From a bacterium (GTDB taxonomy: Bacteria; JAJVIF01; JAGGVT01): a stretch of DNA of 60,348 nt. Both the position numbers and the translations under genes were made by a program. Below, piece by piece: positions 1 through 60,348 of the stretch. The notes beneath the pieces are model-generated. The model was not told where the DNA came from and ran no database searches. It was given only the letters and a program-made list of their open reading frames with translations. Each line of letters opens with the position of its first letter. Position 1 is the first letter of the stretch. Location: assembly GCA_021157815.1 (NCBI GenBank), contig JAGGVT010000059.1, forward strand, positions 1-60,348. The letters are read 5' to 3'.

Positions 1-86
1 CTGCAGGTGTATACTGTGGATGAGTACGGCGTTCCGGGCATTGAATGGAATAACTTTGCACATTTTGGGAATTTGCAGATGCGTTT

Positions 87-252
87 AAGGAGACGGACAC
101 CTTTTACATTAACCATGAATACTGGCTTTGTGCTGTGTATAAACGCAAATTGAAAACACCGACTTCGCGAGTCGGTGTTGTTTATTTCGTGCTGTATTTT
201 TCGCCTGTATCCCCTACTTGATTATGTTTACCAAGTTGAAGATAGGCAGGTA
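87..252. repeat. Direct repeat DR-L (~166 bp): duplicated pilC 3' end + downstream hairpin + D-box; partner at 10380-10548
   Basis: By-eye alignment is colinear and roughly 90% identical to 10380-10548, including hairpin caccgacttcgcgagtcggtg (157-177) and the gttgaagataggcaggta end. Confidence 0.85.
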
Positions 253-255
253 TAA
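214..255 (-). pseudogene. Remnant of a GspF/PilC-family gene 3' end
   Basis: Minus-strand translation LYLPIFNLVNIIK-stop equals the last 13 aa of the intact PilC ORF (10510-11733). There is no coding continuation upstream; the DprA-like stop lies at 283. Confidence 0.8.
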
Positions 256-282
256 AGGGACTGGTCACAAGATAATTCAATC

Positions 283-1287
283 TTAGTTATCCAGATTGAG
301 GGTCATTTGTTCTGGTTTTGGTATCTTTGATGCTGAGGCTTTTCGACTAGCAGACTCAAGGAATTCTGTAAGGCCGCTGTCGAAATCGTTGTTGATTGGA
401 ATTGCGCCCTTTTTAATTAAAGCGGTATTGCCGTCGGGTACAGTTTCACCATCGCGGACAATAACCGGGCAAAGGTTTTTATTAATTGCCTCAACCGCAC
501 CGGACCATGTTCCGCCTGATCCCTTTGCCGATGACACGACCATCGCATGATCAGCCAACGAATAAATATACTTATTGCGCGCCATTGCACCTGCAATAGA
601 AAATCCCGCCCCCGGATGTAATACCGTTATAACAGTAAGGCGGCCATCCACAATCAGTTCCCGTGTGTTCTTTGCTTTAATGAACCGTTGAAGGGAATCA
701 GCCAGGACACCAACCGACTGTCCGCCGTTTTCCACTGCAGCCACCATGGCAGTTTGATCAACACCGCGCGCAGCACCGGAAAGAACAGTGATTCCAAGCT
801 GTGCACACATTACGCCAATACGTTTCGTGAATTCCTGTCCCTGTGAATCGACATCACGTGATCCGACAATCGCAAGACCGCCGTCATTCAGCCTGGATAT
901 ATCACCGGCGCCGAAAATCACTGGAGGTTTTCTATCATCAAGTTTGTCGGCTAATCGCTCAGGATAACTGTCTTCATATTCAGTCAAAACCCAGATTCCC
1001 TGCTGCGACAAATTCTCCAACTCGAGCGCCAGATTTCCACCCAGTTTCAACAGTTCCATTATTCGATAAGCGATTTCAGTTTCAATGTTTAATTCCCGCT
1101 CCAGTTCAGTCTGGTCGCGGAATTCGAGCAGCCCTGACGGCTCTATATGCTTCTCATCCAAACGTTCTTTCAGCATAGACCATTCACGCACTGTAAGTGA
1201 TCGGATCGATTCGCTGCTGCCGGCCATCAAGCGCGAACAGAGCAAAACTACAACCTGTGAATTATGTGATAAAGCATCGATTGCCAT
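283..1287 (-). CDS. DprA/Smf-family (DNA-processing protein A-like, Rossmann fold) protein; possible ShosA-like partner
   Basis: 334-aa ORF with LAIVGSRDVD, VLSGAARGVDQ and GGQSVGVLADSL motifs typical of DprA. Its ATG is 1 nt after the stop of the upstream RecQ-PRTase ORF. Confidence 0.85.
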   Translation of the reverse strand: MAIDALSHNSQVVVLLCSRLMAGSSESIRSLTVREWSMLKERLDEKHIEPSGLLEFRDQTELERELNIETEIAYRIMELLKLGGNLALELENLSQQGIWVLTEYEDSYPERLADKLDDRKPPVIFGAGDISRLNDGGLAIVGSRDVDSQGQEFTKRIGVMCAQLGITVLSGAARGVDQTAMVAAVENGGQSVGVLADSLQRFIKAKNTRELIVDGRLTVITVLHPGAGFSIAGAMARNKYIYSLADHAMVVSSAKGSGGTWSGAVEAINKNLCPVIVRDGETVPDGNTALIKKGAIPINNDFDSGLTEFLESASRKASASKIPKPEQMTLNLDN

Positions 1288-1288
1288 T

Positions 1289-3361
1289 TTAATAATTTCC
1301 CTTTGTCGGCGCTGCGGCTAAGGTGAATGGAAAAACCTCTTCACTGCCAGCGTCCCTTAATATTGTACCAATAACAGTGAGTGTCCATCCAGAATCAACG
1401 ATATCATCAATAAGGAGGACTGGTCCAGGAAGAAGAGTACTGCAGATTTCGAAGCAATTCAAAACGTTCCTGCACTGTTTATAGCTGTTTTGCATTTCTT
1501 TCTGTTCTTTCGTCTCGGATGTCTTTGCAATTACCATTTTAAAAGGAATATTCAATTTCGCGGCTATTCTCCGGGCGAAATCGGGTACCAGATCTCCGCT
1601 GCGATTCGATGGAATGGCGGTAACCCACTGGGGAGCAGGATCAGGGCGCCAGTTTGACAAGATCAATTCCACCGATGCATCAACAAGTTTTTCACTGTAT
1701 TCCTTTAATTTATATTTACACTTGGCAACTTCCATCCCCCAACCTGAATCTCCATAATAACAAAGTGAACAGCCCTTATTGTGCAGATGGCTCGGATTGA
1801 TTTTCTTACGCATCGCAGGAACAACAATTCCCGCAGGCCACATTTTTTTTGGCTCAAATGTGTAATAATCGCCCTTAAGATATTTTATCGCGCGATGTAT
1901 GCTGTCATCAGATGGTTTTTCTGGAAGTAATGCGCCGATACAACCTGCACAATTACCACAAGGGTGTGCGTCAATGTCATCCAGCTCCTTGCATAAAAAC
2001 TCCATTAAACAACCGCTATGGTTCATATACTCGTTCATTTTTTTTAGTTCATGATATCGCTGTTGAGTTACTTTTTCTATCCTTTCAGTATCGTGAGTCC
2101 ACTGCTTTAAAGTTCGACTGTATAAAGGCTTTTCATAAGAGATGAAACCATCTATTAATAAATGCTTTAACGCTTTCTCTATTTGTTTGTACGATGCATT
2201 AACAGATTTTTGTATCTGACCCTGGGTCAACCCCTCATCCGAATTTTCCAGTATGCCAATAATCTGTTTAATATTATCAACCTTTGGAAAGGCGGTGCTG
2301 ATAAAATAATCGATGATTTGGTCATCCTCCTCTCCACTCAGCAATACGCCATAAGCCTTTTCCAACGCGCGTCCGGCACGTCCGACCTGCTGGTAATAAG
2401 CAATAACTGATCCCGGTTTCTGATAGTGTATGACAAATCCAATATCCGGCTTATCGAAACCCATACCCAAAGCGACAGTTGCCACAAGCACTTTCACCCG
2501 GTTGTTTATCAGATCATCTTCAAGGTTTTCCCTGCTCTCTCTCAATCCGGCATGATAGGCTTTTGCATTAATGTTATTTTGCCTTAGGAAACCTGTAACC
2601 CTTTCCGTGTCTCTTTGAGTGAGGCAATAGACAATTCCTGAACCTTCCAGGCCGGGGATTACCTCCGACAACCATGCTAATCGTTCAGCCTGATTTTTCA
2701 TTATTATATTTTGAAGATACAAACTCTTCCGAGCCAGTTTTCCTCGCAGAATAACTACATCCTTTCCAACCTGCTCCTGAATATCGGCGATCACTCGATT
2801 GTTGGCTGTTGCTGTTGTGCCAAGTACAGGAACATTTTGAGTCAGAAGATTTAGTATCCTGACAATTCGACGATAGTCGGGCCTAAAATCGTGCCCCCAG
2901 TCAGAGATACAGTGAGCTTCATCTATGATGAACAGCCCTATTCCACCACTCAGTGATGGGAGAATATTCTGCCTGAACTTCTCGTTGGCAAGCCTCTCAG
3001 GCGAAATAAGCAGTACATCAATTTCATTCCGAATGATTCTTTCTGAGATTAAGTCCCATTCCTCCTTGTTGGAGCTGTCCAGCCTTGCGCATTGAACAAT
3101 ACCGGCTTTCTGCGCCATTTCCACCTGGTTTCTCATCAGTGAAAGGAGTGGGCTGATTAAAAGGGCGGGACCGGAACCTCGTTCGCGAAGCATCCGTGTA
3201 GCAATGAAATATACAATACTTTTACCCCAGCCAGTCCTCTGTACAAGTAATGCTTTCGATCTTTTTTCGACAATTTGGGTAATTGCTTCCAGCTGTCCTG
3301 TGCGAAATTGTGCATCAGTCCCGATCATGCTTTTCAGCATTGTAAGTGCGTCCGTAAACAT
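1289..3361 (-). CDS. RecQ-family DNA helicase fused to a C-terminal phosphoribosyltransferase (ComF/ShosT-like PRTase) domain
   Basis: 690 aa with TGWGKS (Walker A), DEAHCISDWGHDFRPDY, TATA, YYQQVGRAGR, Cys cluster CLMEFLC..CGNCAGC and C-terminal PVLLIDDIVDSGWTLT PRTase signature. GGAGG lies 8 nt before the ATG. Confidence 0.85.
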   Translation of the reverse strand: MFTDALTMLKSMIGTDAQFRTGQLEAITQIVEKRSKALLVQRTGWGKSIVYFIATRMLRERGSGPALLISPLLSLMRNQVEMAQKAGIVQCARLDSSNKEEWDLISERIIRNEIDVLLISPERLANEKFRQNILPSLSGGIGLFIIDEAHCISDWGHDFRPDYRRIVRILNLLTQNVPVLGTTATANNRVIADIQEQVGKDVVILRGKLARKSLYLQNIIMKNQAERLAWLSEVIPGLEGSGIVYCLTQRDTERVTGFLRQNNINAKAYHAGLRESRENLEDDLINNRVKVLVATVALGMGFDKPDIGFVIHYQKPGSVIAYYQQVGRAGRALEKAYGVLLSGEEDDQIIDYFISTAFPKVDNIKQIIGILENSDEGLTQGQIQKSVNASYKQIEKALKHLLIDGFISYEKPLYSRTLKQWTHDTERIEKVTQQRYHELKKMNEYMNHSGCLMEFLCKELDDIDAHPCGNCAGCIGALLPEKPSDDSIHRAIKYLKGDYYTFEPKKMWPAGIVVPAMRKKINPSHLHNKGCSLCYYGDSGWGMEVAKCKYKLKEYSEKLVDASVELILSNWRPDPAPQWVTAIPSNRSGDLVPDFARRIAAKLNIPFKMVIAKTSETKEQKEMQNSYKQCRNVLNCFEICSTLLPGPVLLIDDIVDSGWTLTVIGTILRDAGSEEVFPFTLAAAPTKGNY

Positions 3362-3556
3362 GTTTAACCTCCATTAAACCAGTTTTAGAATTCCACCAAT
3401 TAAAGCTAATTAACGAGGATTATAGCAAAGATATATCGCTAATGCACTACATTTTCGATTAGTTTTTTTCTGTGTGGTTTTCCACCAAACATCCACGCGG
3501 CACAGCGCCATTGGGATCAGGATAAAGGGAACGGACACCTTTTAGATGTGGTATAA

Positions 3557-3866
3557 CACTACTGTCCGGTTAAATTTATACAAAAGCAAAAAAGACATAG
3601 AATGTTCCGCAAAGGTAGTAAAAAGGGGACTGTCCCAACAAAGCGAATAAACTCAGTATAAATGCGGGTTCGCGGTGTAGTTCATTGATAACGTCAGATT
3701 TGAAGCCTTATGTGGACGTACCCCATGATTGGGGAATGCCCCTTTTTACGGATAGAACAATTCGGTATTCACTTACGATTCATGTCTGATAAATACCAAT
3801 AAGCGGGTATATTCTTTATTAATCAGTAATACGGTAATAGGTCTCTAACTTAACCGGACAGTAGTG
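3557..3866 (+). mobile_element. MITE-like element, family A copy 1 (310 bp)
   Basis: 17-bp terminal inverted repeats cactactgtccggttaa / ttaaccggacagtagtg. Colinear with copy 24012-24320. Carries the conserved core at 3618-3749. No ORF. Confidence 0.8.
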
Positions 3867-3867
3867 A

Positions 3868-4005
3868 CATTCAGTTATAGTCGATAATTCCGGGGATGTG
3901 TACGTTTCAGGGTCTTTTAAAGGAACTGTAAATTTCGGTGATGGCAACCCTATTCAGTCTAACGGTGGGGATGACGCTTATCTGTCGAAGTTCAGCATTG
4001 AGTAA
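3868..4005 (+). pseudogene. C-terminal fragment of an SBBP (beta-propeller repeat) protein gene, truncated at the family A element
   Basis: The frame opens right after the element end and reads ..DNSGDVYVSGSFKGTVNFGDGNPIQSNGGDDAYLSKFSIE-stop. This matches the last SBBP unit of ORFs 7224-10259 and 34401-35921. No start codon. Confidence 0.75.
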
Positions 4006-4144
4006 AGAAAGCGACGATTGCCGGGATACTTTGAACTACCGATAAGACTCATTATGTTCTTGATAAAGGTAACTGGCCACAATATCAATATCACAATATC
4101 CGATTCATATGGTTGGGACTATCCCTTTTTTTCATAAAAATATC

Positions 4145-4173
4145 TTGACAAATGCCCTCCCATGCGTTTTAAT
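4145..4173 (+). promoter_or_regulatory. Candidate sigma-70-type promoter (ttgaca, 17 nt, tttaat)
   Basis: Hexamers read directly; located ~245 nt upstream of the lipoprotein gene pair 4417/5826. Confidence 0.3.
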
Positions 4174-4416
4174 AAACTTAATATCTAAACGAGTATTAAT
4201 TTATTTTAATTCGGAAATAGATTGTACGGAAAACTGATTTACCTTTTCAGAATGGGAGCGAAAAATGAAGGGCTGTTTTCTGTTGATATTTAATCCACAC
4301 TCCACGCGTAGCACAACTTCACACAATTCGATGAAGCCGGCTTTTATTTTCGTTTAAGGGGGCTTTCGCACAAACTGGTTTTTAATTTAAGCTTCACATA
4401 ACGGGAGGTGCAGTAA

Positions 4417-5793
4417 ATGCACTACTTAATTCGTGCCGTAAGTGGCATTCTGTTGCTTTTGTTGTTAATCGGATGTTCGGGTATTGGTCAACCAGCCGCA
4501 CCTGATGTGGGTGGTGGATTGCCAGACCAATATGAAGGCGGTGATGAGGAAGGTATTTTTAGATACCTCGCAGCTGTTGAGGACCGCCATGCGTCTTTTC
4601 TGGTATGGCAGGGAGCATACCAGAATGAAGGAAATTCTGCTCTGGAATCAAAGTTAGTTGACTGTATCGCTGCAACATGTTGGGAAGTTCCCGATGGAGA
4701 TGAAGACTACTTTAATTACATTTTAGTCTGTGACAGCAAACGAAGGTGGGACAATCCAAGTTCAAACACGCACACTACTATAATTAGAATTGGCCCACAT
4801 TTTAGACCTTTGATACCTTCAAAAACGGAATATGATATATCCAGTAGTTACTTCATAGAAAATCCCGATGCGTGTACATTGGCAGTCCATAACGACTTCT
4901 TATGGGTTTTTGTTTATGATGCGGATGATCATGAAATTTCCGGTTGGAGATGGGCAATAAGTACTAATCCTTTAACACTCGGTCATCTGGTAAATCCTGT
5001 AAGGTTACCCAATTTTCAAGAGTTTGACTGCGATGATGGCGCCCTTGATTACGTATCAGGAATGGCGTGGGTTCCTTTGGACGAAGATGGTGATGAGTGG
5101 CACCTGATTTGCTGTGATCCGGTTGCTAATCAAATCGTTGTTATTGATGACAATGGCAGTGTTGACACGACAGATGACAACAACTATGGTAATGATCACC
5201 CCATAGACGCCTGTGTTGTCTGGATTGATGACAATGAATGGGATAAATGGATCGTCTATATAGCTGTTCAGGAATCATCGAACAGGAACCAGGACTATCT
5301 ATACAGCTATTACCACAACAGCGTCGGTTATGGATCGCCGGTGCAGGTTACATGTAATACAGGTGGTAATTACTTCCCATTTGTCCTGGGTCTCGATGTT
5401 CGTGCATTTGATGATCTTGATCAGGACGATGATCAATGCATAGCTGTACTGATGCGTGACATTGATGATATGGATGGATACAGGATTAGACAGGGATACT
5501 GCGGACGGACATCCGGTACAATGGATGATTGGATCTCGGAACTTGATACTGATAGCTTTGAAAATCCCAGTTCTTATCCCAACAGTACGATAAATCATGG
5601 TGAATCGTTTGCAATGTGCAAGATGTCAAAGGGAACTGACACAAGCAATTGCTGGGAATGGGGAAATTATTACATTATCGGTGATCGCGATCCGATTCTT
5701 GTTGACGATGATGAAGAAGATTCCGGCGAGAACGCGTTGGATGGCAATAATGTTAAAATATTTAAGAATTTTGATACTATTATTTGTCAATAA
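4417..5793 (+). CDS. Acidic lipoprotein of unknown function (paralog of 5826-7151)
   Basis: SD gggagg upstream of the ATG. Signal peptide with lipobox LLIGC. Colinear motifs shared with the next ORF (YNYILVCD, WHLICCD, WIVYIAV). Confidence 0.75.
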   Translation: MHYLIRAVSGILLLLLLIGCSGIGQPAAPDVGGGLPDQYEGGDEEGIFRYLAAVEDRHASFLVWQGAYQNEGNSALESKLVDCIAATCWEVPDGDEDYFNYILVCDSKRRWDNPSSNTHTTIIRIGPHFRPLIPSKTEYDISSSYFIENPDACTLAVHNDFLWVFVYDADDHEISGWRWAISTNPLTLGHLVNPVRLPNFQEFDCDDGALDYVSGMAWVPLDEDGDEWHLICCDPVANQIVVIDDNGSVDTTDDNNYGNDHPIDACVVWIDDNEWDKWIVYIAVQESSNRNQDYLYSYYHNSVGYGSPVQVTCNTGGNYFPFVLGLDVRAFDDLDQDDDQCIAVLMRDIDDMDGYRIRQGYCGRTSGTMDDWISELDTDSFENPSSYPNSTINHGESFAMCKMSKGTDTSNCWEWGNYYIIGDRDPILVDDDEEDSGENALDGNNVKIFKNFDTIICQ

Positions 5794-5825
5794 TTTTTTT
5801 AATTACCTTACCTAAGGAGGTTAAA

Positions 5826-7151
5826 ATGAGTATATCTAAAATCAGAATATTTTGTTTCTTTTGTATTATCTTACTGTTGGTTGGTTGTTCTAAAGGAAAA
5901 CAGGGACAATCACCAACTTCATCCGAAATAACCCTTGATGATGATATCACATTAATTGAGGAATCAGCAGTGAATAGGGAACTTCAGGAATATAGTGACC
6001 CACCAGAGGAAACCGCACTTCGCTCATTCGGTGAACAGGGGTATACCGGCAATGATTACCACATGCTGGTCGAGTGTGTTGCCACAACTGTGTATGCTGA
6101 GGATGGGGGGTGTGGTGCATATAATTACACACTGGTGTGTGATAAGAATGATAAAATAGACGATACAGAAAGGGTATGTTGTAAAATCTGGAAATGCGGC
6201 TGTGGGCAAAATCCCTCAATGCCAACTCATGAAATTTCTATTCTAACCACTGCATCACCTCCTGTAACTGATCCGGGGGCATGTGAGATAATTGCAATTC
6301 GTGATGAGCTATATGCCTACATTTACGACAGGGCATCTGGATACATAAATGAGTATATATGGGATATTGATCAGGATCCATGTGGCGATCTAACCCTTTC
6401 TTCTGATATACAGTTTTATGATTACGGTGATTTTGAAGATGTAGTTGATATGTGTGTTGTGACGACTAACCGTTATGATACTACCTGGCATCTGCTGGTT
6501 CTCGATAATGGCAGTTCACCTGTTATAAAAGTATATAATCAATCACGTACTTATCTATCGAGTTTAAATATCACAGATTTTGAAGATGTTACCACATACA
6601 AACCTGTTGCACTGTGTGCTGCTAAATGGAATGATGGCACCCCTTGGTGGTTTGTCTATGTTGCCGCAAAACACCCAACTGATGCATCATATGATAGAGT
6701 CCTGTGCTATAGATGGGACGGTTCTGATTATTCAACTAATGCTCGACTGGCGATTAAGCATTCAGGCGAAGGCGATGATTATTTCGATAATATAATCGGT
6801 CTTGATGTAGCAAAAGTTGGTCTTGAATCAGATCGTGGAGATCCAAAAGATAGTCACAAAGAAGGGACAGTGTGTGTTTATATGGCTGATGAGAATTTTA
6901 GGGGTTGGAGAGCAAGACAAGTTCAATTTACTCATTTATTCGAACCTCCGGGGCGGCAATACTATGAATTCATTCAAGACTTTGATGAAACAGAAATGGC
7001 GGATGGTGAAATATGGGTTGAAGACTTTTCGATGGGTTTTAGAAGCTGGCCTGATGATCAAATCGGTTTTCTCTATTTCACTGCGGATAGGAATCCGGAT
7101 ATAGTATCGGGACACGATAACATAAGAATGTATACAAATGATGATACATAG
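5826..7151 (+). CDS. Acidic lipoprotein of unknown function (paralog of 4417-5793)
   Basis: Start moved to ATG 5826, preceded by aaggagg (5814-5820). Lipobox LLVGC. Motifs YNYTLVCD, WHLLVLD, WFVYVAA. Confidence 0.75.
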   Translation: MSISKIRIFCFFCIILLLVGCSKGKQGQSPTSSEITLDDDITLIEESAVNRELQEYSDPPEETALRSFGEQGYTGNDYHMLVECVATTVYAEDGGCGAYNYTLVCDKNDKIDDTERVCCKIWKCGCGQNPSMPTHEISILTTASPPVTDPGACEIIAIRDELYAYIYDRASGYINEYIWDIDQDPCGDLTLSSDIQFYDYGDFEDVVDMCVVTTNRYDTTWHLLVLDNGSSPVIKVYNQSRTYLSSLNITDFEDVTTYKPVALCAAKWNDGTPWWFVYVAAKHPTDASYDRVLCYRWDGSDYSTNARLAIKHSGEGDDYFDNIIGLDVAKVGLESDRGDPKDSHKEGTVCVYMADENFRGWRARQVQFTHLFEPPGRQYYEFIQDFDETEMADGEIWVEDFSMGFRSWPDDQIGFLYFTADRNPDIVSGHDNIRMYTNDDT

Positions 7152-7178
7152 TACTTAACGTTTACAATGTAAATAAAC

Positions 7179-7212
7179 AAGCTGGTGATTAAATCACCAG
7201 CTTATTTTTTTT
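7179..7212. terminator. Bidirectional rho-independent terminator between convergent genes
   Basis: Hairpin aagctggtgatt/aatcaccagctt followed by a T-run; an A-rich tract precedes it. Confidence 0.75.
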
Positions 7213-7223
7213 CAGTATCGAGA

Positions 7224-10200
7224 TTACAATTTATTTAGAAATGCATCCACACCGCTATTTGAAGTATGATAGTCATGCCAATATGAACTCGGATCAAAAT
7301 CCACCGTACCGGAAAACCAACCGGTAACATAAACGTCATCAAGCTGCGACACAGAAACCTTTTCACCATAGGTAACATCATCATTCTCAGAACCCCATAT
7401 TCTCGTCCCCAAATATGAACCACCCCTGTCAAATTTAACAAGAAAACAGTTCCTATGAAATTCGAACAAAGGATTAGTTGAGAATAAATCAGTGCCAGTA
7501 CCCGGATCGAAATCTACTTCACCTGTAAAATATCCTGTGATAAAGATACTTCCATTTGAACTAATGGAAATACCCTTTCCATAATTTGTCCAATTTCCAC
7601 TAATTCTATGGCCCCAAAGATAATTTCCATTATAATCAAATGTACTTAAAAAAGTTTCAGGATGATCATCATATATTGCCGGTTTGAAATCAACACCAGG
7701 GCCCGGATCAAGATCAACATCACCCCTCAAATGTCCCGTTACGCTGACAAAGCCAAGTTCGCTGGTTTCAATATCTTCGCTTATCGACCCTCCCTCTGAT
7801 CCACCCCATGAATGACCCCATAAATAATTACCAAACTGATCGCACTTTAAAAGGAAAATGGTATAGCCATATTCAGGTGCATGCCAGTCTTCAAAGACAG
7901 GATCAGGGTCCAAATCAATATCCCCGAGAAACCTGCCAGTCGCATAAAAGCAGTTTTCATTATCCACTGTTATTGAATTGCCCTTATCGCAATTATCACT
8001 ACCAATCGTTATGACTCCTAAAAACTCGCCTGATTCACTGAATTTGGAAACGAAAACATCGTCATCCCAAAGTCCTCCATGAGCATAACGAATATCTCCC
8101 TCACCCCATGGATCAAAGTCAGTAAGCCCGCGAAATTTTCCAATTATAAAAACATTGTTATTTGAATCCAACGCGATATCATTGCTTAGGCACCAAACAT
8201 CGCGGATAATATCGTCTCCACCAAAATTATTTACCCAAATAAAATTACCATTTGGATCAAGTTTTAAAACATAAACATCTTCACCCCATATTGGATCTCG
8301 AATTTCCCAACCTGGACCCGGATCGAAATCGCATATACGATTGAAATCACCTGTAATGTAGATGTTGCCAGAATCATCACACTCGACTCCATTAGCTGAA
8401 TCTATATGACCACCACCCCAGGATACCGCCCATTCGAAGTCACCATTTGAATTGAACTTGGATAAAAAAGCGTCGTCCCTGCCATTACTTGAACGAATGG
8501 ACTCTCCGGGACCGGGGTCAAAATCAACATCAGCATTGAAAGTTCCGCAAACGAAAATATTACCATTCGTATCATTCGTGATATTCATACCGCGCTCTCT
8601 ACTTATGCCCCCCCACGTACGCGCCCACCTGTCAGATGAAAGCGGGTAAATGGTGATTGTTTCGGCGCCGATTGTTGATTTCGGAGGATACCCGTCATCG
8701 GTTACGCGCATTGCCACCTGTTGTGTAATCTGGCCGAATTCATGATTTTCAAAAGGAGGCGATGTTACCGGGGCGCCTGTCGTGTTCGACGCATCCGGTG
8801 TAAAGTAGTGTCCGTAGTAAGCGAAATCGTATTCGTACAAGACGATGCTTCCATCGGGATCGTCGGTTGCGGGTCCGGGCCACATCTGGATCGGCATCCC
8901 CGAATCTATAAAATAGTCCGATACGTCAAGGTCGGCGAAAGGAGGATCGTTGCTCCAAACTTCCGCAGTAAAAATTTGGTAAGTGGCGAATTCGGGCATG
9001 GAGTAGAAATCGAGCGTGACGCCATCGGGGACATCGATAATCGAATCGGTCTGGCCATCGAATGGCGCTTGCGGTGGTACGCGACTGTCCAGGACCTTAA
9101 CGTAACCCTGATAATATCCGCCCGGTAGAAAATTCTCGTTCGCGATCGGCACTGTGAAAATCAGCGGATCATCCGGCATTCCTGTGTGTGAGCCTGTCGG
9201 CGCCGTTACGATTTGCAGCTCGTTTGTCATCATGTTGATTTCAACACCGACACCGACAATATCCGATTGAGAGTAAATATCGGATGGGTCATCGAGGTTC
9301 GGATCGACTGTCGCGCCGATCTGCCAGTCGTAAACTTCCACAATGACATCGCGGGTTTCAGTCTCATCATAAGGAGGCCATCCCTGAGCGGGAGGAATGA
9401 CATTCACTTTCCACGGCGCTTTGCGGTTGAACTCGGGATTGAAGTAGGTTGGAGCCAGACGGTTTTCGAATGTCGTGCTGGCCCCGTAACCGAACGTGAG
9501 ATAGAGTTCGAACCGTCCACCAGCGAACCAGGCGTCGAAAGTATGATCTTTAGTGCCCATTTCGAACCTGTTGAATGTTGCGATGCCTGTGTCGCTGTTG
9601 TCAACCACAAGGAAATACGGGCAGGCGAATTCGTTGCCGATGACCTCGGAAAGTTCACGAGTGTAGCCATCGGGATATCCGCACGATTCAGAATAGATAT
9701 CGATATCGATCAGATGCGGCTCCGTGGGTTCGTCCTCAAGCGGAAATACAACCAGCGCGAGATCGAAGATATCCAAATCGAGCCTGTTCTTTGGTGATGG
9801 CGGTTCCGACAGATTCCCTTTCTCAAATGGATGGCTTGCATAAAATGTCGCCTTGATGTAGGGATCGTCATAATCGAGATTTTTCAGCTTAAGGCAATCC
9901 TGGCACGGCGTGATCGTGAAAAACGATGTCCCGCTGACAATAAAACTCTCGCCGATCATGGATGTACGTTTTGGAATGAGCTCACCTGATTTCGTATCTG
10001 GATTTATTACGAGGTCATAAGCGCCGAGGATGCCTGTTGCGGTGAAAGTATCGCGAAAAGATTCCAGCGCGATGATAGGGAGTGAGTCCGTCAGGTCAGT
10101 TTGATTGATGCCGGATATGATCGGCGATTTAGAGGACGAGCATCCGGTGAGAATTATAAGAAACAACAAACCGAAAACTATATCCCTTAATCCTCTCCTC

Positions 10201-10259
10201 AATAGGCAATAGAATCCCATACCCCTGGAATGATGGAGTGAGTGATTAACCAAGTTCAT
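7224..10259 (-). CDS. Giant lipoprotein: shared N-terminal ~330-aa module, central beta-sandwich region, ~8 SBBP beta-propeller repeat units
   Basis: 1011 aa. gggagga SD before the ATG. Lipobox ILTGC. Repeated GxxFxTGxFxGxxDFDPGxG...DAFLxK units. N-terminal module is colinear with ORFs 14087-16639 and 40853-43771. Confidence 0.8.
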   Translation of the reverse strand: MNLVNHSLHHSRGMGFYCLLRRGLRDIVFGLLFLIILTGCSSSKSPIISGINQTDLTDSLPIIALESFRDTFTATGILGAYDLVINPDTKSGELIPKRTSMIGESFIVSGTSFFTITPCQDCLKLKNLDYDDPYIKATFYASHPFEKGNLSEPPSPKNRLDLDIFDLALVVFPLEDEPTEPHLIDIDIYSESCGYPDGYTRELSEVIGNEFACPYFLVVDNSDTGIATFNRFEMGTKDHTFDAWFAGGRFELYLTFGYGASTTFENRLAPTYFNPEFNRKAPWKVNVIPPAQGWPPYDETETRDVIVEVYDWQIGATVDPNLDDPSDIYSQSDIVGVGVEINMMTNELQIVTAPTGSHTGMPDDPLIFTVPIANENFLPGGYYQGYVKVLDSRVPPQAPFDGQTDSIIDVPDGVTLDFYSMPEFATYQIFTAEVWSNDPPFADLDVSDYFIDSGMPIQMWPGPATDDPDGSIVLYEYDFAYYGHYFTPDASNTTGAPVTSPPFENHEFGQITQQVAMRVTDDGYPPKSTIGAETITIYPLSSDRWARTWGGISRERGMNITNDTNGNIFVCGTFNADVDFDPGPGESIRSSNGRDDAFLSKFNSNGDFEWAVSWGGGHIDSANGVECDDSGNIYITGDFNRICDFDPGPGWEIRDPIWGEDVYVLKLDPNGNFIWVNNFGGDDIIRDVWCLSNDIALDSNNNVFIIGKFRGLTDFDPWGEGDIRYAHGGLWDDDVFVSKFSESGEFLGVITIGSDNCDKGNSITVDNENCFYATGRFLGDIDLDPDPVFEDWHAPEYGYTIFLLKCDQFGNYLWGHSWGGSEGGSISEDIETSELGFVSVTGHLRGDVDLDPGPGVDFKPAIYDDHPETFLSTFDYNGNYLWGHRISGNWTNYGKGISISSNGSIFITGYFTGEVDFDPGTGTDLFSTNPLFEFHRNCFLVKFDRGGSYLGTRIWGSENDDVTYGEKVSVSQLDDVYVTGWFSGTVDFDPSSYWHDYHTSNSGVDAFLNKL

Positions 10260-10379
10260 AGCTTCCTCCCACCATTTTCGTATTCGGAAACAAACTGTTA
10301 TCGCTGAAACTGATTTAAACTATCCAATCTACTAACATTATACACGAAAATCCGTTGTTAGTACAATTTTGCATAGGAT

Positions 10380-10548
10380 AAAGGGGACAGAGACCTTTTA
10401 GATTAACCATGAATACTGGCTTTGGGATGTGTATAAACGCAAAATAAAAACACCGGCTTCGCGAGTCGGTGTTGTTATTTTTCGTGCTGTATTTTTCCGC
10501 CTGTATCCCCTACTTGATGATGTTTACCAGGTTGAAGATAGGCAGGTA
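10380..10548. repeat. Direct repeat DR-R (~169 bp), overlapping the genuine pilC 3' end and its terminator
   Basis: Partner of 87-252, see that entry. Confidence 0.85.
10441..10471 (-). terminator. Rho-independent terminator of pilC
   Basis: Hairpin caccggcttcgcgagtcggtg (10451-10471). An A-run on the plus strand gives a U-run after the stem on the minus strand. Confidence 0.7.
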
Positions 10549-11733
10549 GAGGCTGATTACGATTGTACCGATGATTGCACCGATGACGATAATCAGCAGC
10601 GGCTCGATAAGGCTTGCAAGGCCGCGGATTGTGGAGTCGATTTCGACATCGTAGAAGTCCGACAGTTTCTCGAGCATCTCCTCGAGATTTCCCGCCTCCT
10701 CGCCGACGGATATCAGGTTGGTGACCATTGGGGGGAACATTTTCGTTCGTTTCATGGGAGCGGAAATTGTTTCACCCTCGCGAATTCTCTCACGTGTGTA
10801 ATCGATTGCGTTCGCGATTACGACATTATGCGAGGTGTCGCGGGTAACCTCAAGCGCCTCAATAAGAGGCACACCGGATTTCTGAAGCGTTCCAAGCGTG
10901 CGGCAAAATCGCGTAATCGCTACTTTTCTGGAAAGCGGGCCGAAGATGGGTATGTATAGAACCGGAAGGTCGAAAACCTTGTGTCCCCATTTGGTGCCGC
11001 GGAATTTCCAAAATGCGACAAACACAATCGCTGGAATAACCGTGTAGTAATACCAGTGATACCTGAATTCCTCCGAGATTTTAAGCATCTTTTGAGTTAG
11101 CTCGGGAAGTTCAGCCTCGCCGCCGGAGAAGTCCTTGTAGAATTCAGCGAACTGCGGAATGATGTACATGAACATGAACAGGATAATTACAATTGAGATT
11201 ATTAAGACCAGTGACGGATAAACCATCGCGGATTTAATCTTGGTTCTCAGATCAAGCTCGTTTTCATAGAACGATGCGACTCGTTCGAGGATGCCATCCA
11301 GAACACCACCGATCTCGCCGGCGTGAACCATAGCGACAAAGAAATTTGAAAACGCGCTGGGGTGTTTTTTCATCGCGCGAGCGAGAGGAATACCGGACTG
11401 GACATCCATTCTGACAACGTGAAGGATTTTCTGGTATTTACGGTTTGCTGTCTGTTCCTCCACTGTATCAAGTGTCTCAGCAAGTGTCAGGCCAGCGTTA
11501 ATCAGAAGCGCCATCTGGCGTGATGAAACTGCCAGCAGTTTCAATCCGACCTTTGTGAATTTGTCAATGATATCCCACGGATTCCATGCGAAAGCCCGTC
11601 TTTCGGATATCTTGACTACATAAAAGCCTTCCTTGGTTAGGGTTTGCACAACCGAGTGCTGCGTATCAGCCTGAACGGTGTTTTTAATCATGTTGCCAGA
11701 CTGGTCGCGGGCGATATATACGTAGGTTTTCAT
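10510..11733 (-). CDS. pilC: Type IV pilus / type II secretion inner-membrane platform protein (GspF/PilC family)
   Basis: 407 aa with two GspF-type repeats (LLINAGLTL..L, ..SVGEEAGNLEEML) and three hydrophobic segments. Confidence 0.85.
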   Translation of the reverse strand: MKTYVYIARDQSGNMIKNTVQADTQHSVVQTLTKEGFYVVKISERRAFAWNPWDIIDKFTKVGLKLLAVSSRQMALLINAGLTLAETLDTVEEQTANRKYQKILHVVRMDVQSGIPLARAMKKHPSAFSNFFVAMVHAGEIGGVLDGILERVASFYENELDLRTKIKSAMVYPSLVLIISIVIILFMFMYIIPQFAEFYKDFSGGEAELPELTQKMLKISEEFRYHWYYYTVIPAIVFVAFWKFRGTKWGHKVFDLPVLYIPIFGPLSRKVAITRFCRTLGTLQKSGVPLIEALEVTRDTSHNVVIANAIDYTRERIREGETISAPMKRTKMFPPMVTNLISVGEEAGNLEEMLEKLSDFYDVEIDSTIRGLASLIEPLLIIVIGAIIGTIVISLYLPIFNLVNIIK

Positions 11734-12091
11734 CCTATCACCAATAAATTTATGAATGATAAATCAAATAAATGACATACTTTACCCATTCCTCCACTCA
11801 GATTATACATCAATTAAGCCTTGATGCAAACTCCTGTCCTTCAATTTAAGAAAGATAGTGTCTGATTGCCCTTTAGAATATCGGAAGAAATCGCGGGTTA
11901 TAGATAGTTTTAGGCTGTTGAAAAGAGATTTGAAATACTTAGTATAGATGCTTTCATACAGTGGATAAATATATTTACCGGAGTCAGACTCCTTGATAAT
12001 GGTGTTGTCAAGGTGGCTTGCATTGGAGCATTAAACCTATGCAACTAACACTTGTTGTATTTTTAATATGATACATATTTTATATTATCCA

Positions 12092-12191
12092 GAAAATAGG
12101 GACAGTTACCTGTTTTATGTCGCCGATAAACACTGGCAACTGAATTTGGCTTAACCATGCGGGTTATAAAACAGGTAACTGTCCCTATTTT
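12092..12191. repeat. Palindromic MITE-like element, family D (complete copy)
   Basis: 26-bp inverted repeats gaaaatagggacagttacctgtttta / taaaacaggtaactgtccctattttc. Interior gccgataaacactggc..ttaaccatg is shared with copies at 87-140, 10380-10425 and 13860-13927. Confidence 0.75.
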
Positions 12192-12472
12192 CCCTCGCGT
12201 TAATTATCCCCACCGCCGGATGGTTTTCGTTTTTGTATCTTTTCACATCAAAGGGTTCTGAGAAATTGTCATCAAAAAATTTTCACAAGGTGATTAATCT
12301 GGTATGCGGAATCGTGCTGATTGGGTTCGGAGTTTGGTTTCTAGTTAAAGAAACAGGGACAGCAGCTATCTGAAATAAAAAAAAGCAAAAAAAGGTTTCA
12401 ATTTGCGAATAATCAGTATATCATATTAGCTTACTTTTTATATGTCGATAGATTTAGGATGAGAAAGACGAT

Positions 12473-12772
12473 ATGAACATCTATGTAGGCAACCTTTCGT
12501 TTGATTACTCCGACGAAGAACTCAACGACCTCTTTGCAACTCATGGGGAAATTGAATCCGCAAGGATTATTACTGATCGAGACTCCGGACGTTCCAAGGG
12601 ATTTGGATTTGTTGAGATGCCCGATCGTGACCAGGCAATGGCAGCGATTGAAGCGATTAACGGAACTGAAGTTGGCGGAAGAGCAATTACTGTCAATGAA
12701 GCCCGACCCAAACCCGATCGCGGAGATCGTCGAGGCGGAAGAGGCGGCGGCGGCGGACGCGGCCGTTATTAA
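12473..12772 (+). CDS. RRM-type RNA-binding protein with Gly/Arg-rich tail
   Basis: RNP-2 IYVGNL and RNP-1 KGFGFVEM motifs; C-terminal RGGRGGGGGRGRY. Confidence 0.9.
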   Translation: MNIYVGNLSFDYSDEELNDLFATHGEIESARIITDRDSGRSKGFGFVEMPDRDQAMAAIEAINGTEVGGRAITVNEARPKPDRGDRRGGRGGGGGRGRY

Positions 12773-12877
12773 TTCTCCCGAATAATCCATTTTGTGTTCA
12801 GGATTATGGCTGGTCGAAACCGGTGTGTCGGTGTATGTGTAATGAATATGCATTGCACGAACAGGAGATGAACTCAC

Positions 12878-12910
12878 AAAGCAGAGGGTTTTAACCCTCT
12901 GCTTTTTTTA
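12878..12910 (+). terminator. Rho-independent terminator (gcagagggtt/aaccctctgc hairpin family)
   Basis: 10-bp stem followed by a T7 run. The same hairpin recurs at 13948-13980 and 60155-60182. Confidence 0.75.
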
Positions 12911-13332
12911 TTTATATTTATAATTCAATCTTCAATTTTTCCTCACACTTTTCTGAATCTTTCACACGTTACGATGTTTTATCTAGTGAAAAATTCTTTT
13001 TCCAAACGTTTTTCATATTTAGCTGTCTAACTTACTGTAATAACACATTTATATAAAATTTATACTATATTTTTTAATCGTAAGAAGAACCCAAAATAAA
13101 AAAATCATACTTTGGATTGTCGGCATTATTATTATCATTGGAGTCATTGTCTGGATAGCAACACCTCAACTCTTGAATTCGAAAAGATCATGCAGCAACA
13201 TTATTTCCGGTAGTTCTGATTCAGCAGGTTCATACGGATATGGTGGCAGCCCTCCCCCATCCAGTGTTCAAAAGCATGGCTATGTGAATCAAAGCGACGG
13301 AAATATCGCTCGATAACAGGAAACCCGCGAAT

Positions 13333-13845
13333 ATGGTTTTCGTTGTTGATGTCTCAGTCTCCATGCGTATAGAAGACAGGCTTGAGCAGGTGAAAATCAG
13401 TTTGAGAAAACTGGCAGAGAATCTCAAGGAGGATGACACAGTCGATGCGGGTGAGGTCGGCGCGGGTCAGAGTGTAACCGCGCTTTATGAGATCAGAATC
13501 AAGGACGACGCGATTCGCAAGCCGTCCGATAAAATCGCGACGGTTAGAATCAGGTACAAGAATGTCGATACAGATCAAATCGAAACCAATGAGAAAAACG
13601 TATATGCAAAAGACATGAATCGTAAATTCGAGAAAGAATCGCCGACGTTTAGATTCACGGCGTCTGTCGCTGAGTTCGCTGAGATACTCAAAAAGAGTTA
13701 CTGGGCAAAGGAAAGCAATCTGGCAGAAGTGAACAAAGTTGCAAAAAGCGCTGTCGCTGATATGAAGGGCGACAATACAAATCTGGATGATTTCACCGAT
13801 TTTATCGAACTGGTCAACAAGGCGATTAAGGTTGAGGATAAGTAA
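13333..13845 (+). pseudogene. Degenerate vWA/YfbK-like gene: the vWA domain is almost entirely deleted, DUF3520-like C-terminus retained
   Basis: VFVVDVSVSM (MIDAS start) runs after ~35 aa straight into DAGEVGAGQSVTALYEI, which normally lies >200 aa downstream. A TM-containing N-terminal piece (about 13077-13315) is in another frame. Confidence 0.55.
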
Positions 13846-13859
13846 AAATTGATATTATT

Positions 13860-13927
13860 GGATGGACACCTGTTTCGTAATGCCGATAAACTCTGGCTTT
13901 CAAAAAGGTGTCCGTCCCCTTTATTTC
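13860..13927. repeat. Family D palindromic element
   Basis: ggatggacacctg...gccgataaactctggc...aaaaaggtgtccgtcccctttatttc; ggacacct/aggtgtcc arms. Confidence 0.65.
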
Positions 13928-13947
13928 ACCGGCGTGGGTGTATAGGA

Positions 13948-13980
13948 ATAGCAGAGGGTTAAAACCCTCTGCTATTTTTA
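13948..13980. terminator. Hairpin terminator (gcagagggtt family)
   Basis: atagcagagggtt aaaa ccctctgctat followed by a T-run. Confidence 0.6.
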
Positions 13981-14086
13981 ATCGTGTCCTAAAGGTTATA
14001 TACCTGAAGGTTAAGTGCATGTTTATTAAAAGACAATGGGCTGAAGCCCATTGCTTTCCGGCAAGGGTGCCGAAGCTCCCGGCTTA

Positions 14087-16639
14087 TCAAAACAGAATGA
14101 ACACGGTAACTCGCGGTGTTGTGCCGTCTAAATGCGTTACGTGAACCGTGAAACTTGTGTTGCCGATGTCGAGATGCTTAGGGTCGCCTGAAATGCTGCC
14201 ATCTGATGCGCCGTCCAATGTTTGTATTATCTGGCCCGTAACTGTATCGATGAATTCGATTGTTTTGTTATCGGTCAGGCATACGGCGATTGGCGCGGTT
14301 TGCTCAATGCCATTGATGATTCTGGTATAAGTGTCATCATACGGAAGGATTTCCATGTCAATTACACTGCCCGAATAGATAGGAATACCGCCGATTGTGG
14401 GATTCCCGTCCGGGTCTGCGCCATCAAGGCCAACAAGCAGGCTGTCATATCCCCATGCGGCGAGTGTGTCCGCGCCGGAGAAAGCGTAATAGACATAACC
14501 GGTGTCTGTTCTGTCCACGCCCTTGATATCATTGGATGGAATTCCTGATAATGAAACAGAGAAGAGAGGATCAGCAGTAGGCGGGTCAGCCGGATCAATG
14601 GGATAATCGAAATCCGTTCCAAAATAGAGAGTGTCATAAAGGCCGTTGCCCATGTTGGTGTATTTCGTTGTTTCCCAAACACAGCCAATGTTATTGTCGA
14701 AATCCTCCCAAATGTCGATTGGCAGCGGATCTTCCTCCTCATACTCGCTGACAGCGGGTCTCTGGTCATCATCGGAATCTGTCATCAGATACATGGCAAA
14801 TAAATCAAGCGGGTAGATTGTATCGTACGGCGGCTCAGGCGGCGGTATTACACAGTATGACAAAAAGAAAATATTACCCGCCGGCAGTACTGGCAGATCG
14901 GGATGAAAGGGCCAGAATGTTTCGTTGGCGTCAAGATAACCAACTCCGGTAACACCCTTCTCGCTGGCGTCAAGACGTCGAATCGCCATCGCCGTGTCAG
15001 GATGCGGATGATCTCCCGTATTGTCAATGGGAAGCCGTCCGGGAGCGTGGAATACAGCATCAGAATAATCGAATTTGTATCTGGTGATTTGGTTGTACGC
15101 ATCCGGCATGTAAACACCGGCAATGTTTATGTTGTCGTTCTCCACAACAGCGAGATCAAGTTCAACTGAATCGGATGTCGGCTGTGTGATATCGGTAACG
15201 AGGTCAAGATTCGTCCTGTGCGGGTCAGCCTGGAAAACGCCCTCAAGACCCGGTATTTCAATTTCGAATGTTTGATATGTCGCGAAATCCCTTATGTCGG
15301 ATGTTTGCGAATCCTGATCTACACCAAACGGCGGTGTTGTGCCGTCGAGAAGAGCACAGATTTCATCGCGCACGCAAACCAAGCCGTAGTAATCACCGGG
15401 ATTCGCGGATAACTCGTTTGTAAAATCAATAATCCATGTGTAGGGGTCGGAATCGCTGCCGGCACCCGTGGAGTGCGACAGATTTTGATCTATTGCGTCA
15501 GCCAGAATTCCGGGGATGTCGAAAACGAGACTTCCCACATCTGATGCGTGGCGGATATCATCGAAAGCCGCATCCTCGCTGAAATCACCGCTGGGAGTAA
15601 CTCCAGCCTGCCAGTCGCAGGCGGTTATTTGAAACTGCGCGGTGGATGCTGAATCGTAGGGCGCGAGATTGTTGTCGAGCAGTTCAACCTCAAGTTTCCA
15701 TACTTCCTTGCGGTTAAACTCGGGGACAAAAAATTTGGGACTGTCGCGCGATCCCGGTTCACCTGGGTTGTCATAGGTGTTTCGGAAAGTCGCGGCGTGG
15801 CCGTAGGAGCAATCGAGAATGAAAATGAAACTGATTGTCGTATCGAGTCCGCCGTTAATGACATAAAGCTGCGACGCTCCGGGGTCAGTGAATTTCGTTC
15901 CCTGAGCGAATACGTTATGTCCTCTCGGCTGATTTACATTGTTCACACCGTTAGGATGAGCGGGATTAAAATTTCCCTGAGTCGGGTCAACGAAAAACAG
16001 TTTGTATGGATTAAGATTTCCCGGAATGTCCAAACCGAGAAAACTTTCTGTTACAAGATCGAAGAAAGTTGTGTAGCCATCCGCGTTGAGAAGGAAATTT
16101 ATATCAGCCGCGGCTGGTGTGTCAACAGTGCCGTCCGAATCCATGTCAGCGAGAATGTTGTAGAAAACAGTAAGGTCGGGAGTTTTATTTACCAGAATGC
16201 CCCTGACATCAAAGACAGGCAAATCGAGACGGTCACCCGCATTATCAAACGGATGCATAGCCTCGAATTCAACCTCAAGATTCGCATCCTCATCAATACG
16301 GATATCCCCTATTCTCAGGCAGTTACCACACGGGATGCCATCCAGGAAATATGTTATGTCAACCTGGAAGGAATCTCCGATTGTGCCAGCCTGGCGTAAA
16401 GGCGTGAAATGATATTCAAGAGTATCAGTGTTGATTACACCCTCAAACGCACTGATAATCGCGTTTCCTGTGATGCCTGATGAATCGTGCGGAAACAGCG
16501 CCTGTGAAAGGCTGTAGTCAACATCAGTCCGATTGGATGCACCAGTTGATTCGGGGGGAGCAATCGGGTTGGTGCTGGATGAACATCCAGCTAAAAGAAT
16601 AACAAGTCCCAGTATTAGTAGTATTAAGGGTCTGCGCAT
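14087..16639 (-). CDS. Giant lipoprotein of the same N-terminal-module family, with an uncharacterised C-terminal region
   Basis: 850 aa. Lipobox LLAGC. CGNCL, HPF, RLDLPVFD and PEFNRKEVWK motifs are colinear with 7224-10259. TGA stop is followed directly by TAA. Confidence 0.8.
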   Translation of the reverse strand: MRRPLILLILGLVILLAGCSSSTNPIAPPESTGASNRTDVDYSLSQALFPHDSSGITGNAIISAFEGVINTDTLEYHFTPLRQAGTIGDSFQVDITYFLDGIPCGNCLRIGDIRIDEDANLEVEFEAMHPFDNAGDRLDLPVFDVRGILVNKTPDLTVFYNILADMDSDGTVDTPAAADINFLLNADGYTTFFDLVTESFLGLDIPGNLNPYKLFFVDPTQGNFNPAHPNGVNNVNQPRGHNVFAQGTKFTDPGASQLYVINGGLDTTISFIFILDCSYGHAATFRNTYDNPGEPGSRDSPKFFVPEFNRKEVWKLEVELLDNNLAPYDSASTAQFQITACDWQAGVTPSGDFSEDAAFDDIRHASDVGSLVFDIPGILADAIDQNLSHSTGAGSDSDPYTWIIDFTNELSANPGDYYGLVCVRDEICALLDGTTPPFGVDQDSQTSDIRDFATYQTFEIEIPGLEGVFQADPHRTNLDLVTDITQPTSDSVELDLAVVENDNINIAGVYMPDAYNQITRYKFDYSDAVFHAPGRLPIDNTGDHPHPDTAMAIRRLDASEKGVTGVGYLDANETFWPFHPDLPVLPAGNIFFLSYCVIPPPEPPYDTIYPLDLFAMYLMTDSDDDQRPAVSEYEEEDPLPIDIWEDFDNNIGCVWETTKYTNMGNGLYDTLYFGTDFDYPIDPADPPTADPLFSVSLSGIPSNDIKGVDRTDTGYVYYAFSGADTLAAWGYDSLLVGLDGADPDGNPTIGGIPIYSGSVIDMEILPYDDTYTRIINGIEQTAPIAVCLTDNKTIEFIDTVTGQIIQTLDGASDGSISGDPKHLDIGNTSFTVHVTHLDGTTPRVTVFILF

Positions 16640-16786
16640 AATAATCTCCTTGGTATGATTTGTTAATACATTAAGTCCCAGTCGATTTATCGGATTTAAT
16701 TGTATCAGATTAATGCGATTAAATGAAGAAATGGCTGTGTTGTAGTGCAGGAAGGATTGGTCTGTTGAAAAAGGGGTGTTTCCACC

Positions 16787-16963
16787 GTAACCCGGTCATG
16801 CCGTCCCGAACTAAAGAAACAATTATCTATAAGGTGAATCAGGCATGCCGGGGTATCGCATAAATAGCCACATCCCCGGCACATCGGCAGGCTCAGTACA
16901 GGCATGCCTGATTTACATTATAGAAAATTGTCAACTGCGCACGGGACGGCATGACCGGGTTAC
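16787..16963. repeat. Palindromic MITE-like element, family K (177 bp)
   Basis: 22-bp inverted repeats gtaacccggtcatgccgtcccg / cgggacggcatgaccgggttac. Inner palindrome aatcaggcatgcc..ggcatgcctgatt. A half copy lies at 57580-57670. Confidence 0.75.
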
Positions 16964-17047
16964 GGTTCATCATCTTTTTTTCTGCCTTTTTCAACAGCCC
17001 CAGGATCTCGACTTTCGACATTTTATGATGCCGAAATACTATTAAAC

Positions 17048-17150
17048 CGGGTTCCGCCCATACAGCCGTCCCGGTTTTATGGGTGTTTACCGCGAAGTTA
17101 CGCATTTCACCCACAAATCACAAAAAGACGTGATGTGTGGGCGGCACCCG
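17048..17150 (+). repeat. Family G element (~103 bp)
   Basis: Termini gggttccgcccataca / tgtgtgggcggcaccc with inner hairpin cacaaatcac-aaaaagac-gtgatgtgtg. Other copies at 30393-30496 (full), 20590-20660 and 34067-34116 (partial). Confidence 0.75.
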
Positions 17151-17316
17151 AGGTTTATAAATTCGGTTTCTTGTTGTTTTACTACACTCAAGTAAAAACA
17201 TAGTCGAATTTAAAGTCGCTTCTTTTACACTGGACACATCATATTCCCTTGAGCCACAAAAAACAGAAAATATGAAAATGTCAAAAATCGAGAGAATGCC
17301 CGCACCACAGATTTAG

Positions 17317-17347
17317 AAAAGAAAAAGCGGGACTCGAACGTCCCGCT
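17317..17347 (-). terminator. Rho-independent terminator of ORF 17377-19815
   Basis: Hairpin agcgggac-tcgaac-gtcccgct, with a U-run on the minus strand. Confidence 0.7.
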
Positions 17348-17376
17348 GTGTTTATCGTTAAAAGCTATTAATGAGG

Positions 17377-19815
17377 TTATACGCCACCCTCAACATTGAT
17401 TTCGCATGTGTCGGTTGCATTGTCAATCGGTATGGCCATATCACTATTCAATACGTTAACTGTAATTACAGGCGTAAATGGAGTTGTCGCACCCTCATTG
17501 ATATTGTTCATTCTTATGTTGCAGAAGATACCGGTCATGTTAATCGGCATTCCAAAATACGTGATTGTTATTGAGCTTGTATCAATTACAGCACTAAACC
17601 CAGGAATATCCTCGACAATGGGACCTGGCGAGACGCCAAGTATAGAAACCAGGGTTTCATCGTAAGTTAAAACAACCTCAATATCCGCCGGAAACTGCAA
17701 GGACAACGGCGGCTGAACCAGATAAAGGGGAACGTCTTCCATGCCGGCATACGGGATTAAATCCGGGCAGTCGAGGCAGAATGTATGCACCTCAACCGGT
17801 GTTTCAAGACATCGGCTAAGCGGGTCAACAACCAGAGTGAATGAGAATTCATCTGTCTGCGGAGTGCAGCAGCTGTCGGTAGCCTGGATAGTCAGAGGAT
17901 AATCGCCTTCAGTACCGGCGTCCGGGATTCCCATAATCCTTCCACCGATAAATTGAATATTACTAGGCAGAGTTCCACTTGTAAGTTCCCAGGTTATATC
18001 ACCAAAACCACCTGTGTAAACAAACATGTACATTAACATCTGGCTGACCATAGCGTCTGGGACTACCTGGTAATCGTCGATATCGAGCAGAGTGCAGCTC
18101 TGGGCAGCAACATAAAGCGTGAAATCAGCTTCATCATACTGTACCGGGTCACATGAGTCTGTAGCTCGAACAGTAATGGGGAAATCACCTGTTTGGCCAC
18201 AATCGATGTTACCGGATATTACACCATCCGTGCCTAACGCGAGTGATGTCGGCAGTGTTCCTGCTTCAAGTGTCCATGTAAGTGGAAGTTCCCCGTCATC
18301 AGCTGCAAATATGAAACTGTATCCGATCTGGCCTTCGGTGCCTGCATCAAGTTCGTCAGTTGTGATTACAGGAGGGTCGGCACAAACTGGAGCAGCTTCC
18401 TCAATGAGAAGTGTGTAAATTTCAGTATCTGACTGCACTTCCGGACAGGAATCCAAAACGGTGATATAGAGGCCTTCAAAAGTACCAAATTCTGTCGGAG
18501 TTCCGCTTAGAACGCCAGCAGCAGAGAATTCAAGGCCTGCGGGAAGAGTCCCGTCAAGTTCCCATGTAAGAGCTCCGTGACCGTCTGTCGCTGTCATTGT
18601 AACCTCATACGGATCACCCTGAACGCCGTCAGCGAGACCTTCAGTTGTGATTACAGGAGCGGGGTCGCATACAAACGCTGCTTCCTCAATTGTCATCTCA
18701 AGTGAGATTGTATCGGTTTGAGGAGTTTCGCAAGCGTCTGTAACCAGGAAAGAAACTGGATATACTCCAGCTGTTCCCGTACCGGGAGTTCCTGCTATTT
18801 CACCAGTCGCGGAATCGAGAGTAATGCCATCCGGCAATGCGCCCATTGTGATAGTAAATGTCACAGCGCCTTCGCCGGGAACAGACAATACTAACGTATG
18901 CCCATCATAAACCTCACCCTCAGTGCCATCCGGAAGAATCTGTTCAGGATCAAATTCCGGAGGTGCCGCACAAACAGGCTCCTGCGGGAAAATGGTGAAT
19001 GGGAAGACAGCGTTGTCGCTTCTTTCGCCTTCGGGGCAGGAATCGGTTACCCAGACATCGAGATCGAGCTGGAGGTTAGTTCCTTTGTAGTCTCCCTGAA
19101 CAACAGGGGTACCGGTGAGGATACCGTACGGTGTCAGGCTGATGCCTGTAACCATTTCATTGTTTATTTCTGTACCGAGTGACCATGTAAGGTCGCCGTA
19201 GCCGTCAGTCGCTTCGAAAGTGAAGTTGTATGCCAGTTCATCGGTGGCATCATCGACAGCCTCAGTGATAATGGCTGGCGGGTCGCCGCATATACTACCG
19301 CCACCGCCAAGAGAAATTACAAATTCCTCTGACATTTCAACATCCATTGGCGGGTCTGTGCATGGGTCATCGCTCGCGTGGAAAACTCTCACGCGGAGAA
19401 TGCAGCTGTCCGCATTTGCACCGACGCCAAGGTCTCGGTCAACATCCCAGTGGAAAATAGCTTCCTGAGTAGATGGTGCCTCCAGGAATGTGAAATAATC
19501 ACCGGGATTGCCAGCTGTATTGTGGCAAAGTTGATATCTTACACCGCTGTTCGTGGAGTATTCGACAAGCGAATAGACATCCCCGAAACCCGGGGCAAGC
19601 GGAACTGAACCCGGTTTGTTTGTTGTGACGCTGACATAGTAATTGATGTCAATGACATTACTTGTGTAGGTGCCGCCCATCGTTGCGATAGCAGCGTTGT
19701 AGCTGTACGCTCCAGGAGTTGAATCCCCGCCTCCGCAACTTCCTCCCCAGAACAGAACAAGGGAAAAAATCGCCATGACAAAAATCATGGAACGTTGAAC
19801 ATTTGAAAATTTCAT
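17377..19815 (-). CDS. Secreted/lipoprotein with ~5 tandem He_PIG/cadherin-like Ig repeats and a C-terminal beta-sandwich (cohesin-like by eye)
   Basis: 812 aa with signal peptide. Repeated LPxGxxGxxY...LPxGLxLxxxGxIxGTP units. Confidence 0.75.
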   Translation of the reverse strand: MKFSNVQRSMIFVMAIFSLVLFWGGSCGGGDSTPGAYSYNAAIATMGGTYTSNVIDINYYVSVTTNKPGSVPLAPGFGDVYSLVEYSTNSGVRYQLCHNTAGNPGDYFTFLEAPSTQEAIFHWDVDRDLGVGANADSCILRVRVFHASDDPCTDPPMDVEMSEEFVISLGGGGSICGDPPAIITEAVDDATDELAYNFTFEATDGYGDLTWSLGTEINNEMVTGISLTPYGILTGTPVVQGDYKGTNLQLDLDVWVTDSCPEGERSDNAVFPFTIFPQEPVCAAPPEFDPEQILPDGTEGEVYDGHTLVLSVPGEGAVTFTITMGALPDGITLDSATGEIAGTPGTGTAGVYPVSFLVTDACETPQTDTISLEMTIEEAAFVCDPAPVITTEGLADGVQGDPYEVTMTATDGHGALTWELDGTLPAGLEFSAAGVLSGTPTEFGTFEGLYITVLDSCPEVQSDTEIYTLLIEEAAPVCADPPVITTDELDAGTEGQIGYSFIFAADDGELPLTWTLEAGTLPTSLALGTDGVISGNIDCGQTGDFPITVRATDSCDPVQYDEADFTLYVAAQSCTLLDIDDYQVVPDAMVSQMLMYMFVYTGGFGDITWELTSGTLPSNIQFIGGRIMGIPDAGTEGDYPLTIQATDSCCTPQTDEFSFTLVVDPLSRCLETPVEVHTFCLDCPDLIPYAGMEDVPLYLVQPPLSLQFPADIEVVLTYDETLVSILGVSPGPIVEDIPGFSAVIDTSSITITYFGMPINMTGIFCNIRMNNINEGATTPFTPVITVNVLNSDMAIPIDNATDTCEINVEGGV

Positions 19816-20021
19816 ATCTGTTATTTCCTCCAGGAAATTGAGAAAATTAAATCACTAAAAATTCTATCGGATAAAGTTTAATCTTATTAAGCCTTAAAAT
19901 CAACCGATTATTAGCATACAATGATTATAAATTGGGATATTTACAGGAAACTTTGTTGCCAAATCGAAGTCAGATTAGTGTATATTTCCATCATGCGCTT
20001 TTCCTGACAGGAGATAGAAAG

Positions 20022-20525
20022 ATGCCAGATAGAGAAATCGCCGGAGTAACAGTGGAAAAAGCATTTATGAGCGCTCTTATGGTTATAATCGGGCTTGGAT
20101 TAATCGCACTGGGTATCATCATGCCTGACGCGCCATCAGACTCGGCAGTGCTGTGGGGATTGAGAATCTCGTTGTTCTTTTTTGGATTAATCTCCATCAT
20201 TATGTGTCCGCGTTATCGAATCAGTTTCCGAAGCGATGCCGTTGTCATTAACGTTGGTTTTCTCAACTTAATCAAAGTTCGCCTCGACAGGAACAAGATA
20301 ACTCATGTTGGACCAAAGGAATGGAATCCGACAAAACATTTCGGCGGGTCTGGAATAAAGGGCGGTTTTGGTGAATTTAAAGGATACATGTGCTTCAATA
20401 TTTTATCCGGTTCAGGAATTGAGATTAAGACAACCGAGAAGAATTACGTTATCGAGATGAACGAATTCGACAGGACACGGGTGTTGTCGATAATTGGGGA
20501 GTATGGAAGGGGTGTTGAGCAGTAA
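20022..20525 (+). CDS. Hypothetical two-TM membrane protein
   Basis: Start moved to ATG 20022, preceded by aggaga. Two hydrophobic helices followed by a soluble domain. Confidence 0.6.
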   Translation: MPDREIAGVTVEKAFMSALMVIIGLGLIALGIIMPDAPSDSAVLWGLRISLFFFGLISIIMCPRYRISFRSDAVVINVGFLNLIKVRLDRNKITHVGPKEWNPTKHFGGSGIKGGFGEFKGYMCFNILSGSGIEIKTTEKNYVIEMNEFDRTRVLSIIGEYGRGVEQ

Positions 20526-20684
20526 ATCGTATAATTTGTACCGGGTACATAATTAAATGGCATCAATTAATTCACTCCAGGCTTTATGGATGAAATGTTG
20601 CGAATGTGCACATTTCATCCACAAATCACAAAAAGACGTGATGTATGGGCGGCACACGGGATACCGAAAAAACTACAAAAATAA

Positions 20685-20753
20685 CCGAGCCCCGAACGTT
20701 AGTGAGGGGTATCTGGTAATCGTTACTACCCCTCACTAACGTTCAAGGCTCGG
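20685..20753. repeat. Long imperfect hairpin (25-nt arms) with a T-tail
   Basis: ccgagccccgaacgttagtgagggg ... cccctcactaacgttcaaggctcgg tttt. Confidence 0.6.
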
Positions 20754-20998
20754 TTTTCAAAACTAGAGTTGGCAATTACCCCCATTTGATAAACTCTTTT
20801 CGCTCTGATAAAATCCATCTCGCATAATATTGTACTGGATTGTTGATACCGGTTAATACGATTCGGTATCATTTTGTTATCGGTGTGGATTTGGGATTAA
20901 ATTCACGCTTACCGATAAATAAGATATGTGTTTTATTATTTCACTGGATAAGATTTATGCAGGCTTGATTGTGAAAGCAATCGATTTGAGGTGTCGCG

Positions 20999-23590
20999 AT
21001 GAGCGAACATGAATATTCCTTCGAGAAAGTTGAGTCGAAGTGGCAGGAATACTGGCGCGCAAATGGAACTTTCCGGGTTAAAGAGGAAACTGAAAAAGAG
21101 AAATTCTATTTGCTGGAGATGTACCCATATCCCTCCGGTGAGGGGCTTCACATGGGACAGACCAGGGTTTACTCAATCGGGGATGTCATCGCGAAATACC
21201 AGAGGCTTAAAGGGAAATGCGTAATGAAGCCGATGGGATTCGACTCATTTGGCCTGCCTGCTGAAAATGCGGCAATCGAGCGCAATATTCATCCGAATGA
21301 ATGGACAACACAAAACATAGTAAAAATGCGCTCCCAGATGGAAAAACTCGGGTTGGCGTACGACTGGGACAGACAGGTTATCACAAGCGATCCTGATTAT
21401 TACAAATGGACTCAATACCTTTTCCTCAAGTTCTTTGAAAATGATCTCGCGTTCAAGAAAAAGACGTGGGTGAATTACTGCCCTTCATGCAAGACCACAC
21501 TTGCGAATGAGCAGGTCATGGCGGATGGCTCCTGTGAGCGATGCCATGGGCAAGTAATAAAAAAAGATATGAGCCAGTGGTTTTTCAGGATTACAAAATA
21601 TGTCGAGGAACTTCTTGAATACCATGAGAAACTAACAGGCTGGCCTGAGCCGGTTAAAATCCTACAGCGTAACTGGATTGGGAAATCGTATGGAACATCA
21701 ATTAAGTTCCCGATTGTCGGACGTGATGAAACGCTCGATGTTTTCACAACCAGACCGGATACAATCTATGGCGTAACCTACATGGTGCTGGCGGTGGAGC
21801 ATCCGCTTGTGGATGAGCTGATGGAGCAGAAAAAGGTCGATGATGATTTTGTTAAATTTGTAAATGAAACACGAATGAAAAAAGAGTTCGAGCGAACCAG
21901 CGAGGATTCCCCAAAAGTCGGGAAAGTCACTCCGCTTAAGTGCGTAAACCCGATGACTGGCGAGGAGATTCCAATACTAATCGCGAATTACGTTCTCATG
22001 GAATATGGCTCCGGTGCGGTTATGGCTGTTCCAGCGCATGACCAGCGCGATTTTATGTTCTCGAAAGAATACGATCTTCCGATACAGGTGGTTATCCAGC
22101 CTGAGGGTGAAAATCTCACTAGTGAGAATCTTAATGTTGATACGATGGAGCATGCGTATGAGGACGTTGGGGTGATGGTGAATTCCGGTGAGTTTGACGG
22201 TATGAACTCGAAGGATTTCATCGCGAAGGTTACTGATGTAATGGAGGAAAAAGGAATCGGAGAACGCCAGGTGAATTATCGCCTTCGCGATTGGGGAATA
22301 AGCCGCCAGCGATACTGGGGAGCGCCAATTCCGATTGTGTATTGCGATAAATGCGGAACAGTCGGTGAAAAATACGAAAACCTTCCAGTGCTTCTTCCCG
22401 AAAAAGTGGATTTCACCGCCGGTGAATTGAGTCCGCTTGCGACAAGCGAGGAATTTGTAAATTGCAAATGCCCAAAGTGCGGCGGTGATGCGAGACGTGA
22501 AACGGAAACACTCGATACTTTTGTGTGCTCAAGCTGGTACTACCTTCGCTACTGCGATCCGCATAACAAGGAAATTCCGTTCAGCAAGGAGAAAGTCGAT
22601 TACTGGACTCCGGTTGACCAGTACATAGGCGGAATCGAACACGCGATTATGCACTTGATGTATTTCAGGTTCTTCGGAAAAGCGCTTCGTGACATGGGGC
22701 TTGTTTCGTTTGATGAGCCGACATACAACCTTCTCGCTCAGGGAATGGTTACCTGGGGCGGGATTAAGATGTCGAAATCGAAAGGCAATACCGCTGACCC
22801 GATGGATATAATCAACAAGTTCGGCGCTGACGCCACACGGCTTTTCATATTATTTGCCGCGCCCCCGGAGGCTGATATCGACTGGGACGACCATATCGAG
22901 TGGGTTGAGGGAAAAAATCTTGATAACTCTCCCAGTCCGGTTTTCGGAAAGGATTATCACGCCAAGAATGTCGATGGGCTTTACAGGTTTATAATGAGAA
23001 TTTGGCGTCTCGCTTGTTCACGTGAAAGTGAGTTGAAATCTCACAGCGATTCCATGAATTTAGTGAAGATTGAAATTAAAAATGATGAACTATCGCAGAA
23101 AGTCCACGCGGCGATAAAGGAAGTTGACCTTGATATCGGAAAGAGGAAACGCATGAACACGGCGATAAGCCGTCTAATGGAAATAACGAATACACTCTAT
23201 GCCTTTGACAAAAAGGAACTCGCTAATGGCAGTGAGGATATGAAACGCGATTTCGCAATCGCTTTTGGTGTGTTGGTTAGAATGTTAAGCCCGTTCGCGC
23301 CGCATATTGCGGAAGAGGTATGGGAACTGACAGGACATAAGGAAAGCATTTTTGATGTTCCGTTTCCTGAATATGATGAGAAAGTCCTATCAGCAAGAAA
23401 AGCAACGATGGTGATTCAGGTTAACGGAAAAGTGCGGGATACGGTTCAGGTTGAACCATCGATTGACGAGGACGGCATGCTTGCGGTCGCGAAAACTGAA
23501 AAAGTGGTTAAGCATTTCGGCGGCAAGGAACCTGTGAAAACGATAGTGCGTCCGCCATCGCTGGTTAATTTTGTCGTGCCTAAAAAGTAG
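20999..23590 (+). CDS. leuS: Leucine--tRNA ligase
   Basis: 863 aa with LeuRS N-terminus, Zn-cluster CPSC..CERC, CP1 editing region and IKMSKSKGN (KMSKS). Confidence 0.95.
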   Translation: MSEHEYSFEKVESKWQEYWRANGTFRVKEETEKEKFYLLEMYPYPSGEGLHMGQTRVYSIGDVIAKYQRLKGKCVMKPMGFDSFGLPAENAAIERNIHPNEWTTQNIVKMRSQMEKLGLAYDWDRQVITSDPDYYKWTQYLFLKFFENDLAFKKKTWVNYCPSCKTTLANEQVMADGSCERCHGQVIKKDMSQWFFRITKYVEELLEYHEKLTGWPEPVKILQRNWIGKSYGTSIKFPIVGRDETLDVFTTRPDTIYGVTYMVLAVEHPLVDELMEQKKVDDDFVKFVNETRMKKEFERTSEDSPKVGKVTPLKCVNPMTGEEIPILIANYVLMEYGSGAVMAVPAHDQRDFMFSKEYDLPIQVVIQPEGENLTSENLNVDTMEHAYEDVGVMVNSGEFDGMNSKDFIAKVTDVMEEKGIGERQVNYRLRDWGISRQRYWGAPIPIVYCDKCGTVGEKYENLPVLLPEKVDFTAGELSPLATSEEFVNCKCPKCGGDARRETETLDTFVCSSWYYLRYCDPHNKEIPFSKEKVDYWTPVDQYIGGIEHAIMHLMYFRFFGKALRDMGLVSFDEPTYNLLAQGMVTWGGIKMSKSKGNTADPMDIINKFGADATRLFILFAAPPEADIDWDDHIEWVEGKNLDNSPSPVFGKDYHAKNVDGLYRFIMRIWRLACSRESELKSHSDSMNLVKIEIKNDELSQKVHAAIKEVDLDIGKRKRMNTAISRLMEITNTLYAFDKKELANGSEDMKRDFAIAFGVLVRMLSPFAPHIAEEVWELTGHKESIFDVPFPEYDEKVLSARKATMVIQVNGKVRDTVQVEPSIDEDGMLAVAKTEKVVKHFGGKEPVKTIVRPPSLVNFVVPKK

Positions 23591-23591
23591 A

Positions 23592-23846
23592 ATGGAAACA
23601 AACGATTACGAAAAAAAAAGATATTCGATTAGCGAACCCAGGAGCAATCCTGAAAGGTTGCCGCATGTTAAGAGGCAAACGCCGCATCCTAAGGTTACAG
23701 ATGTTAAAAACCGCGAACTGCTTCTGTTTTTGCTGGTGATAGTTATCATGATTGTTTTAGTGATTGGTGGAGTGGTTTTGTATAACGGATTAACAGGTGA
23801 TGATTCGCCGGGTAATTCATCAAGTACCCGGCAGGTAATCCGGTAG
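23592..23846 (+). CDS. Small single-pass membrane protein
   Basis: ATG 23592 lies just after the leuS stop. One TM helix LLLFLLVIVIMIVLVIGGVVLY. Confidence 0.45.
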   Translation: METNDYEKKRYSISEPRSNPERLPHVKRQTPHPKVTDVKNRELLLFLLVIVIMIVLVIGGVVLYNGLTGDDSPGNSSSTRQVIR

Positions 23847-23892
23847 GGACGCAACGCGGAAGCTGTCTCAGAACCCTGATTTAAACAGGATA

Positions 23893-24008
23893 CATTGTCA
23901 TTCTGAGCGCAGCGAAGAATCTATATGCGACTGTGTTAATGATTATATTTGATGAGAATTATTTACTTCATCGCGAATAGATTCTTCACTTCGTTCAGAA
24001 TGACAGGG
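23893..24008. repeat. Family C palindromic element
   Basis: Arms cattgtcattctgagcgcagcgaagaatctat / atagattcttcacttcgttcagaatgacaggg. Second copy at 32729-32842. Confidence 0.75.
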
Positions 24009-24011
24009 AAT

Positions 24012-24320
24012 CACTACTGTCCGGTTAAAATAGAACGAAAACAGAAATAGCTGAGAATATTCGACAATGGTAGTAAAAAGGGAATGTCCCAACAATGTGA
24101 ATAAATATAGTATAAATTAGGGTTTACAGCATAGTATATTGATAACGTCAGGATTGAAGCCTTATGTGGACGTACCCCATGATTGGGGAATGCCCCTTTT
24201 TACGGATAGAACGATTCGATATTCACTTTCAATTCATGTCTGATAAATATCAACAAGCTGGTATATTCTCTATTAATCAGCAATACGGTTATTGGTCTCT
24301 AACTTAACCGGACACTAATG
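24012..24320 (+). mobile_element. MITE-like element, family A copy 2 (309 bp) with 9-bp target-site duplication
   Basis: TIRs cactactgtccggttaa / ttaaccggacactaatg. Identical acagggaat at 24003-24011 and 24321-24329. Inserted into the tip of the family C palindrome. Confidence 0.85.
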
Positions 24321-24508
24321 ACAGGGAATATCTATTATGACACAGCCTCGAAGCAAGGAGGATGGTCGGAATCCCTTTAAAAATCGTTGAAACTCACGGC
24401 TACTGGTAAGCGAAAAGAAGAAAGGGATTTCTGAGGGCAGACTAAAGAACCGACCATCCGCTTCGCGAATGTCGGAATAACAGGTTTCGATATTTGTAGA
24501 AAAAACCA

Positions 24509-25384
24509 ATGGACAATAAAAAGACAAAACAAAAAAACGGAATCCTGTATCTGATTGCAACCCCGATAGGTAATCTGGGTGATATGACACCGCGGGCGAT
24601 TGAGGTCATGAAAAATGTCGGCCTGCTTCTGGCTGAGGATACGCGGGTAACTCGAAAGCTTCTGACACATTTTGAAATCAAAGTTCCAATACGTTCGTAT
24701 CATGGATTCAACGAGCGTAAAAAACTGGGTTCAATAATTGAATTGCTTCATGACGGCAAATCAATTGCTCTTGTGAGCGATGCCGGCATGCCGGGAATAT
24801 CCGATCCCGGTTCGATTATGGTTACAGCGTGTCGTGATGAGGGAATTGATGTGATTGTCCTGCCGGGAGCATCGGCGGGTATTACAGCTCTTGTTGCCAG
24901 CGGATTTGAAATTCGAGGGCATCTCTTTGAGGGATTCCTGCCCAAAAAGAAAAAGGAGCTTGATCAAAAACTCCAAATGCTGCACGCATTTCCGGGCGCG
25001 ATTGTGATTTATGAAGCGCCAAGTAGAATTCAGAAACTGATTGAGAAAATCGCCTCGCTTATGCCGAATCGGATGATTCACATTGCACGTGAGATGACCA
25101 AAATTCATGAGGAGCATTTTCAGGATACGGCATCAGAGATTTCAAAACGGATAAATGAAACGAAACCACGCGGTGAATATGTTATAATTCTTGCACCGCT
25201 TCCTCCATCAAAGAGGGAGCGATTTGAGCTGGATGAAACAGGCATTTTGGATTTTCTGGCGCAGTGTGTTGAATCCGGTATAAGTGTTAAGGACGCGTCG
25301 CGCCTGTATTGTGCCGTGAGCGGTGAAAATCGCAGCGAGGTTTACCGTGTGATGAACCGCTCATTGAAACACAACCGGGAATAA
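24509..25384 (+). CDS. rsmI: 16S rRNA (cytidine1402-2'-O)-methyltransferase
   Basis: 291 aa; GILYLIATPIGNLGDMTPRAIEVMKNVGLLLAEDTR is a typical RsmI N-terminus. Confidence 0.9.
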   Translation: MDNKKTKQKNGILYLIATPIGNLGDMTPRAIEVMKNVGLLLAEDTRVTRKLLTHFEIKVPIRSYHGFNERKKLGSIIELLHDGKSIALVSDAGMPGISDPGSIMVTACRDEGIDVIVLPGASAGITALVASGFEIRGHLFEGFLPKKKKELDQKLQMLHAFPGAIVIYEAPSRIQKLIEKIASLMPNRMIHIAREMTKIHEEHFQDTASEISKRINETKPRGEYVIILAPLPPSKRERFELDETGILDFLAQCVESGISVKDASRLYCAVSGENRSEVYRVMNRSLKHNRE

Positions 25385-25408
25385 CAGCTTTTACGGGAAG
25401 TACAGCGT

Positions 25409-26461
25409 ATGTATCGATGCTTTTTCAAAACAACTCTGATTATCGCGCTTGTTATTGCCGCGACAATGTCAGGCTGCATCAAGCCGGATGACATTCTCTC
25501 AAAAGGGCTTGAGGGTGTTGATGATCAAATAATTTTTGCAACAAGCGCTCCGGACAACATCTTGATTTATTCAGTCGGACAGGCGAGAATGCTTCACACA
25601 CTTCCCGCCGATGAACGGCTTAACGACATGGTCGTAAACAAAGCCGGGACAATCGCCTATGCTGTCACAAAAAACGGCTGGCTGAATGTATTTAATCTGC
25701 ATCGAGGCGACAGGATAGCTCGAGTAAGGATTGGAACAATCCTTCAGTCTGTCGCGCTTAGTCCGGATGAAGAGTTTATCGCTGTCGGGGTTGGTTCGGA
25801 AGAGGATTACAACGCTCACGATATTTCATTCCGTTCAACAAGCAACGTATATCAGGAAATCCTACGTCTGCCGCTCAGGGGGGATATTCAGGACCTGGTT
25901 TCGAATCCGAATCCGGCATATCCTGAACTTTATATTGTAAACACAAACGCGGACAAGGTGAGGGTTTTTAATTTTAACTCGATGGAGCTCACGGGGATAA
26001 TCACACTTGGGGGAAGCCCATCCACTTTAAGCGTAACTCCTGACGGCAGGAAAGTTTACGCGACACTGAACGCCCGCAACGCTGTGCTTGTGATCGATTC
26101 ACAGACACGCGAGATAATAGCCCGCCATGAACTCACCGGAGCCGCGCCTCATTATGTCGCTTTCTCGAAGGATGGCTCCACTGCGGCGGTAACCGACCGT
26201 GAAATGTTCAGGATTTATTTCATCGATAATTCAGCGGATGAAATCATCGGATATAAGTTATTTCCAGTGAATCTTGCGTACACTATTTATCCTGAAATAA
26301 TCGCCTTCTCAGGGAATGCTGATTATCTTTATGTTATTTCCGGGCATAACTCAAACCTGAGAGTGATTGATATCCGAACGATGGAGATGGTGCAGAGTTA
26401 CAGCCTTTCCAAAGCGCCGGGCGCCATGCATGTTATCTGGGGAAGCGGAAAAGAGGCGTAG
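25409..26461 (+). CDS. Lipoprotein with YVTN/YncE-like beta-propeller repeats
   Basis: Lipobox MSGC. Repeated ..P..vavspDG..vYvt.. units. Confidence 0.7.
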   Translation: MYRCFFKTTLIIALVIAATMSGCIKPDDILSKGLEGVDDQIIFATSAPDNILIYSVGQARMLHTLPADERLNDMVVNKAGTIAYAVTKNGWLNVFNLHRGDRIARVRIGTILQSVALSPDEEFIAVGVGSEEDYNAHDISFRSTSNVYQEILRLPLRGDIQDLVSNPNPAYPELYIVNTNADKVRVFNFNSMELTGIITLGGSPSTLSVTPDGRKVYATLNARNAVLVIDSQTREIIARHELTGAAPHYVAFSKDGSTAAVTDREMFRIYFIDNSADEIIGYKLFPVNLAYTIYPEIIAFSGNADYLYVISGHNSNLRVIDIRTMEMVQSYSLSKAPGAMHVIWGSGKEA

Positions 26462-26542
26462 CTTTTGAAAGCGTAGGTTTATTTAGAAGCGTGGGGTTAA
26501 AACCACATATTAATAGATAAGAAAAAATATGAGGTATTTCAA

Positions 26543-27475
26543 ATGGCAGTGAAGGGGATTGTAAATATCCTTTTTATATCCCTTGCTTTGGTTGTTATGT
26601 CAGGATGCGCTCCGCAGGGCGGGATTTCATCATCAACAAGGATTCTCATAGGCGGAAACATTCAGGGGCAGATTTACCCGTCACAGGAGAAAAGAGGCTT
26701 TGTGCAAGGCACGTTAGCCAGGCTTGGCGGAATGATAGACCATATGAACAAGGAAAAGCCCAAGCCTGTCGCATTGATACAGGCTGGAAATTCCATATCC
26801 ATTGAAAACGAAAAGCAGGCAAAAACAGCGGAACTTCTTGCCAAAGGAGCGCAAATCATAGGGTTTGGAGCTAATCTGGCATCTACATACGAATTCAACG
26901 ATACACCTGAGTATGCGAAAAAACGAGCGAAAACAGGCTGGAAACAGGTAGTTAGCAATGTTAAACCACTGGATGGCGTTGAACCGCCAATAGCATTTAA
27001 GGAATATCACAGGGCTGATCCTGGAAACGGTCGATTTGTTTATTTTCTGAATATAATAGCAAAAAATTACTACAACGATTCTTCGCTTCTAAATGAACAC
27101 TACGAATGGATTGAACCTACTGAGGTATTAATACAGTTTGTGAGGACAATACGCTCAAACGATATTCTCGTCGTTTATTACCAGACTGATGCTCCAAATA
27201 CTTTAAACACGCTTTATAGTATTCAGGAATCGGAAATTATCACCCTTCTGGTTCTGAATGACAAAGTCTTTCAGAGAGTGGACAAAAGAAGGCCGGATAA
27301 GCTCGAGGGTGTGAACATCGCAAGCGTGCCGAAAAATGTATCAACGTTGAATTCAGTGGATATCTGGTGGGATCCCCTGCGGGAAGAATGGAAGATTGAG
27401 ACTCAATCGTTTATGGCAGGATTAAATTACAAGGAAAACAAGGAAATTAAAAAACTGCTTGAGAAAAAGAAATAA
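26543..27475 (+). CDS. Lipoprotein with a degenerate metallophosphoesterase/5'-nucleotidase-like fold (paralog of the N-terminal half of the next gene)
   Basis: Lipobox MSGC. ILIGGNIQG...GTLARLGG is colinear with LLLSSELNN...GGLARR of 27571-29547; catalytic His/Asp are not evident. Confidence 0.55.
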   Translation: MAVKGIVNILFISLALVVMSGCAPQGGISSSTRILIGGNIQGQIYPSQEKRGFVQGTLARLGGMIDHMNKEKPKPVALIQAGNSISIENEKQAKTAELLAKGAQIIGFGANLASTYEFNDTPEYAKKRAKTGWKQVVSNVKPLDGVEPPIAFKEYHRADPGNGRFVYFLNIIAKNYYNDSSLLNEHYEWIEPTEVLIQFVRTIRSNDILVVYYQTDAPNTLNTLYSIQESEIITLLVLNDKVFQRVDKRRPDKLEGVNIASVPKNVSTLNSVDIWWDPLREEWKIETQSFMAGLNYKENKEIKKLLEKKK

Positions 27476-27570
27476 AATTGAACGCATAGGATAGGATTAT
27501 ATGTCGTATAAAAGAAATCGGAATCGGAAATAACAGATGTTAAATCTTATGATAAACGGGAACTGAAACA

Positions 27571-29547
27571 ATGAGAAGAACTGGATTGGTTGTTTTATTT
27601 GGCATGCTGTTGTTCCTTGTGGGATGCACAACGGCAGACAGGCCTGTGGAATTCAGATTATTATTAAGCTCGGAATTAAACAACAGGCTTGGGGCATGCG
27701 GATGACATGGTAACGGCAACGGTGGTCTCGCCCGTCGGGCGTGGGTTTATCAGCAATATGAAAAACAGAATGGCTCTCTGCCGTTCCTGTTTGAGCTTGG
27801 CAATACGACATCCAACACATCGGAATATTACACATACACAATGACGCAGATGTATCCAATGCTTAAAACACTGGGCGTTCAAGCCAACCTGCTTCAGGAT
27901 TTCGAGATGAGGGACAAGGAGGAGGGATTTCTGAAACGTTTGAACATGGATATTCCCAACGTTCTTTCAAATGTTTATCCCAAGGACCCATCCACGGATT
28001 TCAACAAGCTGCAGCAATTCTATACAACCAGCCTGCCCGGTGGGATTAACTTGTATATCATCAATCTTTTTGATGTAGAGAATGTCAAGAGGTTTAAATC
28101 CATTAATGTGAATTATGAAGCCATTCCGCCAATTGAATTCCTGGAGAGTTTTATCAATCAGATTGACCCGGCGGATGTTCTTATCGCAAGGATAAATATC
28201 AAGGATACCATGAGAATTACCGATGTTCTTGAATCTGACGCCGCAAAGAGAATAGACCTTGTGTTATTGCCACATGGGGTAAGCAAAGACTTTGTAACCT
28301 CAGAAGAGAGAAGTTTGTCGAAGTTGAACACAGGCTGGCGTAAATCGACAATAACTCCGTACCATGAAGCACAGGAAAAGAAGGCAAAAGAAGATCGAAT
28401 AAAGAAATACATGGATGATAAAAAGGCAAAGCTACAGGAGGAAACTGAAAAGGATAATAATGGCGCGAAAGGGAAAAATACATCACTGAAAAATCCAGAT
28501 GACGGTTCAGATGAAATAATAATCCCGGGAAAGAATCCTAACGGTATATTACCTGATTCAACTGATGAAAAGCTTGTAACAGGTGATGAACAGCCTGATT
28601 TGAATCAGGAAGCAAAAGCTAATGTTCCACCTCTACCTGCTGAGTTGACAAACGAGCCAATAAGCCGAGGAAAAGACTCAAAAGGAAAGGAGAAATTATC
28701 AGCGAAAGATGTTGATTTAACTGTGGAATCACGTGAATTCATGGATATTCTAAATGAATATCATGCGGTTCCCGAGCCAAGGTCAGCCGAGTACCTCAGA
28801 GAGATTTATTTCCAGCGCACTATTGATGGGGAATACACAATCAAGGTATCTGATATTCTAATCGACAAGAGATATCCAGAGGATGGGGCAATCAAGGGTC
28901 TGGTTGATGACTGTGAAAAAGTCGTTGCCTTGATGAAAACAAAAGAAAGCGTCAAACGCCAGATTACATACACGGAACGAAAAGTCAGCAGCACAGGTGA
29001 GAATCCGTATGTAGGGCCTCAAACATGCAAAGAATGCCATGAGGAAGCATATGATATATGGGCATCATCAAAACACGCCCACACTCTCGAACTGCTGGAG
29101 AATAGAGGACAACAGGATGATGAACGCTGCCTTAAGTGCCATCTGACAGAATGGACAAAACCGGCATATTATGTGAAGGAATGGACATTCGATAAATTCG
29201 CGCCTGAACTCGGCTGTGAAACATGCCACGGACCCGGCGCCGCGCATGTCAGGATTATTGATTACGCTCTGCAGGGCAATCGCAAAGAATACTGGGACAT
29301 AATCAAAACCGAGAAACCGAATCTGTTCCTGAGAGATTTAAGGGCTGAGGCAAAGACAGTCTGCACACAGTGCCATGACAAGATGAATTCACCCGATTTC
29401 GATTTCATCGAGTACTGGTCGATGATTGAACATCCCAGCCCGGTTTTGGAAGACCCGTTGGACAAGATTATTAAGATACGGAGCAAGAAGCAGAGAAAAG
29501 AAACAGAGAATCTTAGGGAAAAAGCCAAGGAAGCTGATGGGAAGTAA
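27571..29547 (+). CDS. Lipoprotein tetrahaem cytochrome c, reading frame interrupted by one in-frame TGA (27703-27705)
   Basis: ATG 27571 encodes MRRTGLVVLFGMLLFLVGCTT (lipobox). The frame continues through TGA into the tracked ORF 27841-29547, which lacks any signal peptide. The C-terminus has four CxxCH motifs (CKECH, CLKCH, CETCH, CTQCH). Confidence 0.65.
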
Positions 29548-29577
29548 TGGTATGGTGTTGAAACTCAAGTTATAAGT

Positions 29578-29605
29578 ACGGCAGGTTAAAAGCCTGCCGT
29601 TTTTG
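29578..29605 (+). terminator. Rho-independent terminator
   Basis: acggcagg-ttaaaag-cctgccgt followed by ttttt. Confidence 0.75.
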
Positions 29606-29703
29606 ACAGAGGTGCTGAAGCACCCATCTTTCCGGCAAGGGTGCCGAAGCTCCCGGCTGAAGTTCCCGGGTGGATATGGGATTAAGTTACGGGTCAAGGT
29701 TTT

Positions 29704-30264
29704 TTAGCCGGTTTTATATTTTGCGATTTCCGAGGAGAATAAATCTCCACCGTGGCAGTCGTTTACCACTATCGCGGGGAAGTCTTTTACTTCAAGGCGG
29801 CGTATAGCCTCAGGACCAAGGTCATCGTAGGCAATTACATCAGCTTTAACGATTGATTTCGCGATAAGCGCAGCGGCGCCTCCGGTTGACTGGAAATAGA
29901 CTCCGCTGAATTTCTTCATGGCATCAAGCACCTCAGGGCTTCTGTTGCCTTTTCCAATCATTCCGCGCAATCCCTGCTCCATAAGGATTGTGGCATACGG
30001 GTCCATGCGGTAGCTGGTTGTAGGGCCGGCGCTTCCAATAACTTTTCCCGGCGGTGTTGGAGAGGGGCCAACGTAATAGATGATGGAATCTTTTAGATCA
30101 AACGGAAGTTCCTCTCCGGCCTGAAGTGAATCAACAAGGCGTTTGTGAGCTAAATCTCGCCCAGTGTAGATGATTCCGGTGATATATATGATATCACCGG
30201 CGTGAAGGCTTTCCGCTTTTTCAGCGGTAAAAGGTGTTTCTAGTGATTTTTTTTGTTCTGGCAT
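29704..30264 (-). CDS. Fe-S type hydro-lyase beta subunit (class I fumarate hydratase / tartrate dehydratase family)
   Basis: 186 aa; GDIIYITGIIYTGRDLAHKRL and GPTTSYRMD motifs. Confidence 0.85.
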   Translation of the reverse strand: MPEQKKSLETPFTAEKAESLHAGDIIYITGIIYTGRDLAHKRLVDSLQAGEELPFDLKDSIIYYVGPSPTPPGKVIGSAGPTTSYRMDPYATILMEQGLRGMIGKGNRSPEVLDAMKKFSGVYFQSTGGAAALIAKSIVKADVIAYDDLGPEAIRRLEVKDFPAIVVNDCHGGDLFSSEIAKYKTG

Positions 30265-30296
30265 GAGTCATCTCGCTATACATAATTTACGTTTTA

Positions 30297-30321
30297 CCCC
30301 GGTGAAGGGACACCGGGTTAC
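30297..30321. repeat. REP-like hairpin, family H
   Basis: ccccggtgaagggacaccgggttac, with a 7-bp stem cccggtg/caccggg. Other copies at 31050-31074, 31093-31114, 48194-48218, 48232-48256 and 56775-56799. Confidence 0.75.
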
Positions 30322-30392
30322 ATTTTAGCAGAAGGTTATGGAGCGTGTCGGGAAAGGCAATTTTTCTTGGTTTCCCTCATCTTAATCCAAGT

Positions 30393-30496
30393 CGGGTGCC
30401 GCCCATACAGCCGTCTCGGCTTTATGGGTGAAGTCGCATGACTTCGCAATAATCAACCACAAATCACAAAAAGACGTGATGTGTGGGCGGCACCCG
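30393..30496 (+). repeat. Family G element (full copy)
   Basis: Colinear with 17048-17150. Confidence 0.75.
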
Positions 30497-30608
30497 AAAG
30501 TTATCAGGAAAATGGTATGTTTGAAAATCAACATACTTTACCAACAGGCTCTTTAACCCTCTGCTGTATCAACAACCCTTTGCTTTTACATATCAAAATA
30601 TAAAAAAA

Positions 30609-31013
30609 CTACATTTCATCCAGCATGCTTAAATACCGGTTGAGTTCAGTTTCGCTCCATTTTTTATACTCACCGAGTGCGGTAATCGCATCTTTGGCTT
30701 TCGATGCCGGCACCATCACTTTTATTCTAGTAAATGAAAATCCCGATGGTGTCGCTATACCTAAAACACTAGTCATGCCGCCCTCGCTGACAACACAGGG
30801 GATACCGGCATCCTCAATCTGGGTTTTTATAAGCTGCGCTTCCATTAAGTCATTCAGTTTGAAAAGCGAGATGAGGTCATCCGATTCGCGAGTCATGTCG
30901 GGCATCAGCATATCCGCCGCTTTGAGTTCTAGTTTGCAGGACGGGCATCTTGTTTCATCATCGGAAGCAATTTCCGCTCCGCATGCCGGGCAAAATATTT
31001 TTTCTTCTGTCAT
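30609..31013 (-). CDS. Zinc-ribbon + DUF2007-like (PII-like fold) small protein
   Basis: 134 aa; N-terminal CPACG..CPSC. Lies between the two fumarase subunit genes. Confidence 0.6.
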   Translation of the reverse strand: MTEEKIFCPACGAEIASDDETRCPSCKLELKAADMLMPDMTRESDDLISLFKLNDLMEAQLIKTQIEDAGIPCVVSEGGMTSVLGIATPSGFSFTRIKVMVPASKAKDAITALGEYKKWSETELNRYLSMLDEM

Positions 31014-31049
31014 GGTTTTTGTCTCGCTGTTATTTTCTATTCTCGCTTA

Positions 31050-31114
31050 CCCCAGTGAAGGGACACCGGGTTACGGGTTTAATTCACATTTTCCCCGGTG
31101 AAGGGACACCGTAC
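31050..31114. repeat. Two tandem family H hairpins
   Basis: ccccagtgaagggacaccgggttac and ccccggtgaagggacaccgtac. Confidence 0.7.
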
Positions 31115-31121
31115 GGGTTTA

Positions 31122-31979
31122 TTAAAGTTCCACCTCTCGGTGCCGCTGCGCATGGCAGTTGATATTCAACGCCACGGGCATTGATGCTATATGGCACGGT
31201 GCGTAATTAATAAATACCTCAAGCGACGTTGTGCTGCCGCCAAGTCCCTGAGGGCCAACTCCGGTTTTATTTACCTCTTCGAGAATTTCCTCTTCGAGTG
31301 CCGCGATGTCCGGGTCGGGATGGCGTTCTCCAATGTTTCTAAACAGCGCTTCTTTCGCCATAATAGCCGCTTTTTCGAAATTCCCCCCTATTCCAATTCC
31401 AAGCACGGTTGGCGGGCACGGATTCGCTCCCGCTATTGTAACAGCCTCGACAATCCACTTTTTTATTCCCTCACGGCCATCAGCGGGTTTCATCATGTTG
31501 ACCTTGCTCATGTTCTCACTGCCGCCGCCTTTGGACGTGAATTTGATTTTGAGCTTGTCTCCGGCAACCGGTTTATAGTAAATAATCGCTGGAGTATTAT
31601 CCTTTGTATTAACTCGTTTATATGGATGTTCCACGACACTTTTTCGTAAATAGCCTTCCTCATATCCCTGCCGTGTTCCCTCGTTGATATATTCCTCAAG
31701 TTTGTGAAGACCACCGTCGATTTCAATATCGCTGCCTATTTCGACAAAGAAAATCGCAAGGCCTGTGTCCTGGCAGGTGGGCATATTTTCATCTTTTCCG
31801 ATACGGGCATTCTCAATGATTTGATCGAGCGTTTCCCTTCCGATAGGCGATTTCTCAGTCTCTCTGAATTTTTTGAAAACGTCCAGCATGTCGTCCGGCA
31901 CGATGCAGTTTGCTTCAATGCACATTTTTTTTACAACGTTGATAATTTCATCTTTTGCGATTACGCGTTTTTGAGTCAT
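31122..31979 (-). CDS. Fe-S type hydro-lyase alpha subunit (class I fumarate hydratase / tartrate dehydratase family)
   Basis: 285 aa; MPTCQDTGLAIFFVEIG and GGGSENMSK motifs. Confidence 0.85.
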   Translation of the reverse strand: MTQKRVIAKDEIINVVKKMCIEANCIVPDDMLDVFKKFRETEKSPIGRETLDQIIENARIGKDENMPTCQDTGLAIFFVEIGSDIEIDGGLHKLEEYINEGTRQGYEEGYLRKSVVEHPYKRVNTKDNTPAIIYYKPVAGDKLKIKFTSKGGGSENMSKVNMMKPADGREGIKKWIVEAVTIAGANPCPPTVLGIGIGGNFEKAAIMAKEALFRNIGERHPDPDIAALEEEILEEVNKTGVGPQGLGGSTTSLEVFINYAPCHIASMPVALNINCHAQRHREVEL

Positions 31980-32164
31980 GTTTGAATACCTGTTTTAAAT
32001 GATTTCAACAAGGGGAGTTAAGCCCTTGCCTGTTGCCTAAGAGATAAATTCGAGCCAGTGAACATGGTTATTATACGCTCTAAATGCCATGAGTCAATTA
32101 TTGAGCAAACAAAAATCCCGGCTCGGGTGGAGTCGGGGTTTGGTTTGTGTATGTTTATTTTCAG

Positions 32165-32375
32165 GGCGCTTCAATAAACTGTGTGGGTTGAGTTTCGATT
32201 GAGTAAAAAAAGGGGATTGTCCCAACCAAGTAAATAAACACAGTATAAATAAGGGATTACAGCATAGTATATTGATAACATCAGATTTGAAGCCTCATGT
32301 GGACGTACCCCGTTATCGGGGAATGCCCCTTTTTTTACGGGGGGATAAATAACCCACACAGTTTATTGAAGCGCC
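32165..32375 (+). mobile_element. MITE-like element, family B copy 1 (211 bp)
   Basis: 25-bp TIRs ggcgcttcaataaactgtgtgggtt / aacccacacagtttattgaagcgcc enclosing the same conserved core (32203-32338) found inside family A. Confidence 0.8.
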
Positions 32376-32380
32376 ACTTA

Positions 32381-32900
32381 TTATATTGTAGCCCGGCTTC
32401 TCATGAGGCTGTCTCATAACGCCTGTAAAAACATTTATTTCAACCAGCGAAGAATTTCCGTCATTCCCGCGAAAGCGGGAATCCATTTTATCCTTTGGTG
32501 GATTTACCAATCATTCTGTGAAACTCACATCGTTACTTTGTTTACTGGATACCAATTTCTTCTGATTATTTCATCATCCCATACAATGGTTTCCCGCTTT
32601 CGCGGGAATGACGGGCAATGTTAGTTTGGGTGATGTTTTGAGACAGTCTCCTCATTAGCCGGGAAAACACGGTAATATCCACGCATTACCCCGGTTAATG
32701 AGGAAGGTGTCTCAGAACCCGTCTTTTTCTGTCATCCTGAGCGAAGCGAAGGCTCTATTCTCGATAGCGTGGATTAATTTCACCAGGTTTAATCATCAAC
32801 ACAGCAACTTATAGATTCTTCGCTGCGCTCAGAATGACAATGTTTCGTGCATAATTCTATGTTCTGAGACAGCCTCATGAGAAACCGGGCTACAATATAA
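32381..32900. repeat. Nested palindromic repeat block (families F, E, C)
   Basis: Outer arms ttatattgtagcccggcttctcatgaggctgtctca / tgagacagcctcatgagaaaccgggctacaatataa. Inside are an E-type element (32458-32614), gagacagtctcctcattagccggg..ccggttaatgaggaaggtgtctc, and family C (32729-32842). Confidence 0.75.
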
Positions 32901-33177
32901 TGCCTTTTTTCAGAGGTCTCTCATTTGAATATCCAAAGCAATCCTACGTACTCGCGCTTTCGCTTTCCGCTTACGATATAACTTTCGCCAACGGTCGAGG
33001 TACGTTTCGCAACAAGGTCAGCAGTCATTTTGTTTGGGGATTTGCCTGTGTCGGTTTGTTCATGCAAATAAACACTATGCAATTCACATTTTAATTATTT
33101 GACCTTGACAATCGAAATCTCCTGAAGCACCATAACAAACTCGAAATTTATTTTATGCAAGGAGAATAGAAAATCAA

Positions 33178-33987
33178 ATGACAGAACAGAAAGCGGAAAT
33201 AGGAATTTTTGGGGGAAGCGGATTCTACGAGTTCCTTGATAAAACAGAAGAGATTGTTGTTGAGACGCCGTACGGCGCTCCGAGTTCACCGGTAACACTG
33301 GGAGAAATCGAGGGCAGGAAAGTCGCGTTTCTTCCAAGGCATGGCAAGGCGCACCAGTATCCACCACAGGCGATTAATTACAGGGCGAACGCATGGGCGA
33401 TGAATGACCTTGGCGTCAGGATGGTTATTGGGCCTTGTGCGTCCGGGTCACTTCAGCCAAATATAAAACCCGGTGACTTTTTAATCTGCGACCAGTTTGT
33501 CGATAGAACCACGGGACGAAAGGACACTTTCTATAATGGGCCTATCACGACCCACCTTTCGATGTCTGATCCGTACTGTCCCGAACTTCGCAAAGTGGCG
33601 ATTGAAGTTTCCAAAGAGCAGGGAATTGTCGTGCATGATAGCGGAACTGTGGTTGTTATTCAGGGTCCCAGATTCTCCACACGCTCGGAATCGAAATGGT
33701 TTTCCTCGATGGGCTGGGAGGTAATCAACATGACACAGTACCCGGAGGTTTATCTCTGCCGTGAACTCGACATGTGCTATTTGAACATAAGCCTGATAAC
33801 CGATTACGATGTCGGCCTTGATGGTGATCCGAATATCAAGCCTGTTACGCATGAGGAAGTTATTCGTGTGTTTACCGAAAACAACGAGAAACTTAAAAAA
33901 CTGCTGTTTGGCATCGTGCCAAGAATGCCGAAGGTTGAGGATTTGACTTGCAACTGCCAGGATTTGGTGTCGAAGAGCAGGTTTTGA
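33178..33987 (+). CDS. mtnP: S-methyl-5'-thioadenosine phosphorylase
   Basis: 269 aa; IGIFGGSGFY, FLPRHGKAHQYPPQAINYRANAWAM and MTQYPEV motifs. Confidence 0.9.
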   Translation: MTEQKAEIGIFGGSGFYEFLDKTEEIVVETPYGAPSSPVTLGEIEGRKVAFLPRHGKAHQYPPQAINYRANAWAMNDLGVRMVIGPCASGSLQPNIKPGDFLICDQFVDRTTGRKDTFYNGPITTHLSMSDPYCPELRKVAIEVSKEQGIVVHDSGTVVVIQGPRFSTRSESKWFSSMGWEVINMTQYPEVYLCRELDMCYLNISLITDYDVGLDGDPNIKPVTHEEVIRVFTENNEKLKKLLFGIVPRMPKVEDLTCNCQDLVSKSRF

Positions 33988-34066
33988 GATAGTTTTTTTT
34001 ATTTGCGCGGAATAGCAGAAGAAACGTGAAATAGCAGAGGATTAAAGAGCCTGTCGGAAAAAACAC

Positions 34067-34116
34067 CGCATTTCACCCACAAATCACAAAAAGACGTGAT
34101 GTGTGGGCGGCACCCG
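34067..34116 (+). repeat. Family G element (right half)
   Basis: cgcatttcacccacaaatcacaaaaagacgtgatgtgtgggcggcacccg. Confidence 0.7.
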
Positions 34117-34128
34117 AGCTATTTTTTC

Positions 34129-34360
34129 CTGCCAACTTACCAACCTGCCAACTTACCAACCTACTAACCTGCCAACTTACCAACCTGCCAACTTACCAAC
34201 CTGCCAACTTACCAACCTACTAACCTGCTAACTTACTAACCTGCCAACTTACTAACCTGCTAACCTACTAACCTGCTAACTTACTAACCTGCCAACTTAC
34301 TAACCTGCTAACTTACTAACCTGCCAACTTACTAACCTGCTAACCTACTAACCTGCTAAC
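34129..34360 (+). repeat. Octamer tandem array a: 29 in-phase units of YTRCYAAC
   Basis: Units counted directly (ctgccaac, ttaccaac, ctactaac, ctgctaac, ttactaac). CCAAC-type units dominate the 5' part and CTAAC-type units the 3' part. Confidence 0.95.
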
Positions 34361-34370
34361 TTATTAAATA

Positions 34371-34379
34371 TGGTAAAAT
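34371..34379 (+). promoter_or_regulatory. Extended -10-like box tggtaaaat directly after array a
   Basis: TGn + taaaat, 10 nt after the last octamer and 22 nt before ATG 34401. Confidence 0.35.
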
Positions 34380-34400
34380 AAAGTATCAGTGTGAATTAGG

Positions 34401-35921
34401 ATGGACAAAAAGATGAAAGGAAAAACATCAGCAGAGATTTTTATTATTGCGGTATTCATTTGCATTTTCTCATCATCTACGCTAACCGCAAACCCAATAA
34501 CGCTGGAGGAATCAGTACAAAGAGGCTGGGTTCGAACAACGGGAAATTCCGGTTTTGATACGGCGTTTGATGTTGCTCTTGATAACAATGGCAATGTGTA
34601 TGTGGTTGGTAATATTGGCAAACAGGTTTCCATACCAGATGAAATCATTGTGAATGGCTATAAAACATCCTATATAAACGGTCATGACGCCTTTATTGCG
34701 AAATATGATTCGAAGGGTGAACATCGGTGGACTAAAATGCTGGATGGTGATTTTATATCCGCCAGCCAGATTTCAATTGATAAATCAGGCAATCTTTATG
34801 TTGCTGGAACATTCAGGGGGACATGCGATTTTAACCCGGATGATGAAGTTGAAAACAGGACATCGCATAAATTCAAAAGCGCTGATGCTGTTGATATTTT
34901 CGTAGTCAAGTTAAATTCGATGGGGCAGTTTATCTGGGCAACCACATTTGGCGGTGATAATTCCATTGTTAAAAGCTATATTTCGATGGATATTGACCGT
35001 TCATCAAATGTGTATATCGGCGGATATGCAGCGGGAGGTATGGAATTCAATCTTGAATCCGGTCTTGAACAGTATCCAGCCAGCTCTCGAGATGACATAT
35101 TCATTTGTAAAATCAACTCATTGGGAAATATCAATTGGGCAAAAAGATGGGGAAGCAAATGTGAGGATATCGCGGTTGCAAGTGACGGCATGTTGTACGT
35201 TACCGGATGTGCGCACGGTATTTCCACGCTCAATAAAGAGAACGGCTCAATTGAAATCAACGAGGATGGCAAAAGGCGGGTTTATTTATGGGGGTTGAAT
35301 CCTGACGGGGAATTTGACTCACAGTGGTTGTGGGACACACAGGATTTCACCAGTTGGTGCCGCCTTTTCCTTGATAAAAAAGACAATCTATATTTGTCGG
35401 CTGGTTTTAAAGGCCAATTCGATGTAAATCCAAATGGTGGGGAAAAGTTAATTACAGCAACAGGTTCTAATGACATATTCCTGGCTATGTTTGACAAACA
35501 GGGTGATTTCCAGTGGGTTAAGACATTCGGTGGCGATGATAAGAATACTACAATGGATATCTCCGTGGATAGAACGGGATTTGTCTTCATCGCGGGATTG
35601 TATGGAGGTAACGGCGATTTCAATCCCGGCAATGGAACCGCTGAAATGACAGCTGTTCATAAAACAGATCCTTTCCTATCCAAATTCACTCGTGATGGCG
35701 ATTACAAGTGGAGCAGGTCATGGAAAGGCGATGGTAAAGTAACTGTTTTTTCAATCACGACTGATCCAAACGGGAACGTTTACATGTCTGGGCGATATAC
35801 AAAAACAATTGATTTCGCGCCGGGACCAACCAATGATACTCAAACAGCAGTCGGCAAGTCAGATGCTTTCCTGCTTAAACTGACACCGCAGGGTAAATAT
35901 CTGGGGTGGATGGATTTTTGA
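34401..35921 (+). CDS. Secreted SBBP (beta-propeller repeat) protein
   Basis: 506 aa with signal peptide. ~8 units of G..y..G.f.g..dfnP.....DaFl.K. The start could instead be ATG 34413. Confidence 0.8.
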   Translation: MDKKMKGKTSAEIFIIAVFICIFSSSTLTANPITLEESVQRGWVRTTGNSGFDTAFDVALDNNGNVYVVGNIGKQVSIPDEIIVNGYKTSYINGHDAFIAKYDSKGEHRWTKMLDGDFISASQISIDKSGNLYVAGTFRGTCDFNPDDEVENRTSHKFKSADAVDIFVVKLNSMGQFIWATTFGGDNSIVKSYISMDIDRSSNVYIGGYAAGGMEFNLESGLEQYPASSRDDIFICKINSLGNINWAKRWGSKCEDIAVASDGMLYVTGCAHGISTLNKENGSIEINEDGKRRVYLWGLNPDGEFDSQWLWDTQDFTSWCRLFLDKKDNLYLSAGFKGQFDVNPNGGEKLITATGSNDIFLAMFDKQGDFQWVKTFGGDDKNTTMDISVDRTGFVFIAGLYGGNGDFNPGNGTAEMTAVHKTDPFLSKFTRDGDYKWSRSWKGDGKVTVFSITTDPNGNVYMSGRYTKTIDFAPGPTNDTQTAVGKSDAFLLKLTPQGKYLGWMDF

Positions 35922-36045
35922 AAAACTTGTTTTAGTAAATATGAAAAAGCAGCAGAGGGTTAAAACGCTTCCTTGAATGCTGCAGAATCTGTGTCAGGTT
36001 GAATAACCTACCAATCAAGTCGAATAACCTACCAAGTCGAATAAC

Positions 36046-36170
36046 CCGTCATTCCCGCGAAAGCGGGAATCTATTTTATTCTGATTCAAATATGAAGCAA
36101 TGAAAGGAAAGACCTGTACGGAAGGCTGATTTAAAGAATAAATTGGATTCCCGCTTTCGCGGGAATGACG
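36046..36170. repeat. Family E element with ATTCCC-N8-GGGAAT hairpin termini
   Basis: ccgtcattcccgcgaaagcgggaatc ... ggattcccgctttcgcgggaatgacg; degenerate copies follow up to 36216. Confidence 0.75.
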
Positions 36171-36289
36171 TAATCGTGCTTTCGCAGGAATGACGGAATT
36201 TTGTTCTCGTGGGAATAACAAAATTGGGGTCTGCAAATTTCAAAATGGATTCTGCAAATGAGAAGTCGGGAAAAAAGTAGCAGGAAAAA

Positions 36290-36339
36290 CGTCATTCCGA
36301 CATCCTACGAGCGAAGCGAGGAGGATGGTCGGAATGACG
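36290..36339. repeat. Palindrome cgtcattccgac..gtcggaatgacg
   Basis: cgtcattccgacatcctacgagcgaagcgaggaggatggtcggaatgacg. Confidence 0.7.
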
Positions 36340-36400
36340 TCCTTATTATGTTCTTAGACGACTTCCAAACGGCACCCCTACAGAATATGATGCTTTTTCC

Positions 36401-36481
36401 TACTTAACCGACTTAACCTACTAACTTACTAACCTGCTAACTTACTAACATGCTAACATGCTAACTTACTAACCTTTTAAC
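36401..36481 (+). repeat. Octamer tandem array b (~10 units)
   Basis: gacttaac ctactaac ttactaac ctgctaac ttactaac atgctaac atgctaac ttactaac cttttaac. Ends 6 nt from the stop codon of the minus-strand ORF 36488-38083. Confidence 0.9.
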
Positions 36482-36487
36482 CAATTA

Positions 36488-38083
36488 TCAATACCCGCTT
36501 TGAACAACAATTAAGACTTTATCGATTTTACCGTCCGGCTCCTCTTTAACAGTTCCTTCTTCTATCAGAAGGTCGTTGTTGATTTTATCCGCCTGGTTGC
36601 CTTCGGCGCCAAATCCCATGAGTTCGTATTTGATAACTTTCACATTTTCATCATCAAAAATGGGAATATACATGAAATTGCCCGGAGTGCCGGGGAATCC
36701 GCATTCAACCATGGGAGCATCTGTATATGGGTTAATCGGAAATGCAGACATATAGCCCTTTGTTATGAGTTGTTCAGCATCATCGGGATACTGTCCAGCG
36801 TAGTCGACAGCATATCTTTCAATCGCGATTTGAATACTATGTGTGTTGCTTTTAACTTCTGCCTCCTTTGCCTTGAACATATATTTCATATTTTCCTTTA
36901 AGCCCATAATCATTCCCTCAATGCTTACATGGTAAATAAGCGAATAGATGGAACGATTCATCCTGCAGAATAAGCGTACACCATCGGAAGTATGAGAACT
37001 TTCAAAACGAACAATTCCCAAATCTTCGTTTTCAATCAGTTCCCTTATTTTGCCTTTGTGAAGGTCATCACCAGTCATCATTGTCATCGCTGAGAAAGCA
37101 TCATCGGGAATTATTGCCATGAATTTGTCAACGTTAAATGTAATCATCGCGTTCATGACAGGCGGCATTACCGATGAATACGCTGTTCGTTTTGGATTCA
37201 GCACATGATCAGCAATCTGCTCAAGCGTTTCCGGATCTGTCGCCATGACAAAGTAGTATTTATCGATGATGAAACTCGGCTCGATATCACCCGGGATGCC
37301 TAAATCGGTATATGTTACGACATCAAAGCTGTGCCATTTCGATTTCTTTTTAGTAGCTTTGTTTTCCTCAATGAAAATGTTGTCCATGATTCCGGCGAGC
37401 ATATCCATGTCCTTCTGGGTTATATTCTCCGCCATGGAGAAAATCAAACCGCCTTTGATTACGGGTTCGCCCATCATGGGCATTTCCAAATCGCTGATGA
37501 TAAGGTTCATTTCATCGCCAATTAGCTTTTCAGCTTTTTCAGAAACACCGTGGAAAAATTTGTATTTACCGCATTCTTTCTTCTTTTCACCAGGGTTGCA
37601 CTGTTCCATGAATCTGTGAATCAAGTTGATTGCATCACCCGGTTCCATTACAGTCGCCCACGCGAGAGTTTCCTGCTCGGGAATAAGCGTTCTCACCATC
37701 GACATTCGCGACTGCGGCTGAACGAAATCATTTATCGCTCCGCGTTCCGAGAGCGAATCCTTAAATCTGACCAGCGCCTTACCCAAAACCCATTCCCTCT
37801 CAAATTGGCAATCGAGAGTAACATCCTCCAAATCGCAAAGCCCTGAGCTCAGCAGTTTCTGATAAATCTTCTCAATTTCAGCAGTCTGATCTTTGCTCAT
37901 GCCGCTTGTGTCAAAGATTCTATCAACGTAGGATTTGATTACACTCAAATCCATTTTCAGATGATATGAGTATTCAAGAATGGGGTCATCAAGTTCCTGC
38001 GCCTGTGCATTGGCGGGAAACAATGGCAGGATAAAAATGAGCATAAGCAGTAGTGATTGTAGAATTCTCTTTGTTAAAAACAT
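36488..38083 (-). CDS. Secreted protein of unknown function with a C-terminal pilin/pseudopilin-like globular domain
   Basis: 531 aa with signal peptide ..PANAQAQ. The C-terminal AKEAEVKSNTHSIQIAIERYAVDYAGQYP...FPINPYT resembles the post-helix part of type IV pilins. TGA stop is followed by TAA. Confidence 0.65.
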   Translation of the reverse strand: MFLTKRILQSLLLMLIFILPLFPANAQAQELDDPILEYSYHLKMDLSVIKSYVDRIFDTSGMSKDQTAEIEKIYQKLLSSGLCDLEDVTLDCQFEREWVLGKALVRFKDSLSERGAINDFVQPQSRMSMVRTLIPEQETLAWATVMEPGDAINLIHRFMEQCNPGEKKKECGKYKFFHGVSEKAEKLIGDEMNLIISDLEMPMMGEPVIKGGLIFSMAENITQKDMDMLAGIMDNIFIEENKATKKKSKWHSFDVVTYTDLGIPGDIEPSFIIDKYYFVMATDPETLEQIADHVLNPKRTAYSSVMPPVMNAMITFNVDKFMAIIPDDAFSAMTMMTGDDLHKGKIRELIENEDLGIVRFESSHTSDGVRLFCRMNRSIYSLIYHVSIEGMIMGLKENMKYMFKAKEAEVKSNTHSIQIAIERYAVDYAGQYPDDAEQLITKGYMSAFPINPYTDAPMVECGFPGTPGNFMYIPIFDDENVKVIKYELMGFGAEGNQADKINNDLLIEEGTVKEEPDGKIDKVLIVVQSGY

Positions 38084-38243
38084 GGCAGTTCACCTCTTTC
38101 GGAATATTAAATCGCGTTAAGTTTGGCAAAGAGACAAATTTATGTCAAGCGCGGGGTTTTTCTTGAACCGTCATCGCGTTATAATATCTTTCCTTTAAGA
38201 AAAAGGATTGTTATTTGGATTTCTAATATTCAGGAGTATGACA

Positions 38244-39587
38244 ATGGCAAAGATATTCCCGTTCAGAGGCGTTCATTACAACGTGAGCACCATAGGCGAT
38301 TTAAGCGATGTTGTAACGCAGCCGTATGACCAAATCGATAAAGAGCTTCGCGAGAAATATTACGAGCAAAGCACTTTCAATTTTGTGAGAATTGTCATGG
38401 GCAGACCGGAACCCATTACCGAGACTGAAAATGTTTACACGCGCGCGGGTGATTATCTGAGCGAGTGGATGAGGGACGGTGTTCTTATTCGCAATGACAA
38501 ACCCGCTCTTTATGTATATCATCAGGAATACATGATTGAAGGAGAATCCGAACCCCGCGTGAGAAAGGGATTCATCCCGCTTGTCGAATTGCAGGAATAC
38601 GGGGAAAAAATACAGGCACATGAAAGAACTCTTGAAGCTCCAAAACTGGACAGGTTCAATTTGATGCTCACAACTGAGGCTAACACCGGAATGATTTTCA
38701 TGCTCTACAGTGAACCTGAACGTGAAATAAACAAAGCTCTTGATGAACAGATAAAAGGCAGGGAACCTGACCTTCTCGCGACTGATGAAATGGGCAATCT
38801 CCATAAGGTATGGGCTGTTACCGATGAGGCGACAATCAAGCGAGTTCAGACATTGATGGAACCGTTGGGGTTATTTATCGCTGATGGGCATCACCGCTAT
38901 GAAACCGCGGTCAATTACAAGAAGCACATGCTGAAAGAAGAAAGAACGTTTCCTCAGAACGCCTCGGAGAATTTTCATAACTGCATGTTGACTCTTGTTA
39001 ATGTTGATGAACCCGGGCTTACAGTCCTGCCGACACATCGCCTTGTGCATGATGTCCCGCCGGAACTGATGGAGAACCTTGTATCAAAAGCGATGGAGTA
39101 TTTCTCCATCGAGCATTTTCCGCTTTCCGTGGGTGATGATGTCGCTGTGCAAAGCGTACTGGATGCCATGAAAGCGCGAAAGCACGATGAACATCTCTTT
39201 GCAATGTATATCAGAGGCGATGATGAAATCAAATTGCTGTCGCTGAAAGATGAATCAGTGATGAACGAGATGGTCAGCGACTTTTCCGATGACTGGAAGA
39301 AACTCGATATCGCGATTCTACATACAATACTACTGGATAAACTGCTTGGCATTAATGCACAAAAACTGGCAGACAAAACCAATGTTGATTATCTCCGTTC
39401 AGCGTATGACACGCTGAAGAAAGTCAAAGAGGATAAAAAATACCAGTGCATGTTTCTTGTTAATGAGACAGGAGTCAAGGAAGTGGAAAAAGTCGCGCTG
39501 CATGGTGAGAAGATGCCGCAGAAATCGACTGACTTCTTCCCGAAACTTCTCAGCGGCATGGTAATGAATAAAATGATTCTTGATTAA
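38244..39587 (+). CDS. DUF1015 family protein
   Basis: Start moved to ATG 38244 (aggag 7 nt upstream). MAKIFPFRGVHYN...VVTQPYDQI, ADGHHRYETA. Confidence 0.8.
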   Translation: MAKIFPFRGVHYNVSTIGDLSDVVTQPYDQIDKELREKYYEQSTFNFVRIVMGRPEPITETENVYTRAGDYLSEWMRDGVLIRNDKPALYVYHQEYMIEGESEPRVRKGFIPLVELQEYGEKIQAHERTLEAPKLDRFNLMLTTEANTGMIFMLYSEPEREINKALDEQIKGREPDLLATDEMGNLHKVWAVTDEATIKRVQTLMEPLGLFIADGHHRYETAVNYKKHMLKEERTFPQNASENFHNCMLTLVNVDEPGLTVLPTHRLVHDVPPELMENLVSKAMEYFSIEHFPLSVGDDVAVQSVLDAMKARKHDEHLFAMYIRGDDEIKLLSLKDESVMNEMVSDFSDDWKKLDIAILHTILLDKLLGINAQKLADKTNVDYLRSAYDTLKKVKEDKKYQCMFLVNETGVKEVEKVALHGEKMPQKSTDFFPKLLSGMVMNKMILD

Positions 39588-39724
39588 TTATGCAGCAGCA
39601 AATAAATAGTAGCCCGGTTTCTCATTAACCGTGGTAATGCGTGAATGTTACATATGCTTTCCCGGGAAATGGATTCCCGGGCTACAATAAAAAGAATCTT
39701 TTTCAGAGGTCTCCTTTATTAATT

Positions 39725-40591
39725 ATGAAGCAGGATTTTCCTCAGATTAGTAAAATGGTAATTGACAGCATCCTGCTTGTCGGACGGCATTACTATCTCT
39801 ATTTCATACCGTTGATTTATTTATTCATCGCAACCATTGTATTTACAATAATAGGATTCGTGGGGATATCCTTCGTAATGGGCATTACCGTTTCGAGTTT
39901 GGTTACAACTGGAAGTCTCCCACAGGCAATCACCGTTCTGTTTTCAGGATATGGCTTCGTGTTTTTGCTTGTATTAATCCTGATCGGCGGATTTTTTACC
40001 GGCTATATCGGCGGGTTGGGGCAGATGCTCAAAGGCTTGTTGACAACCGATAGAATCAGTACATCGGAGTTTATCAACGGAATATTCAGGCATGGCCCAA
40101 GGTTGCTTTTGGGGCTTGTGTTTTTTTCCATCATAATCCTGCTGCCGTTTATCTGGGGAATTGACAGGCTGTTAAACATGTACGGAATATTCGATTTCGC
40201 CACGATGGAAAGCGGGTGGAACCACTGTTTGCGTGAGTCAATCGGACAGGCGCACTCCGGGATTGTGTTTTGGACATACGTGATGCAGATTATTATCGCT
40301 TACATTCTCAGCCTCTGGTGGGTTATTTCAATTTCCGAAACTCGGCATTTTATTTCGAGTTATATAAAAAGCGTCGTATTTGTATTTAAGAATCCGGTTG
40401 GCAGTATAGTTGTCATTCCCGGATGTGTGATTGCGTTAACGGTCGCGGCATTTATATTCTCGAACCTGTTTGGCGCAATGGGATTATCGTATGAACTGGG
40501 CTGGCTTGTCGGACTTTATCTTGTGTTGCCGCTTGTGTTTATAATCATTCTCCAGTTTTATGATCCGAGATATATTCCCGCTGAGAAATGA
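39725..40591 (+). CDS. Polytopic membrane protein of unknown function
   Basis: ~6 hydrophobic segments. The tracked N-terminal 28 aa lie in a family F repeat, so the start is moved to ATG 39725. Confidence 0.55.
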   Translation: MKQDFPQISKMVIDSILLVGRHYYLYFIPLIYLFIATIVFTIIGFVGISFVMGITVSSLVTTGSLPQAITVLFSGYGFVFLLVLILIGGFFTGYIGGLGQMLKGLLTTDRISTSEFINGIFRHGPRLLLGLVFFSIIILLPFIWGIDRLLNMYGIFDFATMESGWNHCLRESIGQAHSGIVFWTYVMQIIIAYILSLWWVISISETRHFISSYIKSVVFVFKNPVGSIVVIPGCVIALTVAAFIFSNLFGAMGLSYELGWLVGLYLVLPLVFIIILQFYDPRYIPAEK

Positions 40592-40592
40592 A

Positions 40593-40690
40593 CCTGGGAG
40601 CGCTGGACTCTGGCCGGCGCATAGGCGCGAAAGCGCCTTCAAAAAAGGCGTGAACGCCTTTTGCGCCGGCCAGAGTCCAGCGCTCCCAGG
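40593..40690. repeat. GC-rich perfect 29-bp-stem palindrome enclosing two small hairpins
   Basis: cctgggagcgctggactctggccggcgca (40593-40621) and its exact reverse complement (40662-40690). Inner hairpins ggcgcgaaagcgcc and aaggcgtgaacgcctt. Confidence 0.85.
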
Positions 40691-40699
40691 GGGAAACAT

Positions 40700-40851
40700 C
40701 TTTTAACTTACTAACCTGCTAACTTGCTAACTTACTAACCTGCTAACTTGCTAACCTACTAACCTGCTAACTTACTAACCTGCTAACTTGCTAACTTACT
40801 AACCTGCTAACCTGCTAACCTACTAACTTACTAACCTGCTAACTTTCTAAC
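40700..40851 (+). repeat. Octamer tandem array c: 19 in-phase units (152 bp)
   Basis: cttttaac ttactaac ctgctaac ttgctaac ... tttctaac. Ends 1 nt from the stop codon of the minus-strand ORF 40853-43771. Confidence 0.95.
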
Positions 40852-40852
40852 T

Positions 40853-43771
40853 CTAATATATTACGATCGCTATCTCATCAATACGAGCGGTTGTGCCGGT
40901 TGGTTCGTCGAGGTGGAGAAATTGGATTGCTATGTATGAGTCTAACGGGTCGCCGTCGAGGTTTAAATCGCCGCCCCAGAGGTAAGTATGCGGGTCGGAG
41001 GAGAATCGCCATGAGTTGTTTCCCGTGGGGACATCATCGAAAAATGTTCGGATATCCTCGCTGTCTAAATTGTAGGCGGTGAAATCTCCGGTTGATTCGA
41101 CTGATGACCATTCCAGTTCCGATGGTGTAACCCAGCCGTACGTTGGCTGTGTTGAGCAGGTGCCGAAAAACATTTCATCCTGAAAACCATCCTCGACATC
41201 GAAATAGATTGAACATTCGAGGTGGCGGACATCCGAATCGGGGACATCCCAGGTTTGTTTCGTAATGCCAATCCAGCGATTTGTGTAGCCGTCATAGTCG
41301 GGGAGTCGCAGGTGTTTGTCACCGTGCGCTGTTTCGGTTGATGTTTCCACATAAAAGCGGTGATCGTAGTTGGCGACATTTCGCTCGCAGTTACCGAACC
41401 AGCCCTCGCCGTCGTTGTCCTCATCGGTTAGCGTTTCAAATCCGTTGATTGCGATAAACGCCGGCTCGCAGGTGTCATATTCGGATGCGGGATTATCAAT
41501 TTCCGAACGCGCGCGAATTTCATAAGTCAATCCCTCGATAAAATGATTCGATGGCAGATGCTCTGCGGGAACGGTGAATTCGAGTTCCGTTGTGGCATCG
41601 ACAAACTGCATGTCGTTTTGTAATCCGTCGGTGGGGTCGATGTCGTAATAGATTGCGTATTGCACCGCAGATTGTTCAGGACCCCAGACCAGAGTCCATG
41701 GGCCTGATTCATCGAATGGGTAACCGTAATCGTTGGGGATGTCGCGGTTTACGGTGAGTTTAAGATTGCCGAATATTCCAAGGCAGTCCTCGATTATCAC
41801 ATTACAGGTAGCGAAAATCGTGTTGTTAGGCGGATTGCAGACATCGACCGCTCGAAACGCGACTGTGTATGTGTATGGGTCAGTGGATGGGCAATTCGGA
41901 TTTGTGAAAACGACATCCTCGAAAATGCCGTCCGTGTTGAAAGCATCGACAATGAAAAGACCGTCATAATCCCAGTCAGCCTGGTAAGATACGATTGGAT
42001 TGCCGCCGTTGTCGCTGGTTGCTGTGACAGTGAAATCAACCGACTGCCCGTTATAAATGCCTGTTACGGGGCATGATGGCGCAACGATTTCTCCCGTGAT
42101 TGGTCCGCAGCAGGTATCTACATTAATATCGCAGGTCGCGAACACGGTTACATTCGGCGGATTGCAGCTGTCGGTCGCGCGGAATGCGACTGTGTATGTT
42201 ACGGGAATATTTTCAGGGCAGTTCGGATTATCGAAACTAATATTCTCGAACTCGCCGTTGTAATTGGCGTCGTCAACATCGAAAGTTTCGCCGTCGTAAT
42301 CCCAGTCAGCCTCGTACCACGTTATCGGGTCGCCGTGATTCGCGCTGGATGCTGTTACGAGAAAATCGTACGGGTTTCCGCTTACTATCCCATCCGCTGG
42401 ACATGATGGTTGCAGCACCGAGCCTGTGATTAATCCACAGCAGGAATCTACAACTATTTCACAGGTCGCGAAAATCTCCACGTTCGGCGGGTCGTTGGCG
42501 TCGGTCGCGCGAAATGCCACAAAGTAGAAAACAGGTATTGGATCAGGGCAATTCGGATTTGCATAAGGGCCGCAACCGTTGAAAATGCCGTCCGTGTTTT
42601 CAGCATCGACATCAAATGTTTCGCCATCGTAGTCCATGTCGATTTCATAAAGGACAATCGGTTCCCCTCCGGGCAGGTTGGATGCTGTTACAGTGAAGTC
42701 CTGTGTTTCGCCATCGACAAATCCGGTTACCGGACATTCAGGTGACAAGACCTCACCCGTTATTTCACCGAAACCGGTTGATGATTTGACTACGATTGAG
42801 AATTCTCCGTAAAGTGTTGTTGTGCCTGAACCCTCTGACGTTGCCAGGATGTAGGCGATATAATTCCCCGCTGTCGCGCCGGTGTTGTTCACTAGAGTAT
42901 AAGTCCATGATGGCGCGGTTGCTTCAGTAAATGAAACGAGAATTTCGTCTGTAATTGATGGGCAGTACATCTGGACTGAATTGACATCCTGCTGCCAGTC
43001 GTAAACATCGACGCTGAGTGTACATTCTGAACCAACCGTTTCGAACAGGTCTTTGCTCTGCTTGAAATTTTTTATCGCAAACGGCTCATCGCAGTTTGAT
43101 GGATATGAGGCATCAATCGCAAATTCAATATCAGTAAACCCATCTGGGAAAAACAATTGGAATCTCTGGGTGTGCTCGCTTAATCCCTCAAAGATACGAT
43201 TTACACCGGTGTTTGAATACGCCTTAAACGGGTTAACGTCCGCGCCGCCTGGAATGTCATACAGCCCTGTCCAGTTATCCGCGTTTTTCAATCGACTGCC
43301 AAGATTATCGGTAAAGACAATAATGCGGATATCGTAGGCGTCGAAATCGTATGTGTTTGTGATTGCCGTATCGACATCGAGAATCGCGGTGAGCGGGTCA
43401 AAATTTATCACTGTATAAACAGGCGCGGGAATATAGGGGGTTACATTCCAGTGAAGCTGAATTTCACGGTTGGGGATTGTGGTTAATTCCAGCGTTTCGG
43501 GATTGAATTCCAATGTCCACGCGCCAAGCATGACATGGCTGGTTTGGTTATTCTCCCCGGAAACAATCGGAAGCGTTTCATCGGGAACAGGTTCGTTTGG
43601 TGTAACAGAAGTCGCGCTGTTAGAGGAACATCCGACTGAAATAACCGCCGATATAAAAATAAGAAAAAGGCAAATCCATGGGCACTTCAGGACATGCTGT
43701 GGGTTGTTTGTATTCCGCAAAAAAGGGGACAGTCCACAACAGGCTTCAAATCTGATATTTTCAATAGACAT
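40853..43771 (-). CDS. Giant lipoprotein of the same N-terminal-module family, with three tandem Cys-rich PKD-like repeats
   Basis: 972 aa. Lipobox ISVGC after a 29-aa leader encoded inside a repeat core. Three ~105-aa repeats (..CPVTG...DWDYDG..F.V.....G.F....F.NPNCP.....Y.VAFRA.D..NPPN...FATC) map to about 41790-42780. Confidence 0.8.
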   Translation of the reverse strand: MSIENIRFEACCGLSPFLRNTNNPQHVLKCPWICLFLIFISAVISVGCSSNSATSVTPNEPVPDETLPIVSGENNQTSHVMLGAWTLEFNPETLELTTIPNREIQLHWNVTPYIPAPVYTVINFDPLTAILDVDTAITNTYDFDAYDIRIIVFTDNLGSRLKNADNWTGLYDIPGGADVNPFKAYSNTGVNRIFEGLSEHTQRFQLFFPDGFTDIEFAIDASYPSNCDEPFAIKNFKQSKDLFETVGSECTLSVDVYDWQQDVNSVQMYCPSITDEILVSFTEATAPSWTYTLVNNTGATAGNYIAYILATSEGSGTTTLYGEFSIVVKSSTGFGEITGEVLSPECPVTGFVDGETQDFTVTASNLPGGEPIVLYEIDMDYDGETFDVDAENTDGIFNGCGPYANPNCPDPIPVFYFVAFRATDANDPPNVEIFATCEIVVDSCCGLITGSVLQPSCPADGIVSGNPYDFLVTASSANHGDPITWYEADWDYDGETFDVDDANYNGEFENISFDNPNCPENIPVTYTVAFRATDSCNPPNVTVFATCDINVDTCCGPITGEIVAPSCPVTGIYNGQSVDFTVTATSDNGGNPIVSYQADWDYDGLFIVDAFNTDGIFEDVVFTNPNCPSTDPYTYTVAFRAVDVCNPPNNTIFATCNVIIEDCLGIFGNLKLTVNRDIPNDYGYPFDESGPWTLVWGPEQSAVQYAIYYDIDPTDGLQNDMQFVDATTELEFTVPAEHLPSNHFIEGLTYEIRARSEIDNPASEYDTCEPAFIAINGFETLTDEDNDGEGWFGNCERNVANYDHRFYVETSTETAHGDKHLRLPDYDGYTNRWIGITKQTWDVPDSDVRHLECSIYFDVEDGFQDEMFFGTCSTQPTYGWVTPSELEWSSVESTGDFTAYNLDSEDIRTFFDDVPTGNNSWRFSSDPHTYLWGGDLNLDGDPLDSYIAIQFLHLDEPTGTTARIDEIAIVIY

Positions 43772-43830
43772 TATTCATTCTCCCAGTGTTTATCGCATTT
43801 ATAAACGTTATTGGGACAGTCCCCTTTTTT
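43719..43830 (-). repeat. Diverged copy of the conserved MITE core, overlapping the 5' end and start codon of ORF 40853-43771
   Basis: aaaaaaggggacagtccaca.caggcttcaaatctga...ttgggacagtcccctttttt aligns with the cores at 3618-3749 and 58820-58937. Confidence 0.65.
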
Positions 43831-43887
43831 GCTCACGTTTTTACATGGGTATATCATATACTTAATAAGATTTAAAGAACAAATAGT

Positions 43888-43896
43888 ATTATAGCA
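43888..43896 (-). promoter_or_regulatory. Extended -10-like box tgctataat (minus strand) directly after array d
   Basis: Reverse complement of attatagca; 8 nt from the array end and ~115 nt upstream of ATG 43771. Confidence 0.35.
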
Positions 43897-43904
43897 GATA
43901 AACG

Positions 43905-44056
43905 GTTAGCAGGTTAGTAAGTTAGCAAGTTAGCAAGTTAACAGGTTAGTAAGTTAGCAAGTTAGCAAGTTAGCAGGTTAGTAAGTTAGCAAGTTAACAG
44001 GTTAAGAGGTTAATAAGTTAATAAGTTAACAGGTTAGTAAGTTAATAAGTTGGCAA
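43905..44056 (-). repeat. Octamer tandem array d: 19 in-phase units (152 bp), inverted relative to arrays a-c
   Basis: The plus strand reads gttagcag gttagtaa gttagcaa ... gttggcaa, the reverse complement of YTRCYAAC units. Confidence 0.95.
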
Positions 44057-44147
44057 GATGTATAAGTTTGGGGCGTTAAAGTTGGTAAAACTGTGGCGTG
44101 AATAAGGCTGTTTGCGTTTAACTTGTCAATGTTGCGAGAGGAAATAA

Positions 44148-46373
44148 TTAATTGCCCTCGACATTCGCGCCTCCACCGCCGTCGATGTAGCCTAATCCCT
44201 TCAGCTGTTCAAGCGCGGATGGGTCGAGTCTTTGAGTTACGCCTTTTTTGGCTTCCGCTTTGTCGTATGTCGGAATCGTTTTTACCGGGTGCTTTTCAAC
44301 AAAGTTTTCATCATACAGGTCAAACCAGATTTTACCGACCATGTCTTCGCCAATCGGCAATCCCATCAGGTAAAGAATATTGCGTGTGACATCCTTGACT
44401 GATTTTTTTTCAGCCATGTTTTTTGAATAATCGCTGCGGCTTTCAGGTTTGACAGGTCCGCCCCAAATAGCGTAAACGCCCTCAATTCGATGAACACCCC
44501 ATAAGACCTGCTTGCCGGTTCCCGCCTGGAAACCGTGATCGCTGAGAATCATGATGACGTCCCTCGATGGATTTGTTTTTTTCATCAGATCGCCAAGCCA
44601 CTTGTCAGCGCTGATATAGGCTTCATCGATTGCGTCAACAGCTTCCTGCTTTATCAAATCAGCGTTGTATAATCCTGCAAGATGGTCCTCCGACGCATTG
44701 CCGTACTTAAAAAGCCAGGTTGGATGCTGCAGGCGGTCGGTTAAACTGTAAACCTGAATATATAAATCCCATTCTCTTTCATCGAACAGGAACTTCCCTA
44801 CTCTCGATTTTACCTTCTCAGTATCAACAAGAAGTTCCTTGACAGCGGGAAGGAGGATCACCTCACGAACCGCCATCCAGGTTACCTCGACAATATACTG
44901 CCCGAACAGCTTAGTTAGTTCTGTCGCTAGAGCATCCGGGAAAGTGAAACTAATAGAGGGATTATCTGAATCGGTGAAAAACGGCGTGATATAAATTATC
45001 ACGTTTTCTTCCTCAAGCCGGATAGCTTTAAATTTCGCAAGGCCGACCACGCCGGGCGCGAGTTGCACGGGGATAAAATCGCTCCAGTCGTTTTCATATA
45101 AAGTGGCAAGCGGAGTTTCTTTTCCCAAAAGCGGAAGAATATCGAAACGCCTGTCATCCTCATAATACCTAAAACGAGCGACCTCAATATCCTCGCCGTA
45201 AATATTATTCAAATCCGACTGGAGTGCAGTCTCAAGCCATTTGTGTTTATAGATTTTACCTGCTGTCTTTTCGTTGTATTTTTCCGCGAGAACATCCGAA
45301 ACAACCATTTTACCCTTGAAGCTGCCATCCTCATCGAGTTTCAAAACCAGCGGTTCGTACGGTGTCAGCATAGTATCCATCGGCTCGGTGTTTAGAATCC
45401 AGCCGTAATTGTTAATTGTCTGGTTGGGAATTGGAAATCCGCTTATTTCCTTGCCGAGAAACTCATCGGGTGGAAACGTACCCGGAATGTTTATGACAGT
45501 TGAGCGAAGGTTATATTCACCAAGAATGTTCCAGAGAGCTTTTACGAGTCGATTAACAGAGTAGCTGATATTCCAGTCGCTAATTCCATGTTCCTTGGGC
45601 AGCTTGCCAGTGAACATCGTTGTCCATATTACAGGCGAACGCATGGGATGTATGCTTTCAAGCGTACCCCATCTCCCCTGCTGCATGATTTTTTTCAGAT
45701 TCGGCAGTTTGCCTTGTTCCAAAAGAGGGTCGATTACCTGCCAGTCAGCGCCATCGACGCCAAAAACCATGACGTTGTACAGTGGTTTTACATCCTGCTC
45801 CCTTTCGACATAACCGCGATAGCTGGTTTGCTTCTTGAGCATTTCCGGCTGCGCGGCACGGTTTTTGCCAAACATCGGATAAAGCACTCCAACACTCAGA
45901 ATGATTATCAGGAGGTTTGCCATTGCGATTTTAATTGGAGATTTAGCTGGCACTCCAATTTGAGGTTCGGATTTTTTTAGTCGGAAGAAAATATTGTAAA
46001 ACCCCAGAAGAATAAGTCCTATCGCGGCTGATGACAGCAGGCCGGCAAAGATGTACAGCACGTAAACAACCAGTCTGGGAAGAACAATTAAATATCGTAT
46101 CCCCTGATTTGCGATTTGATAAACATAGAAAGGAGTAATCGTGAAAAAGCCGAGCCAGAATCCAAGTTTGAAAACTTTGTTTAATTTGGGGAAAATCAGT
46201 GAGATAAGAAACTCGCCAACGATAAAAGCAATCACGTTAGGAATAACAAGCAGTTTGAAAAGGTTAATCAGGCTGTCCTGGTCTATGCTGTAGTAGTATG
46301 CCCACGCGGCTGTTCCAAGAAGCGGCATTAGCAACAATATGCAAAAACTACTCATGTTTTTTTTCGCCGACAT
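44148..46373 (-). CDS. Membrane-anchored alkaline-phosphatase-superfamily enzyme (type I phosphodiesterase/nucleotide pyrophosphatase family)
   Basis: 741 aa. ~6 N-terminal TM helices, then VFGVDGADWQVIDPLLEQGKLPNL..., SPVIWTTMFTG and ILSDHGF motifs. Confidence 0.75.
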   Translation of the reverse strand: MSAKKNMSSFCILLLMPLLGTAAWAYYYSIDQDSLINLFKLLVIPNVIAFIVGEFLISLIFPKLNKVFKLGFWLGFFTITPFYVYQIANQGIRYLIVLPRLVVYVLYIFAGLLSSAAIGLILLGFYNIFFRLKKSEPQIGVPAKSPIKIAMANLLIIILSVGVLYPMFGKNRAAQPEMLKKQTSYRGYVEREQDVKPLYNVMVFGVDGADWQVIDPLLEQGKLPNLKKIMQQGRWGTLESIHPMRSPVIWTTMFTGKLPKEHGISDWNISYSVNRLVKALWNILGEYNLRSTVINIPGTFPPDEFLGKEISGFPIPNQTINNYGWILNTEPMDTMLTPYEPLVLKLDEDGSFKGKMVVSDVLAEKYNEKTAGKIYKHKWLETALQSDLNNIYGEDIEVARFRYYEDDRRFDILPLLGKETPLATLYENDWSDFIPVQLAPGVVGLAKFKAIRLEEENVIIYITPFFTDSDNPSISFTFPDALATELTKLFGQYIVEVTWMAVREVILLPAVKELLVDTEKVKSRVGKFLFDEREWDLYIQVYSLTDRLQHPTWLFKYGNASEDHLAGLYNADLIKQEAVDAIDEAYISADKWLGDLMKKTNPSRDVIMILSDHGFQAGTGKQVLWGVHRIEGVYAIWGGPVKPESRSDYSKNMAEKKSVKDVTRNILYLMGLPIGEDMVGKIWFDLYDENFVEKHPVKTIPTYDKAEAKKGVTQRLDPSALEQLKGLGYIDGGGGANVEGN

Positions 46374-46481
46374 ACATCACCTTTGCTGGTAATCGAAAAC
46401 GCTCATTATATCCCCACTGAATATACTACATTAATATCGTTTAATTTTCAGATATGGATACAAAATTCAAAATTGCATCAT

Positions 46482-47354
46482 CGTAGCGCTGGTGTCCCGG
46501 GGGTGTTGAAAAAGCGCCGGTTATGGGGATAACCCATTATATGTAGGGGCGAACCTTGTGTTCGCCCAGAAGGTTAGGCATAAATACAGGGCAACCCACT
46601 AGTGGGCGAACACAAGGAAACTGTCTTATAACTAATAAACATCTAGTAAATATCCTGTGAATATCTAACAATTTTGTGCTGCTGTTTGTGCTGCGGGCAT
46701 ATTGGGGCTGTTGAGAAACCCTGTTTTAATTTTATCTTCCCTCAAAAATGGCAAATTGTCATTCTGAACTTGATTCAGAATCCACGTCTTCCAGGCTTGA
46801 AGATGGATTCCGGGTCAAGCCCGGAATGACATTAAATATACTTGATGGTTTTATTATGATTTTCTGGTCTATTAAACCTTTTTCAACAGCCCCATCCTGC
46901 CTGCATCTTTTAAAATCTTAAGTTACCACTGGTGTCCGGTTAAGTTATTGACCAATTACCGGATTGATGATTAATAGAAGATATACCGGCTTATTGGGAT
47001 TTTCAGACATGAACCGAAAGTGAACACCGAATCGTTCTATCCGTTCTGAACTTGATTCAGAATCCACGTCTTCCAGGCTTGAAGATGGATTCCGGATCAA
47101 GCCCGGAATGACATTAAATATACTTGATGGTTTTATTATGATTTTCTGGTCTATTAAACCTTTTTCAACAACCCCATCCTGCCTGCATCTTTTAAAATCT
47201 TAAGTTACATTAAAAAATGCAGACAGTATCCCTGCAGCACAAAATTACTGTTTATTTGCACATTTCAATTAGTTCTGAGACAGTCTCCAAGGTTCGCCCC
47301 TACGGTTTGCGCCCAAAGGAGGTTTTTCAACAGCCTCGGGACACCAACGCTACG
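46482..47354. repeat. Composite nested palindromic repeat block (~870 bp) filling the whole intergenic region
   Basis: Outer arms cgtagcgctggtgtcccgggggtgttgaaaaagc / ggtttttcaacagcctcgggacaccaacgctacg. Inner palindromes include gggcgaacacaagg. 165-bp direct repeats 46762-46926 and 47044-47208 flank a 117-bp family A fragment (46927-47043). Family J copies lie at 46757-46831 and 47044-47120. Confidence 0.8.
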
Positions 47355-47372
47355 AAACATCGCTGGATTGCG

Positions 47373-48137
47373 CTATGTATAAAGTTTGTCCTTGTCAACC
47401 TCATCGCGAAGAACTCGAAGTTCCTCGGATGTTGGAGGTTCGTTCTGTTCCAATGGTTCAGCCCAGAGAAGCTCAAATCCCGTGTTTTCTATGACCTGCT
47501 CTTTTGTTATTCCCGGATTCAGAGCAAGTACTTTCATGCGCTTGGTTTCATCATCGAAGCCGATTACACAGAGATTTGTAATTACACGATAGGGCCCTGA
47601 ACCAGGGGGAAGTCCGGCATCCTCACGCGCGCCCGGACCCGACAGGTAACCGGGGGTTGTGATGAAATCCACTTTGGGAATGAATTTTTTCGTGTCCTGA
47701 GGCATGATGTAGATGGTACGCCAGCATGCTGAACCGATATCGTTCGCGCCGCCTGAACCCGGAAGACGGACTTTCGGATTCGGCTGCTCGCCTATAACAG
47801 TTGTGTTCAGGTTGCCGTACATATCCACCTGCGCACCGCCGACAAAGCCATACTCAATTAATCCGCACGCTGCCATGTCCATGACATCCGCAATACTCAA
47901 CGCAGCGAGCGCACGGTAGAATGTTCTTGAACCACCGACCGCAAGCGGGAGATCCTCCAGAATCGGGCCCACGCCGCCGAATTCGAAGACTGTCATCAGG
48001 TCGGGGGTGTAAAGTTTACGCGCCAACGATGCCGCCAGCATCGGGATTCCGGTGCCCACAAACGCGCTTGTGTTGTCCTCCATCTGGCGAGCCGCCAGGC
48101 AGATTAGAAGTTCATTCGGGTTGTATTCATCAGCCAT
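47373..48137 (-). CDS. gctB: Family I CoA-transferase subunit B (glutaconate CoA-transferase-like)
   Basis: 254 aa; LICLAARQMEDNTSAFVGTGIPMLAA and LPGSGGANDIG motifs. Subunit sizes fit GctA/GctB rather than AtoD/AtoA. Confidence 0.7.
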   Translation of the reverse strand: MADEYNPNELLICLAARQMEDNTSAFVGTGIPMLAASLARKLYTPDLMTVFEFGGVGPILEDLPLAVGGSRTFYRALAALSIADVMDMAACGLIEYGFVGGAQVDMYGNLNTTVIGEQPNPKVRLPGSGGANDIGSACWRTIYIMPQDTKKFIPKVDFITTPGYLSGPGAREDAGLPPGSGPYRVITNLCVIGFDDETKRMKVLALNPGITKEQVIENTGFELLWAEPLEQNEPPTSEELRVLRDEVDKDKLYT

Positions 48138-48193
48138 TTTTTGTTTTCCTGTTTTTATTATTAAGAAACCTTTAAAAAATATAAATTCTCATT

Positions 48194-48256
48194 GTAACCC
48201 GGCGTCCCTTCGCCGGGGTTTTTCTACCATACCCCGGGAAAGGGATCCCGGGTTAC
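48194..48256. repeat. Inverted pair of family H hairpins between the CoA-transferase subunit genes
   Basis: gtaacccggcgtcccttcgccgggg ... ccccgggaaagggatcccgggttac. Confidence 0.7.
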
Positions 48257-48313
48257 AAACTTAGAACCATTTTCCCCGGTTAATGAGAAACCGGGCTACA
48301 GGCAAATAGCGCT

Positions 48314-49285
48314 CTAACGTCCCTTGCAAATATCCTTCAGATTCTGAAGTTTGTCTCGTCCGATTAAATCAAGATATTCATCATTGTTCTTTACGCCGTA
48401 AACGTACTTGTTCATGTATTCCTGTGTTGTTTCCTCATTCTTTTGAGCGGTAATCCAATCGCTGATAGATTCCTCATCGCGCCAGTAAATGTAGTTCATT
48501 TCACCCGGATGCGAGCCAAAAGGCGCATGAACAATGGCATCTACGAAGAAATAAGGAATCACTGTCCTGTCCGGATATTTACGGATTTCATCTGTACTGA
48601 TTATCTCCTCGGTACTGATAATGAGTTTTTTCGATGCTTTCGCCATTTCAGGCGCGAATCCTTTGATGCCATCAATCTGGCAGTTGCCGAATTCATCGCA
48701 GCGGTGAACGTGAATGATGCCGACATCGAGCACCGACGCTGGAAGCAGGCAAACCTTGTTTCCGGTGAACGGGTCTTTGACAACTTTCGCGGCTGAATAC
48801 TTGAAAGTATCAGTTCCCAGCATGCTCCTGACAGCGATAAACGGCTGCCCCATTGCCGCCGCGCGCATACGCCATACTAAAGCGGCGTTAGACCACTCGG
48901 AAACTTTGATTCGACCGCTCTCGACAGCGCGCCTTAAAATGCTTGAAATGCCATGAACCTCATAACCGATGTAGGTCTGGTCAAGAACGTCAACCAAATC
49001 AGCGGCGATAAGAACATCGATTTCATTAATTCCCTGCCCTACCATCCTGAGATTACCGATTTTCTGCCGCGCGATTTCACGCGCGATGGACATCGAGCAT
49101 CGAACCGAGCCGTACAATTCGAATCCGATATAATCGCCGGGTTTGATGAATTTCGAAACAGCGTCATGCTCGCTCATCACTTTCGATTTAAGCGCCATGG
49201 ATTTGTTTTTGCGAAAGTAATCGCGTTGTCCGTTAGGGTCAACCGGACAGAATAGTTCGCCAATGCCTGATTCAACCACTTCCAT
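48314..49285 (-). CDS. gctA: Family I CoA-transferase subunit A (glutaconate CoA-transferase-like)
   Basis: 323 aa, colinear with CoA-transferase alpha subunits (..GDYIGFELYG.., ..MVGQGINEID..). Confidence 0.7.
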   Translation of the reverse strand: MEVVESGIGELFCPVDPNGQRDYFRKNKSMALKSKVMSEHDAVSKFIKPGDYIGFELYGSVRCSMSIAREIARQKIGNLRMVGQGINEIDVLIAADLVDVLDQTYIGYEVHGISSILRRAVESGRIKVSEWSNAALVWRMRAAAMGQPFIAVRSMLGTDTFKYSAAKVVKDPFTGNKVCLLPASVLDVGIIHVHRCDEFGNCQIDGIKGFAPEMAKASKKLIISTEEIISTDEIRKYPDRTVIPYFFVDAIVHAPFGSHPGEMNYIYWRDEESISDWITAQKNEETTQEYMNKYVYGVKNNDEYLDLIGRDKLQNLKDICKGR

Positions 49286-49564
49286 TTTTCAGCTCCGAGA
49301 TAAGGTTATTCAAGAGGGTTAATTTATCATGGATTTGTATAATTAGACAAGTGGAAATATTTTTAGTAAATGCCGGGAACGTCACATATATGAATCATTA
49401 TTCCATTCATATTATAATGTACAACTTGATATGGGCTGTCACCGTGGCTGTCACCTTTTTCCATAAAAATTCTATCGAGTATCTTAGAAACATATTGCAT
49501 CCCACAATAAGTTAGGTTATGCTAACTAACTTATTTGAATATAACTTTTAACAAGGTCACTGCA

Positions 49565-50473
49565 ATGAAAAAGGTTTCACTATATACTTTCAGCATGTTG
49601 TTTATCTCTCTCGTTGTTAATATTGCATCGTCACAGATTGCCCATGCTGACCCCGGACTTCTATTAATCGCGCATGGCTCTCCAATGCCACAATGGAATC
49701 AACCTGTGATTGAACTCGGCGAAAAAGTGGCAGCACAGGTTGAAAAGAATGGAAAGTTCAAAGCGGTTCGGACAGTGTTTCTTGAATTCACCCAACCGGA
49801 TATCGTGTGGGGTGTAACTGAACTCGAGAATGCCGGATGCGATAGAATCATCGCTGTCCCTCTTTTCATCACACCGTCATCACATACACACTTCGATGTC
49901 CCCGCTGTGCTTGGGATATACACATCTGATGAGATAAAAGCTGTAATCGCGAATGAGGGCGGACGAATCGCACAACCAAAAGTGCCGATAACACTCACTC
50001 ATACGCTGGATGGAAACGATTTGCTTCAACAATTCGCGCTGGATGAGGTAAGGTCATTGTCGGAAAATCCGGAACAGGAAGCCTTAATAATCATCATGCA
50101 CGGATGTGATGACCATTATAATCTGGTTATAAGAAAAGCGCTCCGAGTTGCATCCTTTTGCTGTGGGAATACAGGAATCGATTACGCTGATTGGGGATTT
50201 GCCGCATTTGGCCAGAGTTATTTCGAGAAATGTATTCCCGTGATTGTCGATGCCGCGAATGAGAAGGAAAAAGTAATCGTCCTAGGGCTTTATGTGTCGT
50301 CGAGCGCGGCTGATATTCATAATCGAGCAATGAACATGGCAAATGACAAATTTACAAAAATGATGAAGGAAACTCTGAAAGATAAAAATGTGGTATTTTC
50401 GACCAATGGCCTTGTAAATTATGCTCCAACTGTGCAGTGGATAATCGATACAGCCGAAAACGCGCTGGATTAG
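49565..50473 (+). CDS. CbiX/SirB-like chelatase-fold protein with signal peptide
   Basis: Start moved to ATG 49565 (MKKVSLYTF...AHA). GLLLIAHGSP and a second half IIIMHGCDD. Confidence 0.6.
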   Translation: MKKVSLYTFSMLFISLVVNIASSQIAHADPGLLLIAHGSPMPQWNQPVIELGEKVAAQVEKNGKFKAVRTVFLEFTQPDIVWGVTELENAGCDRIIAVPLFITPSSHTHFDVPAVLGIYTSDEIKAVIANEGGRIAQPKVPITLTHTLDGNDLLQQFALDEVRSLSENPEQEALIIIMHGCDDHYNLVIRKALRVASFCCGNTGIDYADWGFAAFGQSYFEKCIPVIVDAANEKEKVIVLGLYVSSSAADIHNRAMNMANDKFTKMMKETLKDKNVVFSTNGLVNYAPTVQWIIDTAENALD

Positions 50474-50643
50474 AATCCCCCATTGTTGTTAAGAACGAAT
50501 GCAGGTATAATATTTTCAAATCAGGCTAATGCAATTACTGTAATTGAGACTTCAGTAAATTGTATATTTGTGGCATGAAATGATACAATCAGATAGCTTT
50601 CAGGTTTTCTGAGCAGTTGAGTATAAAATAGGAAACAAACCAC

Positions 50644-51233
50644 GTGCCCAAAAAGATTCAGGCCATATGGGATGTGTTTTTAAGCCATTCACACGAGGAC
50701 GCGGAGAGTGTTGAATTTGTCGCAAAGCGCCTTGAGGATGATGGCAAGTTTCAGGTATGGCTGGACAAATGGGTGCTTATCCCCGGTAAAAGCTGGCAGC
50801 GGATATCATCAAAGGCCTAAATGAAACCAATTGCTGTGCGGTGTTTATAGGAGGGAAAACACCTGATGGCTGGTTCCGCATGGAAATTGAGCGCACACTG
50901 GACCGTCAGGCACTGGAAGATGGTTTCCGTGTTTTAGCAGTTCTTCTCCCGGGCGCTGATGAAAAATACGTTGATAAATTTCTTGGCCTAAGGTCATGGG
51001 TTGATTTCAAAGGCGGTCTTGACAATAAAAGGGAATTTCATCGCCTTTACAGCGCGATAAGAGATGTGGCTCCGGGTAGAGGGCCTGCTAAAAAAACCAT
51101 AACAAGTGAGCAGATGAATACTGTTAAAGAGGATCTGAGCAAGATTAAACAATTGCTCGATGATCGATTAATAGCGAAAGAAATCGCATATGAGTATCAA
51201 CGCAAACTACTGGATAGCTTAGTCTCGGTTTGA
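50644..51233 (+). pseudogene. TIR-domain protein with a -1 frame break near 50800
   Basis: GTG 50644 gives ..IWDVFLSHSHEDAESVEFVAKRLEDDGKFQVWLDKWVLIPGKSWQ, then TAA at 50818. The TIR continues in the -1 frame (DIIKGLNETNCCAVFIGGKTPDGWFRMEIERTL..) into the tracked ORF 50841-51233. One extra g in cagcgg would restore the frame. Confidence 0.75.
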
Positions 51234-53032
51234 CAAAACAAAAAACACCAAAATATGATATTTTTCTCAGTTACTCGAACCAGGATTATGAAGCAGTTGA
51301 GGAGATAGCGAACTGCATTGCGGATACAGGCATTCATGTCTGGTTCGACAGATGGGACATGGTTCCCGGCGGCAGTTCAACTCAATTAATTGAAACATTG
51401 GAAAATTCCGCGACGATTGCTTTTTGTATTGGACCCGAACAATCGACATCTGAACAGTTGTTGCAGATTGAAGATATAAAATCCGCGCATCGCTTAAATG
51501 TTATTCCCATACTGCTTCCCGATGCGGAAGAAAAACAAATCCCTGACGGCTTCAAAGGTTTGGACATTATAAACCTGTCAGAACAAATAACGGATGCCAC
51601 TGAACTCGGCAGGTTGATTGCTTTGGTTCTCGGCGCGAAAAAACCAACTGAATTTGAAAAAGAGCAATATATCGGTGATGCTCTCAAACAGATTGGCGAT
51701 ATCGACGGCGCGCTTGCACATTTTGAACGGGCATTGATAATTGCGGAAAACCTGCCTGATGATAATAGCACTCTTGTTTCTGAAACTCACGGTTTGATAG
51801 GCAGTATCCTTCGAGACCATGGGAAATGGGACATGGCGCTTGAGCATTTCAAAAAAGCGCTTGCCATTGATGAGCAGCATCCCGACAGTGAACCATCAAC
51901 TTTTGCCGACCATTTAAACAGCATCGGGGGAATCCACTATGACAAAGGCGAATATAAAAAGGCGCAGGAGTTCTTTGAAAAAGCGCTGTTAATAAATCGG
52001 AAAGCTGACAATAAAAATCAGGAAGCAATTGCCCTTAACAATATTGGATTAGTGATGAAAGCGCTAGGCGATCGAAAACGCGCGAATGAAATGTATAACA
52101 AGGCGCTCAAAATTGCTGAATCGGTGGAAGACAAGGCTCAGCAGGCGACAACATTAAACAATATTTCAATCATTCATTACTTGTTAGGTGATTTTCAAAA
52201 AGCGCTTGAGATAATCAATTCCGCATTACCCATCGCAAATGAAATTGGCAACAAGAGAATAATCGCCTCAAATCTCGGCAACCGCGCCTTAATCCTTCAA
52301 TCGCTTGGCAACCTTGAAAAGGCAATGGAGTTGACAAAAGAGCAGGAGAAAATCTCCCGTGAGATTGGCGATCCTGTCGGGCTGCAGCGTTCACTTGGCA
52401 ATCAGGGAATGATTAAATATATGGGCAACAAACTGGATGAAGCGTTGCTGCTATTGCAGGAACAGGAGGAAATCTGCCGTGAGCTTGGTGATCGTGTTGG
52501 CCTGAATAAAAGCCTTGGCAATCAGGCGTTAATCGAAAAGCGTCTTGATAATATGGACAAGGCTGTTTCTCTTCACAAAGAGGAAGAGAGCATCTGCCGT
52601 GAGATCAACGACCTTGATGGGCTTCAGCGGTCACTCGGCAATCAGGCGCATATTGCATATCGCAACGAGGATATTGACCGCACAATGGAACTTCTAAATG
52701 AACAGGAGGAGATCTGTCGCCATCTCAAGGATCCTGTTGGTCTGCTTAGATGTATTGGCGGACGTGCAATAATATTGGAGAATCAGGAAAATTTCGAAGA
52801 TGCGCTCAAGCTTATGAAAGAACAGGAAAAAATCGCTCGTAAACTGAGCATTCCAAGAAGCCTTGCGATATCACTGGCTAATCAGGCAAATGTTTTATTA
52901 AAGCAGGGAAAGCCAAAAGAGGCTCTTCCCAAATGTGAGGAATCAATCAATATGGCAAACGAACATGGTCTGGCTCGTTTGGCAAAGGAGATAACGGAAG
53001 TCCTTGATAGAATAAAATCGCAGATTGACTAA
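51230..53032 (+). CDS. TIR-domain protein fused to ~11 TPR repeats
   Basis: The TTG start overlaps the upstream TGA (tTTGA). YDIFLSYSNQDYEAVEEIANCIADTGIHVWFDRWDM, then TPR_12-like repeats including five ~40-aa LGNQ...EQE.ICRE..D..GL.RS units. Confidence 0.85.
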   Translation: MTKQKTPKYDIFLSYSNQDYEAVEEIANCIADTGIHVWFDRWDMVPGGSSTQLIETLENSATIAFCIGPEQSTSEQLLQIEDIKSAHRLNVIPILLPDAEEKQIPDGFKGLDIINLSEQITDATELGRLIALVLGAKKPTEFEKEQYIGDALKQIGDIDGALAHFERALIIAENLPDDNSTLVSETHGLIGSILRDHGKWDMALEHFKKALAIDEQHPDSEPSTFADHLNSIGGIHYDKGEYKKAQEFFEKALLINRKADNKNQEAIALNNIGLVMKALGDRKRANEMYNKALKIAESVEDKAQQATTLNNISIIHYLLGDFQKALEIINSALPIANEIGNKRIIASNLGNRALILQSLGNLEKAMELTKEQEKISREIGDPVGLQRSLGNQGMIKYMGNKLDEALLLLQEQEEICRELGDRVGLNKSLGNQALIEKRLDNMDKAVSLHKEEESICREINDLDGLQRSLGNQAHIAYRNEDIDRTMELLNEQEEICRHLKDPVGLLRCIGGRAIILENQENFEDALKLMKEQEKIARKLSIPRSLAISLANQANVLLKQGKPKEALPKCEESINMANEHGLARLAKEITEVLDRIKSQID

Positions 53033-53075
53033 GAGTAAAGCAATAGTATTTAACCCTCCATCAGAGACCTCTGGA

Positions 53076-54155
53076 TTATTTAACCCGCACGTTTTCAAAT
53101 ATTTCCCTGAGGCTTGCGAGGATTTCCTCGCTTTTACATTCACGCTTAACAGTGCATGCCATCTTCCTGTAACGCTTTTGCCTGAATTCATCGTGGTCTC
53201 TTTTTATTCTATTCAGAAACAATTTAACATCATGAATATTTGCTTTGACAATCTCGATCCTCTCAAAATCAAACAACCCATTGAATTTGAGGTAATTAAC
53301 GCGGAGATTGTTTCTCTTTAGTGATGTGAGTTTGCTCATATCGCTGTCAAGAACAGCAGTTACATTATGTACATGCGGAATGACATTCGATGCCTTTTTA
53401 CAAATCCTGCAGGCATAATAGGACAGGTTTCGCAATTTGCTTGATTTGACATCCGGCAGTTTTGTTAATGCAAATCGAGTGAAGTGTTTTTTACACAATA
53501 GATTATCAGCATGTGGTTTTAATTCCCTGTTGATTTTAACAAGCGCCTTTTTTATTGCATCCTGCGTTTTAATATTTGTTGTTTCCAACCGTTCAACAAG
53601 TGGGTCAACGGGTCGTGAATCGCCCTCTTTTGCAAAAGCGATTAAATCATCATATCGTAATTGGGCGATTGCAACAGCAAGAGGCCCCTCCCCCAATTTT
53701 TCAAGCGCGATTAACGCGACCTTGCCAGCTTTATCGAATGAATCATTGAGGCGTTCGATAAGAGGTTCAACAGCGCGTTTGTCGCCAAGTTTGCCAAGCG
53801 CCTCGCACGCTGCGTGCCTGACCCATCTTTTTCCATCGCGGAGACATTCAATCAACGGCTCAACTGCACGATTATCGCCAAGTTTTCCCAACGCTACAAC
53901 CGCGTTAAATCGAACGAGATAAACAGAATCCTCAAGGCATTTGATCAATGGCTCAACGGTATTGATACTGCCAAGATTCCCAAGCGCCTTGCACGCGACC
54001 TTGCGCACTTCCTTTTCGGGATCATCCAGGAGTTTCATAACCGGCTCAACAGCGAGGGGATTGCCGATCTCACCCAGATTGATACAGGCATCGCGGCGTT
54101 CATCCGGATTCGGGGATTTCAGATTGCTTATCATATCATCGAAATCTGTAAACAT
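53076..54155 (-). CDS. HEAT (PBS-lyase-type) repeat protein with an uncharacterised Cys-containing C-terminal domain
   Basis: Start placed at ATG 54155 (aggagag SD); the tracked start is a GTG 57 nt upstream. ~5 repeats of ..R..A..ALG.lGd.raVepLi..L.D; C-terminal CKKH..CRIC. Confidence 0.75.
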   Translation of the reverse strand: MFTDFDDMISNLKSPNPDERRDACINLGEIGNPLAVEPVMKLLDDPEKEVRKVACKALGNLGSINTVEPLIKCLEDSVYLVRFNAVVALGKLGDNRAVEPLIECLRDGKRWVRHAACEALGKLGDKRAVEPLIERLNDSFDKAGKVALIALEKLGEGPLAVAIAQLRYDDLIAFAKEGDSRPVDPLVERLETTNIKTQDAIKKALVKINRELKPHADNLLCKKHFTRFALTKLPDVKSSKLRNLSYYACRICKKASNVIPHVHNVTAVLDSDMSKLTSLKRNNLRVNYLKFNGLFDFERIEIVKANIHDVKLFLNRIKRDHDEFRQKRYRKMACTVKRECKSEEILASLREIFENVRVK

Positions 54156-54388
54156 ATTCCGCACTCTCCTCTCTGGCCATTTCAGAGAGATTCCGTTACG
54201 TTGAGAACTCACTCATAATTATAAATGAATTGCCATAAAAAGGGAAAGCATGCCGTCGGAGGCTGTTGAAAAGCGTTATATATAGGAGATTGACTCCAAA
54301 CACCCCAAAACCGGCATCACGAGAACGCATGTAAGGATTAATACATATTATTCATGCGTTCGAGATGCTGGTCTATTGTTTTCAGATA

Positions 54389-55303
54389 CTAATTAATTAT
54401 GTAAGAAAAATAATCGCTTAAAGAATCCAGATCAAACCACTTATCCATAATCAGATAGTCCTCTGGAGGAATCTCATCATAACTAAATCTCTTGCTCATT
54501 TCTGTAATTTCCTCCAATGGCAGATACGATGTTTCATCCGACAACGAAATTGCATCCCAAGCGAAAAGGAGACTGGCACCGTATGTATATTTATATTTTA
54601 TATAATAGCGGTTGTGAGCATGGTCTATGCCGAATTCAAAAACTGCTTTATTATAATTACCATGTGGAATTTTTCTCCAGCCTTCCTCGACTAGCTGGGA
54701 CTCACTGAACAGTTCTTTGCCATCCGTTGGCAGTCTTTCGTGTTTCTTGTAAAAATTACGTAATAATCACGGCATTAGCTCCATAAGGAACTGGATTTTT
54801 GAATCAGCGCAGTCTGCCTTTTCTGTATACATTCGCCTTTCCCAGACATCATCCTCCATTACAATGGTGTATTTAACAAGGTCATCTGATTTTTGTACGA
54901 TGAATTCATATGCATAAGATTTATCGCCCAAAGCAGAATAAGAGATTCCAGCAGGATCATTCTGTGAAACATCCTGGCAGAAAAAATAGTGTTTCGAATT
55001 ATAAGGCGATTTGGGGACAGCGAGAATTAGCCCGGATTCGAGTAATTCATCAACATCGTGTGGTACTCTTTCCATGCAGTAGTAAAAATTATCCACAGAT
55101 AGATCTATCAAATCATTCATCTGATAGAACGGTTTCTGGTCATATGTTTCATCGATTGGCGGAGATGCTACTATCTCCCGTTCAATTGTGATAGGATCAC
55201 TTGTTTTATCAGGTTTTACGGAGACATTGCTTGATGAACAACCCATCACGAAAACTGCGATAAGTATCAGGCTTGAAAATAATAACGATTTCATATTAAT
55301 CAC
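54389..55303 (-). CDS. Lipoprotein of unknown function; the 178-codon ORF continues in frame through its TGA (54767-54769) for a further 125 codons
   Basis: Lipobox VMGCSS. Minus-strand codons 54766..54392 stay open in the same frame and contain no ATG until 9 codons upstream of... the last 37 codons (MSKRF..). The frame ends at TAG 54389-54391. Confidence 0.55.
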
Positions 55304-55329
55304 ATCCTTTTATTTTTGTCTAATATTAT

Positions 55330-55405
55330 GCGCTTCAATAAACTGTGTGGGTTATTTGCACCCCCGTAAAAAAAGGGGCATTCCCCGATAACGGGGTACG
55401 TCCAC
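55330..55405 (-). mobile_element. Family B element, truncated copy 3 (one TIR plus the core 3' end)
   Basis: gcgcttcaataaactgtgtgggttatttgcacccccgtaaaaaaaggggcattccccgataacggggtacgtccac aligns with the right end of 32165-32375. Confidence 0.75.
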
Positions 55406-55693
55406 TAGGAAATTGGTAATATCTACAACTTCAAGGACATCAGTCAGCGTTGCCTGACGGACTGGCGCCAGACTCGCGGTTACGTTTGACGGGTCGATGC
55501 TTAGATTAAACACCCCTAACATCCCGACTCCGCCTGCTGGTGAATTGTCAGGGAATCGGTCTGTCACGCCTACAGGAAATGATGTTTCACCGTCAATTTG
55601 CATTTCGGGTTGCGTGATTTGGGAATGATTCCCGGAACATCAGCCTAACAGTATAATAATTGTGATAGTTGCGATTGTTGAAATAAGTTTCAT
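55406..55693 (-). pseudogene. N-terminal fragment of a giant-lipoprotein-family gene, with an in-frame TGA inside the lipobox and truncation by the family B element
   Basis: ATG 55693 gives MKLISTIATITIIILLG-TGA(55640-55642)-CSGNHSQITQPEMQIDGETSF...GMLGVFNLSIDPSNVTASLAPVRQ.. The frame then runs into the repeat at 55405. Confidence 0.65.
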
Positions 55694-55780
55694 ACGTCAT
55701 CAACCTCACCAGAAATCAGGAGTACTAATTTTGAGCTATAATTTTATCATATTTGGTGCTGGGTTGCCGAATTGCATATT

Positions 55781-56224
55781 TCAATTGTACGATTCCATCA
55801 CATCACGACTCTCAGCCATGAGGTCGGGGACCAGGTCTTTCATGCCCGTTTGATCCCAGAATGGAAGTTTGCTGTGAGTTTCAAAGTATTTCAGCGGGAT
55901 GGGGTGAGTTCCCACAACCACCGGCAAGCCATAATGTTGTTCGATAAACGCCTTGAACTGGCGGATATGGGGGCAAGGGGGATAGCCAACTATCAGTCCT
56001 GTTGCGAGGTGAATGACATCGCATCCGTTTTTCAAAAACTCTGCCGGGACATACTCCACGTTTCCGCCCGGACATCCGCCACAGGTTGAATAACCGACAA
56101 TCTCCAACTGCTCGTTTCTGTCATAGCGTTCGAAGCCGCCTGTGCGCTCTCGCATCGACCGGAAGCATTTACCGCCACCGCAAGACTGGTATCTTCCACA
56201 GATAATAATCCCTATTCTTTTCAT
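55781..56224 (-). CDS. CGGC-domain protein
   Basis: Start at ATG 56224 (aggaagg SD). MKRIGIIICGRYQSCGGGKC...STCGGCPG. Confidence 0.75.
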   Translation of the reverse strand: MKRIGIIICGRYQSCGGGKCFRSMRERTGGFERYDRNEQLEIVGYSTCGGCPGGNVEYVPAEFLKNGCDVIHLATGLIVGYPPCPHIRQFKAFIEQHYGLPVVVGTHPIPLKYFETHSKLPFWDQTGMKDLVPDLMAESRDVMESYN

Positions 56225-56248
56225 TGTGCCTTCCTTTCCCACGCATAA

Positions 56249-56668
56249 TTACCTATTTCGTATAGAGCTCTGTTTGCTATTACATAGACTGTTCCGTCGG
56301 CGCCTATTGCTGGAAAAGGAGTCCGTCCCCTTTATCCATAAAGGTATTCCCGCACTTAACGCTGCGTCATAGATCTGCATCATGGACTCCTCGACAGCAT
56401 CGCGGAAATATGGATTTTTTATTGTGGACGCTTCGACAAGGTCAATCGGAACTCCAAAGAGCTCTTCAAGGCCTTCCAGCAATCCAAAGAAGTTGTCCGC
56501 ATGCTCGGATGGCTGCGTTGAATTGAATGTTACAAGGAAATCCAGATCGCTGGAATTCGATTCAAAAGTGTCTTTTGCAGCTGAACCAAATAATGCAAGC
56601 GTACGAACATTGCGTCTTGCGCAAATCTCCGTCAATTCCACCATCTTATCTTTGATCATGACATTCAT
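56249..56668 (-). CDS. MNT/MntA-type nucleotidyltransferase (antitoxin-like), orphan; the C-terminal ~38 aa are read from a repeat
   Basis: LALFGSAAKDTFESNSSDLDFLV (GS-x9/10-D.D). After ..MMQIYDA the ORF crosses the D-box ggataaaggggacggactcctttt (56313-56340, minus strand). Confidence 0.7.
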   Translation of the reverse strand: MNVMIKDKMVELTEICARRNVRTLALFGSAAKDTFESNSSDLDFLVTFNSTQPSEHADNFFGLLEGLEELFGVPIDLVEASTIKNPYFRDAVEESMMQIYDAALSAGIPLWIKGTDSFSSNRRRRNSLCNSKQSSIRNR

Positions 56669-56774
56669 AGAATTATTCCTTATCTTCTATAATACACCAA
56701 CTATCCGACAATAAAAAAGGGGGTTTTATCTTTTTGGAAAAATATGTAACTCGGAAACCTTTTAACGCGAAAAA

Positions 56775-56799
56775 CCCCAGCGAGGGGACGCCGGGTTAC
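56775..56799. repeat. Family H hairpin
   Basis: ccccagcgaggggacgccgggttac. Confidence 0.65.
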
Positions 56800-56814
56800 A
56801 GCTAAAACCAATTA

Positions 56815-57558
56815 CTAAAATCTACGCACCCACCCACCCGTAACATCAAGATTCGCGCCGTTGATGTATGATGCTTTTTCGCTTAGGAGGAAACTGACAG
56901 CGTCAGCGACATCGTCGGGTTTGCCGAGACGTTTTAGCGGCACTTGATTCGCGAATTTTTCGATTGTGCCATCGCTGAATCCGCCGGTGTCTATCATCCC
57001 GGGTGAGATCATGTTCACACGGACGCCGTGTTCGGCTTCTGTTGCGCTGAGGGATTTCATCAGGACATGAAGTCCCGCTTTGGATGCCTCATAAAGCGGA
57101 TAATCGGGAGCGGGAATCGGATTCGCGATTGAGCCTGTCCCGATGAAAATTACATTTCCACCGGTTTTTCGCAGGTGCTCCATCGCGTGATTGAGAATAA
57201 AAATCGCGCTCGATAGATTGACATCAATTAGCCGTCGCCATTCATCCGGTGATATGTTGTCGATATTACTCATCGTGAAATATCCGGCGTTGAGTATGAC
57301 AGCGTCGATTCGTCCGTGGTTAGCCAGGCAGTCTGATACGATTTTGCCGCAGGTTTCGGAATCGGTGATGTCTCCACGGGTTGAACTCAGCGCAAATTTC
57401 TTTTGAGCGAGTTCAGCGCTTAGTTTGGTGAATTCATCCACGCTGTTGTGATATGCGATGTGCAGGGAGAAACCATCATCCGCAAGTTTCGATGATATCG
57501 CGGCGCCGATTCCTTTGGCTCCGCCGGTTATTATCGCTGTTTTTGTGTGTTTGGTCAT
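56815..57558 (-). CDS. Short-chain dehydrogenase/reductase (FabG-like)
   Basis: Start moved to ATG 57558; the tracked leader lies in the family K repeat. TGGAKGIG, NAG, YxxxK (YEASKAG). Confidence 0.85.
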   Translation of the reverse strand: MTKHTKTAIITGGAKGIGAAISSKLADDGFSLHIAYHNSVDEFTKLSAELAQKKFALSSTRGDITDSETCGKIVSDCLANHGRIDAVILNAGYFTMSNIDNISPDEWRRLIDVNLSSAIFILNHAMEHLRKTGGNVIFIGTGSIANPIPAPDYPLYEASKAGLHVLMKSLSATEAEHGVRVNMISPGMIDTGGFSDGTIEKFANQVPLKRLGKPDDVADAVSFLLSEKASYINGANLDVTGGWVRRF

Positions 57559-57579
57559 GTTGATTCCGTGGTGGCAGTT

Positions 57580-57670
57580 TCCCCGGCACATCGGCAAACT
57601 CAGTACAAGCATGCCTGATTCACCTTAAAGAAAATTGTTAACTTTATTCGGGACGGCATGACCGGGTTAC
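57580..57670. repeat. Family K element (half copy)
   Basis: Colinear with 16873-16963. Confidence 0.7.
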
Positions 57671-57775
57671 AATTTGTGCTGCGTTTTGTGCTGCGGGCAT
57701 CCTGCCTGCATCTATTTACATCTTAAGTTACAACTCAGGATGCAGGCAGGATGCCTGCACCACAACACGAAAACC

Positions 57776-58744
57776 TTATCTACCACCCTCAAAATCCAGC
57801 GCGTCGAAATGCAGGTGATATTGAGGAGTGATAAGTGAATTCTCTATTTCAACCAGATTACCCGGCTTGGCATCATCGAAGATAACACACCTTTCAATTT
57901 TTTTTGTTATATCGCTAATCTGGATATTTGAACCGATGACAGAATCAATAACCTCGCATCCGTCAGGAATAGTTGTGTTGGGACCAATCATATTTTTCTC
58001 GCCGCGTTTTTTCAATTCAATGTAGTTGCATACCAGAAGGTCCTCGGGAAAGGTAATGTTGATATCATCCTTGACCGACTCCGCGACAAACACGGGGTAG
58101 CCATCATCGATGAAAATCTGAATCGAGTCAGTGATTTCATATTCATCCCGCATCGCAGTTCGAGGCGTTCGACGGAGAGCATCAAAAAACGGGAGATCAA
58201 AAAGATATATGCCGCAGCCTTTCATGTCGTTTTTAACATACCTCGGCTTCTCAATTACACGTTTGACCTGCCCTTTGTCATCCAGAACCACCGAGAAATT
58301 CCTTTTAATCGCATCCGGATCTTTTTCATGTTTCACCGCAAGCACAGCACCGGCTTTTTTTTCAAAAAACATGCTAACCATATCATCCAGTTTATGGGGC
58401 AGGATGAAAATATCGCCAAGGAAAAGTAAAAACGGGCTTTTTAGATGCCTTTCAAGCATATAGACAGCGTGCGCGATTCCCAGCTGCGATTCCTGTTCGA
58501 GAAAGGTAAGTTTCAATCCAAGCCAGTCACCTGTTCCGAACTGCTCCTCAAAAGCGCTTTTCAGATGTCCGACCACAAGAAATACCTCTTCGATACCAAC
58601 TTCGCGCATGTATTCCAGCTGGTACTGCACAATCGGTTTATTGCATATCGGCAGAAGCGGTTTGGGATAATTCTCGCTGATTGGCATAAGGCGTGAACCA
58701 CGTCCAGCGGCGAGAATCGCTCCGGTAAGTTTGGTGTCAGTCAT
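57776..58744 (-). CDS. Sugar-1-phosphate nucleotidylyltransferase with a C-terminal left-handed beta-helix
   Basis: Start moved to ATG 58744 (ggagag SD); the tracked leader lies in the family B repeat. GAILAAGRGSRLMPISENYPKPLLPI. Confidence 0.8.
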   Translation of the reverse strand: MTDTKLTGAILAAGRGSRLMPISENYPKPLLPICNKPIVQYQLEYMREVGIEEVFLVVGHLKSAFEEQFGTGDWLGLKLTFLEQESQLGIAHAVYMLERHLKSPFLLFLGDIFILPHKLDDMVSMFFEKKAGAVLAVKHEKDPDAIKRNFSVVLDDKGQVKRVIEKPRYVKNDMKGCGIYLFDLPFFDALRRTPRTAMRDEYEITDSIQIFIDDGYPVFVAESVKDDINITFPEDLLVCNYIELKKRGEKNMIGPNTTIPDGCEVIDSVIGSNIQISDITKKIERCVIFDDAKPGNLVEIENSLITPQYHLHFDALDFEGGR

Positions 58745-58782
58745 ATTCGCTCTCCATTCATAAATGGTTCTCTTAAAAAATA

Positions 58783-58975
58783 GGCGCTTCAATAAACTGT
58801 GTGGGTTATTTGTCCCACCGTAAAAAAAGGGGACAGTCCACATGAGGCTTCTAGTCAAGTGTTATCAATTAACTACGCTGCAAACCCGCATTTATACTAT
58901 ATTTATTCACTTGCTTGGGACAGTCCCCTTTTTTTACTCAATCTAAACTCAACCCACACGATTTATTGAAGACCC
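58783..58975 (-). mobile_element. MITE-like element, family B copy 2 (193 bp)
   Basis: TIRs ggcgcttcaataaactgtgtgggtt / aacccacacgatttattgaagaccc. Core at 58820-58937, inverted relative to copy 1. Confidence 0.8.
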
Positions 58976-59402
58976 AAAAAATAATGTCAACCGGAATGCA
59001 GTAAATCAAGTCCAATAAGATTAAATCATGAGATTGATATAAAATAAACCGGCTAAACGTTTCATCAATCTCTTTACTGCACACTAATAATATACTATCA
59101 TAGCCGGGATTTTTATATCGTCAATTAAATCAAATCTTAATGGAAATTAATTGATGTGACAAATTGGCGAAGGTGGAAAAAATGTCCCGTAGAACGAAAG
59201 TTGAATCAATCCGGGTTTGCCACCGCAAAAAGAAATCTGTAAATATTACCTAAATACGACTGCTTCCCATCAGGCATGGAAAGCAGACAGAAAGGAATCG
59301 GGAGAAATAGTAAGGTTGGCATTTAGCACTACATTTAATTTTGGCACATTATTTGGTGAATTATCCCTCGCTTTTAATTCAAAAAGGCTGAAGGGATGCA
59401 AA

Positions 59403-60110
59403 ATGACCAACCAATCAACCGATCAACTTTTTCGACAGCTTTCCAAAATACCATTATTAAAACCGGATGAAGAAAAACGATTATGGGCGGAGATGAAGAA
59501 TGATGATTCATTCGATGCGCGCCAGGAACTAATCGAACGTTATCAACCTCTGGTTTGCAGAATTATCGGAAAGCTCAGGCCACATGAGCAGGTGTATCTT
59601 GACCTATTCCAGGAGGGAATCGTAGGTTTAGTTGAAGCAGTAGAAAGGTTTGAACCCGAGCGCGGATATAAGTTTTCCACGTACGCAACATTCCGCATAC
59701 GAGGACGGGCGCTCACATATTTACAGAAAGCATCACGCCACAACCAGCAAATGCCTGAAATGGACAAACTTGCTTTGCTGACAGCAGGCAAGGAAAAAAT
59801 GCTCAAAGACCCGGATGACATCGCGCAGGACGCTTTCCTTCTTGAGCGAATCCATTACTGCATCCATGAACTTCCCCCCAAAGAGCGACGCGCGTTTGAA
59901 GCGGTCATTCTTGAGGAACGCGCGCCCAAGGATGTCTCTCAGGAACTTGGCATCTCGCGCAGCTATTTGTCCAGGCTGTTGAAAAAATCATGGCGACGAA
60001 TCAAGCTTATGATTGAGGACATTGAAGCTGACTATGAGGAAATGGTAGCGGAATCGGCGCAGAATTCTCCTTATGCGACTTCACAGTCACAAGAGCATGC
60101 AACGGTGTAA
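59403..60110 (+). CDS. Sigma-70-family RNA polymerase sigma factor (group 3-like)
   Basis: Start moved to ATG 59403. Region 2 DLFQEGIVGLVEAVERFEPERGYKFSTYATFRIRG; region 4 LPPKERRAFEAVILEERAPKDVSQELGISRSYLSRL. Confidence 0.8.
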   Translation: MTNQSTDQLFRQLSKIPLLKPDEEKRLWAEMKNDDSFDARQELIERYQPLVCRIIGKLRPHEQVYLDLFQEGIVGLVEAVERFEPERGYKFSTYATFRIRGRALTYLQKASRHNQQMPEMDKLALLTAGKEKMLKDPDDIAQDAFLLERIHYCIHELPPKERRAFEAVILEERAPKDVSQELGISRSYLSRLLKKSWRRIKLMIEDIEADYEEMVAESAQNSPYATSQSQEHATV

Positions 60111-60154
60111 CGCAATCAGAATTTAGAACGAGGATAATATTTAAAGCAAAAAAA

Positions 60155-60182
60155 TAGCAGAGGGTTTTTACCCTCTGCTATT
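60155..60182 (+). terminator. Hairpin terminator (gcagagggtt family)
   Basis: atagcagagggt-tttt-accctctgctat after the sigma-factor gene. Confidence 0.65.
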
Positions 60183-60247
60183 ATTATCATACTGAAAATG
60201 AAATGGAAACCCCGGCGAGAGTCCCTAAATCCGCGATTGAACTCGTT

Positions 60248-60323
60248 GTCATTCCGGGCTTGACCCGGAATCCATCTTGACAAGCGAAAAAGATATGGAT
60301 TCTGAATCAAGTTCAGAATGACA
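60248..60323 (-). repeat. Family J palindromic element
   Basis: Reverse complement of 46757-46831 (gtcattctgaacttgattcagaatcc...ggattccgggtcaagcccggaatgac). Confidence 0.75.
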
Positions 60324-60348
60324 ATTTATCACCCAATTGGTGAATTCA

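Follow-up and report, generated by a model that had tools for sequence, protein, structure and literature searches.

We have analyzed a stretch of 60,348 nucleotides (the window from here on) and found that two adjacent genes on its reverse strand, at positions 1289-3361 and 283-1287, very probably make up an ordinary two-gene PsyrTA (RqlHI) toxin-antitoxin and anti-phage module. The PADLOC model of PsyrT (PDLC03928) matched the 690-aa product of the first gene with an E-value of 4.6e-283 over residues 4-684 (profile positions 7-684 of 689), and the PsyrA model (PDLC03927) matched the 334-aa product of the second with an E-value of 3.9e-101 over residues 6-322 (profile positions 3-318 of 398). 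The pair belongs to this family, has its catalytic motifs intact, follows its operon layout and is kept together amid varying neighbours. An earlier note on this DNA had described the same two ORFs, and the motifs that it quoted could all be located in both proteins; its domain calls were also correct, as supported by Pfam. Its statement that no RecQ::PRTase plus DprA system had been characterised does not hold, as PsyrTA/RqlHI has exactly this architecture and the dedicated PADLOC models matched at full length. The system is an already known one, present here as a textbook copy, and is neither a new helicase-armed relative of ShosTA nor a fused competence module.

The published record of PsyrTA/RqlHI begins with a biochemical description as a clade of helicases in 2012 (PMC3378886). 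Its description as a toxin-antitoxin pair followed in 2013 and 2015, the work on RqlHI in the latter year reporting toxin-antitoxin behaviour and a toxicity that requires the PRTase domain (PMC4670107). By 2022 PsyrTA was listed together with ShosTA among the experimentally supported anti-phage systems. The PsyrT/RqlH homologues are 3'-5' DNA helicases, and their C-terminal PRTase domain, when unrestrained, is genotoxic through its PRPP-binding pocket, the consequences being an SOS response, filamentous growth and a loss of viability. Some of the restraint on this domain also comes from the helicase domain, and in E. coli RqlI binds RqlH directly and neutralises its toxicity (PMC4670107). A homologous pair moved into a test host protected it from phages. 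One native-host study expressed a PsyrTA in E. coli K-12, which lacks the system, and could detect no protection from the phages under test.

The toxin gene psyrT

The gene psyrT (rqlH) occupies positions 1289-3361 of the reverse strand, stop codon included, and its product, with 690 aa, is exactly as long as E. coli RqlH. The order of its parts (RecQ-like core, linker, four-cysteine zinc module and PRTase) is that of psyrTA of P. syringae and RqlH-RqlI of E. coli F11. In the same way, RqlH of M. smegmatis, a 3'-5' helicase of 691 aa, has an ATPase at residues 1-346, a zinc domain at 435-499 and a ComF-like PRTase C-terminal domain (PMC3378886). The residues that have been mutated in E. coli RqlH are kept here, with K47 corresponding to K49, D147 to D148 and DIVD at 653-656 to DIVD663. 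PsyrT also retains every residue that was invariant among 18 diverse homologues, among them K47, D147, the arginine finger, the four cysteines, Q620/K621, D652/D653, D656 and S657. The identity to a copy on an E. coli plasmid is only about 48%, and the host here is an uncultured bacterium, different from those of the model systems.

The SF2 RecQ-like ATPase/helicase core covers approximately residues 18-347 (positions 2321-3310). It contains TGWGKS at 43-48 (with K47 as the Walker A lysine), DEAH at 147-150, TATA at 183-186 and QQVGRAGR, with the arginine finger, at 324-331, and was matched by the Pfam models DEAD (1e-23) and Helicase_C (3.7e-16). When the whole protein was searched against the PDB sequences, RecQ-type and other SF2 helicases were found, all within residues 5-357, the solved RecQ structures matching residues 5-355. 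The NCBIfam family model recQ_fam exceeded its cut-off of 219.8 with 264.6 bits. The RecQ equivalog TIGR01389 reached 303 bits against a cut-off of 640 over residues 8-361 only, and no HRDC domain appeared among the Pfam matches, in which PsyrT differs from canonical RecQ. Judged by these profiles the helicase part is of the RecQ family, but it is not RecQ proper. Another protein that combines a RecQ-family motor with a zinc-binding module, as canonical RecQ does, is DpdF of the Dpd system. PsyrT gave partial matches to the DpdF model because this core is shared, but with 132 bits it stayed far from the cut-off of 550, and no Dpd model was listed in the scans of the other ORFs of the window.

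Residues 417-474 (positions 1940-2113) form a four-cysteine zinc-binding module. The Pfam match to RecQ_Zn_bind in this part was weak (21.6 bits, below the cut-off of 25). The four cysteines C451, C468, C471 and C474, which lie in the motifs CLMEFLC (451-457) and CGNCAGC (468-474), are all present and at least 90% conserved (alignment A1).

The C-terminal domain, residues 480-690 (positions 1292-1924), is a type I PRTase-fold domain in which the acidic PRPP loop LLIDDIVDSGWT, with the pattern DD..D, is found at 649-660. Pfam Pribosyltran matched PsyrT with 28.9 bits, above its cut-off of 26.3, and a profile of the domain compared with the PDB retrieved generic PRTases only, through the PRPP loop. 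The PRTase fold is confirmed at the level of a predicted structure: an AlphaFold2 model of the domain (pLDDT 76) had Foldseek matches of much the same level (TM ~0.4) with APRT, PurF and H. pylori ComF, and no ShosT structure among the top 50 matches. Scanned alone, the domain scored 219.6 bits with PADLOC PsyrT (E 1.8e-65), 19.4 bits with ShosT (E 1.9e-4) and 23.6 bits with the ComF model TIGR00201 (E 4.1e-5), whose cut-off is 233.55. Going by these profiles, it appears roughly equidistant from ShosT and ComF. The earlier note had proposed to place the domain between ShosT and ComFC by a phylogeny; the comparison was approximated here by profile scores and not by a tree, and in this form it gives the competence reading no support.

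The antitoxin gene psyrA and the junction of the pair

The DprA-like antitoxin gene psyrA (rqlI) lies at positions 283-1287 of the reverse strand, stop codon included. Its product contains IVGSRD at residues 140-145 and SGAARGVD at 170-177, and Pfam DNA_processg_A matched residues 94-298 (positions 394-1008) with an E-value of 1.2e-34. The dprA equivalog TIGR00732 gave 85.1 bits against a cut-off of 191. With the ShosA model of PADLOC the E-value was 1.2e-27, so that by profile comparison the protein appears related to ShosA, yet its E-value with the PsyrA model places it better in the PsyrA family. In contrast to E. coli RqlI, it has no C-terminal HTH, a part that is dispensable in the E. coli protein. 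Actually, this short form is the commoner one, found in about 46 of 72 homologues.

As in PsyrTA/RqlHI, the toxin gene comes first and the stop and start codons nearly touch. The junction (positions 1285-1291, reverse strand) reads TAA-A-ATG, with a single nucleotide, 1288, between stop and start, an arrangement that makes translational coupling likely. The psyrA gene was found directly downstream of psyrT in 78 of 80 homologous loci, in genomes from many phyla, and the nearest psyrA start lay between -20 and +30 nt relative to the psyrT stop in 75 of 77, the commonest spacing being a 4-nt overlap (34/77). Such close spacing is characteristic of the family and not due to chance.

Upstream of psyrT (positions 3368-3427, reverse strand) we noticed by eye a putative extended -10, TGcTATAAT (3427 to 3419), and a Shine-Dalgarno sequence, GGAGG (3372 to 3368), which precedes the ATG by 6 nt. 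In two relatives (L001 and L007) the same stretch is conserved; it may contain the expression signals of psyrT. A sigma-70 promoter scan gave matches no commoner than in shuffled sequence, and the conserved extended -10 was missed by this consensus scan because its -35 is poor. At the other end of the pair, 3' of psyrA, a terminator scan detected a terminator-like hairpin (positions 155-179, reverse strand) that is a copy of the pilC terminator and lies inside a duplicated block at 87-252.

Distribution of the family and surroundings of the pair

Fusions that join a RecQ-like helicase to a PRTase are found in more than 8000 database proteins, and among the best 120 almost every one has about 690 aa. 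No recurrent neighbour gene family was found around the homologous loci. Scattered among the neighbours were genes of BREX (PglZ, BrxB, BrxL) and Druantia (DruA), type I restriction-modification and AbiEii-like genes and transposases. An E. coli IncF plasmid carries the pair within a type I restriction-modification operon, flanked by hsdS and hsdR, and on a Nostoc plasmid parAB lies next to it. A search of a phage collection found no full-length homologue.

Within the window, the promoter region and both genes form a cassette of ~3.2 kb (268-3527, reverse strand) that is common to relatives; similarity ends at both edges and the flanks differ. The cassette is 91.7% identical in nucleotides to that of L007 over 268-3527 and 86.2% to that of L001 over 295-3506. 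The pair is kept at 86-92% nucleotide identity in three related genomes with different flanks, a pattern that resembles vertical retention more than a recent transfer. The earlier note had described the direct repeats, the MITE-like truncation and the pilC remnant around the pair, and this description proved accurate. The block at 87-252 (reverse strand), found by a repeat search, is a second, diverged copy of the 3' end of pilC together with the terminator region that follows it. It shares 91.7% identity over 168 nt (BLAST) with its partner at 10381-10548, its pilC homology begins at about 245, and the pilC locus of a relative (L089) matches both copies. On the opposite side of the cassette there is a MITE-like element of 310 nt (3557-3866, without assigned strand; inverted repeats I3 and I4). 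It is bounded by terminal inverted repeats of 20 nt and contains two REP-like palindromes. Across the window this REP-like motif is enriched, and short palindromic repeats are abundant in the stretch that holds the PsyrTA pair. Assemblies from the same metagenome break at the MITE-like element, the contigs L004-L006 diverging at 3867, 3717 and 3668. It cuts off a gene with SBBP repeats, of which a 3' remnant of 45 codons is left on the forward strand (3868-4005, translation HSVIVDNSGDVYVSGSFKGTVNFGDGNPIQSNGGDDAYLSKFSIE*); positions 3882-4018 are conserved in L007.

Two further proposals about this region found no support. The 10-kb segment bracketed by the repeats was considered as an integrase-mediated island, but there are no tRNA genes in the window and no integrase or transposase family in the gene listing of the segment; its three large ORFs matched no defence model. 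The sequence TCCCTTTAT(A)CCT, considered as a recombination core at both ends of the cassette, is found just three times in the window, overlaps with the family of REP-like repeats and was too weak a candidate. As for a defence island, PADLOC on ten other ORFs of the window was empty save for a TIR-TPR protein 48 kb away. A second dprA or recQ was not found in the 60-kb window.

Alternative readings and probable role of the pair

ShosTA also joins a PRTase-domain toxin to a DprA-like antitoxin, its effects being damage to DNA, filamentation and abortive infection. The kinship with this system that the earlier note had pointed out is real. The note had gone further and preferred a new, uncharacterised ShosTA variant armed with a helicase. 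In favour of this count the scores of PsyrA with the ShosA model and of the PRTase domain with ShosT, and the discussion of both systems together in the literature, but we give the reading next to no credence. The PsyrT and PsyrA models match better and at full length, and this architecture has had a name and a literature since 2012-2015 (PMC3378886, PMC4670107). Besides, ShosT is a stand-alone protein without helicase, whereas the PRTase here is fused to one, and ShosA neutralises ShosT without binding it, through RecA and DNA, while RqlI binds RqlH directly (PMC4670107).

The pair could also be read as a fused competence module, in which a ComFA-like helicase, a ComFC-like PRTase and DprA would work with a type IV pilus in DNA uptake. 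The parallel is already in print, as ComFA/ComFC/DprA likewise bring together an SF2 helicase with a PRTase-like domain and a protein of the DprA fold (PMC5512222), and the weak ComF similarity of the C-terminal domain, with H. pylori ComF among its structural matches, goes in the same direction. We hold it to be extremely unlikely, since the helicase here is RecQ-like and not ComFA-like and the ComF and DprA equivalog scores are far below their cut-offs. What is suggestive at first sight is the position of the genes: the pilC 3' remnant abuts psyrA, intact pilC is 9 kb away, and in L001 the pair abuts pilT and pilB. However, the adjacency in the window derives from the duplication of the pilC end, the pilus genes of L001 are convergent with the pair and do not share its operon, and L007, a 93% relative, has no pilus gene in 18 kb, the pair being located there next to genes that flank pilC in the window. 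The proximity is limited to the window and one close relative. Family-wide synteny with pilus genes, which the earlier note had named as a point in favour of competence, is absent, with pilB, pilT or pilC within 10 kb in 0 of 80 homologous loci and no competence or pilus family standing out among the neighbours. This survey covered PilB, PilT, PilC and recurrent neighbour families. That the pilus proximity in this lineage reflects a functional tie and not an inherited position is very improbable in our estimation. If it did, the pair might survey single-stranded DNA or pilus-dependent phages entering via the pilus, which would connect the DprA fold of PsyrA with DNA uptake.

A housekeeping function would make RqlH a repair or recombination helicase replacing RecQ, with the DprA-like partner loading or handing over single-stranded DNA and no conflict system involved. 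Several observations are compatible with this: M. smegmatis, whose genus has no classical RecQ, possesses a genuine 3'-5' helicase in RqlH (PMC3378886), the mycobacterial and most Gram-positive genes lack the DprA-like partner that is present here (PMC4670107), ShosA, a relative of PsyrA, acts through RecA and single-stranded DNA, and three related genomes have kept the pair, which lies outside any defence island in the window. Against it stand the PRTase-dependent toxicity that the partner neutralises (PMC4670107), the occurrence of the pair with unrelated neighbours, on plasmids and also within a restriction-modification operon, the place of PsyrTA among the experimentally supported anti-phage systems, and the RecQ equivalog score of 303 bits against 640. 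We consider this function unlikely. The earlier note leaned towards a conflict system and away from a competence module, and this preference is supported.

On the PsyrTA reading, the most likely role of the pair would be that of a PRTase-dependent genotoxic toxin restrained by a DprA-like partner and used in abortive phage defence. Points that weigh against this reading are the native-host study in which no protection was seen, the lack of a defence island around the pair in the window and its retention in the three related genomes. Both genes would be transcribed from one promoter, the extended -10 at 3427 to 3419, and translational coupling at TAA-A-ATG would deliver PsyrT and PsyrA in fixed proportion. 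Phage infection might then upset the balance between PsyrA and PsyrT or disturb the sensing of DNA by the helicase, either of which would free the PRTase activity and block DNA replication in the infected cell.

The correct labels for the two genes are PsyrT/RqlH and PsyrA/RqlI instead of RecQ and DprA, names to be avoided because they misleadingly imply functions in repair and competence. The significance of the locus goes little beyond this annotation. Its local context is a small, clear case of a defence cassette that stays intact while its repeat-rich flanks are reshuffled.

The gene pair and its family

We have analyzed two adjacent minus-strand genes, psyrT (1289-3361, 690 aa in the ORF list) and psyrA (283-1287, 334 aa), whose junction reads TAA-A-ATG, with 1 nt between stop and start. 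The ORF list, the motif positions and the junction sequence bear out both reading frames, all the motifs and the spacing described in an earlier note. PsyrT has the helicase motifs TGWGKS (residues 43-48), DEAH (147-150), TATA (183-186) and QQVGRAGR (324-331), a cysteine cluster made of CLMEFLC (451-457) and CGNCAGC (468-474), and the PRPP loop LLIDDIVDSGWT at 649-660. PsyrA has IVGSRD (140-145) and SGAARGVD (170-177). Pfam scans returned the domains that the note had named, namely DEAD, Helicase_C, Pribosyltran (28.9 bits, cut-off 26.3) and a weak RecQ_Zn_bind in PsyrT, and DNA_processg_A (1.2e-34) in PsyrA. When PsyrT was aligned with 17 homologues (44-89% identity) all the invariant positions were retained, including K47, D147-H150, the TTATAN motif, the arginine finger and the four cysteines and, in the C-domain, Q620/K621, D652/D653, D656, S657, W659 and T660.

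The PADLOC check proposed in the note matched the first protein to the PsyrT model (E 4.6e-283, residues 4-684, profile positions 7-684 of 689) and the second to PsyrA (3.9e-101), the runner-up ShosA being far weaker (1.2e-27). The C-terminal 213 residues of PsyrT alone gave 1.8e-65 with the PsyrT model versus 1.9e-4 with ShosT, and 4.1e-5 with the NCBIfam ComF model (23.6 bits, cut-off 233). The helicase scored 264.6 bits with the NCBIfam RecQ family (cut-off 219.8). Because of these PADLOC and NCBIfam model scores we assign the pair, at the sequence level, to the PsyrTA (RqlHI) family, of which it is an ordinary member; ShosTA and ComF/DprA are kin to it only through shared domains.

Other NCBIfam models were tried and rejected: RecQ proper (303, cut-off 640) and DpdF (132, cut-off 550) for the helicase, and DprA proper (85, cut-off 191) for PsyrA. 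PDB searches with the whole protein and with a profile of the C-domain found no family member among solved structures. When modelled with AlphaFold2 (pLDDT 76), the C-domain took the predicted type I PRTase fold, which confirms it; the model is about as close to APRT as to PurF and H. pylori ComF (TM ~0.4), and ShosT was absent from the top 50 structural matches. The predicted structure brings this domain nearer to neither ShosT nor ComF.

The PsyrA of the window is the short form, without the C-terminal HTH that is dispensable in E. coli RqlI. Across 72 homologous loci (L007-L086) the length is bimodal, with about 46 short proteins of 320-345 aa and about 24 of 400-450 aa, which presumably carry the HTH; one homologue (L071) reaches 742 aa.

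There is previous work on this family. In M. smegmatis, Ordonez, Unciuleac and Shuman (2012, PMC3378886) defined RqlH, a 691-aa protein in which residues 1-346 form a RecQ-like ATPase and residues 435-499 a zinc domain with four cysteines, the C-domain being a ComF-like PRTase; they showed its 3'-5' helicase activity. When E. coli RqlH (690 aa) is expressed without RqlI, the SOS response is induced and the cells filament and lose viability (Russell and Mulvey, 2015, PMC4670107). Its toxicity requires the PRTase domain and is abolished by D663A and DIVD663EVME; the helicase-dead K49A or D148A proteins are still harmful. The same authors found that RqlI binds RqlH and shares its operon, the order being invariably rqlH then rqlI with ends overlapping or nearly touching. 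Millman et al. (2022 preprint) grouped PsyrTA, "also called RqlHI", with ShosTA among anti-phage toxin-antitoxin pairs, and a passage of that preprint credits the toxin-antitoxin finding to Sberro et al. 2013. The likeness to ComFA/ComFC/DprA had also been published (PMC5512222). Given this literature of 2012, 2015 and 2022, the statement in the note that no RecQ::PRTase + DprA system had been characterised was wrong. Its reading as a conflict system akin to ShosTA stood; the novelty and the idea of an added helicase did not, PsyrTA being a known family.

Homologues and their neighbourhoods

A search of 5.8 billion proteins gave at least 8000 PsyrT matches at E <= 1e-20. Nearly all of the best 120 have ~690 aa, and, two close relatives aside, these 120 share 53-59% identity with the PsyrT of the window. 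The neighbourhood survey, which the note had suggested, covered 80 loci scanned with one genome per species, from Chloroflexota, Bacillota, Thermodesulfobacteriota, Verrucomicrobiota, Zixibacteria, Myxococcota and others. A PsyrA homologue lies directly downstream on the same strand in 78, and in the remaining 2 the contig ends where psyrA would start. In 75 of 77 loci its nearest start falls between -20 and +30 nt from the stop codon of psyrT, most commonly at -4 (34 loci), -1 (11) or 0 (6). PilB, PilT or PilC homologues were found within 10 kb in none of the 80. Among 221 neighbouring ORFs from 29 loci, no Pfam family recurred in more than three loci; PglZ, BrxB, BrxL, DruA, N6_Mtase, type I restriction-modification and an AbiEii-like ATPase appeared as scattered defence neighbours, and transposases and defence genes were interspersed with housekeeping genes. 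Such a distribution is what marks a self-contained conflict module of two genes.

Full-length copies were found on twelve plasmids and in no phage record. On a Nostoc plasmid the pair adjoins parAB. On an E. coli IncF plasmid (NZ_OX030731.1, 2640-12719) the order is hsdM, hsdS, psyrT, psyrA, hsdR, with the pair nested in the type I restriction-modification operon between hsdS and hsdR. The PrrC anticodon nuclease occupies the same position in the prr locus, an analogy that suggests a back-up role tied to restriction-modification for the plasmid pair.

The cassette in a rearranging region

The conserved PsyrTA block spans 3.2 kb, with 91.7% identity over 268-3527 to one related genome (L007) and 86.2% over 295-3506 to another (L001). 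The flanks are unrelated among the three genomes, and the cassette (86-92%) and the chromosomal sequence that flanks it (85-93%) have diverged to a similar degree. The 3' end of pilC with its terminator is present twice: the original is at 10381-10548, and a diverged copy, ~92% identical to it, lies downstream of psyrA (87-252, hairpin at 155-179). These direct repeats of ~168 nt bracket a 10-kb segment with an SBBP-repeat protein (7224-10259, minus strand, 1011 aa), two plus-strand lipoprotein-like ORFs (4417-5793 and 5784-7151, each ~455 aa with a lipoprotein-type signal peptide, and both unmatched in Pfam and PADLOC), a MITE-like element and PsyrTA. PADLOC found no other defence gene between the repeats, and the contig gene listing showed no integrase family in the segment; no tRNA gene was seen. 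The segment may, for instance, have arisen when DNA of a diverged relative was inserted by a single (Campbell-type) crossover.

The MITE-like element (3557-3866, 310 nt, upstream of psyrT) cuts off an SBBP-repeat gene, leaving 45 C-terminal codons (3868-4005, plus strand) that begin right after its right arm and are 89% conserved in L007. Metagenome contigs break near this element. The REP-like palindrome AAAGGGGACNGTCCC has 12 sites in the window versus 0.28 expected, often as inverted pairs ~90 nt apart; they include 3622-3636, 43722-43827, 58826-58931 and 13904-13922, the last coinciding with a synteny breakpoint against L007.

In the 60-kb window pilC (10510-11733, minus strand) stands alone, with no PilB or PilT homologue. 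In L001 the pair adjoins pilT and pilB in convergent orientation, on a contig that has these two genes together without pilC. The neighbours of the pair in L007 are sequences found next to pilC in the window, and the pilC locus of that organism has a different downstream gene. Since the flanks are reshuffled, repeats are dense and cassette and flanks have diverged alike, we infer that the pair owes its place beside pilus genes to inheritance within a rearranging region full of repeats and not to a functional link.

Proposed function

The pair most likely forms a co-transcribed, translationally coupled toxin-antitoxin unit. Its family membership, intact motifs and module behaviour are observed directly; toxicity, binding and phage protection are most likely shared with the homologues from which we take them. 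The main rival, that PsyrT is a repair helicase and PsyrA its DprA-like loader, appears improbable. We keep it because Gram-positive bacteria commonly have a solo RqlH gene (PMC4670107), the window copy appears vertically retained and the pair lies outside any defence island. At 48 kb from PsyrTA, a 600-aa protein with an N-terminal TIR domain and long TPR repeats (51230-53032, plus strand), weakly matched by the bSEFIR, SAVED-TIR and ThsB-like models of PADLOC, may act on its own in defence or signalling.

As a toxin-antitoxin unit, the pair would work through the PRPP-binding PRTase pocket of PsyrT, which would be genotoxic when free and which PsyrA would bind and silence, the helicase domain helping with the restraint and presumably sensing DNA. 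On phage infection the toxin would be released and would halt DNA replication in the infected cell.
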